This document shows, in pieces, positions 1 through 64,000 of a stretch of 64,000 bases of DNA. Numbering within the stretch: the stretch's first letter is position 1; every line of letters starts with the position of its first letter. The translations under genes and the position numbers were made by a program. Below the pieces are notes generated by a model. That model searched no databases. It worked only from the letters and a program-made list of their open reading frames with translations, and had not been told where the DNA came from. This stretch comes from a virus. Its lineage: Duplodnaviria; Caudoviricetes. The stretch covers positions 59,397 to 123,396 of IMG/VR virus record IMGVR_UViG_3300038530_004289; one strand, written 5' to 3'.

Positions 1-60
1 ATAGATATCTTCGGCTCCTTCAACAACAGTAGGATTAATTCGGTTCAATTCTCCACTCAT
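1..60 (-). CDS. 5' end of a CDS running off the window (MSGELNRINPTVVEGAEDIY...)
   Basis: ATG at 60 with GTGAG SD-like site and TTAAGTATC box at 92-100; frame open to position 1. Confidence 0.5.
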   Translation of the reverse strand, partial: MSGELNRINPTVVEGAEDIY

Positions 61-91
61 GGAACTCACTAATTGTTGAGTTCAGCATTCT

Positions 92-100
92 GATACTTAA
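92..100 (-). promoter_or_regulatory. TTAAGTATC TATA-like promoter box (class A)
   Basis: Exact copy of the recurrent motif, in the gap after the stop at 114. Confidence 0.7.
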
Positions 101-113
101 AGGTGTTGGAAAT

Positions 114-2366
114 CTAAAATCCTTCTTCTTCCATAAGATACGACTTTGCTCGCTCAACCAATTTCTCTCTTGCCTCGCTCTTTTCATCGCCTGAGCCAAA
201 TGTGCTGATTCTTGAAATCTTGCCATCACTCAATTCAAATACAACATCCCCGAAAGACATCCACTTGCCATCTTCCCTTCTTTCAGGAGGTATCGAATAA
301 CCTACATTCACACTAACGACTTCAAAATCTTCTTCAGCACCAAATTGTTTCATCATTTTTTCAACCTGTTCATCTGTCAAATACCGAAGACCGTCTTCCA
401 TCCATTCTGTATCACTATAATTTTTCATAGCGTATTCATATTCCTCATCACCCATCGTATCAGTCCACGATTTGCCCTTTTCAACCAAAATATCAAGTTT
501 TCCTTTTTTCTTCAAGGATTCATACAATTGTTTTCTCATGCTTACTTGTTCATCGGATAGGTAATCTCCACCATGAGTTTGTAAATCGTCAAGGATTGGT
601 TCTTCCGCACCCAAATGAAGAACCCTGTTTGCCCTCACATTATCACGGAATGGTTTTGTCCGAATGCTTCCCTCTCTAATCCCTGCATAAAGTCTGTTTA
701 TCAATTGATTGCCTTGTTTTGTTGATAAATTATTGATAATAGTAAAGAGCATATCTAAGGAAGTCAAATCCTTTAATGAATCTGCAACGAAATCAATTTT
801 TCTTGCCCTTGACATATTTTCTAACGGCTCTCCATATCTATGTCGCAAATAGGATTCTTCATCTTCAGCCTCAAATCCTTCAGCCCCAAACTCTTCATTC
901 CATGTTTCGGTCAAACCCAATCCTTGTTCAAGGGCTTTCATTAAATCAGCATGGCTATCACCATATCGGATTCTCTCATCCAATGTTGAAAGAACATCAT
1001 TTTGGATTTGGTATGCGTTAAGAATCTTAGGGGCATCCGCTATGAGTTTTTTATCAGCCATCATCCTGTTAAACTCGGCTTCGCTCATGTCCTCCCAATT
1101 TTGAGTAGGGTGAACCATAGCGATTGTTCGGGGTATGCTTTCATCATGCTCTTGCCATACGCCTTGTGAATCCTCACTATTTGTTTCCCAATCGCCTTTT
1201 GTGTGTCCGTCATAATCTCCTATGTTTATCATCCAATCATCATAGGTTTCAGCCCCAAAATAATGACTTTGATTTCCACCTCTCCAATTTTGGGTGAAGG
1301 AATTCGGTCTTACTTTTCGATTTCTTGAGGGTTTCTTGATACTGTCAATCTGAGCATTGATTTTTTCACAATACCAAATATAACTCATTTTAGTGGGGTG
1401 ATTCCCATGCCCTATTTGAACCCAATCACAATCCACTTCTTCAGCAGAGAACTCTTCAGCCCCAAACAATTCAGCATAAACTTCAGCAAAGGTCATGTTG
1501 TCTCTTCTTCGTTGTTCTTCAAGTTTTCGGGCAGTTTCCTCTCTATGAATCTTCATATTTCTGACGATTTTATTGCCTCTTTGTTTGAGTGATTTATCTC
1601 CACCGTATCTGAAAGGATATTTCCATGCAATCGGATTCAATTTGACGGTGTATGCCTTCAAACTTTCAATTCTTCCTGAACCTTCTGAGGTGGAGATTAT
1701 TCCCTTATCAATCAATTTTTGAACAAGTTGCGGTTTGAAACCATCATACCCCTTTCTATCGGTTTTGACATAAGCATCTCTCCCACCCCCGTTAAAGGCA
1801 GAAACCTTGAGGTAATCCAAAAGTTTCAATTGGTTTTTTGTCAATTGTGGCTTAGGTGCTTCAAACTCTTCAGCATCATAATCAAGACCCTTCATGTTGA
1901 AGAAATCTTCATCTTGGCTTAAGTCTTCCACTTCCTTTTCTTCGGTTTCAATTCCGAGATAAGCCTTGATGTTCGGCATGGAATCCTCCATATCAACAAT
2001 GATGTTTTTCACTACAAGGTCAGCAGGTCTTCGACTTCTTTCCGAAGCCCTAACTCGCATAAATCTTGGAGCAGGAGCATTCATCATATACGCTCTCTGC
2101 AAAATCCTATCAACGCCCTCTTGTCGCCCCTGAACGGATAGAAGACCGCTTCTTGCATCGTAGTCAATGCTCGTAGGTGTAAATCCAACATTATCTTTCT
2201 CGCCCTTCACATAGAAGTAAGCGGCAGGAAGTGATTTGGTTCCCTCAATAGGTTTATCGCCAATAATCCAAGCATTGTCGTAAAATTGCGATTCTTTTGA
2301 TTTCGATTTAGGGTCGTAAGTCCAAAACTTTCCTAAATCAACATAAGCGGAACTGACTTCGGCCAC
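114..2366 (-). CDS. Modular polyprotein-like protein with six AE-F-x-AE linkers; includes a wHTH-like module and an HTxGxW...LIADAP phage-type module
   Basis: ORF 114..2465; start moved to GTG 2366 (GGAGGG SD 7 nt upstream, removes overlap). Linkers DAEEFEA, FGAEEFSAE, FGAE, EEFGAEGFEAE, LGAEE, FGAEEDFE. Confidence 0.75.
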   Translation of the reverse strand: MAEVSSAYVDLGKFWTYDPKSKSKESQFYDNAWIIGDKPIEGTKSLPAAYFYVKGEKDNVGFTPTSIDYDARSGLLSVQGRQEGVDRILQRAYMMNAPAPRFMRVRASERSRRPADLVVKNIIVDMEDSMPNIKAYLGIETEEKEVEDLSQDEDFFNMKGLDYDAEEFEAPKPQLTKNQLKLLDYLKVSAFNGGGRDAYVKTDRKGYDGFKPQLVQKLIDKGIISTSEGSGRIESLKAYTVKLNPIAWKYPFRYGGDKSLKQRGNKIVRNMKIHREETARKLEEQRRRDNMTFAEVYAELFGAEEFSAEEVDCDWVQIGHGNHPTKMSYIWYCEKINAQIDSIKKPSRNRKVRPNSFTQNWRGGNQSHYFGAETYDDWMINIGDYDGHTKGDWETNSEDSQGVWQEHDESIPRTIAMVHPTQNWEDMSEAEFNRMMADKKLIADAPKILNAYQIQNDVLSTLDERIRYGDSHADLMKALEQGLGLTETWNEEFGAEGFEAEDEESYLRHRYGEPLENMSRARKIDFVADSLKDLTSLDMLFTIINNLSTKQGNQLINRLYAGIREGSIRTKPFRDNVRANRVLHLGAEEPILDDLQTHGGDYLSDEQVSMRKQLYESLKKKGKLDILVEKGKSWTDTMGDEEYEYAMKNYSDTEWMEDGLRYLTDEQVEKMMKQFGAEEDFEVVSVNVGYSIPPERREDGKWMSFGDVVFELSDGKISRISTFGSGDEKSEAREKLVERAKSYLMEEEGF

Positions 2367-2368
2367 AT

Positions 2369-3109
2369 TCAAACCCTCCGAATCATGAATCTCCCGCCAC
2401 CATTCCTTGCGAGTGCTTGGAAAGTAGTGTCGGAAACAGGAGTTAGGTGGTATCCTCGCCTCCACTCTTCAAAACTCATGGTTTTAGAACCGTCAGTATA
2501 GGAGGTGTTGATATCGGGACCAAGATTATCTGTGGAAAGATAAACGGTTGATAACCGAGCAAAATCTCCTGTTCGGTTGGAAGGATAATCAGGTCTTTGT
2601 GGGTATGCACCGTTCACAGTCATACCAACATCAGGTGTTAATTCACAAGGCGCACCCAACATTTGTGGGTAGTTGTAAGCCATTGGAACTTGATTGGAAG
2701 GCAAGGCTTGTTGTCCTACTGCATTCGCTTGAAAATCTTCTGCACTCAAAGTAGTGCCATAGGCTTCTGCCGCTTGAATCTCATAATCAATAACGCCCGG
2801 TCCAAATGCAGTCATGTTCAAAGTTCTCGAAGCATTCTGTGAAACAAGTTCGTAAGAGCCAACGAAAGCAGGGTCGAAACTCTGTGGATAAACGCCTAAA
2901 GTGGTTCCTGTTTTTTCAATGGAAAGTTCTTCAAGTTCAGAAGGTCTGATTGAATTAACTGCGGAAGTAATTCTATTCCACAAGGTATTGTTTCCTCGCT
3001 CATCTTCAGCAGACATAACAGTTTTGTTGCCATCAACGAATTTCACATAGCGCAATCCGCCTCCGACACCAAGTAGTGCCGCATAAAAAATTTGCTTTAG
3101 CGATACCAT
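2369..3109 (-). CDS. N-terminally membrane-anchored hypothetical protein (putative virion protein)
   Basis: Start MVSLKQIFYAALLGVGGGL at 3109, 29 nt from the TTAAGTATC box; contains SAED and SAEDFQA motifs. Confidence 0.7.
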   Translation of the reverse strand: MVSLKQIFYAALLGVGGGLRYVKFVDGNKTVMSAEDERGNNTLWNRITSAVNSIRPSELEELSIEKTGTTLGVYPQSFDPAFVGSYELVSQNASRTLNMTAFGPGVIDYEIQAAEAYGTTLSAEDFQANAVGQQALPSNQVPMAYNYPQMLGAPCELTPDVGMTVNGAYPQRPDYPSNRTGDFARLSTVYLSTDNLGPDINTSYTDGSKTMSFEEWRRGYHLTPVSDTTFQALARNGGGRFMIRRV

Positions 3110-3129
3110 AATTTCACATCTTCCATTCT

Positions 3130-3138
3130 GATACTTAA
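3130..3138 (-). promoter_or_regulatory. TTAAGTATC promoter box (class A)
   Basis: First T lies 29 nt upstream of ATG 3109. Confidence 0.8.
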
Positions 3139-3140
3139 GG

Positions 3141-3479
3141 CTATCGGAGTTTTCTCTTTCCGAAATAGTAGGATGACACTCCAACGATTAGGAACATTCC
3201 CATGATTTTTGGATTATCCAAAGCGAATCTTAGTGAGTTCTCGAAAAAGGCAGTAGCCCTTGAAACGATTTCTTCAGTTGCAGATTGTGGTTCTGCTTCA
3301 AACGCAGACGGCTCGATGGTTTCAAGGTCTGCATCAACGGTAGTTTCGGGTTCAGGTTCCGCAGGAGGCTCATAGAATGGTGAAGCCTCTGCTGAGATAC
3401 CCAATTGTTGTGGGGTCAAATCGCCAAATCCAACAGGAACAGGCATGGGGGCATCCATATCCATCTGTGAATACATCAA
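3141..3479 (-). CDS. Small acidic tail-anchored protein
   Basis: C-terminal IMGMFLIVGVSSYYF followed by basic GKRKLR; internal SAFEAE. Confidence 0.7.
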   Translation of the reverse strand: MMYSQMDMDAPMPVPVGFGDLTPQQLGISAEASPFYEPPAEPEPETTVDADLETIEPSAFEAEPQSATEEIVSRATAFFENSLRFALDNPKIMGMFLIVGVSSYYFGKRKLR

Positions 3480-3715
3480 TAATCAACTCCTGCTTCTTTC
3501 AGATATGCGAAAGCAGAAATGCCACCGCAAGCGATAACGATTGGGCCAAGAGTCATGCCAACAATGTTTGACTCGCCTCGAATGATGTATGGAAGTGAGT
3601 GTGCAGTTTCCAAAACTCCGATTCCCATCATGGCAAGTGCAATTGTGTAGCCGACTTTGTGAATCATTTTGGTTTCAGTTTCGTAGTATTTCTTTGGTAT
3701 CGCTAATGGGTTCAT
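3476..3715 (-). CDS. Small two-TM membrane protein
   Basis: Two hydrophobic segments; tightly packed between neighbours. Confidence 0.7.
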   Translation of the reverse strand: MNPLAIPKKYYETETKMIHKVGYTIALAMMGIGVLETAHSLPYIIRGESNIVGMTLGPIVIACGGISAFAYLKEAGVDY

Positions 3716-3716
3716 G

Positions 3717-5594
3717 TTATTGTCCTCCTAATTTTTTTCCGATGGCGGTTCCTGCAATTACGGAACCTGCAAATACCATCAATTTGCCGATGGCTCCTAA
3801 TGGGTTCAGTTCTTCAAATGGTTGTGAGAAGGTATCAATGCCTTTAGCCTCAAAAGATTCTGCTTGTAAATCATAATCGTATTCCACCTTGACTGTCTCT
3901 TGAGTAATCTCTCCATCTAAATCATCTTCAACATCTATTTCAAACTCTGTATCTCCATATCCTGAATCTGAACCTCTCTCCACTTCTCTTTCAACTAATC
4001 CCTCCACCTCATCAAAAATTTCACCTCCATCTATGTCATCTTCATTTGGGTGTGGGTGAGGGTCGGTTTTCCAATTAATATCCACACCCACATACCTTTC
4101 CACTTGAATTTCATCGTAGCCTTCAGCCCCAAGCCTCACCATGAAATCTCCCCCATCATGGTTAATCGGGTCTTCAATAAAAGCCCTTAAGCGAGCCATA
4201 ACATCTTGTATTTGGTATCTTTCGGCTCTCAATCTTGTTTTTGTGTCTTGATTGTTGGTAGCCAAAATCTGTTTTCGGTTAGCCTCCAACAAACGATTTA
4301 GGGCTTGAAGTTTATCAATTGTGGCTTCAATAAATGAATCATCAACAGTTCTGAGGTTTCCTTGCCTATCGTATATCTCAGCCTCTAAATACTTGGAGTA
4401 GGGAGGCTTAAGAAACATCTCGCCCGCCCTTCCATAAACCATTTCATAAAAAAACTCCAAAGAATTGAGGGGCTTCTCATATTCCATAGAGTAGTCAAAA
4501 CTCTTTCCTTTGTAGTAGTTTTGAGTGGCATCCCGAACATCATTCAAAACAAAGTAGCCTTCTCCAACTTCTTCAAGAGCCTGTTTGTCATAAGTTCCAA
4601 CGAGGGAGTAGTGATAAACTTCAACACCGCCATCTTGACCTGCTAATTCAATTTCATAATCAACAGTCCCATTTCCCGAAACAACTTTCCCCAACTTCCT
4701 TAACTTATCAACATTCTTCAAAGGAATGCTTTGCTCTTTGAATAATCTATGCAACATTCCTTTTCCATCTTCAGCCCCAAATTCTTCAGCGTAATACTCT
4801 CGGTCAATAATTCCATATTGGTTCCCGATAGCATCCACAAACCTGAATCCATCGAGATTTAATTCGTATTCACCTTTCAGGTTTCGCAAAAAATCCAAAA
4901 ATGTTCTTTGATTGCGATTATCCATTCGTAAGTTATGGTTGTTGTCATAGTTTATCAAGCCGAAATTTTCATCACCATATCTTCTTTCTGCCCCAAACTC
5001 TTCAGCCCCCCTTCTATATTGAGTATCAGCATCATGTTTGTGAAGTAATTTTGTCAATAGATGCCCCACCTCCTGTCTTTGTCTGCTTGTGGAGTTATCA
5101 ATCAAATACAAATCTCTCACCGCAATAATCGGTTGAACTAAAACTTCATTTTTCAGCCCTCTAATTTTTTGCACGATGAATCCATCAACAAAATAATAGT
5201 CCTTACCACCTAATCTTCCCAAAAATACCGCCCCCCGATTTGGGTAGCCACCTTGATTCCCAAACCATTCGGGTTCATATCGGTATGCAATAGTTCCATT
5301 CTCATTGAACCTCGCTTCAAAGGTTTCATTTTCAGCAGACAAGAAACTCGGCATAGCCATGTGTGGATTAGGAGCATTATCCTGAAGCCATCTGTTCACA
5401 TCTTGATATAGCAATTCATGAACTTTTCCCATCTCTAATTGCCTTTGAATATGATAAGGTAATTCAAAAAAATCCTGTGCATTACCTCCTTTTTCAATGT
5501 AGTTTTCTAAAATCTTGATTTTTGGAGCAGGGATTCCCTTGTAGCCTTTGGCTTCAAATTCTTCTGCATCTCGACATCCACAAGTGTTGCACAT
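3717..5594 (-). CDS. Modular polyprotein-like protein with MCNTCGC leader, about seven AE linkers and C-terminal anchor
   Basis: MCNTCGCRDAEEFEA, SAENETFEA, GAEEFGAE, YAEEFGAE, LEAE, LGAE, QAESFEA; ends LMVFAGSVIAGTAIGKK. Confidence 0.8.
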   Translation of the reverse strand: MCNTCGCRDAEEFEAKGYKGIPAPKIKILENYIEKGGNAQDFFELPYHIQRQLEMGKVHELLYQDVNRWLQDNAPNPHMAMPSFLSAENETFEARFNENGTIAYRYEPEWFGNQGGYPNRGAVFLGRLGGKDYYFVDGFIVQKIRGLKNEVLVQPIIAVRDLYLIDNSTSRQRQEVGHLLTKLLHKHDADTQYRRGAEEFGAERRYGDENFGLINYDNNHNLRMDNRNQRTFLDFLRNLKGEYELNLDGFRFVDAIGNQYGIIDREYYAEEFGAEDGKGMLHRLFKEQSIPLKNVDKLRKLGKVVSGNGTVDYEIELAGQDGGVEVYHYSLVGTYDKQALEEVGEGYFVLNDVRDATQNYYKGKSFDYSMEYEKPLNSLEFFYEMVYGRAGEMFLKPPYSKYLEAEIYDRQGNLRTVDDSFIEATIDKLQALNRLLEANRKQILATNNQDTKTRLRAERYQIQDVMARLRAFIEDPINHDGGDFMVRLGAEGYDEIQVERYVGVDINWKTDPHPHPNEDDIDGGEIFDEVEGLVEREVERGSDSGYGDTEFEIDVEDDLDGEITQETVKVEYDYDLQAESFEAKGIDTFSQPFEELNPLGAIGKLMVFAGSVIAGTAIGKKLGGQ

Positions 5595-5600
5595 TTCTCA

Positions 5601-6299
5601 TCACTCTCGCTTTCTCATTTCACTTACAGTAAAGGCTCCAAACACCAATGCAAGGAAGCCCAACTGAGCGTATTTGAATCCCTTTGGAACTTCTATTTTT
5701 CTTCGGTATGCGGCAAGTCCGATTGGGGATGGAATCATACCCATTCTTTCATAGTGTCTTTTCATGCCTCTTCGAGCATAATCTCTTTTTGAGTCTCGCT
5801 TCATGCCTGTAAATTCTGAAGCAAGTTCTTCAGCATCTAATTCGGTATGCTCCCCGATTTCATCAACCACCATATCTTCAAAGTCCTCTTCGTCAGCAGG
5901 GAAAAAGCCCTCATTATTTGCACCTTCAAACCGAGTTGAAAGTCCTCTTAAATATCGCTTCGCACCATCGTATTTGATTTCAGCCTCAAAATCTTCAGCA
6001 TCTAATCCTCTGTGGAATCTTCGATTTACTTCCAAAAGTTGTGTTGGAGTCCATGTAAAAGATAATTTTGTGTAAATTGAACCTGACTGAACCGAAGTAT
6101 TCAGAATAAGTCTGATTCCTTGTTGGAATAAGTTTGTGTAGTTGCCTCTGCTACTGTAAAAGGAATCTTCCATTTCGGCATCTTTCATACATGATTCCAT
6201 GTCTAAGAAATATCCAAAAATAGTTTGCCTTGTCTCGTATGGATTTATTTCACCACCACTAAAAAATTCTTCTTTCAGTTCTTTCACATAGACAGTCAT
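5601..6299 (-). CDS. Two-module AE-linker protein with tail anchor
   Basis: DAEDFEAE mid-protein; C-terminal LGFLALVFGAFTV followed by RKRE. Confidence 0.75.
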   Translation of the reverse strand: MTVYVKELKEEFFSGGEINPYETRQTIFGYFLDMESCMKDAEMEDSFYSSRGNYTNLFQQGIRLILNTSVQSGSIYTKLSFTWTPTQLLEVNRRFHRGLDAEDFEAEIKYDGAKRYLRGLSTRFEGANNEGFFPADEEDFEDMVVDEIGEHTELDAEELASEFTGMKRDSKRDYARRGMKRHYERMGMIPSPIGLAAYRRKIEVPKGFKYAQLGFLALVFGAFTVSEMRKRE

Positions 6300-8473
6300 T
6301 ATTCATCACCCTTCCCTTTCATTCTCATCGCAGTTAATCCCACAAGGGCAACCGCCACAACACCTCCACCAATCGCAAGGTTTTTAGGTGAGAAACGAGA
6401 TTCCGTTTTTTCAGGAGGTTGTTCTGCATTTTCCTGCGGCTTAGGAGATGGAATAAATGGATTCGATGTGGAATAAGTCAAGTCCTCCCCACACACTTTT
6501 TCGGTTGGGTGCAAATCACTTCGGCATTCTTGCCAAGAAGCACAATCACCGTCATCTTCACAGATTGGTAAGCATTGACCATCAACGCAAACTTTCCCAT
6601 CAGGGCAATCATCATCATTGGTGCAAGTTTCAGGAGCCTTGAATGTTTCAGATTTCTTCAACAACCTTTCAGTCAGTTTGTATCCAAACACCGCAGAGAA
6701 AAGAAGAACTGCTACGCCTCCGTAAGCCATTACTTCTTTATCACTTGGCACATATTCATCGCCAATGTATTCACCTGCAAATTCATAATCCATCATGACA
6801 TCATCATCATCGTCAAATTCTTCTTGCATGGGGTCTTGAATAACGCCTAAGCCTACAAGCGATGATTCGTTCCATCCATCATCCCAACCTGAAAAGAACT
6901 GCAAGTATCGGCTTGAATTGTTTTCAATTTCCTGCATCAGTTCATCAGGAGTAATGTCGTAAGTAATCATGTATTCAGTATCAACGCCTGAGTAGTAGTC
7001 TTCTTTGGTTGAATCAGGCATCCACATGGTTTTAGCCGCATTTCGACCTTCGGCAAACGGAGTGGATTCAGCACCGAGAGTTTCGGCAAAGTAAGACCCT
7101 GAACTTTCAGAGTATTCAACAGCATCCACATCAAGTAAATCTGTATCAATGATTTGAGGTGATTTCAGTTCACCATAAGCATAAATGTCTCTCGTAGTTC
7201 CATCCTCGAATTCAACTTTTGTGGATGAAGCCGCTTCAATTTCGCTCAATTGTCGAACATAATTTTCAGGGTTTGATTCGACTTCCGATTTGATGTCTTC
7301 TTTGATTTCTTCTTTGGCTCTTTCTAAGTTTTCCAGATTTTTTGAATAGGGAACAATGTCCTCATCATCTATTTCCACAACATAATCTTGCAGAATTGTT
7401 TCTCTGTCGTATCTTTTGGTTGTCTTATCTCTCTCATATTCAATTGAACCTTTCATTTCAGACTCAAACTCTTCAGCCCCCATCATCCTCAATAAAACTT
7501 GATTTCGGATTCCTATTGGAATTGAATTTACTCTTCTTTCATATTCTCTCATGGTGCTTTCAGCCATGTGCAAGCGATATTGAACTTCATCACTAATTGA
7601 TTTTAAGTCGTTGTATTGTGTGTTGTAAATGTTAAGATAATCATTAGTTTGAAAGTCAAATTCCCCCTCATTCAACCTTCTTTCCATTTCAGTTCTGTTT
7701 CTTAAGGCCATTTCTAATGGTGATGCAATCCGACTTTCTATTCTTTTCAAACCTTTGATTTGTCTTATACTATCTTGAAGCAAAGCATGATAATAGATGA
7801 ACTCTTCAATTTGTTCTTTAACATCCGTTTCAGAATCAAAAGTAATTTTTTGACCTCTTGAGTTGGTGTAGTCGTTCAGCATTACATCTTCCATACTACC
7901 TTGATATACTATGTTGTAAGGTCTGAAGAAAGGTTCATCCATAGGGTTCCCGAAATCATCATAGTGGTGATGTCGAAGTGTAACGAATACCTTGTCTCCT
8001 GCATTTGTGATGTTCACTACTTTCCCTTCATATTCATCAGCATTTTCAGCCCCAAACTCTTCAGCATCAAAAATCAAATATCCATCTTCAAAATCTCCGT
8101 TATCGTAGGCTTTTTTGAGGAATTTCAATGCCTCCATTTGTGTATTGAAGCCATAACTCATTGACCTATTGTATTGTTTCATAGGATTCCTAAGCATTCC
8201 ATAGTCAAAACTTGCTTCAGTAAATTTCCACCCTTCTTTCCAATTCCACCCTTCCATGTCATGCCTTTTTTCATAAGGAATGATTTGTGTTTCATACATA
8301 AGGACTACAAATGCTCCGTCTTTGAGAGTTTCATCGGTAATTCGGTAAGTATATTTGTCTAATTTTTTAACATCAAAACCTTCAATAATTTTTGTTGAAC
8401 CCTTCCTCATGCCCCGAAAAGCATCTTCGGCTTCAAATCCTTCAGCCCCCTTACATCCACAAGTATTGCACAT
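6299..8473 (-). CDS. Modular polyprotein-like protein with MCNTCGC leader, AE linkers, TM, Cys-rich repeat and C-terminal anchor
   Basis: MCNTCGCKGAEGFEAE, DAEEFGAE, GAEEFESE, FAETLGAE; TM VMAYGGVAVLLFSAVFGY; CTNDDDCPDGKVCVDGQC; ends IGGGVVAVALVGLTAMRMKGK. Confidence 0.8.
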   Translation of the reverse strand: MCNTCGCKGAEGFEAEDAFRGMRKGSTKIIEGFDVKKLDKYTYRITDETLKDGAFVVLMYETQIIPYEKRHDMEGWNWKEGWKFTEASFDYGMLRNPMKQYNRSMSYGFNTQMEALKFLKKAYDNGDFEDGYLIFDAEEFGAENADEYEGKVVNITNAGDKVFVTLRHHHYDDFGNPMDEPFFRPYNIVYQGSMEDVMLNDYTNSRGQKITFDSETDVKEQIEEFIYYHALLQDSIRQIKGLKRIESRIASPLEMALRNRTEMERRLNEGEFDFQTNDYLNIYNTQYNDLKSISDEVQYRLHMAESTMREYERRVNSIPIGIRNQVLLRMMGAEEFESEMKGSIEYERDKTTKRYDRETILQDYVVEIDDEDIVPYSKNLENLERAKEEIKEDIKSEVESNPENYVRQLSEIEAASSTKVEFEDGTTRDIYAYGELKSPQIIDTDLLDVDAVEYSESSGSYFAETLGAESTPFAEGRNAAKTMWMPDSTKEDYYSGVDTEYMITYDITPDELMQEIENNSSRYLQFFSGWDDGWNESSLVGLGVIQDPMQEEFDDDDDVMMDYEFAGEYIGDEYVPSDKEVMAYGGVAVLLFSAVFGYKLTERLLKKSETFKAPETCTNDDDCPDGKVCVDGQCLPICEDDGDCASWQECRSDLHPTEKVCGEDLTYSTSNPFIPSPKPQENAEQPPEKTESRFSPKNLAIGGGVVAVALVGLTAMRMKGKGDE

Positions 8474-8868
8474 CAGATTCCACCTCCAAGATTACTTCTC
8501 AGAATTGTTCTGATTTGTTGATTACCAAAATAAGGTGAATAAGCCATAGGGTCGGCTACTCCTGCTTCATTGTCTAAATCTTGAGTTTGATATCCATCAG
8601 GGTCGAAAATCGGATTGATTAGAAGCGGGTTATACACCGCACTTCTCGGCTTACAAGTTCTGCAACCACCATCAAGAATCACAAATGAATCGGGTGGTGG
8701 GGCTTCTTTCACTTCTTTTTTGGAACCACAACCGCAATCCCCTGAAGCGGCTTTTTCAAGCATTCGAGATTCTCTTAGTTTTCCAAATGTAAAGCCACCT
8801 ACACCTACGATAATTCCAATCATGGAAACTTGAAATAGACTCAGATTTTTCAAAGTGGAGACTACCAT
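8473..8868 (-). CDS. Membrane-anchored protein with CGCG and CxxC motifs
   Basis: N-terminal TM; GDCGCG and GCRTC; first gene of the 8868-3141 run. Confidence 0.7.
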   Translation of the reverse strand: MVVSTLKNLSLFQVSMIGIIVGVGGFTFGKLRESRMLEKAASGDCGCGSKKEVKEAPPPDSFVILDGGCRTCKPRSAVYNPLLINPIFDPDGYQTQDLDNEAGVADPMAYSPYFGNQQIRTILRSNLGGGI

Positions 8869-8888
8869 GAATTTTACTCAGCGTTTCC

Positions 8889-8897
8889 GACACTTAA
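8889..8897 (-). promoter_or_regulatory. TTAAGTGTC promoter box (class A variant)
   Basis: 29 nt upstream of ATG 8868. Confidence 0.75.
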
Positions 8898-8907
8898 AGA
8901 TATCGCA

Positions 8908-10011
8908 TCAAATCAATGTAAGGAGTAATTGTGAAAAATCATCATCTCCCAACATCTGCATCTGATTCTCTTCAGTTTTAGTCCACTTGCCTGACTCTAA
9001 ATTCAAGAACCAAGTAATCTTTTCATAATTGAGGAACCTCAATTGTTCAGTTGCCATAAATGGCTTTCCGATAGGCCGAATCATTTCCCAAATCATTACG
9101 GATTTGGTGTTAGATTTTCTCTTGGCAGGGTAGGGAACTCTATGATGTTTCAATGTTGAACTACCTACCGTTTTCAAAGGCCGAGTTTCAAGAATTCTGA
9201 CATAGCCCTCATCAGGCTTGTATTCTTTCCACAGATAAACATCATCATTCGAGTCCAAGAGAATGTATCCTTCATCTCCACCTTTGAAGCCTTGTGGAAC
9301 CATTGTGTAAGGCCAATATCGAGTATCAGTTGCAGGAGGAACAACCTTTGCAGGAGGATTGAATTTGAAAGCGAAACCATACTTTGTTTGCGATAGCACA
9401 GTCGGTTTCAGACCCACATTTTTCAAGTATTGATGATATCTCCTTGCTCTTTTTTCGTCAATTACAATCACACCAATCCTTCCATCCGACAAAGGACTTA
9501 AATACTTGTAGGAATTTATCTCCATTTCCTCAAGGATTGATTGTAGTGGACTCAAACCATTGGCTTCAAATTCCTCTGAAGCATAGGGGGCAAATCTGCC
9601 TCTTGAATCTCTAATGGTGTGTTGTCCTCTCTTATCCACACCCACAAACCTTTTCCTTTCGTTGTCTTTACACACTACTTTGCTCCATTGACCTTCTCTT
9701 TCGATTCGGTCTTGAATGTGGTTGGCTATTTTCAAAGCAACTTCTTCGTTAGTGTTATCTGCTTTTGGAATCAAGATGCTTTGAATCATCCAATTTCCAT
9801 CTTTGGGTTTCGCCATTGTTATCATGCAATTGGGAACCCCGTAATATCGCTCCCCAATACTACTTGCCGATTTTTTTGCCCAACTTGGAGTAGTGTAATC
9901 ACCACCAACGAATAATTTGGGATTTCTAAATCTGACTCGATAAAAATTCTTCATCGGGTCTGCTTTGGTTGCGATTAAATCAACACAGAAATCTTCTGTT
10001 TCAATCGGCAT
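8908..10011 (-). CDS. Modular hypothetical protein (RDSRGRF motif, SEEFEA linker)
   Basis: 367-aa ORF; HTIRDSRGRFAPYASEEFEA separates N- and C-terminal parts. Confidence 0.7.
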   Translation of the reverse strand: MPIETEDFCVDLIATKADPMKNFYRVRFRNPKLFVGGDYTTPSWAKKSASSIGERYYGVPNCMITMAKPKDGNWMIQSILIPKADNTNEEVALKIANHIQDRIEREGQWSKVVCKDNERKRFVGVDKRGQHTIRDSRGRFAPYASEEFEANGLSPLQSILEEMEINSYKYLSPLSDGRIGVIVIDEKRARRYHQYLKNVGLKPTVLSQTKYGFAFKFNPPAKVVPPATDTRYWPYTMVPQGFKGGDEGYILLDSNDDVYLWKEYKPDEGYVRILETRPLKTVGSSTLKHHRVPYPAKRKSNTKSVMIWEMIRPIGKPFMATEQLRFLNYEKITWFLNLESGKWTKTEENQMQMLGDDDFSQLLLTLI

Positions 10012-10324
10012 CTTCGGTGTCCTCCCTGAGGTTGCTACAAACCTGCTCGAAGGACATTCTATGTTCGGAATCTTTGTTCACCGCTTGTCTGCGCCCAACG
10101 GTAGCATAGGCCGCACCTGCAACGAATGGAGCAATTACCATCCTGTAATCAAGGTTGCTTAATCCTGTAAAAACAACATAAAGTGCTGATGCAAAAACCG
10201 CACCCATCGCACCCTCATTGATTCGATTAGAAATTGCAGTCTTGTTCATTCCCTTGATGTAAGAATCAACACCACGCTCACACACAGATGCTATTTCTGC
10301 TTGAGATGCGGTATTCATGGTCAT
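10001..10324 (-). CDS. Small two-TM membrane protein
   Basis: Segments AMGAVFASALYVVFTGL and MVIAPFVAGAAYATV. Confidence 0.7.
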   Translation of the reverse strand: MTMNTASQAEIASVCERGVDSYIKGMNKTAISNRINEGAMGAVFASALYVVFTGLSNLDYRMVIAPFVAGAAYATVGRRQAVNKDSEHRMSFEQVCSNLREDTEDAD

Positions 10325-10337
10325 GGGGATTCACCCC

Positions 10338-10955
10338 TCAGAACTTGTGGATGAGGAAAGATTCTGCCCCAAATGCTCTGCCCGGTGTGGTTCCAATGTT
10401 TCCAACGATTGAAGAAGTCGAAGATAGAAGACCACCCAAATCTGCATTCCTTACAGGAGGTGCAACAGGCTTTGCTTCAAGGAAAACTTGGCTTGTGGGA
10501 CCAATCATGGCATTGTAGTTTGGCATATTTGGTCTGTTAGCCTTTGGAATAACGGTCTTGTCAAAGACAGGAACTTGCTTTGCAGTAGGAGTAATCTTTA
10601 CTTGTGGTGCTTGACCCAATGTTCTCGGATTGGTTGGTCTGTAAGCCATCTGTTCTGCCTCAAATCTTGGGTCGCCACCAAAGGATTCTTGAACGCTTCG
10701 GTTGAAAGCGAGGGTTGGAATGAAGTTTTCTGCACCAATCTTAGCATCAGGAACTACCACCTTAGGCATACTTGGCATGAAATCTCCTGAAGGTCGAGGA
10801 CCGACAGGAACAATTGCATTCATAGTTGCGTTATGTGCAGGAAGAGTTTCCGATGCAAGATTAAACGAAGGGAATTGTGGCATATTTGGTTGCGGAGGCA
10901 ACTTAGGCAATACAGTATTTCCAATTTGTCTTGTAGGCTCGAACATTATTTTCAC
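10338..10955 (-). CDS. Pro-rich, probably disordered protein with GAE/EAE motifs
   Basis: IGAENF, RFEAEQ, AFGAESF; class A box at 10982-10990; start may be ATG 10946 behind GGTGA. Confidence 0.7.
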   Translation of the reverse strand: MKIMFEPTRQIGNTVLPKLPPQPNMPQFPSFNLASETLPAHNATMNAIVPVGPRPSGDFMPSMPKVVVPDAKIGAENFIPTLAFNRSVQESFGGDPRFEAEQMAYRPTNPRTLGQAPQVKITPTAKQVPVFDKTVIPKANRPNMPNYNAMIGPTSQVFLEAKPVAPPVRNADLGGLLSSTSSIVGNIGTTPGRAFGAESFLIHKF

Positions 10956-10981
10956 CTTCTAAACTCATGTTTAATCGTTCT

Positions 10982-10990
10982 GATACTTAA
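10982..10990 (-). promoter_or_regulatory. TTAAGTATC promoter box (class A)
   Basis: Exact motif in the intergenic gap. Confidence 0.75.
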
Positions 10991-10999
10991 GGTTGTTGG

Positions 11000-12301
11000 T
11001 CATACCCTCCGACCAATAGACCTGAGAATTGTGTAAAGACCACCTGAAATCAAACTTACTGCGGCTATCATCTTGAATCCTGAATTCGATTTAGAAGTTG
11101 AGATTTTCCGTTGAGGAACAATTGATTCAAAGACCGATTCCTCTTCTGCAAACGAAGGCATATCATATTTCTTAGGAACATACTCAAATACATCGCCAAC
11201 TCTTGAATCTCCACCCATCGTTTCATGTGAGTAAGAGTCATCATTTTGGAATGCACCGTAATCATCCAATCCATCATCAAATCCACTAATTTCTCTTGTT
11301 AATCCATAATCTGAACTGCTGAATGGTTGTGTATCATATTGCACAACAGGAGCATCCATTGAAAATTTGCTTTTCACTTCAATGTTGGACCCTTTGTGTT
11401 CGGTTCTTCTTGGAGTGTCAATTTTTCCTACAACCACATATCCTTCATCTTTGAAGAATTCAGGAGAATACACAACTGCCTCACCCGGAGATGAATAAGT
11501 AATTCCCGAAAGAATCTTTTTGATGTTGTCTTTATCAGTTCCAAATGAAAGTTGCTCTTTGAGGGCATCAAGGTCTTTTGTGTTGATGATGTTGTGAACG
11601 ATATAAACCGATGCTTGGCTGAGTGCTTCTTTATTGACTGCGGCAGGTCTTTGGCTGATAAGTGCCACACCATATCCTGATGCCCTTCCCAACTTACACA
11701 ACCTTACGATAGAGGCGAAGGAGTTTGGTCTGCCGACTTGGGGAACGAAATCTTGAACTTCTTCAAAAAGGGTCATCAACCCTCTGCCACCCATATCGGT
11801 TTCAAGCAAAGCCTCGCAATAATCTGATATCATTTCTTGTTGGGTTTGAAGTGGAACTTGCGAAAGGTTGATAATCAATGACTTTCTCGAAGCCTTCAAT
11901 TTCTCAATCAATTTTCTCATATTGACTGATTCACCGACCTTTGGCTCGATTCTTTCCACACCCATCAGGTCATTCAAGTGGCCGTGAGCATCAAGAGCAT
12001 CAAAGCAAACAAACTGAAGACCAAGCCTTTCAAACTCTTCCATCAAAACTGCGGCAGTATAGGACTTACCTGAACCTCTTTTCCCACTTATGAACATAAC
12101 TTGATACAAGATTTTCAATGGAAAATTAATCCTTTTCCCTAATGAAACATTTTCATTCTTATCCACTTCAGGAACGGGGCTTGAGCCACCCGCATTAAGA
12201 ATCTCTTCCAATTCGGGACCGCCTGTTTGAACGCCCCAATCGTTCTCACCATCTGAGTCCATAACTTCAGTTTGGGGGTTTTGAATGTTAAATCTTCTCA
12301 T
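11000..12301 (-). CDS. HerA/FtsK-superfamily (DUF87-like) P-loop ATPase with C-terminal membrane anchor
   Basis: Walker A GKRGSGKS, Walker B LFEEVQDF, Arg finger LGRASG, ISQRP motif; ends MIAAVSLISGGLYTILRSIGRRV. Confidence 0.85.
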   Translation of the reverse strand: MRRFNIQNPQTEVMDSDGENDWGVQTGGPELEEILNAGGSSPVPEVDKNENVSLGKRINFPLKILYQVMFISGKRGSGKSYTAAVLMEEFERLGLQFVCFDALDAHGHLNDLMGVERIEPKVGESVNMRKLIEKLKASRKSLIINLSQVPLQTQQEMISDYCEALLETDMGGRGLMTLFEEVQDFVPQVGRPNSFASIVRLCKLGRASGYGVALISQRPAAVNKEALSQASVYIVHNIINTKDLDALKEQLSFGTDKDNIKKILSGITYSSPGEAVVYSPEFFKDEGYVVVGKIDTPRRTEHKGSNIEVKSKFSMDAPVVQYDTQPFSSSDYGLTREISGFDDGLDDYGAFQNDDSYSHETMGGDSRVGDVFEYVPKKYDMPSFAEEESVFESIVPQRKISTSKSNSGFKMIAAVSLISGGLYTILRSIGRRV

Positions 12302-12699
12302 TGAATGCCGTATCTTTCTGCCATCAATCTTCGCAAATGTGCATAAACTCTTTCAAACCAAAGTGTGTGCCTAACCATCAATCTTACGAGTAAATTGAAT
12401 TCTCGATAATCGTTTCGATACAAACTTAATTCTTCAATAAAATCGGTGAATGGAGCCGAAAGCCACACCCGCATTCCTTTTTCCGATAGAGACTGATTGA
12501 ATTCTTCATCCCAAAGCAACCTTTTTATCAAGTCTGAAGAATCATTACCTCCCATATCAAGGTCAGGAACATAGTAAGGATTCAGCCTGATAAATTGTTC
12601 AATCATTTGAATGTAAGATTCAATGTGGCGGTTTCTGAAAAAATCCAATAGGTAGGGCATCCTATGAGACACAAAAGCCCGCCAAACAGGGTTCCCCAT
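12298..12699 (-). CDS. Hypothetical protein
   Basis: Start moved to MGNPVW at 12699 (GAGGTG SD); stop overlaps the ATPase start. Confidence 0.65.
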   Translation of the reverse strand: MGNPVWRAFVSHRMPYLLDFFRNRHIESYIQMIEQFIRLNPYYVPDLDMGGNDSSDLIKRLLWDEEFNQSLSEKGMRVWLSAPFTDFIEELSLYRNDYREFNLLVRLMVRHTLWFERVYAHLRRLMAERYGIQ

Positions 12700-12709
12700 A
12701 TTTCCCACC

Positions 12710-13624
12710 TCAATTTTCTTCTTCGGAAATTTCTTCAAAGGAATCATCATCCGATTCAAACTCAAGTGAATAAATCGAATCCATATCCACATCACCAATC
12801 AAAGAATCGCTTTCATGGATGCGGAAATCAACTGATTCAAGATGTTCTCCAATCGCTTCATTGGTATTTTCAGATTGATTATCATTGTTGGTAGGGTTGT
12901 TAAGGTCTTCAGTCTTCATTCCGATTTCTGCGGCAAGGTCATCAAGTGTAGGAAGTCCAACAATTACAGGCTTTTCTCCTGCGCTTCCAAATGAGGGAAG
13001 TTTTTTGTTGGCATCTTTCGCCATGTAAGTTTTGCGAGCCTCAGGCATTTGGCTTATTCTTCTTTCCTCAGGATTTTGAACACCCATTACTGCCCACCAA
13101 TCAACTTCATTCAAATTCATATTAATCGAACTCAGGTTTTCGCCATTTGGTCCCAACACAGGTGCGGGAGCAGGAGGCGGAGTTTCTTCTTTGGATTCAC
13201 TTACGAATAAGTCAGAGAAATCACCATCCATCTCATTGTTTTTCAACCTTTCAAGGAATTCTTTGTCTTCTGCCTTTAGGTTGTTCCTTTGTCCTGAGAT
13301 GTATTCTGCAAGACCCTTAATCACAGGAGCAACATCACCGAGCAAAGAAAACAAACCCATCCCTGCTTGTGCAGTATTGGATTCACCTATTGAATCTGCA
13401 ATCCCATATTTATCCAAAAGTCCCGCCAATGGAACGAGAACCTTTTCTTTAATTTCAGGATTCATGTTGTTGGAAATTCCATCTAAATTCAAACCCTCAA
13501 TCAATTCCAAAATCGAAGTTGAACTCGGAGGGTCATGTCTTACCTCTTTTCGGGGTCTGAAAGATTCTGCGTCTGATTTTACTCTCGAAGAACCTCTTTC
13601 AATTACATCATCAAATCCTGACAT
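12710..13624 (-). CDS. Acidic hypothetical protein
   Basis: 304-aa ORF; TTAAATACA box 29 nt upstream. Confidence 0.7.
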   Translation of the reverse strand: MSGFDDVIERGSSRVKSDAESFRPRKEVRHDPPSSTSILELIEGLNLDGISNNMNPEIKEKVLVPLAGLLDKYGIADSIGESNTAQAGMGLFSLLGDVAPVIKGLAEYISGQRNNLKAEDKEFLERLKNNEMDGDFSDLFVSESKEETPPPAPAPVLGPNGENLSSINMNLNEVDWWAVMGVQNPEERRISQMPEARKTYMAKDANKKLPSFGSAGEKPVIVGLPTLDDLAAEIGMKTEDLNNPTNNDNQSENTNEAIGEHLESVDFRIHESDSLIGDVDMDSIYSLEFESDDDSFEEISEEEN

Positions 13625-13649
13625 ACTTCAGCATTATGCTTTCATGTAT

Positions 13650-13853
13650 TTAAGCCTTGTGCAAAGTATAGTCCTTGATTCCACCTGCAAGAAGGTTACT
13701 TCCGATGTTAATCAAAAGAACTCCTGAGATAACACCAACTGCATACCTCAATCCTTCATCGCTTCGACTAATGAAAATCTTGTTCAGGTGGTAGGCCGAT
13801 AAAGTGATTCCCGTTCCAACCATGATTAAGCCGATGAGGGTGGAATTAATCAA
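13650..13853 (-). CDS. Small two-TM membrane protein
   Basis: Two hydrophobic helices; start overlaps the upstream stop. Confidence 0.65.
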   Translation of the reverse strand: MINSTLIGLIMVGTGITLSAYHLNKIFISRSDEGLRYAVGVISGVLLINIGSNLLAGGIKDYTLHKA

Positions 13854-14485
13854 TACTTCACCCCGTTCATGCTATTGTAATGTTGCATCATCTGTTGTTC
13901 AAAAGTCATGGGGTTGCTTAATTGCTCAGTCTTCTTTTCAACTTTCTTAATTGCTTCTTCTGCATCCCTTACAGTATTCTTCAGAGCATTAATTTCTTCA
14001 TTCAACTTGTCAATTTTTTGTTTGTTGATGAGATAGACCACAACACCGCCCGTCAATGCACCTACCATGAAAGTAGTAATTTTTCCGCCAATCGGAAAAC
14101 CTGCGGAAGCAAGAACTTCATCAGACCCTTTGTTTAATCTCTTCTGCAACTCATCAAGTAATGGCGTGATTTCCTCATCTTCGGCTCTTTGTTCCAATGC
14201 TCCAAGCAATTGACCATCAGAAAGTTTCTGCACATTGACTTCAGCCGAAACGGATACAGTATCCTCTGCACTAAACACTTGCATAGGAGGCTCAATGACT
14301 ACTTCAGAGAGTTTCTTAAATCCTCTGATACCCTTGCCTCGAACACAAAGGAGGTATTTTCCTTCACCGTAAATCCGAGCAAAGTTGTGAAAGTCATCAT
14401 CATTCATCGGAAGTTCTGAAGACCAAATATCGGTTGTCCCGCTATTCTTGGTTCCCTTCAAAAACCGCCTAACGAAATACACCAT
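13850..14485 (-). CDS. Single-TM coiled-coil protein
   Basis: Start MVYF at 14485, 29 nt from TTAAGTATC (14506-14514); TM ITTFMVGALTGGVVVYLI followed by heptad repeats; FSAED. Confidence 0.7.
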   Translation of the reverse strand: MVYFVRRFLKGTKNSGTTDIWSSELPMNDDDFHNFARIYGEGKYLLCVRGKGIRGFKKLSEVVIEPPMQVFSAEDTVSVSAEVNVQKLSDGQLLGALEQRAEDEEITPLLDELQKRLNKGSDEVLASAGFPIGGKITTFMVGALTGGVVVYLINKQKIDKLNEEINALKNTVRDAEEAIKKVEKKTEQLSNPMTFEQQMMQHYNSMNGVKY

Positions 14486-14523
14486 ACCTATCAAGCCACA
14501 CATCAGATACTTAAAGTTTGCTC

Positions 14524-14943
14524 CTAAACCCAAATCTTTGAAAGTTGCTCATAAAGTTCATCAGTTTGTTCTGCCTCTTGTTCTGAAATCAACTCCATAG
14601 TTTTAACGATGTGTTGCTTCTTCAAATCTCTCATCCTTTCATAGAAGTCTCGGCCTTTAGCCCGTTCTTCAAACCCTTTTTGGTGCAAGTATTCTTCAAA
14701 TGTAAGTAAATTCAGTCTCCACCTAATCCCTGCCCTTCGGTCAGAACTTTGGCGATGTTGAAACATCGGTCTGTTTCTCAATATGCCTACAACCTCTCGA
14801 CTTGTATATCGTCTTGGATTGGCATCAACAATGTGGTATGAAATTTCATTGGAAAAAGCATAACCATCCTTAGTCAAAAGATAGTCCACAATGTCAAAAA
14901 CAAGGGCTTCAGTTAGGGGGAAGCCTGAATTACTCTTCTTCAT
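14524..14943 (-). CDS. Putative winged-helix DNA-binding protein
   Basis: DIVDYLL...FSNEISYHI...TSREVVGILR pattern; start MKKS at 14943. Confidence 0.5.
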   Translation of the reverse strand: MKKSNSGFPLTEALVFDIVDYLLTKDGYAFSNEISYHIVDANPRRYTSREVVGILRNRPMFQHRQSSDRRAGIRWRLNLLTFEEYLHQKGFEERAKGRDFYERMRDLKKQHIVKTMELISEQEAEQTDELYEQLSKIWV

Positions 14944-15361
14944 GGGGTGAATCCTCCGATTCATTATCCCCCGCCAAGTCAATGCCGAGTGCTTCACTCG
15001 CAATCGCATCAACATCTTTCGCATATTGCTCCTTTGCCTCTTCGATTGTCATTCCTTGAGACTTGTAATTCAACAAAATCTCCTTTCGGTTATTTTCCAT
15101 TTCCATCAACTTGAAAAGAGCCTTTGTTTCATCAGGAAGTTCAACTTCCTCAAAAGGCTTACTGAAAATTTCTTCAACCTCTCTCTTAAGAGTCAAAGGA
15201 GATACAGTAGTAACTTGATTGTATTCCTCAAGTTCATCATCAAGGTATTCACCTGTAATTCCCGTATCCTGACTTCTTTCAATGTATTCATCAGCGAATT
15301 CTCTCGTAATGTAAATTCCTAATCTCGGCCAAAATCTTACTTCATCTGTTTGTTGAGTCAT
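14930..15361 (-). CDS. Acidic hypothetical protein
   Basis: ATG 15361 with GTGAGG SD and TTAAGTAGG box 40 nt upstream. Confidence 0.65.
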   Translation of the reverse strand: MTQQTDEVRFWPRLGIYITREFADEYIERSQDTGITGEYLDDELEEYNQVTTVSPLTLKREVEEIFSKPFEEVELPDETKALFKLMEMENNRKEILLNYKSQGMTIEEAKEQYAKDVDAIASEALGIDLAGDNESEDSPHEEE

Positions 15362-15377
15362 TTCCCTCACTTACCCA

Positions 15378-15776
15378 TCAATTATCCGAAAACCTACTTA
15401 AATGATTCGGTGGTTTCCACTTTTGCCATTGTCCCGACTCTTTTCCATTTTTAACTGAGAAAATTCTTGAAGTCCTTAGACCAACTTCTTTCCTGTATGA
15501 GTCAGAAATCCGCCTACCCCGACACTCAAGTTTAATTTTGTTCCGATATTCCATCTGCTCATCAACAGACATAAGAATCGGCATAAGTGAAGGAACTCCT
15601 GTGAGTTTAGCAATTACCAAATGAGCAATCATAACATGAAGTCCATCACCCGAACTTGATTTTCGATACCAAACCGATTCCGACCCAAACTCTTCAGAAA
15701 GCCAATTCATGAGTTCAATCACCTCTGAATCCTCAATGGAAATATCATCTAAATCCAAGGTAAGTCCACAATTCAT
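15378..15776 (-). CDS. Small archaeo-eukaryotic primase (AEP)-superfamily-like protein
   Basis: LTLDLDD (DxD) and SSSGDGLH motifs. Confidence 0.5.
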   Translation of the reverse strand: MNCGLTLDLDDISIEDSEVIELMNWLSEEFGSESVWYRKSSSGDGLHVMIAHLVIAKLTGVPSLMPILMSVDEQMEYRNKIKLECRGRRISDSYRKEVGLRTSRIFSVKNGKESGQWQKWKPPNHLSRFSDN

Positions 15777-15796
15777 GATGCTCCCACCAACTACAC

Positions 15797-15943
15797 TCAT
15801 TTAAGGTTTTCACCCCTCTTGTGATGCTCCACAAGCAACAGAGTTAGTTTCTTATTTCTGTCTAAAACCCACCAAACGAAGAAAACCTGAAGAATACCAT
15901 TGAATGCCAAATATAGCAAGAGCAGAAAAAACATCCACTCCAT
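15797..15943 (-). CDS. 48-aa single-TM microprotein (not in ORF track)
   Basis: MEWMFFLLLLYLAFNGILQVFFVWWVLDRNKK...; starts 2 nt after the Get3-like stop. Confidence 0.55.
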   Translation of the reverse strand: MEWMFFLLLLYLAFNGILQVFFVWWVLDRNKKLTLLLVEHHKRGENLK

Positions 15944-15945
15944 AA

Positions 15946-17124
15946 TCAGACCTCAAAAGAATAAGTTGCTCCTGTTGCAGTTTTCTGCTTCCTCTTAACT
16001 TTCATGACTTTCAATTCAGGGAACCTATCAAAAATGGGCTTCTTCAAACAACCATCAACGATGTAGCCGTCTTCAAATAGTTCCACCTTATCCGAATATG
16101 GGAACTGAAGTTTCAACTTCATTTGCTCCCCATCTGATTCTGAAAGTTCGGTGGCAAATTCAGGGCTAAAGTCAAAATTATCTCCTGAGAATAGAATCTT
16201 GGCAAACTCACCCAACTTCTCAGCCTTTGGCTCAAACGGCAATCGGGATACACCAACCAATGAAATATCCTCACCACTCGTTAGGTTCCTATATTGAGCG
16301 ATGTAAGGTTGTTGTAAATCGTATTCCATCTTGAGCAACGCTACTGCCTTGTTGCGTTTGGCATCTTTCCATGTTTCTTCTCCGAAGTTTGGAATTAGGC
16401 CATTCACAATGATGTTTGAAACTTGGAATCCTTGAGCCTTCAAGAATTGAACAGTTCTTCTTGACTCTTGATATGCCGCCTCAGTTGGAATCGAAACAAG
16501 ATTGATGGAAACGAATTCTTGATTTCGGAGCAACTTCTTGATATTTTCAAGTTTGGATGTCATGTCTTCAACGATATCTGCAATCTTTGATGTATCGCTT
16601 GGCTTCAACAAGAACGATTTCATTCTTTCAATCTTAGCCTTCATTCTTAAGATTCTCAACAAAAATCCATTCATGGCTTCGGGAGTGGTGAGTGCCTTCA
16701 GAGTATGTCCTGTGGGTGCAGTATCAAAAACTACTACATCGTAATCTATTCCTTGAGTCAATGATTGAATTTCCTCAAGGGCAAAAACTTCATCCATGCC
16801 GGGGAAATTCGCCCAATCACTCAACATCTCAGAATCAAAAACAGGTATTGCTTTTGAAAATGAATTACTCATCGCATCTTGAAGTTCTGTGAAGAATGCC
16901 CTTGCCTGTTGTTGCGAATTCAAATTCTTCGCCCATAAATTTTCTTTGATAGGTGTAGGTGTGAATCCGACCTCAACTCCAAGAACATCTTGCGTGGAGT
17001 GTGCAGGGTCGCTTGAAACCAAAATAGTTCGATATCCTTGATTTGAATAATGTAAAGCGACTGCCGCAGAAGTTGTTGATTTTCCTACGCCACCCTTGCC
17101 TGTAAGCATTACAAGTTTAGCCAT
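15946..17124 (-). CDS. ArsA/Get3 (TRC40)-family ATPase, single ATPase domain, probable C-terminal HSP20-like extension
   Basis: GKGGVGKST, SDPAHS, PGMDE, DTAPTGHT; only one Cys in the protein; start 17124 is 29 nt from TTAAATACC. Confidence 0.9.
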   Translation of the reverse strand: MAKLVMLTGKGGVGKSTTSAAVALHYSNQGYRTILVSSDPAHSTQDVLGVEVGFTPTPIKENLWAKNLNSQQQARAFFTELQDAMSNSFSKAIPVFDSEMLSDWANFPGMDEVFALEEIQSLTQGIDYDVVVFDTAPTGHTLKALTTPEAMNGFLLRILRMKAKIERMKSFLLKPSDTSKIADIVEDMTSKLENIKKLLRNQEFVSINLVSIPTEAAYQESRRTVQFLKAQGFQVSNIIVNGLIPNFGEETWKDAKRNKAVALLKMEYDLQQPYIAQYRNLTSGEDISLVGVSRLPFEPKAEKLGEFAKILFSGDNFDFSPEFATELSESDGEQMKLKLQFPYSDKVELFEDGYIVDGCLKKPIFDRFPELKVMKVKRKQKTATGATYSFEV

Positions 17125-17173
17125 ACTGCCGATAACGCCAAACAGGTATTTAACGGTTTCCTTGAATTTCAAA

Positions 17174-18232
17174 TCAATCTCGAAGATTTCTGATTACTCT
17201 TGAAACCTTTCCAATGATACTTCGTTTTCTTTTTCGTATCTCTCTAAGTTGATTTGGGGAAAGTAGGGTTTCGCTCCCTCCGCTTGTCTCACCCATCGGT
17301 GGAGGAACGATGGAGGCTTCTTCCCAATTCAGACCTTTTGTTTTGGCTCCCCTGAAATCAGTTTCTATGAGGATTGTTTCACCATCAATAACTGCATTTT
17401 CCAAGTTCGCCCCACCGAGTTTTGCTCCCTTCAAATTCGCACCCGAAAGCAAAGCACCCGAAAGATTTGCACCCCTCAGGTCGCAGAAAGTCAATTTTGC
17501 ATCCCTCAAGTCGGCTCCTGCAAGATTAGCCCCTCTGAGGTCTGAGGACTCGAAAAAACAATTCCACAAATTTGATTTGCTCAAGTTTGCACCTCTCATA
17601 TCACAACTTCCAAATTCAGATTCACCTGTGCCTCTCAGGTTTGAAAAATTGGTGTTTTGAAGATTACAATCTGTGAAATATGAGAAACCAATTGCTCCCC
17701 TATTTTCGTTTGGAATATCCTTTCTGAAAATCTTCACTCGATTATTTTCCTGTCTTTGCATACTTGTGAAATGAGATGACGAATTGACACAATTAGAAAA
17801 ATCCACCCCTTCCAAATCGCATTCAGTAAATCCTGTATTGTAAAGAGTTGCTTCAAACAAACTTGCCCCCTGCAAATCTGACTTCCTAAATGTGGTTTCG
17901 TTCAAATTAGTATTTTCAAAGTTGGCATTTTGTAGGTTGCATTTCTTGAATTTCACTTTAACCAAATTACTTCCATTGAAGTTTGCATATTCCATGTTGC
18001 TTTTTTTGATTGTGTTGTTGTAAAAATTAGATTCCACCATGTCAGCCCCATAAAGGTTGCGATTACTCAACAAACTTATTCCGATGTTGTCTCTTGTTAA
18101 TTCAAACCCTGAAAGGTTGGCATACTGAATTTTTTTGAGTGCTGAGGGAGTTAGGTATGAATCCATCATCGTTTGAAGAATTTCATTCAAGTCAAGGGGA
18201 AAATAATTGTATGAGAAAATCGGTTTCTTCAT
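17174..18232 (-). CDS. Pentapeptide-repeat protein
   Basis: Many A(N/D)Lxx repeats (SDLRGANLAGADLRDAKL...). Confidence 0.9.
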   Translation of the reverse strand: MKKPIFSYNYFPLDLNEILQTMMDSYLTPSALKKIQYANLSGFELTRDNIGISLLSNRNLYGADMVESNFYNNTIKKSNMEYANFNGSNLVKVKFKKCNLQNANFENTNLNETTFRKSDLQGASLFEATLYNTGFTECDLEGVDFSNCVNSSSHFTSMQRQENNRVKIFRKDIPNENRGAIGFSYFTDCNLQNTNFSNLRGTGESEFGSCDMRGANLSKSNLWNCFFESSDLRGANLAGADLRDAKLTFCDLRGANLSGALLSGANLKGAKLGGANLENAVIDGETILIETDFRGAKTKGLNWEEASIVPPPMGETSGGSETLLSPNQLREIRKRKRSIIGKVSRVIRNLRD

Positions 18233-18241
18233 GGAATCCCC

Positions 18242-18814
18242 TCAAGAATTTTTCTTACTCAAGAGATAAGTTCCTACAAGGGCGACCCCAATAGCCGAAA
18301 CTTGAACAACAGGTTTTGAAGCAGTCCTCACCAAACCACTCATAAATCCTGTGCTTTGCATTGGCTTATTTGCTTCAACGGAATCAGTCATACTACTTAC
18401 ACTCACATCACTTTCAGCGAGTTCAGCAGGTGGAGGTTCTTGTCGCAAACCAAAGATGTTTTCCCACCACCCACCTACATAGGTTTGTTGCTTTCGATAA
18501 GCCTCAGCACCCGGCATGACATAATTCATGTAATAAAAATCCTGTGGGTCTGCTCCTGTGGAGGGTGTGAAATTCAAATAGCCAAACGGAATGCTACCTC
18601 CTTTGTATGGTTGAAATTGAGTTCCATCTTGGTTGAGTGTGAAAATTTGAGGCTCCCATGCCGCACCTGCCGCAGTAGTTGGAGATTTGGTAACAGGATT
18701 GTCATTGTCATCGTAGCCAATAATTTCATTCCGATTCCCTGAAGAATCAATGATGTAGCAAGTTCTTGTGAATAAACTGCCGGGGTCGCATTCCATGTTG
18801 TATCCCGTAGTCAT
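18242..18814 (-). CDS. Tail-anchored hypothetical protein
   Basis: Start MTTGYN 29 nt from TTAACAATC; ends VSAIGVALVGTYLLSKKNS. Confidence 0.7.
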   Translation of the reverse strand: MTTGYNMECDPGSLFTRTCYIIDSSGNRNEIIGYDDNDNPVTKSPTTAAGAAWEPQIFTLNQDGTQFQPYKGGSIPFGYLNFTPSTGADPQDFYYMNYVMPGAEAYRKQQTYVGGWWENIFGLRQEPPPAELAESDVSVSSMTDSVEANKPMQSTGFMSGLVRTASKPVVQVSAIGVALVGTYLLSKKNS

Positions 18815-18851
18815 ACCAACAGTAGTGTGCTTTTGATTGTTAAAGATTCGC

Positions 18852-19250
18852 CTAAACCACTTGATTGAACATAAACATCGCATGGTGGCTCAAAGGTGCA
18901 TCCATGTTCATCGCATCTCGGATTGAAACCCACCTGTAATCATCATGTTCCTCAGAAAGGATTACTTCATCATCACCTTCAACGATAGCCATAAACCCAT
19001 GATATACCTTTTTCATATCCGAGTCAATGTGCGGTTCGAGTGTTTTGATGATTTTCACATTTAGACCTGATTCTTCGTAGGTTTCTTTGATTGCAGTTTG
19101 AACCATAGTTTCATCACCATCGGGTTTCCCACCCGGCAATTCATACATTCCGTGATTAGAAGTTTCATGAATAGACCTCCTTAGAAGGAGAATTTTATCT
19201 CCATTCATCACAAGACATCCTGCCGCATTTCGATATCCAAAGATGTTCAT
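18852..19250 (-). CDS. Nudix hydrolase (MutT-like)
   Basis: Nudix box GGKPDGDETMVQTAIKETYEESGL; SEEHDDYRW. Confidence 0.9.
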   Translation of the reverse strand: MNIFGYRNAAGCLVMNGDKILLLRRSIHETSNHGMYELPGGKPDGDETMVQTAIKETYEESGLNVKIIKTLEPHIDSDMKKVYHGFMAIVEGDDEVILSEEHDDYRWVSIRDAMNMDAPLSHHAMFMFNQVV

Positions 19251-19337
19251 AGTGCAACGCACTTCAACCTCATTAATAAGGTTTGCCCCGAACCTCGCAA
19301 AGTTGGAGGCACTTGTTGAATTTAATCAGAGTTTCAT

Positions 19338-21038
19338 TCAAGACTCTAAATCATCAGGAATGCCATCTGCATCATCATCCGAATCAAGATAATCATCCAA
19401 TCCGTCATTGTCATGGTCGAATTGTCCTGTTAGTGGATTTCCATCATTGTTCTCAAACCAATCACTCAAACCATCATTGTCATCATCGGTATCTGTCTTG
19501 TCCCAAATTCCGTCATTGTCATGGTCGTATCGGTAGTTTCCAACCATGCCATCCAACTCTTCGGTATCAAGAATTCCGTCATTGTCATCATCGGTGTCAA
19601 TGCCATCATCGAGGCCGTCATTGTCATGGTCCCGCATCGCTGAAGTTCCATTCTCATGAACATCCTTTTCATTGTCAATGCCATCATTGTCAATATCCAA
19701 ATCAAACATATCAGAAATGCCGTCATTGTCATGGTCATAAATGTCGGTGTTTGGGTTTCCATCATTGACTTCTTCCTCATCATTGATTCCATCACCATCA
19801 TCATCGTCATCTTCTGCATCATCTATACCGTCATTGTCATGGTCAGTCGGAGATTCATCAATAACATCAGGGATGCCATCATTATCATCATCGGTATCTA
19901 ATTCATCAGGGATACCATCGCCATCGTTATCATTGTCGCCATTTTGTTGTTGATTATCCAACTGTTGCCCTTGTTGTTGGTCGTTTTGGGAGCCTTGCTG
20001 ACCTTGCTGACCATTCTGTGTTTGCCCCTGTTGTTGTTGATTTTGTCCGTTTTGATTTTGCCCGCCTTGATTCTGAGATTGTTGGTCGCCCTGCTGACCG
20101 CCCTGCTGACCGCCCTGTTGTTGCTGACCTTGCCCATTATCCTGTTGCTGACCTTGCTGACCTTGATTACCTTGTTGGCCTTGTTGTCCTGACTGTTGGC
20201 CTCCTTGTTGGCCTTGTTGTCCTGCCTGACCCTGCTGACCTTGCTGACCTTGCTGACCTTGATTACCTTGCCCCTGTCCTTGTCCTTGACCTTGCCCCTG
20301 TCCTTGTCCTTGACCTTGGCCTTGACCTTGACCTTGACCTTGCCCTTGTCCTTGACCTTGGCCCTGACCTTGGCCTTGACCTTGACCTTGCCCCTGTCCT
20401 TGTCCTTGACCCTGACCTTGCCCTTGTCCTTGACCTTGACCTTGACCTTGGCCTTGACCTTGACCTTGCCCCTGTCCTTGTCCTTGACCCTGACCCTGAC
20501 CTTGGCCCTCGCCTTGTCCGTTATCGTTGGATTCTCCACCACCCTCGGTTCCTCCATTTCCTGAACCTGCTTGTGATTCTTGGAAGTCGGGGTCGTAGGC
20601 ATCAGGAATACCATCACCATCGGAATCAGAGTATTCTCCGTCATTAGGGTCGTTTGGGAATGCGTCTGTGCCATCAGGCTTACCATCACCATCGGTATCT
20701 GCGTTATTGGGATTTGTCCCTTTTGCATACTCTTGAGAGTTGGTCAAGCCATCCCCATCAGGGTCGCCATTGGCATCTCCCCCATTTGTGGGATTCAAAC
20801 CATTACTCACTTCCCAACCATCAGGTAATCCATCTCCATCGGAATCAGGATTATTCATGTTGGTTCCTGCGTCTTGTTCTTCTTTGTTTGTCAGTCCATC
20901 GCCATCCCAATCTGCACCGCCATCTGACGGGTCGAGGGGGTCGCTTCCTTGAGCCATAACTAATCCCGAACTCATAATGAGTAGGATTGCCATCACCACA
21001 ATTGTTATCGTATTTTGAAATTTACTTTTTTGTTCCAT
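19338..21038 (-). CDS. Secreted or surface Ca-binding DxDxDG (TSP3-like) repeat protein with (GQ)n and Q-rich linker
   Basis: N-terminal signal/TM; NPDSDGDG repeats; five DHDNDG units; central GQ tract. Confidence 0.85.
   Translation of the reverse strand: MEQKSKFQNTITIVVMAILLIMSSGLVMAQGSDPLDPSDGGADWDGDGLTNKEEQDAGTNMNNPDSDGDGLPDGWEVSNGLNPTNGGDANGDPDGDGLTNSQEYAKGTNPNNADTDGDGKPDGTDAFPNDPNDGEYSDSDGDGIPDAYDPDFQESQAGSGNGGTEGGGESNDNGQGEGQGQGQGQGQGQGQGQGQGQGQGQGQGQGQGQGQGQGQGQGQGQGQGQGQGQGQGQGQGQGQGQGQGQGQGQGQGQGQGQGNQGQQGQQGQQGQAGQQGQQGGQQSGQQGQQGNQGQQGQQQDNGQGQQQQGGQQGGQQGDQQSQNQGGQNQNGQNQQQQGQTQNGQQGQQGSQNDQQQGQQLDNQQQNGDNDNDGDGIPDELDTDDDNDGIPDVIDESPTDHDNDGIDDAEDDDDDGDGINDEEEVNDGNPNTDIYDHDNDGISDMFDLDIDNDGIDNEKDVHENGTSAMRDHDNDGLDDGIDTDDDNDGILDTEELDGMVGNYRYDHDNDGIWDKTDTDDDNDGLSDWFENNDGNPLTGQFDHDNDGLDDYLDSDDDADGIPDDLES
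20268..20507 (-). repeat. In-frame tract of 40 Gly-Gln dipeptides, codon-diversified
   Basis: 240 nt of GGN-CAR hexamers. Confidence 0.95.
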
Positions 21039-21122
21039 TTTACCATTCTTCTTTGTCGTTCATAGGGAAACCACTTTTCCCTCTAAACTTTAGATTTGAT
21101 TACTACTACTTAAGGATTACTA

Positions 21123-21374
21123 TCAACAAAGATTATTTGAGTCATCAGATTCAGAAGGACAATCTTTTCCATTTTTGAATTTATCACAAGGTATGCAAAA
21201 GTCATCCCCATCATAAATTTCAGGGCTGAAAAATGTAGTTCCCTTTTGTTTGAATCCACAAAAAATACACTCATAATAGTCATCAAAGTGCTGATAACAC
21301 CACTTTTTCAATCCACATTCGGGACACTTCTTATCTGTGAGAGTGTATTTTCCACTTATGATAGACTCGGCCAT
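21123..21374 (-). CDS. Small Zn-ribbon protein
   Basis: CPEC, CIFC and CIPC pairs. Confidence 0.55.
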   Translation of the reverse strand: MAESIISGKYTLTDKKCPECGLKKWCYQHFDDYYECIFCGFKQKGTTFFSPEIYDGDDFCIPCDKFKNGKDCPSESDDSNNLC

Positions 21375-23140
21375 ACACCATCGTAAGGAGATGTTGTATT
21401 TGAACTTTCTGCTTGCATGATTGCCATAGGTCTTGGTTCTCCAACTTGTAAGTCCACAAGAGTAATTGATGGTGCATCTCTCAAGTTTCCATTGGTGTCG
21501 AGTGGGTATGGAACTCTTGCTTGTTCATTTTTGAAATAGCCCAATGACTTTTGACCAATCCTCATTTCACACCTTGCTTCTCTCATTTTCAGAGTAAGTG
21601 GCTCATAAGTTTTCCCATCCTTTGTGATTTCTCCTTGGTTGAAGAATGGGAATTGCTTGCCCCAAACCTCGCCCATCCAAAAGTCTCGGAGGTAAGAGGC
21701 AGGATATCCTTTTGCCATGTAAGAACAAACCGTTGGGAAAAATGGGTTGCACCAATTGTTATCGTATTCAGGCAACCTAACCAATCTTGCCAACTTCGAT
21801 GTTCCGATTGCTCTCAGCAATTTAGGTTCTCCCGTTTGAGGGTCGGAATAAGGAACTGCAAAGTTTGAGAAGAACAGTCTCGGCCAATACATGAAAACAG
21901 GCAACTCATCAAGACTCCAACCGAGTTCCTTCCAAATCAAGGAATAAGCAATTTCGGTTTCCCAAAGGTCGCAACCTCGAATCATGTGAGATACTTTCAA
22001 GTCATGGTCATCAACGGCTCCCTGAAATGCAAGGTAAGGCCAAACATAACCCTCAATGTTGGGGTGAGTTCTGAATGTGGCTCTCATAATCTTGATATCC
22101 CTGAATTTGCCGTATGAATCCATTGGTGTTTTTAACCAAACTGTCGGAACTGTGGTTTGCCCCACCCCTACGATGTGATTGTCCGTTGGTTTTTTTGTGG
22201 AACCATCTTCCTCGGTGTAATATCCGTTTTGAATCATTTCCTCAAACTGCCGAAGGTTTGTTTCGATACTCTTATTCCTGTCAGGAGATTCTATGCCTTC
22301 CTTTTCCATAGGTCGCTGATAAAATTCGGAAAAATCTCCTTGTGGAATAAATGAAACATAAGCCTTGCCTTCCTCAATGAGCCTTCTCGCCAATGTGATG
22401 TATCGGTTGCTATTTTCCGAAGAGATGTGAATTTTGTATTCACTTGGAGTTCTATCAGTCAAAAATTCAAACTCTTCTTTGATTTGACTGTAAAGTTCAG
22501 GAAGGGGTCGCTTTTGGTCAGGGTCAGTATCATCAAACCTCAAAATGTATTCACCATCGTATGCCTTCGCATAGATGTCATTAATGATAATTCCAAAAGA
22601 ATGTCCCATACTAAGCGGTCCATTTGGATTCGGTGCGAACCTAACCCTTACCCTATCCATTCGTGTAGGTGGCAATTCAGGCAATCCTCTGAGTTGAGCC
22701 GAAAATGCTTCTCTCTTCATGTAATCAAACAATTCGGGGGAGGATACTTCCATGAGCCTGAGTTCTGTGTTTTCAATTTCTCTTCGTAGGGCTAATTCTC
22801 CTTCAGAGTAATACAATTCCTCATAGTGTCGAAGCCTGTTTTGAATCATTTTGATGAGAACCTTTGTCTGTTTTCTATCGAAATTCAAGAAAGGAAGTTC
22901 GGGGCGCATGAGGGCTTGCCGAATTGTATTGACGGCCTTTTTACTTGGTTGCCCGTTTGTTTTCAATACTTCACTTGCACAGAAGTAATTCACCGCAAAG
23001 GGAACATCATACAGTTCACCTGACCAATCTTCTGCTAAATACTTGGAAAGGAAAGTTTTCTTGGTAAGGTAATCTAATCCTTTGAATGTCGCAAAAACTC
23101 CAACACCTAATGCCAAAATTTCCTTCCATCGAGAATCCAT
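21356..23140 (-). CDS. Glutamyl-tRNA synthetase-like catalytic domain with N-terminal membrane anchor and variant HIGH motif
   Basis: RVRFAPNPNGPLSMGH, LRFDDTDP, EGKAYV, VWPYLAFQGAVDDH, SHMIRGCD, GTSK; start 23140 is 29 nt from TTAAGTATC. Confidence 0.85.
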   Translation of the reverse strand: MDSRWKEILALGVGVFATFKGLDYLTKKTFLSKYLAEDWSGELYDVPFAVNYFCASEVLKTNGQPSKKAVNTIRQALMRPELPFLNFDRKQTKVLIKMIQNRLRHYEELYYSEGELALRREIENTELRLMEVSSPELFDYMKREAFSAQLRGLPELPPTRMDRVRVRFAPNPNGPLSMGHSFGIIINDIYAKAYDGEYILRFDDTDPDQKRPLPELYSQIKEEFEFLTDRTPSEYKIHISSENSNRYITLARRLIEEGKAYVSFIPQGDFSEFYQRPMEKEGIESPDRNKSIETNLRQFEEMIQNGYYTEEDGSTKKPTDNHIVGVGQTTVPTVWLKTPMDSYGKFRDIKIMRATFRTHPNIEGYVWPYLAFQGAVDDHDLKVSHMIRGCDLWETEIAYSLIWKELGWSLDELPVFMYWPRLFFSNFAVPYSDPQTGEPKLLRAIGTSKLARLVRLPEYDNNWCNPFFPTVCSYMAKGYPASYLRDFWMGEVWGKQFPFFNQGEITKDGKTYEPLTLKMREARCEMRIGQKSLGYFKNEQARVPYPLDTNGNLRDAPSITLVDLQVGEPRPMAIMQAESSNTTSPYDGVWPSLS

Positions 23141-23160
23141 AATGTTGAACTTCACTTTCT

Positions 23161-23169
23161 GATACTTAA
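23161..23169 (-). promoter_or_regulatory. TTAAGTATC promoter box (class A)
   Basis: 29 nt upstream of ATG 23140. Confidence 0.8.
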
Positions 23170-23433
23170 ACATGACGCTTAGAAAATGAGATAGCGCAAA
23201 CTAAATCCAACAATAAACATCAAAACAAATGCAAACAAAAAATTGTCTAAATCGTTGTCAAATAGAAAATCCTTCCGCATACGCTTCACCACTTATTGAA
23301 CTCGAAATCAGGTTGGGGCTTTTCTGTCAAAAAATAGACCAAAAACACAAGAAACAAAATTGTGATTCCACAACAGACCTCAAGCATACCTCGAAATCAG
23401 CGATTAGGTTGTTAAGTGTTTGGTTGGCAACCA

Positions 23434-23442
23434 TTAAGTATC
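23434..23442 (+). promoter_or_regulatory. TTAAGTATC promoter box (class A), plus strand
   Basis: 30 nt upstream of in-frame ATG 23464; orientation follows the gene. Confidence 0.8.
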
Positions 23443-23463
23443 AAAACCTCGATATCTTGTGTT

Positions 23464-24270
23464 ATGGTGGTTCGGAGATACCCTGCCCCCCCTGAATGGA
23501 TGGAGGGAAGTAAGTTGGAAGAGTTTCTTGACTTGTGGAGCGAAAATCCCGAAGAATGGAATTATCGGAGATATAATTCGGTTCAAGACGATAGGTGTTT
23601 TTTCAATCCTGACCATCAAGTATTCCTTTCACTTTTCTATCACAAGGCGTTAGACCAACGAAGGCCACCCGAAATAAGGAAACGAATAGCCTCTATCTTG
23701 CTTATTGGATTGATGAATAACTCTGACACATCATTCAGTAGTGGAAATTCATTCGATTTGATGAGTTGGAAGGGTTTATCAGAAACAGATAAGGAAAAGA
23801 TGAAGTTGTCGGGGGAGGGGGAGATGGGGCTATTGCGCTTCAGGTTGAGTCAAGATGAAAGATTGAAAATAAAACAGACCTTTGAATACAGAAACGGACT
23901 CAGAAATTCAGGAATTCCAATGATAGGTGTTGGTGGTGGAGGACTTATCAGAAACATACCATTTAGTGCAGGAGAGTGGGTGATGGGATGTATTTCCACC
24001 ATGTCTGCAATTAGTGATTTGTATGAGTTGCCTAATGGGTGGAATGAAGAAGTTGAAAATAAAGGCTTTTTGAGTGATGGGCAAATTTCGTTTATGGGTA
24101 GGCTGACTTTAGATGGAATGATTGAGACTTTACCGAATGTTTTGGAGGGTTGGCAAGCCCCATACAGAAGTGCATTGGTTGATACCTTCTATTGGTTTGA
24201 CCCCTTCGCAGAAGATAAAATCACACGCAACTTCATTTACGCTTACAACTATTACAGGGGGTCGAAATAG
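23464..24270 (+). CDS. Hypothetical protein with C-terminal IYAYNY tag; distant paralogue of the next gene
   Basis: Start MVVRRY; shares IG(L/M)MN(N/S)S and GWxxP with 24271..25110. Confidence 0.75.
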   Translation: MVVRRYPAPPEWMEGSKLEEFLDLWSENPEEWNYRRYNSVQDDRCFFNPDHQVFLSLFYHKALDQRRPPEIRKRIASILLIGLMNNSDTSFSSGNSFDLMSWKGLSETDKEKMKLSGEGEMGLLRFRLSQDERLKIKQTFEYRNGLRNSGIPMIGVGGGGLIRNIPFSAGEWVMGCISTMSAISDLYELPNGWNEEVENKGFLSDGQISFMGRLTLDGMIETLPNVLEGWQAPYRSALVDTFYWFDPFAEDKITRNFIYAYNYYRGSK

Positions 24271-25110
24271 ATGGTAAATCTTGATGAAAGGGTGAATAGA
24301 ATCTTCTTGGAAGAGTATGAAAAAGCATACAATGAAGTTATCCGTAAGTGGCCTTCAGACTATTTAGATTACTTGGTTGAATGGATATCACTCACTAAGG
24401 AATTAGACCAAGCAATCCGAGAGAGGGGTGCTTTTTTGATGCCTCGGCAAGAATACAGTCGAAACATAGGTGGAACCGAATTATATGAGAAAAATTTCTT
24501 GCCTCCACTTACAATTGCGATATACAACTTGATATTGAAAGAACTTGAAAATTCAGAAAATCTCTCCACTTCATCAAGGATGACGACAATAGACAAGAAA
24601 ACATTAGCGGGAAGAATTGTAATCGGGATGATGAATAGTAGCCTTAAATCGGTATCAAGCAACATACTGAGCCTGAGTCCTTTGAGGTCTGCACAGAAAA
24701 CAAAAACCAAGTTGCGGTATTTCATATCAAACTATCTCAAAGGATGTCTGCAAACGGCTTACGACAGAACAAATCGCAGGTTGCGTAGGTTTCCAACCCC
24801 TACAAAGATGATAAATAGAGAGGATTACCCATCGTTTAGGTATCCATTCACTCCTGAGGATGGGGGAGATATTGACTCAATTCCAATGAGGCAAGTCAAT
24901 GAATTTTTCCGATATCTTGGGGCGGGAACTGAGGGAGTTTCGTTTGAAGGAACGAGTTTCGATGGTTGGTCTGTTCCTTGGAAGGCGAATTTAATCACAA
25001 TTCCATCTGCATTGGCGGGTCTTGACCCCAATGACCCTGATTTGTTGAGCGTCTTAATTTCTGCAAGTCCAAGAAAAATTTACTCATACAATTTCCATAA
25101 GGGATTGTAG
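24271..25110 (+). CDS. Hypothetical protein with C-terminal IYSYNF tag
   Basis: 279 aa, abuts the previous stop; ends KIYSYNFHKGL. Confidence 0.75.
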   Translation: MVNLDERVNRIFLEEYEKAYNEVIRKWPSDYLDYLVEWISLTKELDQAIRERGAFLMPRQEYSRNIGGTELYEKNFLPPLTIAIYNLILKELENSENLSTSSRMTTIDKKTLAGRIVIGMMNSSLKSVSSNILSLSPLRSAQKTKTKLRYFISNYLKGCLQTAYDRTNRRLRRFPTPTKMINREDYPSFRYPFTPEDGGDIDSIPMRQVNEFFRYLGAGTEGVSFEGTSFDGWSVPWKANLITIPSALAGLDPNDPDLLSVLISASPRKIYSYNFHKGL

Positions 25111-25112
25111 GT

Positions 25113-25187
25113 TGGCGAGCATACAGGGAATCGAACCCCGATTTTCGGCTTAGGAGGCCAATGTGATATCCATTACACTATACGCTC
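25113..25187 (-). tRNA. tRNA-Arg(CCT), CCA encoded
   Basis: Acceptor GAGCGTA/TATGCTC-G-CCA; anticodon arm TTGGC-CTCCTAA-GCCGA; T loop TTCGATT; A20. Confidence 0.92.
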
Positions 25188-25202
25188 AGATTTGGAATAA
25201 AA

Positions 25203-25277
25203 TGGTGGACAAGGCGGGAATTGAACCCGCAGTCTTTCCGCCCGCAACGGAATGTTTTTCCATTAAACTACTCGCCC
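25203..25277 (-). tRNA. tRNA-Arg(GCG), CCA encoded
   Basis: Acceptor GGGCGAG/CTTGTCC-A-CCA; anticodon arm TTCCG-TTGCGGG-CGGAA; T loop TTCAATT; TTAAATAG box 31 nt upstream. Confidence 0.88.
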
Positions 25278-25300
25278 ATGATAATCCATATAGGCCACCT

Positions 25301-25495
25301 CTATTTAACCTTTTGCCATAGAGGTCTGCCTTTGACAACTTGAAACCAACATCGAGGACAAAGCCATCGGCCATCGGGTGTGGTTGAATTCTTTCTTTCT
25401 TCTATATAGCCCCACCTGCCACAGTCTTCACAAGCAATTCTGCCATACCTATCCACCTTCAATCGTTTGGGTATTTCATATTCCATGATATTCAC
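25301..25495 (-). CDS. Small Zn-finger protein between tRNAs
   Basis: CEDC...CPRC; GGTGA SD. Confidence 0.55.
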   Translation of the reverse strand: MNIMEYEIPKRLKVDRYGRIACEDCGRWGYIEERKNSTTPDGRWLCPRCWFQVVKGRPLWQKVK

Positions 25496-25509
25496 CTTTG
25501 AAAATTAAA

Positions 25510-25581
25510 CGGGCGTGAGAGGAATCGAACCCCTATCCTCGGCTTAGAAGGCCAAGATGCTATCCATTACACCACACACCC
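25510..25581 (-). tRNA. tRNA-Arg(TCT), CCA not encoded
   Basis: Acceptor GGGTGTG/CACGCCC-G; anticodon arm TTGGC-CTTCTAA-GCCGA; T loop TTCGATT; A20. Confidence 0.92.
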
Positions 25582-25588
25582 ATTGAAT

Positions 25589-25825
25589 TCAGTTTTGGGG
25601 TCGAGAAACAAGGAAGTATCTCTTGTATCTCTGACCTGTCAAATCTCTCTTCCACTCTGCTCGGAAATCATATCCTCGCTCTTTCAAGTCTGCGATTCTT
25701 CGAGGCAACGCTCGAATCTTATACACCGCTTGAGCCTCAATGTTGCTGATATTATCAACATTCTCAAAGTGTTCCATAAGCATTTCAATTTGGGTAAGTC
25801 CTTTCATTGTCTTCATAACTCTCAC
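25589..25825 (-). CDS. Small winged HTH protein (phage HTH_39-like)
   Basis: TQIEML...ISNIEA...IRALPRRIADLKERGY...YKRYFL pattern. Confidence 0.7.
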   Translation of the reverse strand: MRVMKTMKGLTQIEMLMEHFENVDNISNIEAQAVYKIRALPRRIADLKERGYDFRAEWKRDLTGQRYKRYFLVSRPQN

Positions 25826-25914
25826 TTAATTGATGGTTGTGCTGATACCTTTATCAAGTTTTCGTTGAAATCTTTCTTCTTCCAAGTTTTCAAAACCATA
25901 CCATAATTGTAAAT

Positions 25915-26109
25915 TCATCTCCGTTCATTCAGGGGAACCCAACGAAGCGATTGTTTTTTTGTGTCTTGTATTTCCAAAGTGTTTAAGTTTGGATTGTATC
26001 GAATGTAGCATAGGATTTCTCCCGTTGCATTCTTTAATTTGATTCTCGTAAATTCATCCATCGAATTTACTTTCACCTTCATCTTATCCATTTTGGTTCC
26101 CCAAATCAA
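25915..26109 (-). CDS. Small hypothetical protein
   Basis: Fills the gap; TTAAATAGG box at 26124-26132. Confidence 0.5.
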   Translation of the reverse strand: MIWGTKMDKMKVKVNSMDEFTRIKLKNATGEILCYIRYNPNLNTLEIQDTKKQSLRWVPLNERR

Positions 26110-26141
26110 TCTTGAGGAAACAACCTATTTAAGCATTCGCT

Positions 26142-26813
26142 TCATCTGTTTCGATAAATCCATGCACTCGCCAAAGCCACTATCCCTCCAATTATAGGGA
26201 TTCGGAATGGTTTCTTTGATTTGTTTTCCTTTGATGGTTGAGGTTTTTGTATGGTTTTCCAATCATCACCTAAGACTCTATTTGCACCTTTTATGATTCT
26301 TTGAAGTGCTTGATTTTGGTTTTTTGCATAAGGGTATAAATCAAAATAGGGTGCTTTATCCTTTCCTTCAAGGTCTATCCTATCTCCCCCATAGATTATA
26401 TCATCAACCTTGAATGAATATCTCCATCCCCTGTTGCCTTTTGTGTCATTCCAAACCTTCTCAATTGTTGCATTGATGTAGGTATTTTCATCAAAGTTTG
26501 AATATCCATAGATGTAAATGAAACAATCCCACCTTCTATCGTTTGAGGTAATCCCATAGTCAGGAAAATCCGATTGAAGTTCTTTCCGAAAATAGATTGT
26601 ATCATCAACCAATGAAACTCTCCCTATGTTTCTAATTGGTCCGTATGAGTTATCGGGGTTTTCATCACTAATCCAATACTCATTAAGTTCAATCGGAATA
26701 GTTTTTTTCTTTCCCACTTTAGGAAAATGTCCCCTCATATCAAGGTATGCCTTTTTTCTAATCTCCGTTTTTCCTTCGGGATTAAATGTGTGTCGGTATT
26801 CCATTATGCTCAC
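26142..26813 (-). CDS. Tail-anchored hypothetical protein
   Basis: Ends IPIIGGIVALASAWIYRNR. Confidence 0.7.
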   Translation of the reverse strand: MSIMEYRHTFNPEGKTEIRKKAYLDMRGHFPKVGKKKTIPIELNEYWISDENPDNSYGPIRNIGRVSLVDDTIYFRKELQSDFPDYGITSNDRRWDCFIYIYGYSNFDENTYINATIEKVWNDTKGNRGWRYSFKVDDIIYGGDRIDLEGKDKAPYFDLYPYAKNQNQALQRIIKGANRVLGDDWKTIQKPQPSKENKSKKPFRIPIIGGIVALASAWIYRNR

Positions 26814-26847
26814 CTAATCTATACTATTATGGCCTCATATTTAAGCA

Positions 26848-27243
26848 TTATGCCGCAGTAGGAACATAAGTGGAAGCATCAGTCATACGAATAATTGCTT
26901 GAGTGTTGGAAATTCCTTCAAGTATTCCAACTGTGTTCATACCCATCCAAATCAAGTTCACCAAAACAGGTGCAAGTGCATCATGGTAGTAAGCAGTAGC
27001 AAGCAAACCTGATGAACCAACCAAACTGATACCATGATAAAGAGGGTCAGTATTTGCCAACCATCCTCTTGATACTGCTACGACTGCTCCAAGTTGAAGT
27101 GCGCCACCCAAATAACCAACACCATCCATTATCTTTCTGCCATATTTTTCTTCAAGCATGGCTTGGATAGATTTCATGTTTTTTAACAGATAGAAACCCG
27201 ATGCACCGAATACGAATACAGTTCCGATGATTATCTTGCTCAT
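26848..27243 (-). CDS. Multi-TM membrane protein (CBU_0592/SemiSWEET-like pattern)
   Basis: GYLGGALQL...LYHGISLVGSSGLL...LVNLIW. Confidence 0.55.
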   Translation of the reverse strand: MSKIIIGTVFVFGASGFYLLKNMKSIQAMLEEKYGRKIMDGVGYLGGALQLGAVVAVSRGWLANTDPLYHGISLVGSSGLLATAYYHDALAPVLVNLIWMGMNTVGILEGISNTQAIIRMTDASTYVPTAA

Positions 27244-27287
27244 GAGTATCCCTCTATCGTTGTTGGTGCTGAGTGTTAAAGATTCCC

Positions 27288-27554
27288 CTATTCGCAGAGG
27301 TCAGTTGTGTAGTCAGGAGTCATCAAAAAGTATGCCACCAAAGAAAGTGAAACACCGATTGAACCCAATACTGAGGCTCCCACTAATTGTTTGCCTCTGA
27401 CTCCTACAAGACGAATGCCCGGTGCGATAAAAATGGCTCTTTTGAATGCGTTTTTCAACAATGAAGGAATTACCTCATACTCACCTTTAGCCAATCTTTC
27501 CGTAGCGAAGACGCTATCAGGTTTGAAAAACCATTTGACTCCTTCAACAATCAT
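27288..27554 (-). CDS. Small membrane protein
   Basis: C-terminal hydrophobic segment. Confidence 0.6.
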   Translation of the reverse strand: MIVEGVKWFFKPDSVFATERLAKGEYEVIPSLLKNAFKRAIFIAPGIRLVGVRGKQLVGASVLGSIGVSLSLVAYFLMTPDYTTDLCE

Positions 27555-27907
27555 TCTTCATCATCTGCCTCAACAATGATGATGGGTTCCTCATCTTCTT
27601 GTAATTTGCCTTGCGCTCTCCTGATGTCATTCTCAGTTTTGTGCAACCTTCGTATGGATTCAATGTATTCTTCTTCTTCAGCATTCCACCTATCAAAGAA
27701 TCTTGAAATCGCCATGTAAGCGGGACCGCTAAGGATACCGAGAACTGCGATGTAGGATTCGATATCTTGCCGAACTTGGTCATCAACAAAAGCAGTAGTT
27801 ATGAGTTGATAGGAAAGTAGCATGAAAATCATGACAAGTGGGACTGAAAGCAAAGCAACCATGAGGTTGTTAAAAGTAATCCTAATATCCCACTCGATTT
27901 TTCTCAT
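27551..27907 (-). CDS. Two-TM membrane protein with charged tail
   Basis: Two TMs followed by an acidic/coiled tail. Confidence 0.65.
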   Translation of the reverse strand: MRKIEWDIRITFNNLMVALLSVPLVMIFMLLSYQLITTAFVDDQVRQDIESYIAVLGILSGPAYMAISRFFDRWNAEEEEYIESIRRLHKTENDIRRAQGKLQEDEEPIIIVEADDEE

Positions 27908-27916
27908 TCATTCACC

Positions 27917-29935
27917 TCAAGGTTGTAGTTCTCTATTTAGCCATGTTTGTTCAATGAATTGTTGTTCTCCATCAGCATCAACCCAAATAGCATAAAAATA
28001 GAAGTCATAATGTGTAGCATTTGATTCTGTAAAATTGGTCAGAGTGAGATAGTTGTTATCTTCGACCCATCCTTGAATGTAGTGAAGGTCAGTTGTATAT
28101 TGAATCGGGCCTGTTCCATTTCCACTATTGCTACCATTAACTTCATATACTAAGAACTGAACTGATACATTATAACCCTCAAGATTGTTTGAATCATACC
28201 CACAATCAAGGTCATAACCTACTGAAGCATGGGTTGAATTTGTCGCTATTTCAATCCAAAACAAATTGATTTCACAAGTTTCAGGCTCTTGTTCCACCAC
28301 ATCAATTCCCCAAAACCAAACCTGTTCCAAAATGTCGCTATCCAAAGAAGCAATAATGGTCGGAGTCCAAGAATTTCCTACGGCCACTCCGTCAAATGTG
28401 TGGGAAACATCAATGTATTCCTCATCTCCACTCACAGTTTGCCAATGAGAATAGTTTGCATCATATCCGTTTTGGAACAACTGAATATCAATCTCGATTT
28501 CTTCACCCTCACAGTTGCTTGGAACCACTCTAAAGGCCACCAAGATAGCGTCTTGTTCAGCATCATCGGCCACATGACCTCGATAGTGATTGTGAATTTC
28601 CACATCACAAGGTTCTTCAGGCTCAGGATATTCGCATGAACCATCGTCTTCATTGGCTGAGTCATCGTAGTTGGTGGCTTCTGAATCGGTGCATCCGAAA
28701 ATGGTTTGTTCAGCCACAGTAATTGAGTCTGAAAGCCACTTCTCATCAATCACCGTATCGCCATCAAGTTTCAAAATGATTCTTGGGTCGTATGTTCCTA
28801 CTGCAACATCTTGTATGGTGAATGAGGCGAAATCTGCTCTGTCGTTATCAGAAATCCATCCGTCTTCCCATGAGTGTTCCTCATATTGCACTTGATTATC
28901 AACATACAATCTCCAAGTTAATTCAAATTGGTGGGAATCGCAAGCATCACCGACCTCAGAAGGGATGGCAATATCAACAGTCATCTTGACTGCATCTTGT
29001 TCTGCATCCTCTTCGTCAAGGAAGGCATTTTGATTTTGAAGGAATGCACTACATTCCACCTCTGCCATCACTTCATGAGTTTCAGGAGAATCCCAATTCC
29101 AATTTGAGCCATCGTATGTTTCAAAACTAAAGTGGTTTCGATAAACGCCCTCTTCCAAATCTGAAAAGATGAAGTTGATTTCATAATTGTGCTTGAACTT
29201 GATGTTATCCCATGAATGTTCGGTTTGATAGTAGCCATCTTTGTGCAGTTCAACGGTGAATCGCCCTTCCATCTCATGCGGGCATGAATCATCACCAAAG
29301 TTTGCTCTGACTACCAAGTGGTCTTCATTATCCAAGAAAGAGTAATCATTCCATGACCATTGACAATTTACGGGAGGCGGGCCACCGCCACCGCCATTGT
29401 TGTCATCCCAATAACAAGTCCCATCATCAACGGTTGCATCAGGCATGAAGTTTTCTGCGTCAGGTGCGGTGCATCCCCAAACTTCGACCCAATACTCATC
29501 ATCATAATCAGCATCGGATTCATCACCCATGATATCAATGACACCAAAGGCTTCAAGGCTTCCACCTGTCAAGAGTAGGAAGAATGGAATCAAAGATGCA
29601 AGGAGTTTCTTCAAATTGTCGGCCTTTCGTTGAACAGATTCAATTGCTCTATCAACAATATCTCCTTCAAGAGTGGTATCAACCTTCAACTCTGTTTTGT
29701 TGTCGCCACCATTCAGAACGGTGTTGCTTGAAATCTCTTTTGAGATTCCCTGAACAGTTGTAATCAGTTCTGCGGCCTCTTTCAATTGAGAAACCAAATC
29801 CTTCGCACCATCTTGATTTGACCTATTTAGTTTGCCATCATCAAGCAAATCTTCAAGGACATCCTCAACATCTCGACCTGTGGCTTCTGAAAGCACTTTG
29901 GCCTTTTCAGTCAAATCGTCTAAATCTTCATCCAT
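27917..29935 (-). CDS. Large acidic membrane-anchored surface protein with GCT..DDG.C repeats and repeated beta-rich domains
   Basis: TM LLASLIPFFLLLTGG; two GCT repeats; AEQDA repeat; several NxS/T sequons. Confidence 0.8.
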   Translation of the reverse strand: MDEDLDDLTEKAKVLSEATGRDVEDVLEDLLDDGKLNRSNQDGAKDLVSQLKEAAELITTVQGISKEISSNTVLNGGDNKTELKVDTTLEGDIVDRAIESVQRKADNLKKLLASLIPFFLLLTGGSLEAFGVIDIMGDESDADYDDEYWVEVWGCTAPDAENFMPDATVDDGTCYWDDNNGGGGGPPPVNCQWSWNDYSFLDNEDHLVVRANFGDDSCPHEMEGRFTVELHKDGYYQTEHSWDNIKFKHNYEINFIFSDLEEGVYRNHFSFETYDGSNWNWDSPETHEVMAEVECSAFLQNQNAFLDEEDAEQDAVKMTVDIAIPSEVGDACDSHQFELTWRLYVDNQVQYEEHSWEDGWISDNDRADFASFTIQDVAVGTYDPRIILKLDGDTVIDEKWLSDSITVAEQTIFGCTDSEATNYDDSANEDDGSCEYPEPEEPCDVEIHNHYRGHVADDAEQDAILVAFRVVPSNCEGEEIEIDIQLFQNGYDANYSHWQTVSGDEEYIDVSHTFDGVAVGNSWTPTIIASLDSDILEQVWFWGIDVVEQEPETCEINLFWIEIATNSTHASVGYDLDCGYDSNNLEGYNVSVQFLVYEVNGSNSGNGTGPIQYTTDLHYIQGWVEDNNYLTLTNFTESNATHYDFYFYAIWVDADGEQQFIEQTWLNRELQP

Positions 29936-29988
29936 GACTCTCGGTTAAGGTTTGAACTTACCGAGATTTAATGGTTTCTGTTTGAAGC

Positions 29989-30165
29989 CTATTCTTTATT
30001 CTTCATCTCTGCAAGGACTTGAGGAACCCTTTCAGACAGGAGAAGTAGTGCCGAAGCCCACAAACCTACAAAGATACCCAAGTTCTCATCTTGATATACG
30101 AAAATGTAAATGCTTCCAATAATCGAAAGAAGACAAGCAATCAATCCAAGTAAATTCCACTTCAT
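29989..30165 (-). CDS. 58-aa two-TM microprotein (not in ORF track)
   Basis: MKWNLLGLIACLLSIIGSIYIFVYQDENLGIFVGLW...; start overlaps the upstream stop. Confidence 0.6.
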   Translation of the reverse strand: MKWNLLGLIACLLSIIGSIYIFVYQDENLGIFVGLWASALLLLSERVPQVLAEMKNKE

Positions 30166-30638
30166 TCCACATCAACTCCTGCTTCAACCAATCTATCAAC
30201 TAACTCTTGCTTGACTCCACCAACATTTAGTCCATGTGCCTTTAGCAAATCTTTGAGTTCACTTACTTTCTTGGAATTCAACTTTTCAAGAATCTCATTC
30301 TTGACGGCATCGGAAACTTCATCGGAAATCTCATCAACTGCCGATTCAGCAGAGTCCTTCAAATCCGAAACAATTTGTTCACCCGAATCTAAAACGCCAT
30401 CTTCAGCGACATCTTCAAGTGCATCAGATACGGAATCAGCCACATCTTCAAGCACCTCTCCAACTGCATCCGATAGTTCAATATCAAGACCTGTCTTATC
30501 TTCAATGATATCTTCAACATCATCCAAAACTTCTTCTGCCTTCTTCATTAACTTGTCTTTGTGTCTCATCCAAAGCGGCAAAATAAGTGCCGCTACCAAT
30601 GCAACAATAAACAAAATTTGCTCATTACTCAACGCCAT
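30162..30638 (-). CDS. Membrane-anchored SAP-domain protein
   Basis: N-terminal TM; C-terminal KVSELKDLLKAHGLNVGGVKQELVDRL. Confidence 0.8.
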   Translation of the reverse strand: MALSNEQILFIVALVAALILPLWMRHKDKLMKKAEEVLDDVEDIIEDKTGLDIELSDAVGEVLEDVADSVSDALEDVAEDGVLDSGEQIVSDLKDSAESAVDEISDEVSDAVKNEILEKLNSKKVSELKDLLKAHGLNVGGVKQELVDRLVEAGVDVE

Positions 30639-30684
30639 GTTTCTCACTTAATCTCCACTTTGGCGATTACCCACTTAAATGTTT

Positions 30685-31371
30685 CTATGCTTGAATAGTA
30701 TTTTCAGGCATTGAATCTCCATTCAGATAAACTGTATTCAACAACAATTTGGCAGAATCCATTTGGATAAACGAAAACACAAAGGGATACCCACTCATCG
30801 TCTTGGAACTAAACTTGATTTTCAAAACCTTGCTTGCTTCTTCAAAGGGCAAACCTCGAATCAATCCACTTTGATGTTGTCTTTTGATACGGTATGACTT
30901 CATCTTCAACTCATGAACCATGTCAGGCGACATATTTTTTCGCAACTTCCATAGCACATTTCGATTGAGCGAAAGTCTGTTTGCACATTGAAGCAAAAGA
31001 TTGATTGCTCCAAGACCATATTCGGCATATCCGCTTCTTTCTTCAAACCTATCATTTCGTATTTTTGTGGCATCGTTAGCGAAACGGATTAGTTTGTAAA
31101 TTTCCGATGGAGCAATTTTTGGGAACTCCCTGAATTTGATTTCTTCCTTGTGTAAATTTTCAACTCTTCGCCTTGCAGTTTCAAAGGCATGAGCAGGAAT
31201 GAAAATAAATTGACCATGAATATCTGTGATTTTGTAGGCTCCCTCTTCTCGGTGTTCAAGAAGTGTTCTGAAAGTTCTGCGAGTATCAAAGCCTTGAGCC
31301 GACCTCAAGTAAATGGGGTTGCCATCGTTTTTGATTTTCACTACTGTTTGCTTTTGATTCATACTCATCAA
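30685..31371 (-). CDS. Basic hypothetical protein
   Basis: 228-aa ORF, coupled to the upstream gene. Confidence 0.65.
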   Translation of the reverse strand: MMSMNQKQTVVKIKNDGNPIYLRSAQGFDTRRTFRTLLEHREEGAYKITDIHGQFIFIPAHAFETARRRVENLHKEEIKFREFPKIAPSEIYKLIRFANDATKIRNDRFEERSGYAEYGLGAINLLLQCANRLSLNRNVLWKLRKNMSPDMVHELKMKSYRIKRQHQSGLIRGLPFEEASKVLKIKFSSKTMSGYPFVFSFIQMDSAKLLLNTVYLNGDSMPENTIQA

Positions 31372-31658
31372 ACCAACTCCCTTAGTGGAAATATCTCATC
31401 AAGAAATCCATTTGACCATCCATCTCTCATGGCTTTGAAAGCAGGGTCGCTTGCATCTAAGTTGTAGTTTCGTAGGGATGCAGTAAATTCATCCTCGAAA
31501 ATCCCCCAATACTGAACCATGTAAGGCAATACATCTTCTTCCACTTCCGCACCGCCAAGTTCTTCAGGATAAACCTTCTTGGCTTGCTTGGCAGAAAGCC
31601 TTCCCCTTACATGACCCATTCGATAATGAATTGGGTAATTTTCACTCATCATTCTCAC
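31368..31658 (-). CDS. Hypothetical protein
   Basis: ORF in a run of small genes. Confidence 0.55.
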   Translation of the reverse strand: MRMMSENYPIHYRMGHVRGRLSAKQAKKVYPEELGGAEVEEDVLPYMVQYWGIFEDEFTASLRNYNLDASDPAFKAMRDGWSNGFLDEIFPLRELV

Positions 31659-31972
31659 TCACTCTTCAATTTCAATCCAATTTGTTTCGTATGATTCATC
31701 CATTCTGAAAGTATCACCACTATCAGTATATCGCATCACATAAACAATCCTTTCTCCAAAGAAAACATCCACATCTATCAGTTCTGCCCTTCGGCCTGTG
31801 TGAACATTCTCTGCTTTCAAAATAACTTCATTCATTTCATTCCCTCATTCTTCAATAAATTCTTGAAATACCCAACCTTCTTCTTCATTCTCAATTTGGT
31901 ATGCCAAGATGTATCTTTTCCATTCTTTCATTTTCCCATCCTCCTTGTGTTAGCCTATGGAGCCACTACTTA

Positions 31973-32278
31973 TTAATCTTGCTCCCATTTCTTTCCTGTG
32001 GGGTAATTTATCTCTGCTTTTTCAGCATTCAAAATCTTGTGAATTTCAGGGTCAATCAAGTATAGCCAAGTGTATCCTCCATTATCCTTCTCATCTGAAC
32101 ATCCGTAATCAATTTCACAAACCTTCTTTTGAATCAAGGATGAAATAACACCCCGATAAATCTTCATATCCCACTCATCATGATAAATGTAGTCGCCATA
32201 TCCCTCAAACTCGGTTTCATCGGAAATCCATCGAATGATTTCCCACTCTCGTTCAGTTAATTTAACGCTCATGTTCAA
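31973..32278 (-). CDS. Small wHTH-like hypothetical protein
   Basis: LTEREWEII...YRGVISSLIQKKV. Confidence 0.55.
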   Translation of the reverse strand: MNMSVKLTEREWEIIRWISDETEFEGYGDYIYHDEWDMKIYRGVISSLIQKKVCEIDYGCSDEKDNGGYTWLYLIDPEIHKILNAEKAEINYPTGKKWEQD

Positions 32279-32353
32279 TCCTCAGCATTTGAATTCTCTG
32301 ATTCTCGGCAATCCTTGAGGTGCTTTCTCCATGCCCTCATCTCTGTGTGGATA

Positions 32354-32626
32354 TCACTCATTCTGAGTCCTCCACTTGTTTTCAACCTCAATCAATCGGT
32401 TGTATTCTCTTACAGTTATGGTGATTGTTTCTTCTCGCTTTCGAGGCATTGGTCGGCCTCCTTGGTGATTTCCCCTCGGCCTTGTTGGGATGTTGTGTTT
32501 ATCTAACCATAGTTGAATTGCCATAGGAGTAATTTCAAACTCTTTCGCAATATCAGTCATGGTTCTTTCTTTTGTGATGTATTCTTCGTATAGCCAATCT
32601 CGGTTATGATACAGTTTTCCTGCCAT
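32354..32626 (-). CDS. HTH transcription regulator (archaeal-virus type)
   Basis: YHNRDWLYEEY...TMTDIAKEFEITPMAIQLWLDKHNIPTR. Confidence 0.75.
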   Translation of the reverse strand: MAGKLYHNRDWLYEEYITKERTMTDIAKEFEITPMAIQLWLDKHNIPTRPRGNHQGGRPMPRKREETITITVREYNRLIEVENKWRTQNE

Positions 32627-32665
32627 AGTGCATCCTAAGGGGGTATAGTATAAAAACATTCCGCT

Positions 32666-33490
32666 TCAATACCAATCATAAAGAGTAAATGGATTACTCG
32701 CAAAGTTGTAAGCAAAAATTGAGTTATCGTTATCAGGAACTTTGTAATAATACAATTGGCCTTTTATGAATGATTCTCTGCGACCAACTGCTACGGCTCT
32801 CCTGTATCTCTCTTTTTCTTCTGCCATCAAATTATCATAGATGTCTTCGGCAGAACTGAACCTTTTTTCTATGCTTCTAAACTGTGATAACTGCCCAACA
32901 GTAGTATTTTGTTCAAAATTAATGCCCACTTCCTTCGACATTGGTTGAGCATACCATGTGCTTGTCGAGTAAAATGCACCATCATCTTCCCTACTTTTCC
33001 GAACCCAACCAAAAGCCCAAGGAATTGTCAATCGAGGCTTGTAAATGAAGGGAATTTGTTTTGATGATGGTGATGGTGGGTATATCTCTGGAAATTCAAG
33101 CAAAAGGGGAGTTCCATCCATCATATCAATTTCTCTTGCCTGTTCTTTACTCTCAATGAGAATAAACTTGGGATACTCATCAGGAGAAATAGTTCCAACC
33201 ATGTGCGAAAAACCAATTGATTTAGTTCCCTTAGAACTGTAATCAAATTTCAGATTTCCTCTGCCTGTTAATTCTTTCAAAATTTCGCTCACTTGAGGAT
33301 ATTTTGAATCTCCCATATTTCTCATCAATTCAAACATTCCTACATTTCCTGATTCATTGTGTCTGTAAGAGTTAGGTTTTTGAAAATACTTGGAAGCCGT
33401 TTCAAGTTCTTCGGTTTCTATCAAGAAAAGATGCTCTCCTAATCTTGATGCCCACTCGAAATCATTCAAAGTTTTAACCATCATTATCAC
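32666..33490 (-). CDS. Hypothetical protein with C-terminal IFAYNF tag
   Basis: 274 aa; last gene of a three-gene run. Confidence 0.7.
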   Translation of the reverse strand: MIMMVKTLNDFEWASRLGEHLFLIETEELETASKYFQKPNSYRHNESGNVGMFELMRNMGDSKYPQVSEILKELTGRGNLKFDYSSKGTKSIGFSHMVGTISPDEYPKFILIESKEQAREIDMMDGTPLLLEFPEIYPPSPSSKQIPFIYKPRLTIPWAFGWVRKSREDDGAFYSTSTWYAQPMSKEVGINFEQNTTVGQLSQFRSIEKRFSSAEDIYDNLMAEEKERYRRAVAVGRRESFIKGQLYYYKVPDNDNSIFAYNFASNPFTLYDWY

Positions 33491-34155
33491 CTGATTCGAT
33501 ATCCTCTTGAGAAATTGTAGGCTTGAATAATTCTCCTATCAGCATCAGGGCGATACATGAAAGTTTTTCGGTTGCTACCCTCCGTTCCTCCACCAATCTT
33601 TTCATAAAACTCGGTGAGTTTGCATTTTCTTGAATCGGGTTTGAATTTGATTTGGGCTTGATTATAGGAAACAACATATCCCTGTAATTGCCTTCGGGCG
33701 ATTGGAACATAATAATCACCCATTCCGTCTGTATTAATGAGTGAAAAAGGCCACATTTTTTCGGGCCTTCCATTAACCGTAGCGAACTTAACAATCACGC
33801 CTGATTTATAGCCCATCTTTTCCAATTCTGCAACATTACTTTGCTCCACAACTACCATATCAAGGAAGTTTTCAACAGGCAGATAACAGTAATCTCCTAT
33901 TCTGCTTGGGGATAATGTATCTTCAGGTATCATTTTTCTTACAAAGGGGGAGAATCCTTCAACGCCTGTGTTAAATTTGATGGCTTCTTCCATTTCATTT
34001 AGGAAATATCTATCCTCGTTTCCATTTAAGAACTCCATCATTATATCTCTTGAGTAATCGCTTTTCATTTTCTCTGCATCAATCGGATAAAGGAAATCTG
34101 CAACATCTTTAACCCACCATTTATCAAAAACAGGAAGGTCTGCTACTCGCTTCAT
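33487..34155 (-). CDS. Hypothetical protein with C-terminal IQAYNF tag
   Basis: 222 aa; ends RIIQAYNFSRGYRIR. Confidence 0.7.
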   Translation of the reverse strand: MKRVADLPVFDKWWVKDVADFLYPIDAEKMKSDYSRDIMMEFLNGNEDRYFLNEMEEAIKFNTGVEGFSPFVRKMIPEDTLSPSRIGDYCYLPVENFLDMVVVEQSNVAELEKMGYKSGVIVKFATVNGRPEKMWPFSLINTDGMGDYYVPIARRQLQGYVVSYNQAQIKFKPDSRKCKLTEFYEKIGGGTEGSNRKTFMYRPDADRRIIQAYNFSRGYRIR

Positions 34156-34937
34156 AGTTTGAACCCCCTATGGTGATTGTAAGAAACAATTCTCTCTTGC
34201 CCTCCTGCGTTGAGGAAAACATCATCCATCGGAGAAACCATGAAAGCCCTATCGCCCGATTTCCAACCCAAGTAATATCCCTCCAAATCAGGAAATCCCA
34301 TTGAGTAGTTGAATGAGAAATTCAATCTATTTCCACTCTCATTCGTAATCAAATGGGAATACGCACTTCCCTTTCCAATAATCAGTCCAAAGTAATACTC
34401 ATCTCTTCCCAAAAGTCCAAATGCCCAACATCTATTTTCCGAGGTTTCGTATTCCTCCCTCTCTTCTCTTGTGTGAAATCGCAATACATCATATTCCTCA
34501 AACATAACTGCTTCATTAATCGAGGTATTTACTGTTCCAAACCAAAAGTCATTCCTTTGCATCTTCCATTCTGAAGTGAACAAACTTTTACCTGTATCTA
34601 TGCTTTCTCCATCAACATTCGTATTCCCTGAAAATAATCCCACCAAAACTTTCTCAATCTGCTCTCTCTCCACTTCACCATCATAAAGTTCCATAATGTC
34701 GTTTATGCGCTGGTTGAATGGAGTCGTTTGATTTCTAAATATGCGATTCTGAATCATTCCGACCATGCACAGTTCGGCATATTTATTCACATCAGTTGTT
34801 CCAATTTCCTGCTTCAACTCAAATTCATTATTGACTCGTAATTTGCGGGGAGCCTCGTTTTTCCACTCTTTCCCCCTAATTCGCTCTAATGTCCTTCGAT
34901 TTCTATCAGGATACTGAAAGTAGGCCGAGGGCTTCAA
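34152..34937 (-). CDS. Hypothetical protein with C-terminal IVSYNH tag
   Basis: 261 aa; TTG start with GGAGGTGAGG SD; ends RIVSYNHHRGFKL. Confidence 0.7.
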   Translation of the reverse strand: MKPSAYFQYPDRNRRTLERIRGKEWKNEAPRKLRVNNEFELKQEIGTTDVNKYAELCMVGMIQNRIFRNQTTPFNQRINDIMELYDGEVEREQIEKVLVGLFSGNTNVDGESIDTGKSLFTSEWKMQRNDFWFGTVNTSINEAVMFEEYDVLRFHTREEREEYETSENRCWAFGLLGRDEYYFGLIIGKGSAYSHLITNESGNRLNFSFNYSMGFPDLEGYYLGWKSGDRAFMVSPMDDVFLNAGGQERIVSYNHHRGFKL

Positions 34938-34980
34938 AACCTCACCTCCATAAGCATCATACGGTGAATAATCACCACCT

Positions 34981-34989
34981 GATACTTAA
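34981..34989 (-). promoter_or_regulatory. TTAAGTATC promoter box (class A)
   Basis: Exact motif upstream of the three-gene YN-tag run. Confidence 0.75.
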
Positions 34990-34998
34990 GGTTGCCGA

Positions 34999-36948
34999 TT
35001 ATTCAGCAACAACTTCAGGTTCATTGGAAATGGGTGCATCTGAAATCTCACAGACTCCACTCGGACAATCGCTCTGAGCAGTTCCAATAATTGATTCATT
35101 GGCTTCAATATACTCAACTGCCTCTGAAGCCGAAAGTGGAACCAAAGGTTCATTACCTCTTGAGCCTGACCGATAAACAGTTGTGCCTTTCAATTGTGGA
35201 GCATACTTCAACAAAAGTTGGCTATACTTCTCAATATCGTAATCATTCGGAATGTTGATGGTTTTGGAAACTGCATTGTCAATGTGCTTTTGCACAGAAA
35301 CTTGAATTCTCAAATGGTCTTCAACAGAAATTTCATGAGCCGAAACGAAGGCTGAAACATCCACTCCTTGTTGATACAATTCTGTGAATAGTGGGTCAAT
35401 CACAACCTCTTCTTGAAGGACTCTTTCATTGGAGTCGTCAGAATCAGCGTAATATCTTCGCTTGTATCCTGCGGCAAAAACAGGCTCAATTCCACTTGAA
35501 GTTCCTGCAACAATGGATGTAGTTCCTGTGGGTGCAATTGTTAAAACTGCACAATTTCTCATCCCATATTCTCGAATCTTCGCCCTTGTTCCTTTTGTAA
35601 GGGTTTTGCAGAATCCCGATTCAAGGAATTTATCTGCATCAAAAGCCTCAAATGCACCTCTTTCAACTGCAAGATAAGTGGAAGCCTCATACGACTTCTT
35701 TTTCAAGAAGTTGAAAAGTTGCTCAACCTTTCTTCGCCCTTCAGAGGAATCATATCGCAGACCCAACATAATCAGCGAATGACCAAGACCCATAATTCCA
35801 AGTCCAATTCTTCGCACCTCTCGACAGTTGGCTTCGATTTCAGGGGTTGGGTAGGTGTTCACATCCAAGACATCATCAAGGAACCTAACTCCCACAAGTG
35901 CAGTATCCGCCAATTTGTCCCAATCGAAATCGCTTCGGTCAGGAAGCAAATGTGAAGACAAGTTGATGGCTCCCAAATCACAACACCCATACTCTTCAAG
36001 CCAAATTTCTCCACAAGGGTTTGTGCTGATGAGTGGTTTATGGTAGTGGATGTTGTTCATCTTGTTTGCCAAGCCTTCATTCAAGATACCCGGTTCTCCT
36101 GAAGTGTATGAATTCAAAACAATCATATCCCAAATTTCCTTTGCAGGGATTGTTCCCACTTCTTTGTTTCTCCAATTGAACTCAATGTTTTCACCATTCT
36201 TGACCTTTTCAAAGAATTCATCATCCACAAGAACTGAAACATTTGCATTCTTCAATCGCATATCAAGTTCATGCTTAATCAAATGCTTGAAAATATCCTC
36301 GTTTTCTGCGGAAAAGAGTTCCACAACCCTTTCAAGGTCAGCAGGAGGAAGATTCGGAAAGGCATCTCTCACAGTTTCCTTTACGGTTTCAGGATTCAAA
36401 TCCAATTTATTGAATTTTCTATTCATGAATTCCAAAATATCTGCGTGGTCATATCGCAAGCACATCATGAGGGCAGTCCTTCGACCTCCACCCGCTTTGA
36501 TTACTTCACCTGTTTGATTGATAACTTCCATCAAGGATACGGAGCCTGTCGCCTCGCCACCTGTCCCTCGAATAGGTGTCCCTCTTGGTCTGATGGGTGA
36601 AAAATTCATTCCGACTCCACCGCCTGTTCCTGAAATAATCAACATATCAGATACCGCTTTCGCCCATCCTTCTCTGCTATCGGCAGTCGGAACTACGAAA
36701 CAATTCAAGAGTTGGCCTTTTGCTCGGCCTGAACCATACCAAATTCTTCCACCGGGAATAAATCTGTTCTCAGCCATAACCTCAATAAATCGGTTAGTCC
36801 ACTTATCTCGCTTTCCATTTTCTGCTTGTGCTACATGGTTAGCAACTCTTTCACAAGCCTGAAAGTAAGTTTCATTTTCTGAAATAGCATATCTTTGTCT
36901 AAAAATTGTCTCAGCAAATCCTTCGGGTTCATACATTGTCGTCATCAT
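34999..36948 (-). CDS. nrdJ: Ribonucleotide reductase class II (adenosylcobalamin-dependent)
   Basis: FIPGGR, LNCFV, GGGVG, GGGRRTA, TNPCGE, CCDLGAINL, TIAPTGTTS, C-terminal CPSGVC; no small-subunit gene in the window. Confidence 0.92.
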   Translation of the reverse strand: MMTTMYEPEGFAETIFRQRYAISENETYFQACERVANHVAQAENGKRDKWTNRFIEVMAENRFIPGGRIWYGSGRAKGQLLNCFVVPTADSREGWAKAVSDMLIISGTGGGVGMNFSPIRPRGTPIRGTGGEATGSVSLMEVINQTGEVIKAGGGRRTALMMCLRYDHADILEFMNRKFNKLDLNPETVKETVRDAFPNLPPADLERVVELFSAENEDIFKHLIKHELDMRLKNANVSVLVDDEFFEKVKNGENIEFNWRNKEVGTIPAKEIWDMIVLNSYTSGEPGILNEGLANKMNNIHYHKPLISTNPCGEIWLEEYGCCDLGAINLSSHLLPDRSDFDWDKLADTALVGVRFLDDVLDVNTYPTPEIEANCREVRRIGLGIMGLGHSLIMLGLRYDSSEGRRKVEQLFNFLKKKSYEASTYLAVERGAFEAFDADKFLESGFCKTLTKGTRAKIREYGMRNCAVLTIAPTGTTSIVAGTSSGIEPVFAAGYKRRYYADSDDSNERVLQEEVVIDPLFTELYQQGVDVSAFVSAHEISVEDHLRIQVSVQKHIDNAVSKTINIPNDYDIEKYSQLLLKYAPQLKGTTVYRSGSRGNEPLVPLSASEAVEYIEANESIIGTAQSDCPSGVCEISDAPISNEPEVVAE

Positions 36949-36979
36949 TTTCACCTGATTTAGGAGATGTTTGGAACCT

Positions 36980-36988
36980 CCTATTTAA
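36980..36988 (-). promoter_or_regulatory. TTAAATAGG promoter box (class B)
   Basis: 40 nt upstream of the nrdJ ATG with GGTGA SD; the same 9-mer precedes genes at 26132, 48699, 50491, 60346 and 62080. Confidence 0.7.
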
Positions 36989-37017
36989 GACCACCGCTTA
37001 GAGTCTGCGTTAAGTCC

Positions 37018-37497
37018 TCATAGAGTCATAGGATATCGAACAAAGTATTCCAAATCTCCATCAAATTCTTGTTCAAAACCAAACCGAGAATAGAACTTTT
37101 TCAACTGATTTTCATTCATGATATCCATTTTTTCAATCATTTCGGGAGTCATTCTCGTTTTTCCATATCCTGCTTCTTGTAATCGGTATGGCATTTCATG
37201 GGGATTGACATCTAATTCCATGCTGACCCCCCACAAATCTGCGGTATCACAGATAATTTTCATGACCTTGCTTGCATATCCTTTTTTTCTGTGTTGTGGG
37301 AAGGTAATGATTTCATACAGATTCATGAATGGGTCGAAATCATCTGATTCAAACTTCACAATAACTCGGCCACCCTCGAAGGCAATATCCCATTCATTAT
37401 CGCTCCCCCCTGAAGTCCGATAATCAATTAATTTACCAAATTGAAGCAGAGTTTTAATCATGCCTCGATATCGCTCTCCTAAAGTGGCAACCACCAT
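37018..37497 (-). CDS. GNAT-family acetyltransferase
   Basis: Acetyl-CoA motif PQHRKKGYA and LKKFYSRFGF. Confidence 0.8.
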   Translation of the reverse strand: MVVATLGERYRGMIKTLLQFGKLIDYRTSGGSDNEWDIAFEGGRVIVKFESDDFDPFMNLYEIITFPQHRKKGYASKVMKIICDTADLWGVSMELDVNPHEMPYRLQEAGYGKTRMTPEMIEKMDIMNENQLKKFYSRFGFEQEFDGDLEYFVRYPMTL

Positions 37498-37503
37498 GAG
37501 GCA

Positions 37504-39957
37504 TCAGCCTCTTTGGTCATTTCCGATTGCATTTCCATAAGGTCTTGAAATTTCAAGCAACCTTCGTATTGGAAGTGCGATATACAAGGTTTGCATTTTC
37601 AGGGCAGGATTCACCAATACAATCTGTGCATACCTGTGGTGTCCGTCAAGAATAAATCCTTCTTGGCTAATGGCAATTGTTTTTCCAAGAATGATGGCAT
37701 CCCTACCATAAGCACCTGAGCCATCCTCTTGAGGGGTTCCAAATTTAATGATGTTGTCAATCAATTTTTCAAGCCAAATCTGAGATTGTGTTGGTCGCAT
37801 TAATCCAACAGTAGTTCGAGTCATGGTAGCCTCCACCACATCATCTTGAAGTATTCCATCTTGCAGTCCAAGATAGAGGAACTTCAACGCCTTTTCAGTA
37901 TCTTCGTAAAGGTCATTTGGTGAATAAGGTTCTGTTCTGCCTTCCGCAAAGGGAGCATAAACATCTAAATGTCCTGCCATCATAGAAGTAGCAAACTGTT
38001 TCAGTTGTTCAGGGTCAATTACAGGCATTTCAATTCTTGGAACATCAATTGCTGAAGCACACTCATCTTGAAGTGATTGGTAATTTTCCCTGAAATGAGG
38101 GATGTAATCTTTCATGTTTAATCCTGCTTTGTCAAACTGTCCCTTTGACCAAGCGTAAGCCTCTTCAACAGGCACAGTAGCAACATTGAGTTTGTATCCG
38201 CCTTCGGATGCTTCAAAAGTTTCAGCCCCCCTGATAATTTTGTTGCCCTCTTGTTTTAAGTTTGGCATATACGGTTCTCTGTAAGTGAATGGATATTCCC
38301 ATGCAACGGGATTCAAATGAACTATGTATGCTTCCTTGTCTCTGATTCTTCCAAGAAATCCTAATCTTGAATCCGACTCCCCTCTGCGTATGCTGATGAT
38401 TCCTTTGTCTAACAGGGCTTGAACAGTTCGAGTTCTATACGGCTTCCACCCCCGATTATCCACTTCCACATAAGCGTATTCACCATTATTGTAATAGGTT
38501 GAAACCTTCATCTTCTTCAGGTCTTCTAATTGATTCTTTGTTAATTTGGGTTTGGGGGCTTCAAAGGTTTCAACACCAAAACCCATTAGTCTGCCTGTAA
38601 TCCAACCTTGAACATCGGGAGAATCCTTATTTTTCATCACAAACGAAGATAATTCTTCCATATCATCAGGGTTTATGCCCCAATGTTGGCAAAAATCAAC
38701 ATAATCATCATCGGAAAGGTTTTGAACATCTCTCATCACATCTTCGTATTCAGCACCGAAGGTTTCAGCATCTTTTTCATCTGCACCTCCCTGAGTGATA
38801 GGGGTTAAATCAACATACCTATCCACTTGAAGTTTCATTCCCTTGATTCCGTAAATTGGATGGCACTTATCAAAGATTGGTGCGGCACTTACAGTAGCGA
38901 CTGAACTACCCCATCCTGAACTATATCCTCTGCTGAAATCTTCTTCAGAACTGAAAGCCATATCCCAAGCAAAATCATCATAGGCGAAATCGTATTCCAA
39001 TTCATCGTCTTCTTGGCTTTCTTCTTCATCTTGTGGCTTTTCCATTGTTGGCTTCATAGACCATTTTTCATCGTAAATTGTTGTTTGAGATTTAGGTTGT
39101 GCCAATGTTTTGTTTGCGGTTTGAACCGTTTTGTTTGTTGTGGTAATTGGCTTTGAAACAGGTTTTGCCTTGCTTGTAGTGGTTGGAGTAGTTTTCTTTG
39201 AGGTGGTGAAAGTGCTTCCTCGACTTCCTCTGCTTCCATATCCGTATGTTTTTGTAGCAGTTCTCGCAGGAGGTAGTTTGAACTTTCCATAAGCAATCGC
39301 AAGCCCTGTTAGTGGTTCGATTTGTTCAAGCAATTCACCGACTGTAAGGGTTTCTCCCTCTCCTGCTTTCACAGGAGTAGTTTCAATACATTGACCATTC
39401 ACTACATTCACAGTTGAAATTCCAAGTTCACAGACATCTTCGGCTCTGATAACCATTGAAGCATCGTAATTCCTCAATGCAACTTTCAAATCTTCATAGA
39501 ACATCTCTTGCTCACAAAAATTGAATTCATACATGAGGAAATCAATTTCTGCATAAGCATCGGCATCAAAGAAAATCAAGTGATGTCCTGTTTCTTCGAC
39601 CATCTCATGTCTTGCACCATTCGGCAATAATTCTCCAATGGTGTTCCAATCGGATTCCTTAATTCTGATAACTCCTGCCTCATAGGTCGGAAAGATTGAA
39701 CCATCCTGTCGAATACTTGGTTTGTAAGTTCCCTTTGCTCGATTACCTGCTTTGGGTGTTTTCTTTGCAGGAATTTTCTTTTCAGGCAACTTTCCTTTGG
39801 AAATGTTTTGAGGCTTGTCCTCAGGAACCGTGATTCTGATGAGTCCTTGGTGGATATTGCTTGGGTCTTTTTTGTTCATGCTTCGCTGAAACTTTTTGGC
39901 TTTGTTCTTGGAAGGGAAAATTTTTCCACTTGTAGCACACTTCCACTTCACATCCAT
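37504..39957 (-). CDS. Modular AE-linker protein ending in a ParB/Srx-like domain; carries a paralogue of a module from 114..2366
   Basis: DAETFGAE, FGVETFEA, GAETFEA; C-terminal MRPTQSQI...ILDGHHR; TTAAGTATA box 29 nt upstream. Confidence 0.8.
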   Translation of the reverse strand: MDVKWKCATSGKIFPSKNKAKKFQRSMNKKDPSNIHQGLIRITVPEDKPQNISKGKLPEKKIPAKKTPKAGNRAKGTYKPSIRQDGSIFPTYEAGVIRIKESDWNTIGELLPNGARHEMVEETGHHLIFFDADAYAEIDFLMYEFNFCEQEMFYEDLKVALRNYDASMVIRAEDVCELGISTVNVVNGQCIETTPVKAGEGETLTVGELLEQIEPLTGLAIAYGKFKLPPARTATKTYGYGSRGSRGSTFTTSKKTTPTTTSKAKPVSKPITTTNKTVQTANKTLAQPKSQTTIYDEKWSMKPTMEKPQDEEESQEDDELEYDFAYDDFAWDMAFSSEEDFSRGYSSGWGSSVATVSAAPIFDKCHPIYGIKGMKLQVDRYVDLTPITQGGADEKDAETFGAEYEDVMRDVQNLSDDDYVDFCQHWGINPDDMEELSSFVMKNKDSPDVQGWITGRLMGFGVETFEAPKPKLTKNQLEDLKKMKVSTYYNNGEYAYVEVDNRGWKPYRTRTVQALLDKGIISIRRGESDSRLGFLGRIRDKEAYIVHLNPVAWEYPFTYREPYMPNLKQEGNKIIRGAETFEASEGGYKLNVATVPVEEAYAWSKGQFDKAGLNMKDYIPHFRENYQSLQDECASAIDVPRIEMPVIDPEQLKQFATSMMAGHLDVYAPFAEGRTEPYSPNDLYEDTEKALKFLYLGLQDGILQDDVVEATMTRTTVGLMRPTQSQIWLEKLIDNIIKFGTPQEDGSGAYGRDAIILGKTIAISQEGFILDGHHRYAQIVLVNPALKMQTLYIALPIRRLLEISRPYGNAIGNDQRG

Positions 39958-39995
39958 AATTTCTCACTCTCCGTTCATATACTTAAGGATTCCCC

Positions 39996-42900
39996 TCATT
40001 CGGGACCGCCTGAACCCCTTAATTCTTCAGTAGCCTGTAAGAAAGCAAACAAGTTATTGTTTCTCAACGACTTCATTTGTGAGCAAATTTGTTCCCACCT
40101 TCCCATATCCATGTTTTGCCTCATTTCATCGGGGAATGAAAATCTCAACAAATTGACCATTAAATACAAATCTCCCGCATCAATGTTTCCTGCAACATCC
40201 ATAGGGCGCAGGTAGTTGATGTAGGCTTGTGATATTTCACATAATGCAGTTCCTACAAATCTTGGGATGTCAAACTTTTGAACCATACCGTAGTTTGGAT
40301 ATCGCTTATCTTTGTTCAAAAGAGGAATAGGAATTTCATCATCTGAAGTGCAGTTCCGATTCATGACCTTGAAATTCAAGTAGCGAAGTTTGATTGCTTT
40401 TCTGTAATCTCTTCGGATAAATGAAGTAAGTGCCTTTTTTGCCTCGTTGTAAGTCATGGAAAATTCATTCTCGTCAAAAACCAAAATTGCATCAAGTAAT
40501 TCTTGAGTTCCTTCGTAGTCTCCATCCCAAACGATTTCTTTGGTTAGTTTTTGGATGTCGAAAGTGATAGGGCTTCCTAAATATCTGCCTATTTCCTGCA
40601 AACACATGGCTTGAATTAGAAGCCCCAAACTGTAATCTGATTTTTTAATGGATACAGTATTTCCTGAATCTCTTACGGCATCTAATCTGTTGCTTTCAAC
40701 AAATCTGATGTTTCTCATTCCAAGCATATACTTGACATCAGAGGAAAGATATCGTAGTTGGCTAATTCCACTTCGGCTATCATCGGACATCAAAAGGTTG
40801 TTTGAATCAGCACACAAGAATTCAACCAAATCCCTGTAAATGTTGTATTTTTCATCGAGGCTTAAAATTCGACTTGTTCCAACATATCGTATGAAGTTTG
40901 ATAATTTTTCAGCACTCAAAGAAAGCCTCCAATCAGGCAAGTCCACAGTTTCAGCCTCTTCTCCACCATAATCAAGACCTCGCTTTGTCAGCAATCCAAC
41001 AAAATCGTATTTGAATGTGGAAATGGAATCTCTCATATTCACCGAGTTGTCAGAGAATGTGTAATTTCTGAGTTGTCTTCCTTCTTCACCCATTTCAGCC
41101 TTTTCTTCAGGAGATATCCATCCAAACATTTCTTCTAAGTTTTGTTCACCGTTCAAAATCCGATAAACCACATCATCTTCAGGGTTGTAGTTTTGCGCCA
41201 ATGTTCTGAAGTAAGTTTGGAATTGGTCTAAAACCTCATCAGCATCATAATTTTCAGCATCCATTTCTTGAACTTCTCGGTCTGCTTCTGTTGCATATAC
41301 CCACCTACCTCTGTTTCGACTGTATCTCAATTTAACATTGTTTCGGAACTCCTTCAATGTCTGTTTGAACCGTCTTGCCTCTTCTCGATTGTTGGTCATG
41401 ATTCTATCAATTGGGTAAAGTGAATATCCATTCTCACCGATAGGTTGAACCTCAATACCAAGCATTTTTGCTACTCCCCCCCTCTCATAAATGGTTCCCG
41501 AACCGCTTCCTGAACTCTCTCGAATCATTTCCGCCTCTAAAACCATGATTGGAGAATAGTAAGTGTGATGTGAATTGCTACTGTATATCTCCATGCCCTC
41601 GGATATGTTTTCTCTCAACTCATAGGTGTGAGGCATACCCAAAAGTGCAACTGTATCGGCTCCATCTGAATCGCCCTCAGGTAAAAATCCATATTGGAAC
41701 AAAGTTTCAAGCGACACATTCGGGTTTCGTAATGCAACTCCTTCCCAATTTTCTTTGCCTCCATCAGCGAGGTCATAGGAGGCTAAGGTCAAGTATCGTA
41801 GCAAAATGAAAGGCTTATCCTCAATGATTTGTGGATATTCAATAATGCTTCCTGTGTTTGAAAGGTTTTGTTCAGTTGCGCCCTCAGGAGCCGTTGGAAG
41901 TCCACTTGACCATCTCGACCTTCCTGCTCTCAAGAATTGATATCCTGAATCATTAACCATTCCGCTAAATGCACTTTGGAATCGTTCAGGTCGAGTATTC
42001 AAGTGGCTGAATCTATCTCCCACATTTCTGATGAACTCTCCAAAGGTGTTCTGTTGTTGTGTTGATGGAATTGAAACGGTCATGGCTTCCATCAATTTTC
42101 TGATGTGCTTTCGATATGCTCTGCTTCCAACTTCAGAATTTTTCAAAACACCAATTGGTTCAAACCCAATGACAGTATCATAGAGCCTTGCTTCAACAAG
42201 ATTTGGATTCATCATCAGTTCAGAGTGTTGGTCAGGGTAATTGTCCCAAAGGTATCTGAGCAACCTTCCTGAGATGGTTTTCTTCTTTGCCAACTGTGGG
42301 ATGAATCTTCTGCGGAATGACTCTTCATCGGATACCCCCATTGTGGTAAGTGGATTTTCGGAAATTCCATAGTAGTCAAATAATCTTCGATATCCCACAG
42401 AATTCAATCTTGGTTTTTGAATCAATCGTTCCATGATTTCATCAGGTGTATTTTCATTTTCCATAAATCCATTGAACAATTCTGCAATTTTTGGCAAGCC
42501 ATTGTTAAGAGTTAGCAAAATCGTAAAATCTTGGAATTCCTCAGGGGCGAGAGATTTGAAAGGTCTTTCACCATCGGGAGTGTAAAGGTCGCCAAGATAT
42601 GTGGAGAATACTGCCTCTTCCAAGAGATAAAACAATTCATCAACGGGTGGAAGTGTTCTTGCCAACTTGGAAATATCAACCATATCAAGAACTGTTGGAA
42701 CTACAATCATGGCATAAGCCAAATCCGCAGGAATTTCTTCCTTCAATTTAGGAGGCTCATCTCCATTAAACAAGAAATTAAGATACTTTGTAGGATTTGT
42801 ATAATTCATAGATTTCACAAAGATAGCGTCAATGAATTCTTCTCCGTTTGGCGAATCAACGACTAAGTTCAAAAGAGGAACGAATGCAGAATTCGGAATC

Positions 42901-45464
42901 AATGGAGTTCGTCTTGTGTTAGATGGTTTGTTCAATCCTGCGGGCTTAAGCATGAATGCACAAACGGCTCCCGCCCAATCTTCCCAATAGCCTTCTTCTG
43001 ATTTTTCTTTCACAGACATCAACCAATCAAACAATTTCTTGGAATCTTCTGTATCGGGACTTGAAACTACCAACTCAGTAAAGAATGAAATTAAAGATAA
43101 TTCCAAAGAAAATTCTTTTTGATTAACGAAATTGTTAAATATGAAATCAAGAGAATCAACCATAGGGATTCTTGTATCATAATTCTTCTTTCTGAAAACT
43201 GATTCCAAATCTGAGAAGTCTTCAGTCCATCCGTAATTTTCAGGTTCCCCATAAGGATATACCATTTGAGCCATAGCGTTTGAAATATAGTCGGCTCTAT
43301 CACTTTCCAAAGCCAATTGAATCAATTCATTGTATTTTTCTTGACTCAAATTAGGTTGTGAAATTAGTTGTTCAAAAGTCTCAAATAGCATAGATTCATC
43401 AACCATATCCATCAGTTGTGGTTGGTATCTGTGAGCCAATTCCTTGAATCTTTCAAATTTATCTCCGCCCGACAAGATTACCTTGTAAGTCTCCACAACA
43501 GAATCCATAATGTCTTGAGGTGCAAAAATCAAAGAGTGTGTATCAACAGTTCCCTGAGGAAGCAAATACCATAGGTCGGCATCTTCTCCAATCAATTCTC
43601 TGACTTTGTAGTGAACGGAAGCATCACTTCTATTGTGATGAATAAACGCCATCAAAAGATTTCCTTGACTCATGTTCATGTAATCAGGAACAAGTGCATC
43701 AAGACCTTCAAGGGCAGGAAGCAACAAAGATGGAGTTCCATGTCGGTGTCCTACAAGCATATACAAAAGCCTTTCTTTGTTTTCATCTTCATAGAAGTTC
43801 CAAATTTTTGTCATGAGATTTCCAATAATCCTATCGGAAACATACACCATTGGATTTTCTGCAAGACTGATTCTCACTCGGTCATTGTCAATCGAATCAA
43901 TCAATCTTTGGAATTCAGCAAACGAAAGTGTTTCATCACCCGAATAGTCAGGTAATCCTTCATCTCGTTCCCCTGCAAGTCCCGTTCCCTCTTGAACTCC
44001 AAAGGCAACTTTTCCATAAGTAATTCTCCCCCTTCCACTATTCACATCAGAATATCCCTTGTAATTGTAAGGAGTTCTCACACTTTGAAAGTCCCATAGA
44101 CCTTTAGATTCCAAAACATTGATTAATCCTTGCCCAAGTGTTGATTGCCAAGAGGGGTTTTTCCCATTGACTGAATAAACTGTTCTTTCCACACCGATTC
44201 TCGGCCCTAACTCGGAACCATCTTCTGAAACTCCAATACCCCATCGGAGAATAAATCTCCCCTTGCACTTCAAAATTGCCGCATCGTCAATCACTATTTC
44301 ACCATCTTTCATGACATCATCGGCATTGTAGGCGAGAGCGATGGCATTTCCCCACCGAATATCATCAAATGAACCTGCCTTGTATTCGTAATCAGAATCC
44401 AAAGACTCACAAGAATTGCCATCCCATGCTCGATTGACCGATTTACACAAAATTTGAATAGGTTCTTGGGTGATATGAAGAATGTAATTCCCTGAACTAT
44501 CCACAGGCCAATTTGAACCTGCACTTAATCCTTCCGCAGGAGGTCTTATGCCATTCAAAGTTGTTCTTGTTCCCTCTGAATCAAAATCCAATGTCAAAAA
44601 CTTCTTCATTGATATTTCTTTGGAAACTCTCTCTAATCCGCCACCTTCTTTGAACTCTGCTTCTTCGACTTCAAAAGATTGCATCATGCTAACCCTTTCA
44701 GATGAATCCAAATCGGATAGTTCAGCAAGAATCTCACCCACCATTCGTCTTGTGCCACCTGCATCCCCTCTCATTAAGGCAAAAACTGAATCTGTGCTAC
44801 CTTCCCTCATAATTGCCGTGAATGCTTTTGTAATTTCAGGCACTTCTCCCGTTTCCATTACCATGTTGTAAATGAAGCCCCTCATCTGTGATTCCAAAAG
44901 GGTATCAGTCAAGATGGGTTCAGCCTTTTGTTCTTGAAGAACTGAATAAGTAAGGTATCTTGGGTTGTTCACGCCTCCCATGAATGAGTATGCAATTCTT
45001 TCGCCATACTCAGTATCAATTGTTGCTTCCTCTCCCGTAAGTGGGTCAATAAGTCCATATCGGCTTTTCGTTAAGAGTTCGCAGATTTGATTTAGCCTCG
45101 ATTGTTGATTTTGTCTTGTTCTTTCATCAACTACTTGAATTGAGTAAAATCCTGTGATTTGTTCAAACACACTAAATCCATTCTTTTTCACACTTGATGA
45201 TTGTTCATTTGCCATTCGAGTTTTCAAACAGTCCACAAGTTCTTCTGACATTGTGCTTGTGTAGCCTGATTGTGGGGATTTTCGGTTGGGGAAAGGTCTG
45301 CTTCCATTTTTGTTAAGTTCGTTCCCTCCCCTTTGATATCTGCTACTTGGGTGGTTGGGGAACCGATTGAACTCAGCCTTAACCGATTTCGCCCATGTTT
45401 CAGCATCAGGAAAGTCAAAGACCTCTTTTTCCTGAGAGATAATTTCTGTCCTGATTTCAGACAT
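39996..45464 (-). CDS. Very large (1822 aa) hypothetical protein with sparse LRV-like repeats
   Basis: VRISLAENP, NENTPDEIMERL, LRNPNVSLETL; TTAAGTATC 29 nt upstream. Confidence 0.8.
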   Translation of the reverse strand: MSEIRTEIISQEKEVFDFPDAETWAKSVKAEFNRFPNHPSSRYQRGGNELNKNGSRPFPNRKSPQSGYTSTMSEELVDCLKTRMANEQSSSVKKNGFSVFEQITGFYSIQVVDERTRQNQQSRLNQICELLTKSRYGLIDPLTGEEATIDTEYGERIAYSFMGGVNNPRYLTYSVLQEQKAEPILTDTLLESQMRGFIYNMVMETGEVPEITKAFTAIMREGSTDSVFALMRGDAGGTRRMVGEILAELSDLDSSERVSMMQSFEVEEAEFKEGGGLERVSKEISMKKFLTLDFDSEGTRTTLNGIRPPAEGLSAGSNWPVDSSGNYILHITQEPIQILCKSVNRAWDGNSCESLDSDYEYKAGSFDDIRWGNAIALAYNADDVMKDGEIVIDDAAILKCKGRFILRWGIGVSEDGSELGPRIGVERTVYSVNGKNPSWQSTLGQGLINVLESKGLWDFQSVRTPYNYKGYSDVNSGRGRITYGKVAFGVQEGTGLAGERDEGLPDYSGDETLSFAEFQRLIDSIDNDRVRISLAENPMVYVSDRIIGNLMTKIWNFYEDENKERLLYMLVGHRHGTPSLLLPALEGLDALVPDYMNMSQGNLLMAFIHHNRSDASVHYKVRELIGEDADLWYLLPQGTVDTHSLIFAPQDIMDSVVETYKVILSGGDKFERFKELAHRYQPQLMDMVDESMLFETFEQLISQPNLSQEKYNELIQLALESDRADYISNAMAQMVYPYGEPENYGWTEDFSDLESVFRKKNYDTRIPMVDSLDFIFNNFVNQKEFSLELSLISFFTELVVSSPDTEDSKKLFDWLMSVKEKSEEGYWEDWAGAVCAFMLKPAGLNKPSNTRRTPLIPNSAFVPLLNLVVDSPNGEEFIDAIFVKSMNYTNPTKYLNFLFNGDEPPKLKEEIPADLAYAMIVVPTVLDMVDISKLARTLPPVDELFYLLEEAVFSTYLGDLYTPDGERPFKSLAPEEFQDFTILLTLNNGLPKIAELFNGFMENENTPDEIMERLIQKPRLNSVGYRRLFDYYGISENPLTTMGVSDEESFRRRFIPQLAKKKTISGRLLRYLWDNYPDQHSELMMNPNLVEARLYDTVIGFEPIGVLKNSEVGSRAYRKHIRKLMEAMTVSIPSTQQQNTFGEFIRNVGDRFSHLNTRPERFQSAFSGMVNDSGYQFLRAGRSRWSSGLPTAPEGATEQNLSNTGSIIEYPQIIEDKPFILLRYLTLASYDLADGGKENWEGVALRNPNVSLETLFQYGFLPEGDSDGADTVALLGMPHTYELRENISEGMEIYSSNSHHTYYSPIMVLEAEMIRESSGSGSGTIYERGGVAKMLGIEVQPIGENGYSLYPIDRIMTNNREEARRFKQTLKEFRNNVKLRYSRNRGRWVYATEADREVQEMDAENYDADEVLDQFQTYFRTLAQNYNPEDDVVYRILNGEQNLEEMFGWISPEEKAEMGEEGRQLRNYTFSDNSVNMRDSISTFKYDFVGLLTKRGLDYGGEEAETVDLPDWRLSLSAEKLSNFIRYVGTSRILSLDEKYNIYRDLVEFLCADSNNLLMSDDSRSGISQLRYLSSDVKYMLGMRNIRFVESNRLDAVRDSGNTVSIKKSDYSLGLLIQAMCLQEIGRYLGSPITFDIQKLTKEIVWDGDYEGTQELLDAILVFDENEFSMTYNEAKKALTSFIRRDYRKAIKLRYLNFKVMNRNCTSDDEIPIPLLNKDKRYPNYGMVQKFDIPRFVGTALCEISQAYINYLRPMDVAGNIDAGDLYLMVNLLRFSFPDEMRQNMDMGRWEQICSQMKSLRNNNLFAFLQATEELRGSGGPE

Positions 45465-45484
45465 GATGTTTTACTTCTCGATTT

Positions 45485-45493
45485 GATACTTAA
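45485..45493 (-). promoter_or_regulatory. TTAAGTATC promoter box (class A)
   Basis: 29 nt upstream of ATG 45464. Confidence 0.8.
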
Positions 45494-45502
45494 AGATGCC
45501 GT

Positions 45503-45715
45503 TTATTTCAATCTGATAAAAAGCGTAGCACTTCTCCCTGATTTCAATACTTCAATATCGGGGTCAGTCCTAAATTTTACTGAAATGGCTTTCTTTGTTG
45601 GAATCTCCTTTCGGCCCAAATCCATCATCCTTCCGATTATTTGGTCAGCAGTAATTTGCTCTCCCAAACCCATTACCAATTTTGCGGCCTCGAAATTTGT
45701 AGGTTTAGTTCTCAT
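45503..45715 (-). CDS. Small wHTH-like protein
   Basis: ITADQIIGRM...PTKKAISVKF; directly downstream of PCNA. Confidence 0.5.
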   Translation of the reverse strand: MRTKPTNFEAAKLVMGLGEQITADQIIGRMMDLGRKEIPTKKAISVKFRTDPDIEVLKSGRSATLFIRLK

Positions 45716-45720
45716 TGAAA

Positions 45721-46461
45721 TCACACCCTTGGGGCAACCCAAGCCCTCATATTAATCCCCGTCTTGGAAATCCAAGAGAATTCCACCGCAGAATCTTGTT
45801 TGCCTCTAATCCGAATCAAGTCGTTTCCTAACGCCAAAGCCTTTATTGTGTGTTCAACAGAAAAAGTAGTCATGGAAATGTGATTTGCAGGTCGCATCCC
45901 ACACTCATCAACTTCTCTCTTGATTCTGACAGTTCCTTCATCAGTTTCACAAGCCATGATGAATCCCCCATCCGTGATGAAATCACATAAATGGCCTTTT
46001 CCGTTTGAAGCCTTCAAAAATTGGCTGATGGTTGAATAATCAACATCAACTTCATATTCAAATGCTACTGAAATCACAGGAATATCAGCCAAAAGTTCTG
46101 ATTTAATCAATCGAATATCTCTGCGAAGAATCCCTGCTTGAGTTTGAATCCTGCTCTCGCCTGAGGAATACACCAATTCGAGGGTGTCTCCTTTCCTGAG
46201 CGTCTTGGTTATATCCTTCAATCTTGATATCACAATCCCTGCCCTGAGTTGTGAATCTGAATTGCCTGTGAATTCATAATCTGTGAACCTCTCCTTGGGG
46301 ATAACCAATTCCACAACTCTTGCTCGATAGGGGTCTGAAACCCTAATGAATAATCCTGAAGAATCAAATACAAAAATTGCCTGTTCTTCTGTATTCTCAA
46401 CTGCTTTTACAATTTCTTTACTCAGTTCTGATGTCATTACTATCTTTGCCTTTGAATCCAT
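45721..46461 (-). CDS. pcn: DNA sliding clamp, archaeal PCNA-like (divergent)
   Basis: About 246 aa; AIFVFDSSGLFIRVSDPYRARVVEL..PKERFTDY, GIVISRLKDI...GDTLEL, C-terminal AWVAPRV. Confidence 0.85.
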   Translation of the reverse strand: MDSKAKIVMTSELSKEIVKAVENTEEQAIFVFDSSGLFIRVSDPYRARVVELVIPKERFTDYEFTGNSDSQLRAGIVISRLKDITKTLRKGDTLELVYSSGESRIQTQAGILRRDIRLIKSELLADIPVISVAFEYEVDVDYSTISQFLKASNGKGHLCDFITDGGFIMACETDEGTVRIKREVDECGMRPANHISMTTFSVEHTIKALALGNDLIRIRGKQDSAVEFSWISKTGINMRAWVAPRV

Positions 46462-46513
46462 ATTCACTACCAATTGCCAATGTTGCATTTGAAGTATTTA
46501 ACCTTTGCTAATG

Positions 46514-47245
46514 TCAAGGCTGAATTTCTTTTTCTTTTTCTTTTTCTTTTGATGAACTTGAAGAACTAACTGATTTCAAAATTTCTCGTTCTCCACCCTC
46601 ATCCCATTTTGCATGAACAAAATCTTGTATCTTACTCACAGAATTTATCCACCTCTTACTTCCCAAGTCCACCTCCCTTGCTCGGTGAACATTGTTGATG
46701 AAATCCGACAGACTATCGAAATGGGCATAGAGAGATTTAGACCTGTCAATTGTGATGTTCGGGATGAGGCGAAGAATGTTGTGATATTTATTCCTTGATG
46801 ATTTCACCACAGTAGTTTTTCGCACCAATGTTTGATAATCTCCCGTTTCAATTCGTTTCATCAAATTCTGAATGTATTGTGCTGATTTCTTTTTTGAAGA
46901 TGTGTAAATCACAGGAATTACTTCTGCACTCATTCGGTTCAGAAATGACTGAAGGGATTCGATTTGATTGAATTTTTTGGTTCTGAATAATCTTGAACTT
47001 GCTTTATTCCCTTCAATCATCAAAATGTATTCATCATATTCCATGACCATCCTTGAAACTTGGTCTTCAAGCCTCTTTGAAATCCATGAGCCATAAGCGT
47101 CATCCCATGTTTTTCTTTCGATAATGACCTTCCTCCCCTCCGAACTGACTAATTCAAAATCACCTACTGACAAGGGGGTGGATTCCGAGCCTTTGATGTT
47201 TTCAACAAAGTATGTTGGCTCATGAGAATCCACATGAATTTTCAT
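46514..47245 (-). CDS. ERCC4/XPF-family structure-specific nuclease with HhH
   Basis: VDSHE, VGDF, IERKT, RLEDQ, LMIEG; HhH-like LIPNITIDRS. Confidence 0.85.
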   Translation of the reverse strand: MKIHVDSHEPTYFVENIKGSESTPLSVGDFELVSSEGRKVIIERKTWDDAYGSWISKRLEDQVSRMVMEYDEYILMIEGNKASSRLFRTKKFNQIESLQSFLNRMSAEVIPVIYTSSKKKSAQYIQNLMKRIETGDYQTLVRKTTVVKSSRNKYHNILRLIPNITIDRSKSLYAHFDSLSDFINNVHRAREVDLGSKRWINSVSKIQDFVHAKWDEGGEREILKSVSSSSSSKEKEKEKEIQP

Positions 47246-47330
47246 GCTCAAAGATTGAAACTCTTACTACTTAAATCATCACAATAATTTTCGAGCAACT
47301 TTTAAGTAGTAGGACTTTATCGCACACCTC

Positions 47331-47585
47331 ATGGCAAACACCTTATCAGACCACCAAGACTCGGAACATTTTTCTTACAAAAGAACATGGGATGAGATTG
47401 AAGTTATGTTGAACAAGGCTGAGAGAGTGAAAAATTCTTGGGACATCAAGTATCTTCAGGCCAAAGAAAAGGGCAACAAGAAAAGAATAATCGAATGTCT
47501 CAGAAACATGAAAGCCCTTGAGGGAGTAATCAAAACTTTGAGGTGGACTTTGGGCGACATTAATGTTGAGCATCCTCTGAATTGA
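47331..47585 (+). CDS. Small helical hypothetical protein, divergently transcribed
   Basis: TTAAGTAGT box 29 nt upstream (47302), back-to-back with the ERCC4 promoter. Confidence 0.75.
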   Translation: MANTLSDHQDSEHFSYKRTWDEIEVMLNKAERVKNSWDIKYLQAKEKGNKKRIIECLRNMKALEGVIKTLRWTLGDINVEHPLN

Positions 47586-47967
47586 TTTCAACAAAAAATT
47601 CACTTTCATAGGTTTTGCATACATCTTGCTTTGATGTTTGAATCACAAAACCTTTCTCACATAGGAAATCATAGAGTGCAGAATCAATCTCATCGGATTG
47701 AATCTCACACATTGAAAAGAAGTCAATATCGAACCATTCTCGGTCATGAATTTCCAAAATGTTGAAAACATCAGCAACACACTCGCAGAAATTGGGGTCA
47801 AAATTTACAAAGTCGTAAATCTTGATTCCTGATTCATCAAAAAGTCTCAATTGAGCCATCCCAACCAATGAGCCTTGAATGGTTTCATATTCCATGCCGT
47901 TGAGGGTGGAAACATGAGGTTCAAAAAATTCCTTCAACATCAGAATCAATTCATCATTGTGATTCAT
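47560..47967 (-). CDS. Acidic hypothetical protein
   Basis: ORF in a coupled run. Confidence 0.6.
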   Translation of the reverse strand: MNHNDELILMLKEFFEPHVSTLNGMEYETIQGSLVGMAQLRLFDESGIKIYDFVNFDPNFCECVADVFNILEIHDREWFDIDFFSMCEIQSDEIDSALYDFLCEKGFVIQTSKQDVCKTYESEFFVEINSEDAQH

Positions 47968-48220
47968 CTTGTCTGTCCTCCCAATTTGTTATTTCCCTTC
48001 CTGCCGCTTTGTTGTCAAGATATTTTTCATAATCCTCATCAAGGTCTGCTTCTGAATCATTGTTGTGCAATACAACTTTGTGCGAATCTCGATGCAGATA
48101 TCCCATCATAGCCAACTGACTCAATAGGGCATAGATTCCTTTGTGATTCATCTCACCATCAGTCCGAAGCAATTTCAAATAATCATTCAAAACTTGTTCA
48201 TCAATGTGAAATTCCATCAA
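47954..48220 (-). CDS. Hypothetical protein
   Basis: ORF in a coupled run. Confidence 0.6.
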   Translation of the reverse strand: MMEFHIDEQVLNDYLKLLRTDGEMNHKGIYALLSQLAMMGYLHRDSHKVVLHNNDSEADLDEDYEKYLDNKAAGREITNWEDRQDESQ

Positions 48221-48669
48221 ACATCACCACATTTCAACCAAGCAGTTCTCTGTATGGGGATTGAATAAAACAGTTCTCCCTTAGGAACAAATTTGTTTGG
48301 AACCTCTTTCAATTTTCCATGCTCCATAGCCGTTCTGTCGGAAAATACAATTGCTCCTTGTAAATCTGAACTAAAAATTACGAAATAGGTGGGCTTGCTT
48401 AAGCCGAAATACTTTTCCTTTCGTTTAGGTAAGTGAATGGTATCATAGGGAAATGCTTCCAAACCTTTCTTCCAATTGTGTTTTACTTCGACTTCTATAT
48501 TCATGAGGTGTGTTTCATCTCGCCAACCTTCTCTATCAATGGTGTATCGGTTCTTGGAATCCTTGAAACAATCCACACCAAAATGATGTCGAAGGTGTTC
48601 AACTGCGTTCCTTGCTAATTCGTCATTTTCCTCAAATAGCCTCTTGCTAAATCGCTTTCTTGCTGACAT
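48217..48669 (-). CDS. PD-(D/E)xK-like phage nuclease-fold protein
   Basis: YTID...IEVEVK...FPYDTIHLPKRK; TTAAATAGG 30 nt upstream. Confidence 0.6.
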   Translation of the reverse strand: MSARKRFSKRLFEENDELARNAVEHLRHHFGVDCFKDSKNRYTIDREGWRDETHLMNIEVEVKHNWKKGLEAFPYDTIHLPKRKEKYFGLSKPTYFVIFSSDLQGAIVFSDRTAMEHGKLKEVPNKFVPKGELFYSIPIQRTAWLKCGDV

Positions 48670-48695
48670 TAATTGAACAATTTATTTTGACCTAT

Positions 48696-49490
48696 TTAAG
48701 CACTATGGTATGGGATAGAACAAATTCGCTTCCACAATTTCAAAGATTCTTTACTTTCTTCGTCAATCAAATCAAGCGGGATGTCTTCAATGCAACCATA
48801 TTCTCTCAACCATTTGGCGGCAGTTTTTGGCCCCACTCCCTTGATGCCCGGTATGTTGTCTGATTTATCTCCCGCCAAAGATTTCAAGTCAAGAAACTGT
48901 TTTGGCTCTATTCCATACTCACTTTCAAAATCTTCAACTGTGATGAACTTGGTGAAATTGTGAATTCTCACATTCGGGTGTTCAAGGAGTTGATACAAAT
49001 CACGGTCTTTTGTCATCACTACAATCTCTTCGTTGCGGGGAAATGCAGAACAAAGTTCTGCAATCAAATCATCGGCTTCCATGTAATCATCATACTCATA
49101 CGACCAATAATCATCAAGGGCATGAGGGTCATACCCACATTTGACTATCCTTTCCCTTACATCAATCCCTTTATGCTCATTGGCAGATACCCCACCTCTT
49201 CGATTTTTCTTGTAATCAGGATATGCTGAACCTCTCGGCCTTCTTCCGTAAATCCCATCATAACACACAATAACTCTGCGTGGGAAATTCATTTCACTAA
49301 TTTTCATGTGAAGGTAGGTCATATCGTAGGAAAAAATTCGATTGAGATGGCCGAACAATTCTTCCTTTGTGATATTTCTTTGTTTGCCTTGTTCCCACCA
49401 ATACCTCATGTTTTTCTTTTTGGTATGTCGGTTCCAATGATTCTCAAATCTTCCAACAAAGTAGCCACCATCAATCAAAATCGTAGCCAT
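48696..49490 (-). CDS. 5'-3' exonuclease / flap endonuclease (PolI-N / T4 RNase H type)
   Basis: ILIDG, YPDYKKNR, EADDLI, DRDLYQL, GDKSDNIPGIKGVGPKTA. Confidence 0.92.
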   Translation of the reverse strand: MATILIDGGYFVGRFENHWNRHTKKKNMRYWWEQGKQRNITKEELFGHLNRIFSYDMTYLHMKISEMNFPRRVIVCYDGIYGRRPRGSAYPDYKKNRRGGVSANEHKGIDVRERIVKCGYDPHALDDYWSYEYDDYMEADDLIAELCSAFPRNEEIVVMTKDRDLYQLLEHPNVRIHNFTKFITVEDFESEYGIEPKQFLDLKSLAGDKSDNIPGIKGVGPKTAAKWLREYGCIEDIPLDLIDEESKESLKLWKRICSIPYHSA

Positions 49491-49556
49491 AATCAGGATA
49501 ATTCCATTTTGCCTCTTAAGTCTTGTGGTGAAGATACACCCAATACCCACCATCCA

Positions 49557-49973
49557 CTATCCGTTCTTGGTGTGTTTCCATTTTCTTTTTCGATAACCAT
49601 AATCGTCAAGATTTACATCATCAACCTTCAACATTTTCATCGAACCATCGTAGTCTGAATAGAAAACTCTCTTGATTCCCGCCCCCTTAATGGCAATCAT
49701 ACAGTCCTTACAAGGCTTGGCAAGCCCGTATGTTCCGTCTGCCCTAAACCGATAAACATGAATGTCTGCACCCTTGGGGGTTCTCTTCTGTCGCCTCATG
49801 GATTTCAATGCCTTGATTTCGGCATGATGCGAGTGGTTGTAATCTATTCTTTGATTGAAACCACTTCCAAGAATCTTACCTCCTTGAATTATGATTGCGG
49901 CCAAGTTTTGATTCATATCTGACTTTTGGGCAAGCACCCTTGCCCGCCTCTCAGACCGCTTAGTTCGGTGCAT
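49557..49973 (-). CDS. Zn-dependent cytidine/dCMP deaminase-fold protein
   Basis: HAE and PCKDC motifs; GIKRVFYS. Confidence 0.85.
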   Translation of the reverse strand: MHRTKRSERRARVLAQKSDMNQNLAAIIIQGGKILGSGFNQRIDYNHSHHAEIKALKSMRRQKRTPKGADIHVYRFRADGTYGLAKPCKDCMIAIKGAGIKRVFYSDYDGSMKMLKVDDVNLDDYGYRKRKWKHTKNG

Positions 49974-50101
49974 GGCAACTACTTCCGCTTAATTGCATAT
50001 CCGCACCCACAGTAATAGGTGTGGTCTTGTTCACAAAAAATCATCTTCTGTCTATGCTCTCGCACAGAACAAATAGGACAAAGCATGAGATTCAATCCTA
50101 A

Positions 50102-50449
50102 TCAGGGGGTGTAGTAGTCTTGTGAATCTGTGGAGTTTTCATTTGAATCTCCCTTAGAGGTTGTATTCTCATCCTCATAATCCACCGAAACGATATCAAT
50201 CTTGCCGTTATTTTGTGGAGTTGTATCTGTGATTCTGACCTCGTAGGTTTTGCCATCTCTCTCGATTTTTACGATGGCTACCTTTCCATCATTCATTTTA
50301 TCGAAATCAACCGACTTCAAAATTTCATCAATAAATGACTTAAATGGCCTTGTAGTGTATGGTTTGGAATAGGGGTTGAAAGGGTTATATCGTTCTCTCT
50401 TTCCATTGTCAAAAAACCAATTCCAAATGTTGTAATCATCATCGTTCAT
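50102..50449 (-). CDS. Hypothetical protein
   Basis: TTAAATAGG box at 50483-50491. Confidence 0.6.
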   Translation of the reverse strand: MNDDDYNIWNWFFDNGKRERYNPFNPYSKPYTTRPFKSFIDEILKSVDFDKMNDGKVAIVKIERDGKTYEVRITDTTPQNNGKIDIVSVDYEDENTTSKGDSNENSTDSQDYYTP

Positions 50450-50497
50450 GTTTCCACTTCCAATTTAGGAAGGTAGGACTCACCTATTTAACCTTTT

Positions 50498-50860
50498 TCA
50501 ATAACTGAATGAGCCTTTGGGAGAATTTACTGAAAGCAATCTTACTGCTACATTGTTTCCTTCAGCCTCAATTGCAGGATTTTTAGAATTGGCTACAAGA
50601 GTTCTTGTTTCTCCTGTTTGTAGGTCTTTCACCCTGACTTTCATTTGCGAGTCGTTGTTAATGATGATGTAAAATCCATCTCCTTCTTGAAGAATCACTA
50701 CATTTCCATCTGCATTCCAACTCCCTCCAATGGAAAAGTTTGCATTCAACATACCGAGGGGGTCAGAATCAAGGATTTGTTTCAGGCTTGGCTTTTCTTC
50801 TGCACCAAATCGCAAAACATGATGGTTAAATGGGTGATGCCCAAAAACCAAATTAATCAC
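50498..50860 (-). CDS. Small beta-rich protein with FGAEE motif
   Basis: MINLVFGHH...RFGAEE. Confidence 0.6.
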   Translation of the reverse strand: MINLVFGHHPFNHHVLRFGAEEKPSLKQILDSDPLGMLNANFSIGGSWNADGNVVILQEGDGFYIIINNDSQMKVRVKDLQTGETRTLVANSKNPAIEAEGNNVAVRLLSVNSPKGSFSY

Positions 50861-50979
50861 CCAACTTCGAGAGTTTTCTCTTCAATCCTTTGAATCGCAT
50901 TCTGTAATAGATTGCCAACAAAGAAACGGCTCCAAAAGCATAAAGAGTAAATTGTTCAATTTTAACATCTTCCATTTTT

Positions 50980-51591
50980 TCACCCCATCACAAACTTAAG
51001 TGCAACTATTCCTACGCCTCCAAGCGCAATCAAACCCCAAGGCAATTCTGACAAATCTTCACTCACATTGTCTGCAAGAGTCTTAGATTCACAAGAACCA
51101 TCATCAACTTCAGCATCAGGATTGTAATTCTTCGCTTCTGAATCTGTGCAACCTGCAAGCGGATATTCACAAGAACCATCATCAACTTCAGCATCAGGAT
51201 TGTAATTCTTGGCTTCGGAATCTGTGCATCCCTCTTTATTGTCGGCAGGGGAAAGAGATTCAAATTCCAATCCTTGCCCCGCCCGTATCTTGCTTGCTAC
51301 TGAATGGGTGATGTTTCCAACCTGTGTTTCGAGGGTTGAGTTTTTCACTTGGTCGGCATCTTTTTTGCCTGTGTCGGCATAATCATCCATTCCGTAAGCC
51401 TTGTAGTGATATGTTTGAGTCGCTTCAACCCACTTTGCCTTAACTACTCCCATGACGGGGTTATCTTTCTCAATATCAAAGTCCGTTGCATCAAATAACC
51501 TAAACTCACTTCGATAGGAAACAGATTTTGATGAGGGCATGATTCCCACCCGCTTATCACTCCAACTTTGATTTCCAAACATCGTAATCAA
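50980..51591 (-). CDS. FGN-leader family tail-anchored protein with two GCTD..DDGSC repeats
   Basis: MFGNQSWSDKRVGIMPSSKSVSYRSEFR leader; ends PWGLIALGGVGIVALKF. Confidence 0.8.
   Translation of the reverse strand: MITMFGNQSWSDKRVGIMPSSKSVSYRSEFRLFDATDFDIEKDNPVMGVVKAKWVEATQTYHYKAYGMDDYADTGKKDADQVKNSTLETQVGNITHSVASKIRAGQGLEFESLSPADNKEGCTDSEAKNYNPDAEVDDGSCEYPLAGCTDSEAKNYNPDAEVDDGSCESKTLADNVSEDLSELPWGLIALGGVGIVALKFVMG
51087..51230 (-). repeat. Two tandem GCTDSEAKNYNPDAEVDDGSC coding repeats (two more at about 51742-51889)
   Basis: Near-identical DNA units of about 66 nt in both paralogues. Confidence 0.9.
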
Positions 51592-51633
51592 CTATGGATA
51601 TTTCGCTTCGATACTTAAAAGTATCTGTGAAGT

Positions 51634-52269
51634 TCAAGCCTGTAAGAACTTAAATCCAACCAAAGCAACTACACCAAGACCTACAAGACCCCAAGGGATT
51701 TCTGCCAAGTCCTCACGCACATTGTCTGCAAGAGTCTTATATTCACAAGAACCATCATCAACTTCAGCATCAGGATTGTAATTCTTCGCTTCTGAATCTG
51801 TGCAACCTGCAAGCGGAGGATATTCACAAGAGCCATCGTTTGCATTTGCATCAGGATTGTAATTCTTCGCTTCTGAATCGGTGCAACCTCCAACAAGAGG
51901 CTCAGGAGGATTTCTATTGTTTATTTCTAAAGCACCATTTCTTACGGCCTCAGTTGCATCTTTGTTCCAAAAACTTTCAATTACAAAGGTTTTCGAGTTG
52001 CTTCTTTCTCCACTTTCTGCATCAGAAATAGCCTGTGAGAGGGTGTTTGCGCCTCTGCCTGTCAAGCCTCCTGTTGGGTCTGCATACAAAACATGATACC
52101 TTTCTTGATTAGCGTAAGCACCGCCTGTCGAAATGAAGACATTGATTTTGTTTGGTTCATCAGGAGAATTGAATACTCTGAATTCACTTCGATAAGAAAC
52201 AGATTTTGTCGAGGGTATGATTCCTACTCGCTTATCACTCCAACTATGATTTCCAAACATCGTAATCAA
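51634..52269 (-). CDS. FGN-leader family tail-anchored protein with two GCTD repeats
   Basis: MFGNHSWSDKRVGIIPSTKSVSYRSEFR leader; ends PWGLVGLGVVALVGFKF. Confidence 0.8.
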   Translation of the reverse strand: MITMFGNHSWSDKRVGIIPSTKSVSYRSEFRVFNSPDEPNKINVFISTGGAYANQERYHVLYADPTGGLTGRGANTLSQAISDAESGERSNSKTFVIESFWNKDATEAVRNGALEINNRNPPEPLVGGCTDSEAKNYNPDANANDGSCEYPPLAGCTDSEAKNYNPDAEVDDGSCEYKTLADNVREDLAEIPWGLVGLGVVALVGFKFLQA

Positions 52270-52315
52270 CTATGGATGTTTCGCTTAGATACTTAAAGAT
52301 GCCTCTTTACTTGAA

Positions 52316-52945
52316 TCAATTTCGACCCATCAACATCTTAACTCCAACTAATGCAAAGATTCCTACTACTCCAAGAGTGATGTATTGAGGGTCTATGAGG
52401 GGAGCCTCATTTCCTGCTCCATTTCCATTTCCATTTCCATTTCCATTTCCATTTCCATTTCCATTTCCATTTCCATCTCCATCTCCATCTCCATTTCCAT
52501 TTCCATTTCCATTTCCATTTCCATTTCCATTTCCATTGAGATTTCCATCATCAGAACTATCTCCATTTATGGTTCCATTACCAATTCCTGAGTTCTCTCT
52601 GCCTTCAGTTGTCGGTTCTTGTTGATTGGCTTCAGCCCTCTCATAGGAGGCTCTGCCTCTTCCTGCGGTGCTTCCTGTGGCTCGCAAATCATCCCACGCT
52701 TGATAAATATCCGCAGTTGTTAAACCGCATTGATTCATGCGCTGAAGGTGTAAATCTATGAATTCACTTGCATCAATATCTCCAATAGACCACCACAAAT
52801 TTGAACAAGGCCCACTCCACCCCGAAACATTATACCTTGGCTCATCTTCGTTTCTGAATTCTGTCCTATAAACCACAGATTTCGATTGAGGCATGATTCC
52901 AATTAGTGAATTACTCCAATTTTGGTTGCCAAAGATATGAATCAC
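52316..52945 (-). CDS. FGN-leader family tail-anchored protein with (NG)n stalk
   Basis: IFGNQNWSNSLIGIMPQSKSVVYRTEFR leader; ends YITLGVVGIFALVGVKML. Confidence 0.8.
   Translation of the reverse strand: MIHIFGNQNWSNSLIGIMPQSKSVVYRTEFRNEDEPRYNVSGWSGPCSNLWWSIGDIDASEFIDLHLQRMNQCGLTTADIYQAWDDLRATGSTAGRGRASYERAEANQQEPTTEGRENSGIGNGTINGDSSDDGNLNGNGNGNGNGNGNGNGDGDGDGNGNGNGNGNGNGNGNGNGAGNEAPLIDPQYITLGVVGIFALVGVKMLMGRN
52418..52537 (-). repeat. (AATGGA)n microsatellite, 20 units, encoding NG/DG
   Basis: 17 perfect AATGGA units plus 3 GATGGA units. Confidence 0.95.
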
Positions 52946-53047
52946 CTAACTCATTAATCAGAAATTCTGAGTGTTAAAGGTGTCGTTTCGGAGATTGTGA
53001 TTTCACCCTATTTAAGGATTATGCAAGATACAAGGTTTTTTCATGAA

Positions 53048-53677
53048 TTATTCAGATGTAACTGAACTTTTTTGCGGCTCATCTTTCTTATTGGATTTCA
53101 AAGCGTCAGAAATTTTATCTGCAACGCCCAATCGGTCTGCAACGACAAAGGCTACATATCCTAAAATTCCGACTCCAACCACCTTAGCCCCCTTCGTAAA
53201 TGAATCTTTGAACCATTCAGGTAATGCAAATTCAACCGTTCCTCCACTAATTTGAGTTTTTGCTTCAGGTTCAGGTTCCGCTTCAGGTTCAGTTTGTTCA
53301 ACTTCGCCATTAGCAGTTGAATCATTATCAGTTTGAATCGGCTCAGAAACAGGTTCTTCGATTACAGGGTCTTGTGCAGAATTTCCTGAATCATCAGTAG
53401 GTTCACCAATCGGCTCCCCCAAATCGGGCATTTCAGGAAGTTGGGGTTTCAAATCAGGCAACCCCATAAGTCCATCAACCTTTATTCTCCCTTGTCCCTG
53501 TTCAATGATTTTTAAGCGACCTGTGTTTGCTTTGGCAGGAGGTTCAATTTTAGAGCGATGAACATCCTTTGGAAGTTTGGCATTCGCTAAATCAATACGG
53601 AAATCAGGTTTCTTTGAGCCGTAGGGCATCGTATCATTAGCGTCAAAAAACATTCCAAAAGTTTGATTGCCATACAT
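53048..53677 (-). CDS. Pro/Glu-rich membrane-anchored protein, divergent YGNQ leader
   Basis: MYGNQTF...TMPYGSK; TM VVGVGILGYVAFVVA near the C-terminus. Confidence 0.7.
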   Translation of the reverse strand: MYGNQTFGMFFDANDTMPYGSKKPDFRIDLANAKLPKDVHRSKIEPPAKANTGRLKIIEQGQGRIKVDGLMGLPDLKPQLPEMPDLGEPIGEPTDDSGNSAQDPVIEEPVSEPIQTDNDSTANGEVEQTEPEAEPEPEAKTQISGGTVEFALPEWFKDSFTKGAKVVGVGILGYVAFVVADRLGVADKISDALKSNKKDEPQKSSVTSE

Positions 53678-53686
53678 TTAATTCAC

Positions 53687-54166
53687 CTAACCTAACATTG
53701 AAACTGCTACCACTCCAATCAATCCTAAAATTCCATAAGAAATTATTTTTGAGTCTATTTGAGTTGGTTGTTGAGGACAATTATTGTAATCAACACAATA
53801 AGCATTACCTGTTTCAGGATTGATACCATAAGGATTTACGACTGATAGATAACTTGGGTCATCGCCCCCAATGATTCCCGCACCTTCCGAGCCATCGCCT
53901 CCATTTCCATTTCCACCATCAAGTTCCTGCTCCTTTTGGTCTTGTTGCTCTTGTGTTTGGATGTCAGGGTCATGTGGATTAGCATCAGAGATGTCAGGAG
54001 TTCCATCGCCATCCAAATCAGGTTGTTGGTCTTCAGGAACAAATTCGCAACAATCAGGGTGCATAGAAACGCCATAATCCTCAGGACAAGGGCATGGGCG
54101 AATTGGCCCATGAACCTCATTTGATTCAAAAAGATGCCCATAATTGAAAACATCAACACCAATCAT
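53687..54166 (-). CDS. Tail-anchored Cys-containing protein with DLDGDG motif
   Basis: Ends IISYGILGLIGVVAVSMLG; TTAAGTATC 30 nt upstream (54188-54196). Confidence 0.75.
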   Translation of the reverse strand: MIGVDVFNYGHLFESNEVHGPIRPCPCPEDYGVSMHPDCCEFVPEDQQPDLDGDGTPDISDANPHDPDIQTQEQQDQKEQELDGGNGNGGDGSEGAGIIGGDDPSYLSVVNPYGINPETGNAYCVDYNNCPQQPTQIDSKIISYGILGLIGVVAVSMLG

Positions 54167-54203
54167 GTTTTGAATGATGAATGTTCAGATACTTAAAAGT
54201 GTC

Positions 54204-54854
54204 TCAAAGGTCAAAGAAAACCCATCGAGTCAAGTCAGGGTCAAATGAAGCCTCATCAACAAGTGTCAAAAATTCTTCAAGTTCATCAAAAGAATCAAAC
54301 ATGAAGTTGTAATCCATGATGCCAAACAACCAATTCGGAGCATTTTTCTTGCCACCCTCAATTACTACAAGCGTTGGTTTCCTTTGTTGAAGGCTATTGA
54401 TTAATTCATGAATGGTTCCAAACATTGTGATATTCGGATTCAGATAAACAACCACACAATCTGAAACATCTGTCATTCTCAAATCAACATGAGCAATCTT
54501 CTTCATCTGTTCAGAAAGTTCAAAGAATCTTCCCATTTTTTTGAGTTCAAGCATCTTTGTTTTTTCCGTTCCGACTTCTCCGTAGGCGGCATAGGAAATT
54601 GGCTTGTCGCAAGGGTCAAGCGCAAAAGCACCCTTCTTCTTGATGAATTTTTTCAATTCATTCCTCCAACCAACTCCATCATCTTTTGCATGGTCAATCG
54701 GCCCCGCAAGATAAATTCTCATTCCCTTCAGCCTATTCTTCTTTTTTGTCATCAAAATCTCCCTCTCAATTTCATCCAATGAATCAATAATCTCTGCATC
54801 TTCATCACTTATTCCGTGAATTTCCCTTTTCGTCATAGACTCACCAATCGCCAA
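54204..54854 (-). CDS. Nucleoside 2-deoxyribosyltransferase / NMP N-glycosidase-like protein
   Basis: IYLAGPID...WR...DLRMTDVSD...GTIHE motif set. Confidence 0.75.
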   Translation of the reverse strand: MAIGESMTKREIHGISDEDAEIIDSLDEIEREILMTKKKNRLKGMRIYLAGPIDHAKDDGVGWRNELKKFIKKKGAFALDPCDKPISYAAYGEVGTEKTKMLELKKMGRFFELSEQMKKIAHVDLRMTDVSDCVVVYLNPNITMFGTIHELINSLQQRKPTLVVIEGGKKNAPNWLFGIMDYNFMFDSFDELEEFLTLVDEASFDPDLTRWVFFDL

Positions 54855-54981
54855 TCACACAACCACCCTTAAAAGGCTTTGCCCTCAATCCTCATCCAAA
54901 AGCCACTCAATTTCTTTCAAATAAAGGTCGAAAAGCAGGAAACAAACCCAACAGGGCTGATTCTCGCAAGTGCATACCTTT

Positions 54982-55269
54982 TTATACTTCATGATGAGTC
55001 ATCACCAAATTTCGCCATGCCTTCTTTGCTTCTTCAATATCATAAAAAGCACCTTCAATAACAATACCTTCCCTGTCAGTTATCCACCATTCTGAAACCC
55101 CAAGAACATCGAAAAACTCAATCTTGATGTCATTAAGATATTGAGAGAAAAAATCTTCCCCTGCCACACCTGAGGGCAGAACATACTCACCGAGCGATTT
55201 TGAGTTGTGTGAAATTTCTATCAAGGTGTATCCTCCATCCTCATAAATCTCAAATTCCACTCTAATCAC
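54982..55269 (-). CDS. Hypothetical protein
   Basis: Follows 55271..56764 directly. Confidence 0.55.
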   Translation of the reverse strand: MIRVEFEIYEDGGYTLIEISHNSKSLGEYVLPSGVAGEDFFSQYLNDIKIEFFDVLGVSEWWITDREGIVIEGAFYDIEEAKKAWRNLVMTHHEV

Positions 55270-55270
55270 C

Positions 55271-56764
55271 TCAATTTGCTAATTCGTAATCGCCCGCTTC
55301 AGAGATTTTTCCTCTTGTAATGGTGGTGATTTTCTTCCCTTTGAACTCGCCATGCTTCTTGACTGTTCCCCGAACATTTACGACATCTCCAACTGAAGGC
55401 ATCCTTTTGGATGATGAACTCCACCACACCACTTCTGAGCCGTTGTGTGTGCCACCGAGAACTTCAAAAACCAACATGGTAGTATCCCCATAGTATCCTT
55501 CTCGGACTTGCTTTCTCATGACTTTTGCGGTGAATTCAATCCTATCTCCTATCTCTCCAAAGTGCATCCCTTCATCTTCTGATTCCTCAGGTGGTTGAGG
55601 GAAAAACACGGCTTGAACAAGCCCCTTTTCCTCAGCCCTTCGATAAACTGTGTAAATTGAAGCGGCATAGCCCGCAGTTCTTGGAGATACTACTCCTGCA
55701 TCCACAATCCTCTTCAAATTGTATTCAAAGTCAGACCTTGCATTCAACTGCATGACATAAGAAATCATCATTGTAATCATGTCGTCAATTTTTTCACTTG
55801 AAGGGCTAATTCTTCGGCAATACTTGTCAAGGATTGAAGGTTGAAAAGCACCCATCATAATCTCTCCATCTGACAATCCTAATGATGTAGGGTAGCCAAA
55901 TGGAACAAGCCAAGAATCGCCATCCACTTCTTTGATGTAAGACTCAAAAATAGACCTTCCGATTCCCTTGATGTATGAGTCGGCATAATCAAACAATCGA
56001 ACTGCCTTTTCCATAAAATCATACAAATCTTGCACCTTAGGGCTTTTCTTCAAAAGAGATGGGTCGCCAAACGAGGGTGTCTCAAGGAACTCATAAAAAC
56101 TCATAGTGAACTTAGGGTCTATTGCAGTATATTCAAACAAACAAGTGCTTCCAACTCTTGCATAGGTGTCTTGCTCTTTGTTGTGAACCACAATCAACTC
56201 ATTTCTTCGCCTAACTGTTCCACAATGTTCACAAAATGAATTCAATTCATGTGGTAGGTGTTCAGAAATGGCTCCAATATCACTCAAGTTTGGAATTGTG
56301 TTCACCATGTAGTTTGAAGTCATGTTTGAATAAAAATACGCCTCTGAAGCAGGTTTCAAAACTGCAACTACTTGCCAACCCATACTACTGATATCATCAT
56401 AATTCATCTTCAATTCTGAACCATACCTTCGATATCGAGTAGTTGGTTGTTCGGTGTGGTCAGCAGGAGGGATAATGTAGGCTCTGAAGTTTTTTGCCTC
56501 CATGTTCAAAGCATCATAGACGCTTCGATATAGGGGGTCATCGGGATTTTCGGTCAAAGCGAACTGCCTCAATCGTTCTCGCCTCTCACTCATCTCTTTT
56601 GAACTGATGTCTTCTCTTGAAACTTCAGGCAAATCAAAACTGAATGAAATTCCTCGATTATCCGCAGTCTTCTTAATTCGATTCAACTTGCTTCGAGCAT
56701 TCTGAACTCGGTTTGCAGGTATCCACATTCTTACAAAGTTATCCCCATTAGCCATGCCAATCAA
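55271..56764 (-). CDS. Phage-type protein with Zn-binding motif and C-terminal OB fold
   Basis: CEHC...RVGSTC; C-terminal GEIGDRIE...RGTVKKHGEFKG..T.ITR. Confidence 0.7.
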   Translation of the reverse strand: MIGMANGDNFVRMWIPANRVQNARSKLNRIKKTADNRGISFSFDLPEVSREDISSKEMSERRERLRQFALTENPDDPLYRSVYDALNMEAKNFRAYIIPPADHTEQPTTRYRRYGSELKMNYDDISSMGWQVVAVLKPASEAYFYSNMTSNYMVNTIPNLSDIGAISEHLPHELNSFCEHCGTVRRRNELIVVHNKEQDTYARVGSTCLFEYTAIDPKFTMSFYEFLETPSFGDPSLLKKSPKVQDLYDFMEKAVRLFDYADSYIKGIGRSIFESYIKEVDGDSWLVPFGYPTSLGLSDGEIMMGAFQPSILDKYCRRISPSSEKIDDMITMMISYVMQLNARSDFEYNLKRIVDAGVVSPRTAGYAASIYTVYRRAEEKGLVQAVFFPQPPEESEDEGMHFGEIGDRIEFTAKVMRKQVREGYYGDTTMLVFEVLGGTHNGSEVVWWSSSSKRMPSVGDVVNVRGTVKKHGEFKGKKITTITRGKISEAGDYELAN

Positions 56765-56964
56765 CTCATACGAGGGGAGCCTACTACTTAAGGATGCCTA
56801 TGTTCTGTCCTAAATCCGAACAATTTTCACGCCAACATAGTTTGTCCTCAGAAGAACATCTGCGGCCTTTTGTTTTACTTCATCAAACGACAAATCATAA
56901 ATGTTGAATTTATTCCACTTTCCATTATTATCCAAACCCTCAATTAGAAACCTTTCTGTAAATC

Positions 56965-57303
56965 TCATACAACCCCTCCACCAAGATACTCCCGCAAAGT
57001 TCTGACTCTCTCCTTCGTTTCGAGTGCTTCAACAATCGGCATCGGCAAATCTCCTGAGGTGTTTGGTTCATCAGCCTCAGGCAAGCCCTCAAAATCAGAT
57101 TCTTCACCAAGAGAGGATAATGGGCTTCTAAATGCTCTCCCATATTTCATACGATACTCCAATTTACAATCGGGACAGGTAGGGAGCGTTTGAGCAAATG
57201 AATCACTCAAGTATCGTTCTCCCCAATTTTCAGCAGGGCGACCACAAAGTTTGCCGTCTGCACCTGAAATATGGATTACCTTAGGTTTCAAATTACTCAC
57301 CAT
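56965..57303 (-). CDS. Small Zn-binding hypothetical protein
   Basis: H...LCG...TCPDC. Confidence 0.55.
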   Translation of the reverse strand: MVSNLKPKVIHISGADGKLCGRPAENWGERYLSDSFAQTLPTCPDCKLEYRMKYGRAFRSPLSSLGEESDFEGLPEADEPNTSGDLPMPIVEALETKERVRTLREYLGGGVV

Positions 57304-57395
57304 TCATCTCTCTTTCACAAGCCTTACAATGATATTTTCCTTCAAATTCAGGTCTATGTGCAAGTGGTTTTCTGCATTTGATTGGCTTTTTCAAA

Positions 57396-57641
57396 TCACT
57401 CACCCTTTGCTTGATAATTCACATGATTTTCAGGTAATCGGTGAAGCCTTCTGTCTGCAAGATTTAGGATGTATTGTGATGCACTCTTCACACCATCTTC
57501 AAATCGTTTTTCTGCCACAGAATCATTATTTGGAACCATTTCCATCTTCAAGTCTGCGACTACTTCTGCAATCAAATCTGAGTCAAGAAGTGCGTTAAAA
57601 ACTTCATATTCGACATGAACCACAGATTTTGCCCTCATCAA
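57396..57641 (-). CDS. Hypothetical protein
   Basis: Coupled ORF. Confidence 0.6.
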   Translation of the reverse strand: MMRAKSVVHVEYEVFNALLDSDLIAEVVADLKMEMVPNNDSVAEKRFEDGVKSASQYILNLADRRLHRLPENHVNYQAKGE

Positions 57642-57919
57642 TAAACATCTCCATTGGATTCGATTTTTTCATCTTCGTATGGAGCAATAACTCTCCGATA
57701 CAGTTCCAATTTACAACACTCTAATGCACCCATCACCGAATTTGCGGTTTGGTATCGTAGCCCCTGTCTATCCAAGGTTTGTTTGATTATTTCGCTAATG
57801 ATGTAATTCAAATGACCCGCAGGATATAGACCACACATCCCCTCTATATTCAGATTGTGAACGATGCTCTTGATTGCTTCATCGTATTTTCTCCTTTCAT
57901 GGTCTTCAATGTATGGCAT
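57638..57919 (-). CDS. Conserved small phage protein (MPYI...GHLNY...LELYRR..APYED.K...NGDV family)
   Basis: Recognisable motif string; function unknown. Confidence 0.7.
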   Translation of the reverse strand: MPYIEDHERRKYDEAIKSIVHNLNIEGMCGLYPAGHLNYIISEIIKQTLDRQGLRYQTANSVMGALECCKLELYRRVIAPYEDEKIESNGDVY

Positions 57920-57925
57920 AGCAAA

Positions 57926-58150
57926 TCACTCCCTGTTTGAAGTGTATCGGGAAATTTCCCCTACATCACTCATATAATCTTCAAGTGTTTGGACTCCATG
58001 TTTTCTCGCCTCTTGCGGGGATGTGAATCTGTGGGGGGTTGGAGCCTCGCCACTATTCTGAATAATCAGTTGTTGTTCAATGCCTCGAAGGGCATCTTTA
58101 ATTTCTCTCAATACCATTACAATTTGTTGATAATCAAACATTTGTCTCAC
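57926..58150 (-). CDS. Hypothetical protein
   Basis: GGTGAG SD; fills the gap. Confidence 0.5.
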   Translation of the reverse strand: MRQMFDYQQIVMVLREIKDALRGIEQQLIIQNSGEAPTPHRFTSPQEARKHGVQTLEDYMSDVGEISRYTSNRE

Positions 58151-58188
58151 CTATTCCTTCATTCTCCCATTACCCTTATGAAGGTTTC

Positions 58189-59193
58189 TCAAAAGGTTCC
58201 CTTCAGAAACAGAGGTTGTTCAGTTCCTTTGGGTTTGTCAGTCATTTTGAATTGTGAGTAAAAGGTCTGAATGTCATGAACATCTGCACAAGCCTCGCTT
58301 ACGGTGCATAGCCTCTCATCTTCGATTCCCTCAGTTATGCGTAATCTTGTTGCTTCAAGGACATCATAGAAATGTTGAAGGTTGATTTCAAAAGTTTGTT
58401 CTTCTTCATCATCAATTTTGAGATTGTTCAAGTAAAGTTCCTTCAATCTGAAGCACCCCACATCACCCATCACAGTCAATTGAACATCGAAAGATTTTTT
58501 TGGTGCGGCAACTGAATAATTCAAACTACCCATCCCCCCACTCATAAATGTGAAGTTGAAATTTCCTGAATCTTCCACCTCGGTATATGAGTGGTTGAAG
58601 TCATACACATTCCCTCCAACATTCTCAATCTCTCCAAACAAGTATTTCAACAAATTGAGGTGGTGGATAAACTCATTGAATAACGGTCCACCCTCTTCAG
58701 AGCGAGTCCCTCTCCAATCTGAGGCGGTGTAGTATTCTTCATTCCTGTTCCAAAAAACATTGAAGATAGCCATGTTTGGTTTGCCTATTTCGCCCAACCG
58801 ATTCTTTACTTCAGATACGGACTTCAAAAACCTCAAAGGATAATTGACAAATACAGGAACTTGCTTTTTATTGACCAACTGAGAAATAAGTTTGGCCTCA
58901 TGCTTATTCAGCACAATTGGCTTCTCCGCCAAAACAGGAATGCCTCTCTCAACACATTCCTTTATCATTCGATAGTGCAAACAGTTGGGTGTGGCAACGA
59001 TGACGAGATTTAGTTCATCTTCATGGTGATTCAACATATCCACAAAGTTGTAATGGATTCCTACGCCCTGTGGAACCTCAACTTCCAAATTAGGTTCTGC
59101 AACACACAACAATTCCAAATTAGGATTTTCCAAGACATTATCCATGTGTCTTTTACCTATGTGTCCCAAACCAATAATTCCAACATTCATCAA
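58189..59193 (-). CDS. Gfo/Idh/MocA-family oxidoreductase (WbpB/WlbA-like NDP-sugar dehydrogenase)
   Basis: GIIGLGHIG, ATPNCLH, VLAEKP, YY..SDWRGT...GG, VED. Confidence 0.9.
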   Translation of the reverse strand: MMNVGIIGLGHIGKRHMDNVLENPNLELLCVAEPNLEVEVPQGVGIHYNFVDMLNHHEDELNLVIVATPNCLHYRMIKECVERGIPVLAEKPIVLNKHEAKLISQLVNKKQVPVFVNYPLRFLKSVSEVKNRLGEIGKPNMAIFNVFWNRNEEYYTASDWRGTRSEEGGPLFNEFIHHLNLLKYLFGEIENVGGNVYDFNHSYTEVEDSGNFNFTFMSGGMGSLNYSVAAPKKSFDVQLTVMGDVGCFRLKELYLNNLKIDDEEEQTFEINLQHFYDVLEATRLRITEGIEDERLCTVSEACADVHDIQTFYSQFKMTDKPKGTEQPLFLKGTF

Positions 59194-60317
59194 GCATCAC
59201 CCAAAACTTCAAATAGTGATTCAACAACTTTAACGCTTTCTTCTTTCGTTATGTATTGGCTAAGTGGAATCGCAAGCAATCTTTCCGTGATTTCTCTTGC
59301 CACAGGATATTCCTCAGAACTGTAAGGACACCCTTCTTCAAGCATATCAAAGTCAGTAATCAAATATCCATAGGCAGGGGTAGCACCAACACCCAAATCT
59401 GAAAGTTTTTGAATTACTTCTTGTGGCTCATGTTGATTTAGGTAAATACAGAATAAGTGATAGGTATGGCTCCAACCATTTTCGTTGAATTCTTTTACCT
59501 TGGGTAGTGTGAGGATACCTTTTTCTTCAAGCGGTTTTAGTTCATTCAAGTAATACTCAGCGATTTCATTCCGATATTCTTGTTGTTGAGGAAATCTCTC
59601 AATAAGTTTTACGGCAATAGCCGCCTGAAACTCACTCATCCTAAAATTGCCTCCTGAACCTAAAACGGGAGTTCCCAAATATCTGCCGTTATCTCTCCAT
59701 CGAATAAGTTTTTCGTAAAGTTTTAGGTCGTTTAAGGTGATGAACCCTCCATCTCCTGCACAAGAAAGATTTTTAGTTGGATACAGGGAAAAACAACCTA
59801 AATCAATACAAGGGTGGGAACCTGCCAAATAGCCATCAATTACAGTTCCAAACGCCTGAGCGCAATCACTTACAACCTTAAAACCATACCTTGATTTCAA
59901 GTCAGCAAGTGCATCCATATCAGCACCTACTCCGAAGATATGAACAGGAACTACAACATCAATATCCCCATGTTCTTCCAATAATCTTTCGACATCATTC
60001 ATATCCATACAGTAAGTATCGGCATCAATATCGCAAAAAATTACTTCCATATCCAAAAAAATACCTGCCATAGCAGTTGCGGAAAATGTGAAGGGAGTAG
60101 TCAAGATTTTCTTTGCACCCATAGCCTTGTATGCAAGCAATAGTGCAGTAGTTCCTGAATTGACGGCTACGCAACCTTCGATGTCAAGATAATCACATAC
60201 GGCCTTCTCAAACCTTTTCGCCTGTGAGCCATTTACAAATTGTCCTGATTCAATTACTTCATTTAGTGCATCTCTGAGCATATCAGAGTCATATCTTACG
60301 ATGGTTCTTCCAATCAT
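59190..60317 (-). CDS. DegT/DnrJ/EryC1/StrS PLP aminotransferase (WbpE/WlbC-like)
   Basis: NSGTTAL, PFTFSATA, DCAQAFG, FSLYPTKNL..GDGG; start 29 nt from TTAAATAGG. Confidence 0.92.
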   Translation of the reverse strand: MIGRTIVRYDSDMLRDALNEVIESGQFVNGSQAKRFEKAVCDYLDIEGCVAVNSGTTALLLAYKAMGAKKILTTPFTFSATAMAGIFLDMEVIFCDIDADTYCMDMNDVERLLEEHGDIDVVVPVHIFGVGADMDALADLKSRYGFKVVSDCAQAFGTVIDGYLAGSHPCIDLGCFSLYPTKNLSCAGDGGFITLNDLKLYEKLIRWRDNGRYLGTPVLGSGGNFRMSEFQAAIAVKLIERFPQQQEYRNEIAEYYLNELKPLEEKGILTLPKVKEFNENGWSHTYHLFCIYLNQHEPQEVIQKLSDLGVGATPAYGYLITDFDMLEEGCPYSSEEYPVAREITERLLAIPLSQYITKEESVKVVESLFEVLGDA

Positions 60318-60451
60318 AATTTTCAACCCTCACAACACCTATTTAAGGCTTACCTGTTGTTATTGTTCTTCCTCTAATCCGACTCCGTAAGCCAATCCAA
60401 AAATGAATATCAAAATCATGATTATACACACATCAGGCATCACAAAACCTC

Positions 60452-60868
60452 CTACTCATGCACAGGCCGTGTTCGTAAAAATCCTTCAAAATGGGCGGGA
60501 CATTTTGAGCAACGAAGATTTACAACTTCGCCTTCACTTGAAATTCCATATTCCTCGAAGGTATTATCTCCCATCCAAATCAATTCACTTCGACAAAAAT
60601 AACACAACAGTTCACTTTTTTTCTTAGTTCCAAGACCTTCGATATTGGCCTTGTCTTTGGAAATTTTCTTTTCAAGCATTGAGATTTGTTTCGGTTTCAC
60701 CTTACGCTCAAGCCCATCAGATTCGCCAACCTTTGCACTTGCATCTCTTGGGACAACTACAAGCCGATGGTCGCAAGTCCCAAATGTTTCATCAGACCAA
60801 GATACCATTTTCCTTAATGGAACAAATATGGGGGAAGTAATTTTCCCAATCCATTTCCTAAAACTCAT
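60452..60868 (-). CDS. Hypothetical protein with C-terminal Zn ribbon
   Basis: CYFC..LIW.GD...CSKC; TTAAATACC 30 nt upstream. Confidence 0.6.
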   Translation of the reverse strand: MSFRKWIGKITSPIFVPLRKMVSWSDETFGTCDHRLVVVPRDASAKVGESDGLERKVKPKQISMLEKKISKDKANIEGLGTKKKSELLCYFCRSELIWMGDNTFEEYGISSEGEVVNLRCSKCPAHFEGFLRTRPVHE

Positions 60869-60914
60869 GGATGCTATTTTTAACAACGAGGTATTTAATG
60901 CTTGTGATTTTATT

Positions 60915-61469
60915 TCAGTTCAAAACATCAATAAGCGTATCCATTGGTCGCATCAACTCATCATCCTGCAACCAAATGTTGTCGCAGATTGTTCGGACTT
61001 CAACGCCATGATTTTCCACCTCATGAGCATAATTCCAACCCATAAGTTTCACCTTTGAATCTTGTGAATTTCCTTTCGCCAAAGTCCACACAATGATTGC
61101 TCTATTTCGGACACAATGCCGTAGTTGCTTTGGAGGAACCATTCTCCTAAATTTTTGCCATTGGTGAGGTCGCAGACCCTTCACTTCGATGACCTTTCGA
61201 TTACACACAATGTCTCCCTTCAAGCCATTACTTCGATATCGCTTGTAGTTTTCCTCGATTTTCGGATTTTTGACATTTTCTCGAAACCACTTGGCCGTTG
61301 CTACTTCAGATTTAACACCTACCATGTTGCTACTGATTTTGTTGTGATTGTATTGGCCTGAGCCGAGAGTATTGTTTCCCCCATAATACTCAACAACTTC
61401 CATAGCATGATTCTTGCACCACATCAATTCGTCTTCTGTCAAAACTACTGTCTTTTCCATATCATACAC
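60915..61469 (-). CDS. PD-(D/E)xK-like phage protein
   Basis: GVKSEVA...GDI...IEVKG...LMGW. Confidence 0.6.
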   Translation of the reverse strand: MYDMEKTVVLTEDELMWCKNHAMEVVEYYGGNNTLGSGQYNHNKISSNMVGVKSEVATAKWFRENVKNPKIEENYKRYRSNGLKGDIVCNRKVIEVKGLRPHQWQKFRRMVPPKQLRHCVRNRAIIVWTLAKGNSQDSKVKLMGWNYAHEVENHGVEVRTICDNIWLQDDELMRPMDTLIDVLN

Positions 61470-61657
61470 CTACTCGGTTATGTAGCCCTATACGGCTACC
61501 ACTTATTAATCTTCCGAACCTAAAACTTCAAAGTATGAAAAACAAAACCACAGTTGATGATACTGCGGCAATCAATGAAGTGAGTGTCCTCATGAGTTCC
61601 ATTTTGTGATTATGCCTGTCTAACCACCGTTCCAATTTGCCTCGGTGGTTGTTTTCA

Positions 61658-61939
61658 TCACGCACCCAAATCAACTCCTACATTCGGCTCATCAAAATTA
61701 GATTGTAATTCCATGTCAGGGTCAAACGGAGGGGGTGGCAGAGGTAAATCAGACATCATATCCTTCAAAGCCATTTCTGCTCGAAATTCTTTCACAGAAC
61801 CCCACACATGAGATACACCATACATGGTGCTTTGTTGCTTATCAGTCAAATTTTTCAATGATTTCAAAGTGATACAATACGAAATAAACAAAAGGATAAA
61901 ATTGCTCAACAACAAGGCTACAATCATTGTGTCGCTCAT
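61658..61939 (-). CDS. Small N-terminally anchored membrane protein
   Basis: N-terminal TM; Pro-rich tail. Confidence 0.55.
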   Translation of the reverse strand: MSDTMIVALLLSNFILLFISYCITLKSLKNLTDKQQSTMYGVSHVWGSVKEFRAEMALKDMMSDLPLPPPPFDPDMELQSNFDEPNVGVDLGA

Positions 61940-62174
61940 TGGTCGCCCTCCTTAAATACAATTTTCTGCGTCAAGTAAATGATGCTTAATCCTGCTAAAA
62001 ATGCCCAAAATTCTTCCAAACTCATTTCAACCCCTCATTAATTGGATTTCCAAATCCCGTTAATCCGATTACCTATTTAACCTTGTTGCTTGTAAGACAA
62101 TCCACAACTCTTACAAACCAATGTTTTCGGGTCTATATCACATTGTCTTCGGCATGGTCCCGCTTGTTCTTCGC

Positions 62175-63062
62175 TCATAATTTCACCTCCACATCCGTTG
62201 CATAAGATTCTTCAGACAAAATATCGTAATCTCTGTCTTTCGGAGAAAAATCACCATCAACGAATATGATATCTTGGTTTTTGATTTTGCTTCTATCCAC
62301 AAACCCTGTTCCTCGATAAACGGTTGGCGGTTCGACTCCTACTTTCCACTCATCAACGAGAATGTTTGTGTTTTTCTTCATGTGGTGAAAATATGCCTCT
62401 TTGTGGCTGAAAATTTCGCCCCCATCATCGTTGATGTATCTGACAGAAAACTTGATATCGCTTTGAGAGTCCATCAAACTACACATGAATGGATATTTCA
62501 ACCAAACATCTCTTGACGCTCCCGTAAAAGACCAACCTGAGAAGTAGGTCTTGATTGGTTCTTGACCCATGCTTTGAACTTCATCGTAAAAATAGCGTGA
62601 TTTAGTTGAATCCATATCATAGAACATAAAATCATTGACTGAATCATCATCGGGTTTTACCTCAGGAACCTTTTGAATCCATGAATATCTTTCAGGATTC
62701 ACCTCATTTAATCTTTTGAGAAATTGATAGTTGGGGTCATCGCAAGCATATACACAACTAATTGGCTTGTGCAGAAGATTGACATATTCGGAACCTTCAA
62801 ACCACCTGCAATATCCTGAAACTACCTTTCCTTCCTGAATCAACGGCCTGAGGACTTCAAGAGGTCTGTTGTTCACAATTACATCATCAGCAATAATCCA
62901 ATAGTAATCATAGTCTGTATCAGCCACAAAATTATTCATCGCTTCGCAAACTGAAGGTTCATCAAATGCTCGAAACCAAACCTTTTCGATATCGAGAGTG
63001 TTCAAACTTTCAATCGCTTCAGGGATTGCTCTTGGATTCAAAATCATGAGAACTTCTTTCAC
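62175..63062 (-). CDS. Putative GT-A-fold glycosyltransferase-like protein (paralogue 1)
   Basis: DYDYYWIIADD, VVSG, GWSFT..SRDVW..YPF...SD..F, terminal H. Confidence 0.6.
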   Translation of the reverse strand: MKEVLMILNPRAIPEAIESLNTLDIEKVWFRAFDEPSVCEAMNNFVADTDYDYYWIIADDVIVNNRPLEVLRPLIQEGKVVSGYCRWFEGSEYVNLLHKPISCVYACDDPNYQFLKRLNEVNPERYSWIQKVPEVKPDDDSVNDFMFYDMDSTKSRYFYDEVQSMGQEPIKTYFSGWSFTGASRDVWLKYPFMCSLMDSQSDIKFSVRYINDDGGEIFSHKEAYFHHMKKNTNILVDEWKVGVEPPTVYRGTGFVDRSKIKNQDIIFVDGDFSPKDRDYDILSEESYATDVEVKL

Positions 63063-64000
63063 TCTTCCTCACCATCCCCTAATCTCCAAACCAATTCTGA
63101 AGGTATGTTTTCACCAACCAATTTACCATCACCAAAATGAATCACAGAATCTTCAAGCCCCAAAATCCAATGACTCATCTCAGTAGTAGTTTTAGTCTTT
63201 TTCAAGTGAATATGTTCAGCATCCTTGTGAGTCCATATTTCATTTCCATCTCTAATCGCATACCTCAGCGAAAATTGTGCATCAGTATTACTCTCTCTTG
63301 AAGATGTTCGATATGGATATTTCAACCAAATATCCCTCGGCATACCTGTAAATGACCATCCTGTGAATTTTGTGGTGAAATAATTTTGCTTACTGCTTTT
63401 CACCTCGGTTCGAGTCATAAAATCATCATCATGAACACCCACCCAAAGATTTACTTCATCATTTACTGCATCTTCAAACTTGATGTTGTTTTCGAGTAAA
63501 TTGTCTATCCAAAAACTCCCTGTGGATGATGATTGTGAAATTTCTCCTGTCATTAATGATTCTGTAATCACATCATATTGTTGGGAATTCCTCAGTTTGT
63601 GCATCGTATAAAAATAATTGAGTGCGGGAACATCAAAGTAAGGAGTGCAAGTCATAGTTTCAGAAATTGATAAATTAACTCTATCAGTATCCTCTCCCAA
63701 AAGACAATATCCTGAAACCACCTTACCTTCATGTAGTAGGGGTCGCAAAAGTTCTATCGGTTTTTCATCAACAACTACATCATCAGCAATAATCCAATAG
63801 TAGTCGTAATCTGTTGTTTGAATAAACTCATTAAGGTGAGTTTCTAATTCAACCTCAGTATATCCTCTGAACCAAACCTTTTCGATATTGAGGGCGTTCA
63901 AACTTTCAATCGCCTCAGGAATGGCTCTCGGTTGAAGAATCATCAAAATTTCTTTTGGTTCTTGCCTCTCAAAAGTCATGTCTCCTTCCCACCAATCCAT
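63059..64000 (-). CDS. Putative GT-A-fold glycosyltransferase-like protein (paralogue 2; start at window edge)
   Basis: Same motifs as 62175..63062 with strong N-terminal DNA identity. Confidence 0.6.
   Translation of the reverse strand: MDWWEGDMTFERQEPKEILMILQPRAIPEAIESLNALNIEKVWFRGYTEVELETHLNEFIQTTDYDYYWIIADDVVVDEKPIELLRPLLHEGKVVSGYCLLGEDTDRVNLSISETMTCTPYFDVPALNYFYTMHKLRNSQQYDVITESLMTGEISQSSSTGSFWIDNLLENNIKFEDAVNDEVNLWVGVHDDDFMTRTEVKSSKQNYFTTKFTGWSFTGMPRDIWLKYPYRTSSRESNTDAQFSLRYAIRDGNEIWTHKDAEHIHLKKTKTTTEMSHWILGLEDSVIHFGDGKLVGENIPSELVWRLGDGEEE

What the first reader, a model, noticed from the sequence alone, without database searches (positions are those of the whole stretch)
15946..17124. 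Element-encoded Get3/ArsA-like ATPase alongside about a dozen tail-anchored proteins
Seen: a single-domain ArsA/Get3 ATPase with only one Cys (no ArsA metalloid-binding Cys set), a Met/Leu-rich helical insert and a ~70-aa beta-rich C-terminal extension; no arsB/acr3/arsC/arsD/arsR in the window. Proteins with a C-terminal TM and no N-terminal signal are ORFs 3141, 3717, 5601, 6299, 11000, 18242, 26142, 50980, 51634, 52316, 53048 and 53687. Known: Get3/TRC40 delivers tail-anchored proteins to membranes, and archaeal homologues bind TA substrates. Inference: the element carries its own TA-protein targeting factor for building its membrane. It sits under a class B promoter, while most putative clients lie in class A units.
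Basis: partly seen in the sequence, partly recalled or inferred. Interest (0 to 1): 0.82.

Follow-up and report, generated by a model that had tools for sequence, protein, structure and literature searches.

The report
Virus-encoded Get3 chaperone with tiny membrane partner
A large uncultured marine virus-like element with archaeal-type genes carries its own Get3-type ATPase, the enzyme cells use to mount tail-anchored proteins in membranes, beside a conserved 48-residue membrane protein and many tail-anchored proteins; no binding or insertion has been shown.

Summary
ORF 15946-17124(-) is a 392-aa single-domain Get3/ArsA-family ATPase with intact catalytic motifs. It has a Get3-length client-binding insert and one non-conserved Cys, and lacks the CXXC zinc motif. 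Its 76-aa C-terminal beta domain folds like the alpha-crystallin domain of Get3d. The nearest structures are archaeal Get3, not ArsA, and the 123-kb element has no ArsB, Acr3 or ArsD.

The protein belongs to a well-supported clade. Its members that could be placed lie on large marine viral or metagenomic contigs (relatives 160-166 kb with inverted terminal repeats). No member was found in 151 Poseidoniales genomes.

Tail-anchored-like proteins make up 12% of the element's ORFs and 5-7% in two relatives, against 0.9% in cellular control loci. One is a conserved HerA/FtsK-type packaging ATPase.

A 48-aa single-pass membrane ORF (15797-15943) starts 2 nt after the Get3 stop. It is conserved directly downstream of Get3 in 10 of 13 loci.

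Best reading (about 0.55): a virus-borne tail-anchor targeting module. Binding, membrane delivery and the role of the small partner are inferred, not shown. This scan already reported the same family on three other genomes. No publication on it was found in the searchable library.

The parts
15946..17124 (-). Get3-family ATPase gene (392 aa): ATPase core plus client-binding helices (residues 1-316, nt 16177-17124) and an alpha-crystallin-like domain (residues 317-392, nt 15949-16176)
   Evidence: Pfam and NCBIfam. PDB sequence search. AF2 model pLDDT 85.9. Foldseek top hits are archaeal Get3 3zq6/3ug6, E about 3e-22. The C-terminal domain alone matches the Get3d alpha-crystallin domain of 3igf at Z 7.1.
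17146..17154 (-). TATA-like box GTTAAATAC about 29 nt upstream of the ATG; putative archaeal-type promoter of a leaderless transcript
   Evidence: Sequence read and exact match. The motif class is not statistically enriched, so its function is inferred.
15797..15943 (-). 48-aa single-pass membrane ORF whose ATG lies 2 nt after the Get3 stop; conserved partner with motif (Y/F)FVxWxLWRxN after the TM segment
   Evidence: homologues lie directly downstream of Get3 (overlapping it, or within 70 nt) in L086, L087, L124, L126-L131, and about 2 kb downstream in L084. Alignment A4 has invariant F22 V23 W25 L27 R29 N30. At least 124 clusters in metagenomes, no Pfam domain, and longest-contig lengths shared with Get3 clusters.
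11000..12301 (-). HerA/FtsK-type P-loop ATPase (putative genome-packaging ATPase) with a C-terminal TM anchor; conserved candidate client
   Evidence: Pfam DUF87/HerA 3.8e-5. phrog_2666 'terminase large subunit' 1.4e-18. Homologues at 55-61% identity in G003 and G004 are also TA-like.
3141..8473 (-). Four consecutive proteins with C-terminal hydrophobic anchors (3141-3479 weak; 3717-5594; 5601-6299; 6299-8473 with an extra internal segment)
   Evidence: Hydropathy scans; translation. No Pfam or PHROG match for 3717 and 6299.
18242..18883 (-). 213-aa TA-like protein two genes upstream of Get3
   Evidence: Its homologues in G003 and G004 are not TA-like by the same test.
26142..26813 (-). 223-aa TA-like protein
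50980..54166 (-). Tandem array of five small proteins with C-terminal anchors (50980, 51634, 52316, 53048 borderline, 53687); three are preceded by the TTAAGTATC box

Best explanation
The gene encodes a catalytically competent Get3-family ATPase of a virus-associated clade. It has a Get3-type core with a TRC40-like insert, no zinc CXXC motif and a C-terminal alpha-crystallin-like domain.

It forms a conserved, often translationally coupled two-gene module with a 42-64 aa single-pass membrane protein.

The proposed function has three steps. During infection the ATPase, presumably as a dimer, captures the C-terminal transmembrane segments of the element's unusually many signal-less tail-anchored proteins. 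It then delivers them post-translationally to a membrane. The small membrane protein serves there as a docking site, or is itself an obligate client. The clients include a conserved HerA/FtsK-type packaging ATPase.

Shown: family and fold, motif conservation, clade separation from cellular homologues, TA enrichment, and gene linkage. Inferred: client binding, membrane delivery, dimerisation, the role of the small protein, and which membrane is targeted.
For: Family and fold. The nearest solved structures are the archaeal TA-binding Get3s and yeast Get3 bound to TA helices.

Motifs: P-loop, DPAHS, DTAPTGHT and the LPFEP A-loop region are invariant across 19-39 clade members. The client-binding region has Get3 length and is far longer than in ArsA.

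Phylogeny: the clade has SH-aLRT 99 support and includes the IMG/VR viral contigs. It is separate from Poseidoniales, canonical archaeal and bacterial clades and from true ArsA. Hits in 151 Poseidoniales genomes reach at most 37% identity.

Context: the position is syntenic in relatives. TA-like ORFs are 12%, 5.2% and 7.4% in three elements against 0.9% in controls. The TA-anchored packaging-type ATPase is conserved. The mini-TM partner is conserved.

Background: Get3d, with the same alpha-crystallin architecture and no CXXC, binds TA proteins (PMC10248533, read).
Against: There is no experimental or structural test of client binding. The hydrophobic groove could not be inspected in the model.

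Farkas et al. (PMC6593721) caution that a TRC40 insert does not by itself predict TA targeting.

The TA predictor is a crude hydropathy scan. The control loci are flanks of cellular Get3 genes, not matched viruses. No related virus lacking Get3 was available, so co-variation is untested.

Most TA proteins are not orthologous between relatives.

The element encodes no Get1/EMC3-family insertase. No membrane-containing virion has been demonstrated, and the host is unidentified (PolD is equidistant from five archaea).
Confidence: 0.55

Rival explanations
1. It is a general ATP-regulated holdase chaperone. The alpha-crystallin domain and Get3 core protect aggregation-prone viral proteins in the cytosol, as Get3 does under stress and as magrovirus chaperonins are proposed to do. 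There is no dedicated membrane-targeting role.
For: The C-terminal domain has the sHSP/CS fold. Get3 holdase activity and the unclear role of the Get3d alpha-crystallin domain are documented (PMC6593721, PMC10248533). Other marine archaeal viruses carry chaperonins (PMC5434244).
Against: Variants lacking the alpha-crystallin domain (316 aa; L128-L131) still keep the membrane partner. The tight linkage to a membrane protein and the TA excess are not explained by a purely cytosolic holdase.
Confidence: 0.2
2. It is a membrane-tethered SIMIBI-class organiser. The ATPase is recruited to the membrane by the small TM protein. It positions or assembles a viral machine, for example the packaging vertex or a replication or egress site, in a ParA/MinD-like way rather than chaperoning TM helices.
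For: The P-loop core is shared with MinD/ParA/NifH (weak Pfam hits). The gene pair with a membrane protein is conserved. A TA-anchored packaging-type ATPase is present.
Against: The best sequence and structure matches are specifically Get3, with the Get3-only helical subdomain retained. No MinE/ParB-like partner was recognised.
Confidence: 0.12
3. It is a host-takeover factor. The viral Get3 competes with, or poisons, the host Get3 pathway or its unknown receptor. This redirects membrane-protein biogenesis towards viral proteins or blocks host TA proteins.
For: Poseidoniales and other archaea have their own Get3-alpha-crystallin homologue with the same domain plan. The viral copy is highly diverged, at about 34% identity.
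Against: Catalytic motifs are fully conserved, which argues for an active enzyme rather than a decoy. The host is not established.
Confidence: 0.08
4. It is an ArsA-type arsenite/antimonite pump ATPase that confers metalloid resistance.
For: Automatic source annotations call relatives 'arsenite-transporting ATPase'.
Against: It is single-domain. TIGR04291 scores 107 bits against a 650 cutoff. There is no metalloid-binding Cys triad. ArsB, Acr3 and ArsD were not found in the element. True ArsA halves fall on a separate, distant branch.
Confidence: 0.02

Closest known systems
Archaeal Get3/TRC40 (M. thermautotrophicus 3ZQ6; M. jannaschii 3UG6/3UG7)
   Same: Best structural and single-domain sequence matches (Foldseek E about 3e-22; phmmer 7e-39 and 5e-36). 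Same P-loop, DPAHS, DTAPTGHT and A-loop region, and a long helical client-binding subdomain.
   Different: No CXXC zinc motif; a clade-specific Trp-containing insertion of about 11 aa occupies its place. The insert is about 5-8 aa shorter. There is an added alpha-crystallin-like domain. It is virus-encoded, forms a separate clade, and is paired with a tiny membrane protein.
Get3d (Arabidopsis At1g26090, PDB 8ELF; Nostoc All4481, 3IGF/8EGK; Barlow et al. 2023, PMC10248533)
   Same: Get3 core plus C-terminal alpha-crystallin domain. The top structural match of the C-terminal domain is the 3igf alpha-crystallin domain (Z 7.1, 64 aa, rmsd 2.4 A). There is no CXXC motif.
   Different: Catalytic motifs are canonical rather than degenerate, and the A-loop region is present. 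Sequence similarity to 8elf and 3igf is weak and N-terminal only (1e-10, 1e-5). It does not group with the one cyanobacterial (Gloeobacterales) homologue in the tree, whose Get3d identity was not checked. There is no link to photosynthesis.
Cellular Get3/ArsA-HSP20 homologues of Poseidoniales and other archaea and bacteria (Pfam PF02374 + PF17886)
   Same: Same domain plan and similar length (387 aa in a Poseidoniales single-cell genome). Same insert length and no CXXC.
   Different: Only 30-37% identity, confined to the ATPase part. The C-terminal domains share no detectable sequence similarity. They form separate, well-supported clades.
E. coli/Klebsiella plasmid ArsA (arsRDABC operon)
   Same: Same P-loop superfamily and signature motifs.
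   Different: ArsA is a tandem two-domain protein with a Cys triad, a short groove region and arsD/arsB neighbours. None of these is present here.

Membership tests
Get3/ArsA family (PF02374, TIGR00345) | HMM score above curated cutoffs | tested here: met
   PF02374 212.7 bits (cutoff 24.3); TIGR00345 198.4 bits (cutoff 135)
Get3/ArsA family (PF02374, TIGR00345) | Deviant Walker A GKGGVGK(T/S), switch I DPAH(S/N), switch II DTAPTGHT | tested here: met
   All present, and invariant in 19- and 39-sequence alignments
Get3/ArsA family (PF02374, TIGR00345) | Get3/ArsA fold | tested here: met
   AF2 pLDDT 85.9 and pTM 0.86; Foldseek probability 1.0 to many Get3 structures
Canonical TA-targeting Get3/TRC40 | Extended helical client-binding subdomain with TRC40-type insert | tested here: met
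   Region after switch II is 59 aa, against 62-67 aa in CXXC-type archaeal Get3 and 32-45 aa in ArsA halves. Insert core is 23 aa against 26-31 and 11
Canonical TA-targeting Get3/TRC40 | CXXC zinc-binding dimerisation motif | tested here: not met
   The aligned position reads EETW...NKAVALLK; the only Cys is at residue 359. Some functional Get3s, such as AtGet3a, also lack it (PMC10248533)
Canonical TA-targeting Get3/TRC40 | Hydrophobic groove in the closed dimer | tested here: inconclusive
   Only a monomer model without accessible coordinates. Hydrophobic fraction of 0.41-0.43 and 7 Met in the two helical regions are similar to archaeal Get3
Canonical TA-targeting Get3/TRC40 | Binds TA transmembrane helices and delivers them to a membrane receptor | not testable with these tools
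   Requires biochemistry
Canonical TA-targeting Get3/TRC40 | Get1/EMC3-family insertase partner encoded alongside | tested here: not met
   PF01956 was not found in the 123-kb record, while the positive controls matched. A host factor or the 48-aa partner may substitute
ArsA arsenite-pump ATPase | Tandem duplicated ATPase domains | tested here: not met
   Single domain; TIGR04291 scores 107 bits against a 650 cutoff
ArsA arsenite-pump ATPase | Metalloid-binding cysteine triad | tested here: not met
   No Cys in the regions aligned to the ArsA Cys positions
ArsA arsenite-pump ATPase | Genomic association with arsB/acr3/arsD | tested here: not met
   PF02040, PF01758 and PF06953 were not found in the record
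Get3d | C-terminal alpha-crystallin domain | tested here: met
   Z 7.1 to the 3igf alpha-crystallin domain and 6.3 to 8elf. The remaining top rows are almost all sHSP or CS domains. Foldseek was weak (E 0.2), and Pfam PF17886 was not detected by sequence
Get3d | Degenerate switch I and missing A-loop; membership of the cyanobacterial/plant clade | tested here: not met
   Canonical motifs are present. It does not group with the one cyanobacterial (Gloeobacterales) homologue included in the tree, whose Get3d identity was not checked. Similarity to 8elf and 3igf is weak and N-terminal only

The most novel reading that the evidence does not exclude
The Get3 gene and the translationally coupled 42-64 aa membrane protein together form a self-contained minimal tail-anchor insertion system. 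The tiny protein's conserved Trp/Arg-rich juxtamembrane tail would be the membrane receptor for the ATPase, a functional analogue of Get1/Get2. This would be the first identified receptor for any prokaryotic-type Get3, and it would be carried by a virus to build its own membrane-anchored machinery, including its packaging ATPase.
Probability: 0.2. Interest if true: 0.85.

Novelty: new variant of a known kind. Interest (0 to 1): 0.66.

Why it matters
Get3 homologues are widespread in archaea and bacteria, but their clients and, above all, their membrane receptors are unknown.

This system offers three things: a compact virus-borne Get3; a conserved, co-translated tiny membrane partner; and a defined set of abundant candidate clients on the same genome. 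Together they give a directly testable, minimal system for how prokaryotic-type Get3 works.

It also adds post-translational membrane-protein targeting to the list of cellular functions that large viruses carry themselves. A tail-anchored packaging-type ATPase hints that this uncharacterised group of about 160-kb marine elements assembles on, or contains, a membrane.

No paper describing a virus-encoded Get3 was found in the searchable library. This absence is limited to that library.

Tried and rejected
- **Single-protein locus searches** found nothing in the genome or viral collections. Alignment-based searches were needed.
Whether any of them is cellular remains open.
- **Host assignment by PolD failed.** No close relatives were found, and identity to five archaeal genomes was similar, at 42-51%.
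- **Magrovirus identity rejected.** Magroviruses use PolB and an HK97 capsid module, and the paper does not mention Get3 or ArsA. This element has PolD and no detected head-tail genes.
- **No capsid, portal or envelope protein was recognised**, so 'its membrane' is unproven.
- **The C-terminal domain was not detected by sequence.** Pfam found no HSP20 or ArsA_HSP20 domain in it, and Foldseek gave only E 0.2. Only the exhaustive structural aligner gave a consistent answer.
- **The 'class B promoter' is not statistically distinct**.
- **ArsA reading rejected**; see the membership test.

Full report
**What is at the coordinates**

The minus-strand ORF 15946-17172 has a TTG start. The ATG at 17124 gives a 392-aa protein, P0001. 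A TATA-like GTTAAATAC box lies about 29 nt upstream of that ATG, immediately after the stop of the preceding pentapeptide-repeat gene. This fits an archaeal leaderless transcript.

P0001 matches Pfam ArsA_ATPase at 9.2e-63 and NCBIfam TIGR00345 (TRC40/GET3/ArsA) at 198 bits, against a cutoff of 135. It scores far below the equivalog cutoff for true ArsA, at 107 bits against 650.

Among solved structures, the best single-domain sequence matches are the archaeal Get3 proteins of M. thermautotrophicus (7e-39) and M. jannaschii (5e-36). The tandem chloroplast ARSA1 scores higher only because it matches twice.

**Structure**

An AlphaFold2 model built on 39 homologues is confident (mean pLDDT 85.9, pTM 0.86). 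Foldseek ranks archaeal Get3 first (3zq6 and 3ug6, E about 3e-22). Diatom, yeast and Giardia Get3 follow, including complexes with tail-anchor helices. ArsA appears only at rank 48 and beyond.

The last 76 residues were modelled alone (pLDDT 80). They form a six-strand beta-sandwich. In an exhaustive comparison with 48,161 chains, the best match is the alpha-crystallin domain of the Nostoc Get3d protein 3igf (Z 7.1, 64 residues, rmsd 2.4 A). Almost all further rows at Z 5 or above are small-heat-shock or CS domains, and they include Arabidopsis Get3d 8elf at Z 6.3. These Z values are moderate and Foldseek alone was weak. The consistency of the list, and the fact that the top hit is the same domain in another Get3 homologue, make the assignment reasonable.

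**Sequence features**

The P-loop, DPAHS, DTAPTGHT and the LPFEP A-loop region are invariant across the clade.

The helical region after switch II is 59 aa. This compares with 62-67 aa in CXXC-type archaeal Get3 and only 32-45 aa in the two halves of a plasmid ArsA. The insert core is 23 aa, against 26-31 and 11.

The CXXC zinc motif is absent. A clade-specific insertion with an invariant Trp takes its place. The single Cys (residue 359) lies in the C-terminal domain and is not conserved.

ArsB, Acr3/SBF and ArsD profiles find nothing in the whole 123,396-bp record, while control genomes match.

**Who carries it**

The record is a single 123-kb virus record. It encodes the PolD large subunit, an MCM-like helicase, RNR, a GluRS-like protein and three tRNA-Arg genes. 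No head-tail hallmark genes were detected.

Hundreds of proteins of 384-392 aa share 48-76% identity over the full length, many on contigs of 60-190 kb.

Four IMG/VR contigs of 84-166 kb carry a 52-55% identical copy in a syntenic neighbourhood. Two of them have inverted terminal repeats.

In GTDB representative genomes the best matches reach only 28-35% identity. In 151 Poseidoniales genomes the best reaches 37%.

A maximum-likelihood tree of 104 sequences puts the query with the viral contigs in a clade of 21 rows (SH-aLRT 99). This clade is separate from three others: the Poseidoniales clade, CXXC-type archaeal Get3, and the large bacterial ArsA-HSP20 clade. The true ArsA halves lie on a separate, distant branch. 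The order of these clades is unresolved, so the donor lineage is unknown.

A Poseidoniales single-cell genome has its own 387-aa Get3 with a C-terminal HSP20-like tail. It is 34% identical to the viral protein, and only in the ATPase part.

**Tail-anchored proteins**

A uniform, crude test was applied to all ORFs of at least 80 aa. It required exactly one hydrophobic segment, ending within 15 residues of the C-terminus.

| Source | TA-like ORFs | Fraction |
|---|---|---|
| This element | 16 of 132 | 12% |
| Relative G003 | 10 of 192 | 5.2% |
| Relative G004 | 13 of 176 | 7.4% |
| Cellular control loci | 8 of 913 | 0.9% |
| Archaeal subset of controls | 3 of 174 | 1.7% |

Fisher p values against the cellular controls are 5e-10, 2e-4 and 2e-6.

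The N-termini shown lack hydrophobic signal-like segments. The anchors are Gly/Ala-rich and mostly end in a short basic tail.

Most of these proteins have no known domains. ORF 11000-12301 is an exception. It is a HerA/FtsK-type ATPase matching a PHROG annotated as a packaging enzyme. Its 55-61% identical homologues in both relatives keep the C-terminal anchor.

**A conserved partner**

A 48-aa ORF (15797-15943) begins 2 nt after the Get3 stop. It has one N-terminal TM segment followed by a conserved (Y/F)FVxWxLWRxN motif and an amphipathic tail.

Across the 13 loci with some downstream flank (L132 has none), homologues were placed as follows:
- In 10 loci, including this window, the homologue lies directly after Get3, overlapping its stop or within 70 nt. 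Four of these are variants whose Get3 lacks the alpha-crystallin domain.
- In L084 and its near-identical duplicate L085 it lies about 2 kb downstream, among three TA genes.
- In two loci it was not found; one of them has only a short flank.

A profile search finds at least 124 clusters, all without a Pfam domain. Source names are 'hypothetical protein' or absent, apart from three evidently spurious labels. Several report the same longest-contig length as Get3 clusters (144,829; 45,585; 17,431; 14,098; 12,016), which suggests they lie on the same contigs.

An earlier report of this scan on another genome had mentioned such a partner. I re-derived it here independently.

**Interpretation**

The enzyme is a Get3-type and not an ArsA-type protein. 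It looks catalytically active and is maintained as a core, syntenic gene of a group of large marine elements.

Three observations favour a virus-borne tail-anchor targeting function: the gene pair with a tiny membrane protein, the five- to thirteen-fold excess of signal-less tail-anchored proteins, and a conserved tail-anchored packaging-type ATPase.

None of this demonstrates binding or insertion. Farkas et al. warn that the insert alone does not predict TA targeting. The TA predictor and the controls are rough. No Get3-lacking relative was available for a co-variation test. The host and the virion type are unknown.

Alternatives remain open: a general holdase, a membrane-tethered organiser, or a host-pathway competitor.

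**Novelty**

No paper in the searchable library describes a virus-encoded Get3. The same scan has, however, already reported this family on three other genomes with similar conclusions.

Noticed in passing
window 11000-12301 (-): HerA/FtsK-type P-loop ATPase (phrog_2666 'terminase large subunit' 1.4e-18; Pfam DUF87) with a C-terminal TM anchor that is conserved in two relatives. A membrane-anchored packaging ATPase would suggest a virion with a membrane.
   Followed up: partly
L002:4759-8223 (+) = genome 24759-28223: Full-length archaeal DNA polymerase D large subunit (DP2; three Pfam domains, down to 4e-124) on a virus record. It is 42-51% identical to five diverse archaea, with no close cellular relative. 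An MCM-like protein (L001:14049-15725) and a helicase lie nearby.
   Followed up: partly
window 92, 3130, 10982, 14506, 23161, 23434, 34981, 45485, 51610, 52288, 54188: TTAAGTATC occurs 11 times against 0.5 expected, each about 20-30 nt upstream of a start codon. It precedes TA genes but also RNR and the GluRS-like gene, so it does not mark a purely structural programme.
   Followed up: partly
L128, L129, L130, L131 (metagenome loci); P0189: A sub-branch of the viral clade has 316-317 aa Get3 proteins without the alpha-crystallin domain but with the tiny membrane partner retained. P0189 (309 aa) is the sister of the whole clade and also lacks the domain.
   Followed up: partly
window 19338-21038 (-): Secreted (N-terminal signal-like) 566-aa protein with thrombospondin-type-3-like Asp-rich calcium-binding repeats and a long GQ repeat. 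About 157 aa are 73-79% identical in all IMG/VR relatives, upstream of Get3.
   Followed up: no
window 13850-14533 (-): Conserved neighbour with a TM segment followed by a coiled coil. Weak PHROG match to Rz-like spanin (5e-6). Syntenic in relatives.
   Followed up: no
L084:11187-11648: In one relative, a 153-aa ORF that looks by eye like a dCMP/cytidine deaminase (Cys-rich zinc-binding pattern; not searched against any library), together with three TA genes, is inserted between Get3 and the tiny membrane ORF.
   Followed up: no
G003 and G004 (IMG/VR 3300046163_000066, 3300025132_000021): Relatives are 166 and 160 kb with inverted terminal repeats according to IMG/VR. The window's own record is labelled 'provirus' and 61% complete, which probably reflects weak classification of a novel group.
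   Followed up: no

What the first reader, a model, noticed from the sequence alone, without database searches (positions are those of the whole stretch)
21356..23140. Membrane-anchored, truncated GluRS-like protein with SMGH replacing HIGH, under the class A promoter
Seen: an N-terminal TM (ILALGVGVFATF) and an unrelated ~120-aa segment, then an archaeal-type GluRS catalytic core. The first His of HIGH is Ser, the usual Zn-binding Cys region is absent, and only about 150 aa follow the GTSK (KMSKS-equivalent) motif, with no recognisable anticodon-binding domain. Junction motifs YLAE, FSAQ and QAE resemble linker half-sites. Known: catalytic-only GluRS paralogues such as GluQ/YadB have non-translational roles. 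Inference: a repurposed aaRS, possibly virion-delivered, acting in tRNA modification, glutamylation or tRNA sequestration.
Basis: partly seen in the sequence, partly recalled or inferred. Interest (0 to 1): 0.72.

Follow-up and report, generated by a model that had tools for sequence, protein, structure and literature searches.

The report
Viral GluRS paralogue lacking anticodon domain
A large virus-like element of marine Group II archaea carries a conserved, heavily remodelled copy of its host's glutamyl-tRNA synthetase that keeps the glutamate/ATP pocket but has lost the anticodon-reading domains, so it probably attaches glutamate to an RNA in a non-standard way.

Summary
The ORF is real (21356..23140, minus strand; a TTAAGTATC box starts 29 nt upstream of the ATG). 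It is a class Ic GluRS-type enzyme body (Pfam E 2e-32; Z 30-32 to solved GluRS/GlnRS). S/T-x-G-H replaces HIGH in all 63 Poseidoniales-type GluRS examined, and other archaeal orders have T-L-G-S. The Zn site is also lost in some Poseidoniales-type GluRS. The "unrelated" N-terminal segment is the homologous YqeY-type domain. Four points are unusual. Both anticodon-binding beta-barrels are absent from the protein and from the whole 123-kb record. A conserved N-terminal leader of about 45 aa with a short hydrophobic helix has been added. The family sits on a very long stem branch and is then tightly conserved. A sister family in a related element shares the same derived changes. The Glu-recognition triad is invariant. 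At two sites beside the active site both families carry the GluQRS-type residue, not the GluRS-type. Both families are essentially absent from host genomes (0 and 1 of 401) and undescribed. Best reading (about 45%): an active, anticodon-blind glutamyl ligase acting on an RNA acceptor. Function is untested. New variant of a known kind; interest about 0.6.

The parts
23161..23169 (-). TTAAGTATC promoter-like (TATA-like) box, starting 29 nt upstream of the ATG at 23140
   Evidence: Sequence read. 11 copies in the window against 0.51 expected, 10 of them on the coding strand.
21356..23140 (-). CDS of the GluRS-like protein (594 aa from Met12 of the 605-aa maximal ORF; residue numbers in this report follow the 605-aa ORF, P0001)
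   Evidence: homologues start at Met12; Pfam PF00749.
23042..23140 (-). Added N-terminal leader (residues 12-44). It contains the short Gly-rich hydrophobic helix 19-30 (23084-23119).
   Evidence: Conserved in position in 13 family-1 and 6 family-2 sequences and absent from cellular GluRS. Kyte-Doolittle 1.25-1.74. AF2 pLDDT below 50.
23024..23041 (-). Junction Y-L-A-E-D-W (residues 45-50). A47, E48 and W50 are invariant. W50 aligns with the Trp at the very N-terminus of cellular enzymes (M-A-W...).
   Evidence: family 2 has S-E-[ST]-W. It resembles the [FL]xAE motif enriched in ORFs 114-8473. Its role is unknown.
22694..23005 (-). YqeY-type helical N-domain plus linker (residues 57-160), homologous to the N-domain of archaeal GluRS
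   Evidence: hhalign 100% over 57-505; HMMER profile reaches 3aii residue 45; domain named in PMC2978374; AF2 pLDDT 78-95.
21866..22693 (-). Rossmann-fold catalytic domain with CP insertion (residues 161-436). It includes S-M-G-H (22601-22612), F193 (22595-22597), the Glu triad R178 (22640-22642), D389 (22007-22009) and R399 (21977-21979), and the degenerate Zn-site region (22277-22360).
   Evidence: triad defined in PMC2978374.
21809..21865 (-). Insertion specific to the viral families before the KMSKS loop (residues 437-455, ...DPQTG...)
   Evidence: Absent from all 55 cellular sequences and present in both viral families.
21659..21808 (-). KMSKS-equivalent loop (G-T-S-K at 21794-21805) and first SC-fold helix (residues 456-505). 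Cellular W-D-D-P-R and R-R-R-G patches are replaced by W-C-N-P-x and M-A-K-G.
21464..21658 (-). New C-terminal beta-rich module (residues 506-570) with invariant V-P-Y-P-L...G-x-x-R. It replaces the rest of the SC-fold and both anticodon-binding barrels.
   Evidence: 12 invariant columns. pLDDT about 90 in the full model but 49 when folded alone. hhalign probability 0.2% against the cellular C-terminus. No Pfam barrel hit.
21359..21463 (-). Variable, disordered C-terminal tail (residues 571-605)
   Evidence: pLDDT about 30; no invariant column.
21123..21374 (-). 83-aa Cys-rich (CPxC...CxxC, zinc-ribbon-like) ORF overlapping the GluRS-like stop by 19 nt. A possible partner; binding not tested.
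   Evidence: Syntenic in L003, L004, L005, L007 and L009. Not present next to family 2.

Best explanation
The gene encodes a neofunctionalised paralogue of Poseidoniales (Marine Group II) glutamyl-tRNA synthetase, carried by a large PolD-encoding virus-like element. SHOWN: it keeps the YqeY-type N-domain, the Rossmann/CP catalytic body, the Glu-recognition triad (R178, D389, R399) and the host-type S-x-G-H and x-T-S motifs. It has lost both anticodon-binding beta-barrels and the CP zinc site. It has gained a leader of about 45 aa with a short hydrophobic helix, an insertion before the KMSKS loop and a new C-terminal beta-module of about 65 aa. It belongs to a two-family clade found in related elements and essentially absent from host genomes. 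INFERRED: it still forms Glu-AMP and transfers glutamate to an RNA acceptor, most likely a tRNA, without reading the anticodon. In that case it works like GluQRS or a minimal GluRS and unlike the housekeeping enzyme. The leader would keep it at a membrane. The acceptor and the benefit to the element are unknown.
For: Homology and fold: PF00749 E 2e-32; VIA Z 32.2 (320 residues, rmsd 2.5) to E. coli GlnRS and Z 29.9 to archaeal GluRS 3aii; hhalign 100% over residues 57-505. Active site kept: R178, A180-G185, R212, D214-D217, K221, D389, H396, R399 and G400 are invariant in 15 viral and 55 cellular sequences, and the triad is also kept in family 2 at 29% identity. The triad's role is from PMC2978374. 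Barrels gone: no PF03950 or PF20974 hit in 13 members at E<=1; none in six frames of the 123-kb record; C-terminus unrelated to the cellular one. Neofunctionalisation pattern: monophyletic family, stem 3.11 changes per column, short internal branches, sister to or nested with Poseidoniales GluRS. Exhaustive search gives one 50% cluster at 1022 bits, then a drop to 182 bits. Shared derived changes with family 2. GluQRS-like states: the position two residues after HIGH is R in E. coli GltX, Thermococcus and all 55 cellular archaeal sequences, but I in E. coli GluQ, F in family 1 and L in family 2. The RG-x-D position is K/E/Q in GluRS, A in GluQ and family 2, and C/A/S in family 1. RNA acceptor: the YqeY-type domain is retained with good confidence, and a YqeY domain acts as a cis tRNA-affinity enhancer in D. 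radiodurans GlnRS (PMC1865053). Mobile cargo: 0 of 401 (family 1) and 1 of 401 (family 2) Poseidoniales genomes; no family member among the 80 best loci kept from the scan of 185,579 species genomes, all at 35% identity or less; conserved synteny in related elements.
Against: The conserved C-terminal module could be a new anticodon- or RNA-binding device, which would make this a working GluRS. Loss of cellular-conserved basic residues is only a trend (12 of 23 against 30 of 91, Fisher p = 0.097). The two GluQRS-like positions are a resemblance, and their mechanistic role rests on my inference. Archaea are not known to make queuosine, the GluQRS acceptor (general knowledge), so the acceptor would have to differ. 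The hydrophobic helix is short and borderline for a membrane span and modelled at low confidence. ESM-Atlas features and the VIA alignment ends hint weakly at a barrel remnant.
Confidence: 0.45

Rival explanations
1. It is a working auxiliary GluRS: it charges tRNA-Glu (and tRNA-Gln, as archaeal non-discriminating GluRS does) for translation during infection. The new C-terminal module, or acceptor/elbow contacts through the YqeY domain, would substitute for the barrels. It could serve, for example, to keep translation going if the host enzyme is shut off.
For: Intact Glu/ATP pocket and host-type signature motifs. YqeY-type domain retained. A conserved C-terminal module packs on the body. The gene lies beside a cluster of viral tRNA genes in most relatives. 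Membrane-anchored yet fully active aaRS, including GluRS, exist in cyanobacteria (PMC4893482).
Against: Both barrels that carry the anticodon contacts in GlnRS and archaeal GluRS (PMC2978374) are gone. Cellular-invariant R193, K401, R409 and the WDDPR and RRRG patches are replaced. NCBIfam GluRS equivalog score is 190 against a cut-off of 516. The very long stem branch argues for a change of constraint. The element carries no tRNA-Glu or tRNA-Gln.
Confidence: 0.17
2. It is a glutamate-adenylating ligase whose acceptor is not RNA. It would glutamylate a protein, lipid head-group or small molecule at the membrane, as other aaRS paralogues have become amino-acid ligases for non-tRNA acceptors.
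For: Active site kept while surfaces that are basic in cellular enzymes are changed. There is an N-terminal hydrophobic leader. Family 2 is flanked by small membrane-protein genes. The element encodes a Get3/ArsA-type ATPase. The GluQRS-type residues at 193 and 401 would fit tRNA-independent activation.
Against: Retention of the YqeY-type domain in both families, whose only documented role is tRNA affinity. The R-F-A-P-N-P-N-G strand that lines the acceptor-end pocket is unchanged. No candidate acceptor gene is conserved next to both families.
Confidence: 0.2
3. It is a non-catalytic binder or decoy that sequesters host tRNA-Glu/Gln or a GluRS partner such as GatDE or glutamyl-tRNA reductase.
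For: Anticodon domain lost. Several invariant basic residues lost.
Against: Every residue of the Glu triad and the nucleotide-binding strands is invariant across two families that share only 29% identity. Pseudoenzymes normally lose such residues.
Confidence: 0.06
4. On the leader only (compatible with any catalytic reading): the leader is a cleavable targeting peptide removed after E48 at the conserved [AS]-E junction, rather than a permanent membrane anchor. This would deliver the enzyme into a particle.
For: A47, E48 and W50 are invariant, and family 2 has S-E-x-W at the same point. The junction falls exactly where the ancestral protein's N-terminus (M-A-W) aligns. A similar [FL]xAE motif is 8- to 12-fold enriched in four other large ORFs of the element. 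Glu-specific maturation proteases that cut leaders of packaged proteins are known in large phages (general knowledge).
Against: One motif copy in this ORF is within chance (70 of 200 shuffles). No protease or capsid gene was recognised. The conserved residues could simply cap the YqeY domain.
Confidence: 0.12

Closest known systems
Archaeal non-discriminating GluRS (M. thermautotrophicus, PDB 3AII; Poseidoniales gltX)
   Same: Same descent and same body: YqeY-type N-domain, Rossmann fold, CP domain, Glu triad, and the S/T-x-G-H and x-S-T-S motif variants of Poseidoniales.
   Different: No proximal or distal beta-barrel and most of the SC-fold replaced. No Zn site. Added leader. Insertions at about 320-345 and 437-455. 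Invariant R193, K401, R409, WDDPR and RRRG replaced. Only 27-35% identity. Score far below the equivalog cut-off.
GluQRS / YadB (tRNA glutamyl-Q34 synthetase, E. coli gluQ, PDB 1NZJ)
   Same: A GluRS-derived enzyme without an anticodon-binding domain.
   Different: Independent origin (archaeal-type, from Poseidoniales GluRS). About 600 aa against 308 aa. Keeps a YqeY domain and has a new C-module and leader. NCBIfam GluQRS models score 27-51 bits against cut-offs of 250-453. The queuosine acceptor is not expected in archaea (general knowledge).
CAAD-containing membrane-anchored aaRS of cyanobacteria (ValRS, GluRS and others)
   Same: Class I monomeric aaRS tethered to a membrane by an added hydrophobic element (PMC4893482).
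   Different: [quoted passage not shown] Here there is a single short N-terminal helix on a truncated, virus-borne paralogue. No member matched any Pfam family other than PF00749 at E below 0.002.
GlnRS/GluRS genes of giant eukaryotic viruses (Hokovirus, Edafosvirus, Yasminevirus) and GlnRS-like genes of phages
   Same: Virus-encoded class Ic synthetase bodies; best BFVD matches E 1e-17 to 1e-13; phage tblastn hits at 24-27% identity.
   Different: These are separate acquisitions, mostly full-length enzymes. None shares the leader, the insertions or the C-module.
YqeY domain of D. radiodurans GlnRS
   Same: An appended YqeY-type module on a Glx-tRNA synthetase, shown to raise tRNA affinity in cis (PMC1865053).
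   Different: C-terminal there, N-terminal and ancestral here. Its function in archaeal GluRS and in this protein is untested.

Membership tests
Canonical archaeal glutamate--tRNA ligase (NCBIfam PRK04156 / TIGR00463) | Class Ic Rossmann catalytic domain with the Glu-recognition triad (Arg on beta1, Asp, Arg of H-x-x-R-G) | tested here: met
   PF00749 E 2e-32. R178, D389 and R399 invariant. Triad defined in PMC2978374.
Canonical archaeal glutamate--tRNA ligase (NCBIfam PRK04156 / TIGR00463) | Whole-protein score above the curated equivalog cut-off | tested here: not met
   189.7 bits against 516 (PRK04156); 166.8 against 401.75 (TIGR00463).
Canonical archaeal glutamate--tRNA ligase (NCBIfam PRK04156 / TIGR00463) | Two C-terminal anticodon-binding beta-barrels (PF03950 and PF20974) | tested here: not met
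   No hit in 13 members at E<=1. hhalign probability 0.2%. None in the whole record. Cellular neighbours have both. Weak contrary hints only.
Canonical archaeal glutamate--tRNA ligase (NCBIfam PRK04156 / TIGR00463) | HIGH and KMSKS signature motifs | tested here: inconclusive
   S-M-G-H and G-T-S-K are degenerate, but so are the motifs of the cellular Poseidoniales enzymes ([ST]-x-G-H, F-S-T-S). The motif state therefore does not discriminate.
Canonical archaeal glutamate--tRNA ligase (NCBIfam PRK04156 / TIGR00463) | Charges tRNA-Glu (and tRNA-Gln) at the 3' end | not testable with these tools
   Needs aminoacylation assays.
GluQRS (tRNA glutamyl-Q34 synthetase) | GluRS catalytic core with no anticodon-binding domain | tested here: met
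   Barrels absent. The protein does carry extra N- and C-terminal modules that GluQRS lacks.
GluQRS (tRNA glutamyl-Q34 synthetase) | Score above the NCBIfam GluQRS cut-offs; descent from bacterial-type GluRS | tested here: not met
   27-51 bits against cut-offs of 250-453. The tree places it with Poseidoniales archaeal-type GluRS.
GluQRS (tRNA glutamyl-Q34 synthetase) | Glutamylates queuosine-34 of tRNA-Asp; activates Glu without tRNA | not testable with these tools
   Only a resemblance at two positions flanking the active site.
CAAD-type membrane-anchored aaRS | CAAD/CURT1-homologous domain with two transmembrane helices | tested here: not met
   One short hydrophobic stretch only. Apart from PF00749, no Pfam family was matched by more than one of the 13 members, and none is a CAAD/CURT1 family.
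New clade: barrel-less, leader-bearing GluRS paralogues of Poseidoniales-associated elements (family 1 = P0001-P0015; family 2 = P0123, P0271-P0275) | Shared derived characters: N-terminal hydrophobic leader with [AS]-E-x-W junction; R193 to F/L; K401 to small residue; F-Q-S-A to F/Y-Q-G-x; Y-W-G-R to Y-W-P-R; insertion of about 17 aa before the KMSKS loop; no barrels | tested here: met
   Monophyly support 100.

The most novel reading that the evidence does not exclude
This is the first aaRS-derived effector of an archaeal virus: an enzyme that activates glutamate without needing tRNA, as GluQRS does, and glutamylates a non-canonical acceptor to reprogram or protect translation during infection. 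The acceptor could be a nucleoside or end of a host tRNA other than tRNA-Glu, or a viral or host membrane-associated molecule. Its leader would target it to a membrane or, after cleavage at the conserved A-E junction, into the particle.
Probability: 0.25. Interest if true: 0.8.

Novelty: new variant of a known kind. Interest (0 to 1): 0.6.

Why it matters
aaRS paralogues that have lost the anticodon domain (GluQRS, PoxA/EpmA, HisZ, amino-acid:carrier-protein ligases) are textbook cases of how translation enzymes are recruited to new chemistry. All well-studied examples are cellular. Here the same evolutionary move appears in a mobile element of one of the most abundant archaeal groups of the surface ocean. 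It has a clear donor lineage, a burst of change followed by strict conservation, and a sister family that shows the innovation is old and maintained. If the enzyme is active, it offers a tractable handle on how uncultured Poseidoniales viruses manipulate host translation or membranes. It would also be a natural experiment on what a GluRS core can do without anticodon reading. The work also corrects an easy misreading: degenerate HIGH motifs and missing Zn sites are normal in many archaeal GluRS and are not evidence of repurposing.

Tried and rejected
1. SMGH and Zn-site loss as marks of repurposing: rejected, because cellular GluRS share them.
2. N-terminal segment unrelated to GluRS: rejected.
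3. C-terminal module as a recognisable remnant of a barrel: MAFFT aligned P557 and R565 to a cellular P-x-H-P...G-x-R motif, ESM-Atlas gave PF03950 clusters at 0.86-0.88, and VIA alignments end inside the proximal barrel. However, hhalign gives 0.2% and Pfam gives nothing, so this is left unresolved and is not claimed.
4. Folding the C-module alone gave pLDDT 49, so no fold search was run on it.
5. Split GluRS with barrels encoded elsewhere: none in the 123-kb record, though the record is about 61% complete.
6. Adjacent tRNA-Arg genes as special substrates: they resemble host tRNA-Arg, not tRNA-Glu/Gln, and three relatives have no tRNA within the fetched flank.
8. Record as a provirus with a host flank: the element's DP2 is only 43-50% identical to host DP2 and GC is uniform.
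9. Magrovirus membership: published magroviruses use PolB and have 65-100 kb genomes, with no PolD catalytic subunit or GluRS mentioned.
12. Family 2 in IMG/VR: not found.
13. A first, larger tree did not finish in time and was replaced by smaller LG+G4 trees.
14. Enrichment of basic-residue loss: not significant (p = 0.097).
Full report
THE OBJECT. The window is the last 64 kb of a 123,396-bp IMG/VR record, labelled 'provirus', with a CheckV completeness estimate of 61%. ORF 21356..23173 on the minus strand encodes 605 aa (P0001). Thirteen aligned homologues begin at its Met12. A TTAAGTATC box lies at 23161-23169, starting 29 nt upstream of that ATG at 23140. The box occurs 11 times in the window against 0.51 expected, ten of them on the coding strand. 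Residue numbers below follow the 605-aa ORF.

WHAT KIND OF PROTEIN. Pfam finds only the class Ic (Glu/Gln) synthetase catalytic domain, at residues 175-421 with E 2e-32. NCBIfam's archaeal GluRS equivalogs score 190 and 167 bits against cut-offs of 516 and 402, and the GluQRS models score 27-51 against 250-453. The best solved relative is the archaeal non-discriminating GluRS 3AII. An AlphaFold2 model built on 70 sequences has mean pLDDT 82.9 and pTM 0.82. It is confident from about residue 45 to 570 and poor for 1-43 and 572-605. It superposes on E. coli GlnRS at Z 32.2 (320 residues, rmsd 2.5 A) and on 3AII at Z 29.9 (Foldseek).

WHICH ODDITIES ARE ORDINARY. The nearest cellular proteins are full-length GluRS of Poseidoniales (Marine Group II) MAGs at 27-35% identity. 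They carry both barrel domains.
- HIGH motif: all 63 Poseidoniales-type enzymes extracted have [ST]-[LFI]-G-H at the HIGH position. Methanosarcinales, Archaeoglobales, Methanophagales and Alkanophagales have T-L/I/V-G-S. In a 70-sequence alignment the first position is T in 31, S in 17 and H in only 7 of the 55 cellular sequences.
- KMSKS loop: cellular enzymes read F-S-T-S where the viral family has I-G-T-S-K.
- Zn site: the CP-domain motif CxC...CP[CH]R is missing in the viral family. It is also missing in the Poseidoniales-type enzymes L088, L089 and L098, which end the motif with the same S-P-D-R.
- N-terminal segment: profile-profile comparison gives 100% probability from residue 57 to 505 against residues 9-400 of a cellular GluRS. 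A family profile reaches residue 45 of 3AII. The 3AII paper names that region a YqeY domain, residues 1-85 (PMC2978374).
SMGH, the missing Zn site and the 'unrelated 120 aa' are therefore not evidence of repurposing.

WHAT IS UNUSUAL.
(i) Both anticodon-binding beta-barrels are gone. No member of the family hits PF03950 or PF20974 even at E<=1. The last 106 residues show no profile similarity to the cellular C-terminus (probability 0.2%). Neither barrel family is found in any frame of the 123-kb record. In their place is a beta-rich module of about 65 residues with 12 invariant positions, including V-P-Y-P-L. It is confident only in the context of the whole protein: pLDDT about 90 in the full model against 49 when folded alone.
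(ii) A leader of about 45 residues precedes the point where cellular enzymes start (M-A-W aligns with A-E-D-W). It contains a Gly-rich hydrophobic stretch of 12-15 residues. This is the most hydrophobic segment of every member but is borderline for a membrane span, with Kyte-Doolittle averages of 1.25-1.74.
(iii) Residues invariant or nearly so in 55 cellular enzymes are replaced in all viral sequences: R193 to F/L, D382 to N/A, K401 to C/A/S, R409 to A, W-D-D-P-R to W-C-N/H-P-x, and R-R-R-G to M-A-K-G. There is also an insertion of 17-19 residues before the KMSKS loop.
(iv) The Glu-recognition triad (R178, D389, R399; roles from PMC2978374), the R-F-A-P-N-P-N-G strand and R-x-D-D-T-D-P are invariant.

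EVOLUTION. The big-database search found 14 clusters at 90% identity (579-618 aa, 54-98% identical), followed by a gap down to cellular GluRS. The exhaustive search of 1.84 billion representatives found one full-length 50% cluster at 1022 bits plus two fragments, then 182 bits. In an LG+G4 tree the family is monophyletic (support 100), sits on a stem of 3.11 changes per column, has short internal branches, and is sister to the Poseidoniales GluRS clade (support 93).

The 182-bit hit, P0123, belongs to a second small family (six clusters, 590-652 aa). Its nearest relative is family 1, ahead of any cellular GluRS. It shares these features with family 1:
- the leader, with an S-E-x-W junction
- a hydrophobic residue at position 193 and a small residue at 401
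- F/Y-Q-G and Y-W-P-R
- the pre-KMSKS insertion
- the absence of barrels
- the intact triad
Its C-terminus is different. The two families form one clade (support 100, stem 1.30) nested with Poseidoniales-type enzymes (support 100). The shared indels argue that this grouping is not merely long-branch attraction. These are quick searches with SH-aLRT support only, so I claim no particular donor subgroup.

GENOMIC HOME. Family 1 lies in a syntenic block in nine fetched marine contigs. The order is a 672-aa protein, a 131-aa protein, a 78-aa wHTH protein, tRNA genes, the GluRS-like gene, an 83-aa Cys-rich ORF, then a TSP3-repeat protein. Family 2 was found in 1 of 401 sampled Poseidoniales genomes and family 1 in none. 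No family-1 member appeared among the 80 best loci kept from the scan of 185,579 species genomes, all of which were at 35% identity or less. The one family-2 contig (49 kb, GC 32%) carries homologues of the window's TSP3 protein (80%), wHTH (60%), 118-aa protein (80%), 672-aa protein (53%) and ribonucleotide reductase (72%), plus a tRNA-Arg, yet its GluRS-like gene is only 29% identical. Both families are therefore cargo of one group of related elements.

The element encodes its own PolD large subunit, 43-50% identical to that of four Poseidoniales genomes, and its GC is uniform. The 'provirus' label is thus doubtful. The element also differs from published magroviruses, which use PolB and have 65-100 kb genomes. 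No capsid gene was recognised, so 'virus-like element' is the safe term. Public sources call the proteins 'hypothetical protein'. Papers on Poseidoniales viruses do not mention them, and no paper combines 'archaeal viruses' with 'glutamyl-tRNA synthetase'.

MECHANISM. Shown: the glutamate and nucleotide pocket is under strict conservation across two families that have otherwise diverged to 29% identity. This argues for an active Glu-AMP-forming enzyme and against a decoy. Shown: the modules that read the anticodon are absent. Shown with real sequences: the residue two positions after HIGH is Arg in E. coli GltX, Thermococcus, Poseidoniales and all 55 cellular archaeal sequences, but Ile in E. 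coli GluQRS, Phe in family 1 and Leu in family 2. The RG-x-D residue is K/E/Q in GluRS, Ala in GluQRS and family 2 (V-R-G-A-D-L-I in both), and C/A/S in family 1.

Inferred: like GluQRS, the enzyme has changed how it engages its acceptor. Because the YqeY-type domain is retained, and such a domain is a cis tRNA-affinity enhancer in D. radiodurans GlnRS (PMC1865053), an RNA, most likely a tRNA, remains the probable acceptor. The leader suggests tethering at a membrane. Catalytically normal aaRS anchored in membranes are known (PMC4893482). I put about 45% on this reading, 17% on a still-ordinary auxiliary GluRS, 20% on a non-RNA acceptor and 6% on a non-catalytic binder. The remainder is unassigned. 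A47, E48 and W50 are invariant, and a similar [FL]xAE motif is strongly enriched in four other ORFs: 8, 8, 3 and 5 copies against 0.3-0.7 expected. However, a single copy here is within chance.

WHAT DID NOT HELP. The three adjacent tRNA-Arg genes (CCT, GCG, TCT) have acceptor stems and D-loops like host tRNA-Arg and unlike host tRNA-Glu/Gln. The only other tRNA in the record is tRNA-Ala. Loss of conserved basic residues is only a trend (12 of 23 against 30 of 91, p = 0.097). The 83-aa zinc-ribbon-like ORF overlaps the stop codon by 19 nt and is syntenic in family 1 but is absent beside family 2. Known viral structures give only giant-virus GlnRS/GluRS.

VERDICT. The interpretation reaches the right general conclusion partly for the wrong reasons. 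The protein is an undescribed, element-specific, barrel-less GluRS paralogue. It is a new variant of the known theme of aaRS cores recruited to new tasks, and its activity and acceptor still have to be determined at the bench.

Noticed in passing
G000:C1:24759-28223 (+), outside the window (L084:4759-8223): The element encodes a full PolD large (DP2) subunit (three Pfam DP2 domains, E down to 4e-124; 1154 aa). It is only 43-50% identical to the DP2 of four Poseidoniales genomes, which are 1315-1375 aa. A virus-like element with its own family-D polymerase differs from published magroviruses, which use PolB.
   Followed up: partly
window, 11 sites: 92, 3130, 10982, 14506, 23161, 23434(+), 34981, 45485, 51610, 52288, 54188: TTAAGTATC recurs 11 times against 0.51 expected, almost always on the coding strand just upstream of ORF starts. 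It is probably an archaeal TATA-like promoter element of leaderless genes.
   Followed up: partly
window 114-8473 (ORFs 114-2465, 3717-5594, 5601-6299, 6299-8473): The motif [FLY]-x-A-E, often doubled as in F-G-A-E-E-F-x-A-E, occurs 8, 8, 3 and 5 times against 0.3-0.7 expected, with 0-2 of 200 shuffles reaching the observed count. These proteins have no Pfam or PHROG hits. The motifs may be linker or processing sites.
   Followed up: partly
window 23416-25110 (+): Two plus-strand ORFs (284 and 279 aa, no Pfam hit), with their own TTAAGTATC box at 23434-23442, lie between the tRNA cluster and the GluRS-like gene. They have no counterpart in any of the nine related loci, so this looks like a lineage-specific insertion.
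   Followed up: partly
window 19338-21038 (-): A 566-aa protein with bacterial TSP3 (thrombospondin type 3) repeats and a long (GQ)n/Q-rich low-complexity core. Its ends are 72-82% identical across all related elements, including the family-2 contig, while the core varies.
   Followed up: no
window 25113-25582 (-); L001, L003, L004, L007, L008, L010, L171: Viral tRNA clusters (Arg-TCT, -GCG and -CCT, plus Lys-TTT or Met-CAT in relatives), mostly with the CCA end encoded. The acceptor stems of the viral tRNA-Arg resemble those of a Poseidonia genome, which supports the host assignment.
   Followed up: partly
window 15946-17172 (-) and 17174-18232 (-): An ArsA/Get3-type ATPase (Pfam E 1e-62) lies next to a pentapeptide-repeat protein. 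Both are conserved in relative L010.
   Followed up: no
G000:C1:21085-24381 (+) (L084:1085-4381): A 1098-aa protein carries DUF5872 and DUF5754 (E 9e-13 and 4e-18) immediately upstream of the PolD gene. Function unknown.
   Followed up: no
window 11000-12301 (-): A 433-aa P-loop ATPase with weak HerA/FtsK-type (DUF87) and PHROG 'terminase large subunit' (phrog_2666, E 1e-18) matches. This is the only packaging-like gene recognised. No capsid, portal or protease gene was identified in the 123 kb.
   Followed up: partly
G217:C25 (L171:1-20000): A 49-kb contig binned in a Poseidoniales MAG is a lower-GC (32%) relative of this element. It carries the family-2 GluRS-like gene flanked by small multi-pass membrane-protein ORFs.
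   Followed up: partly
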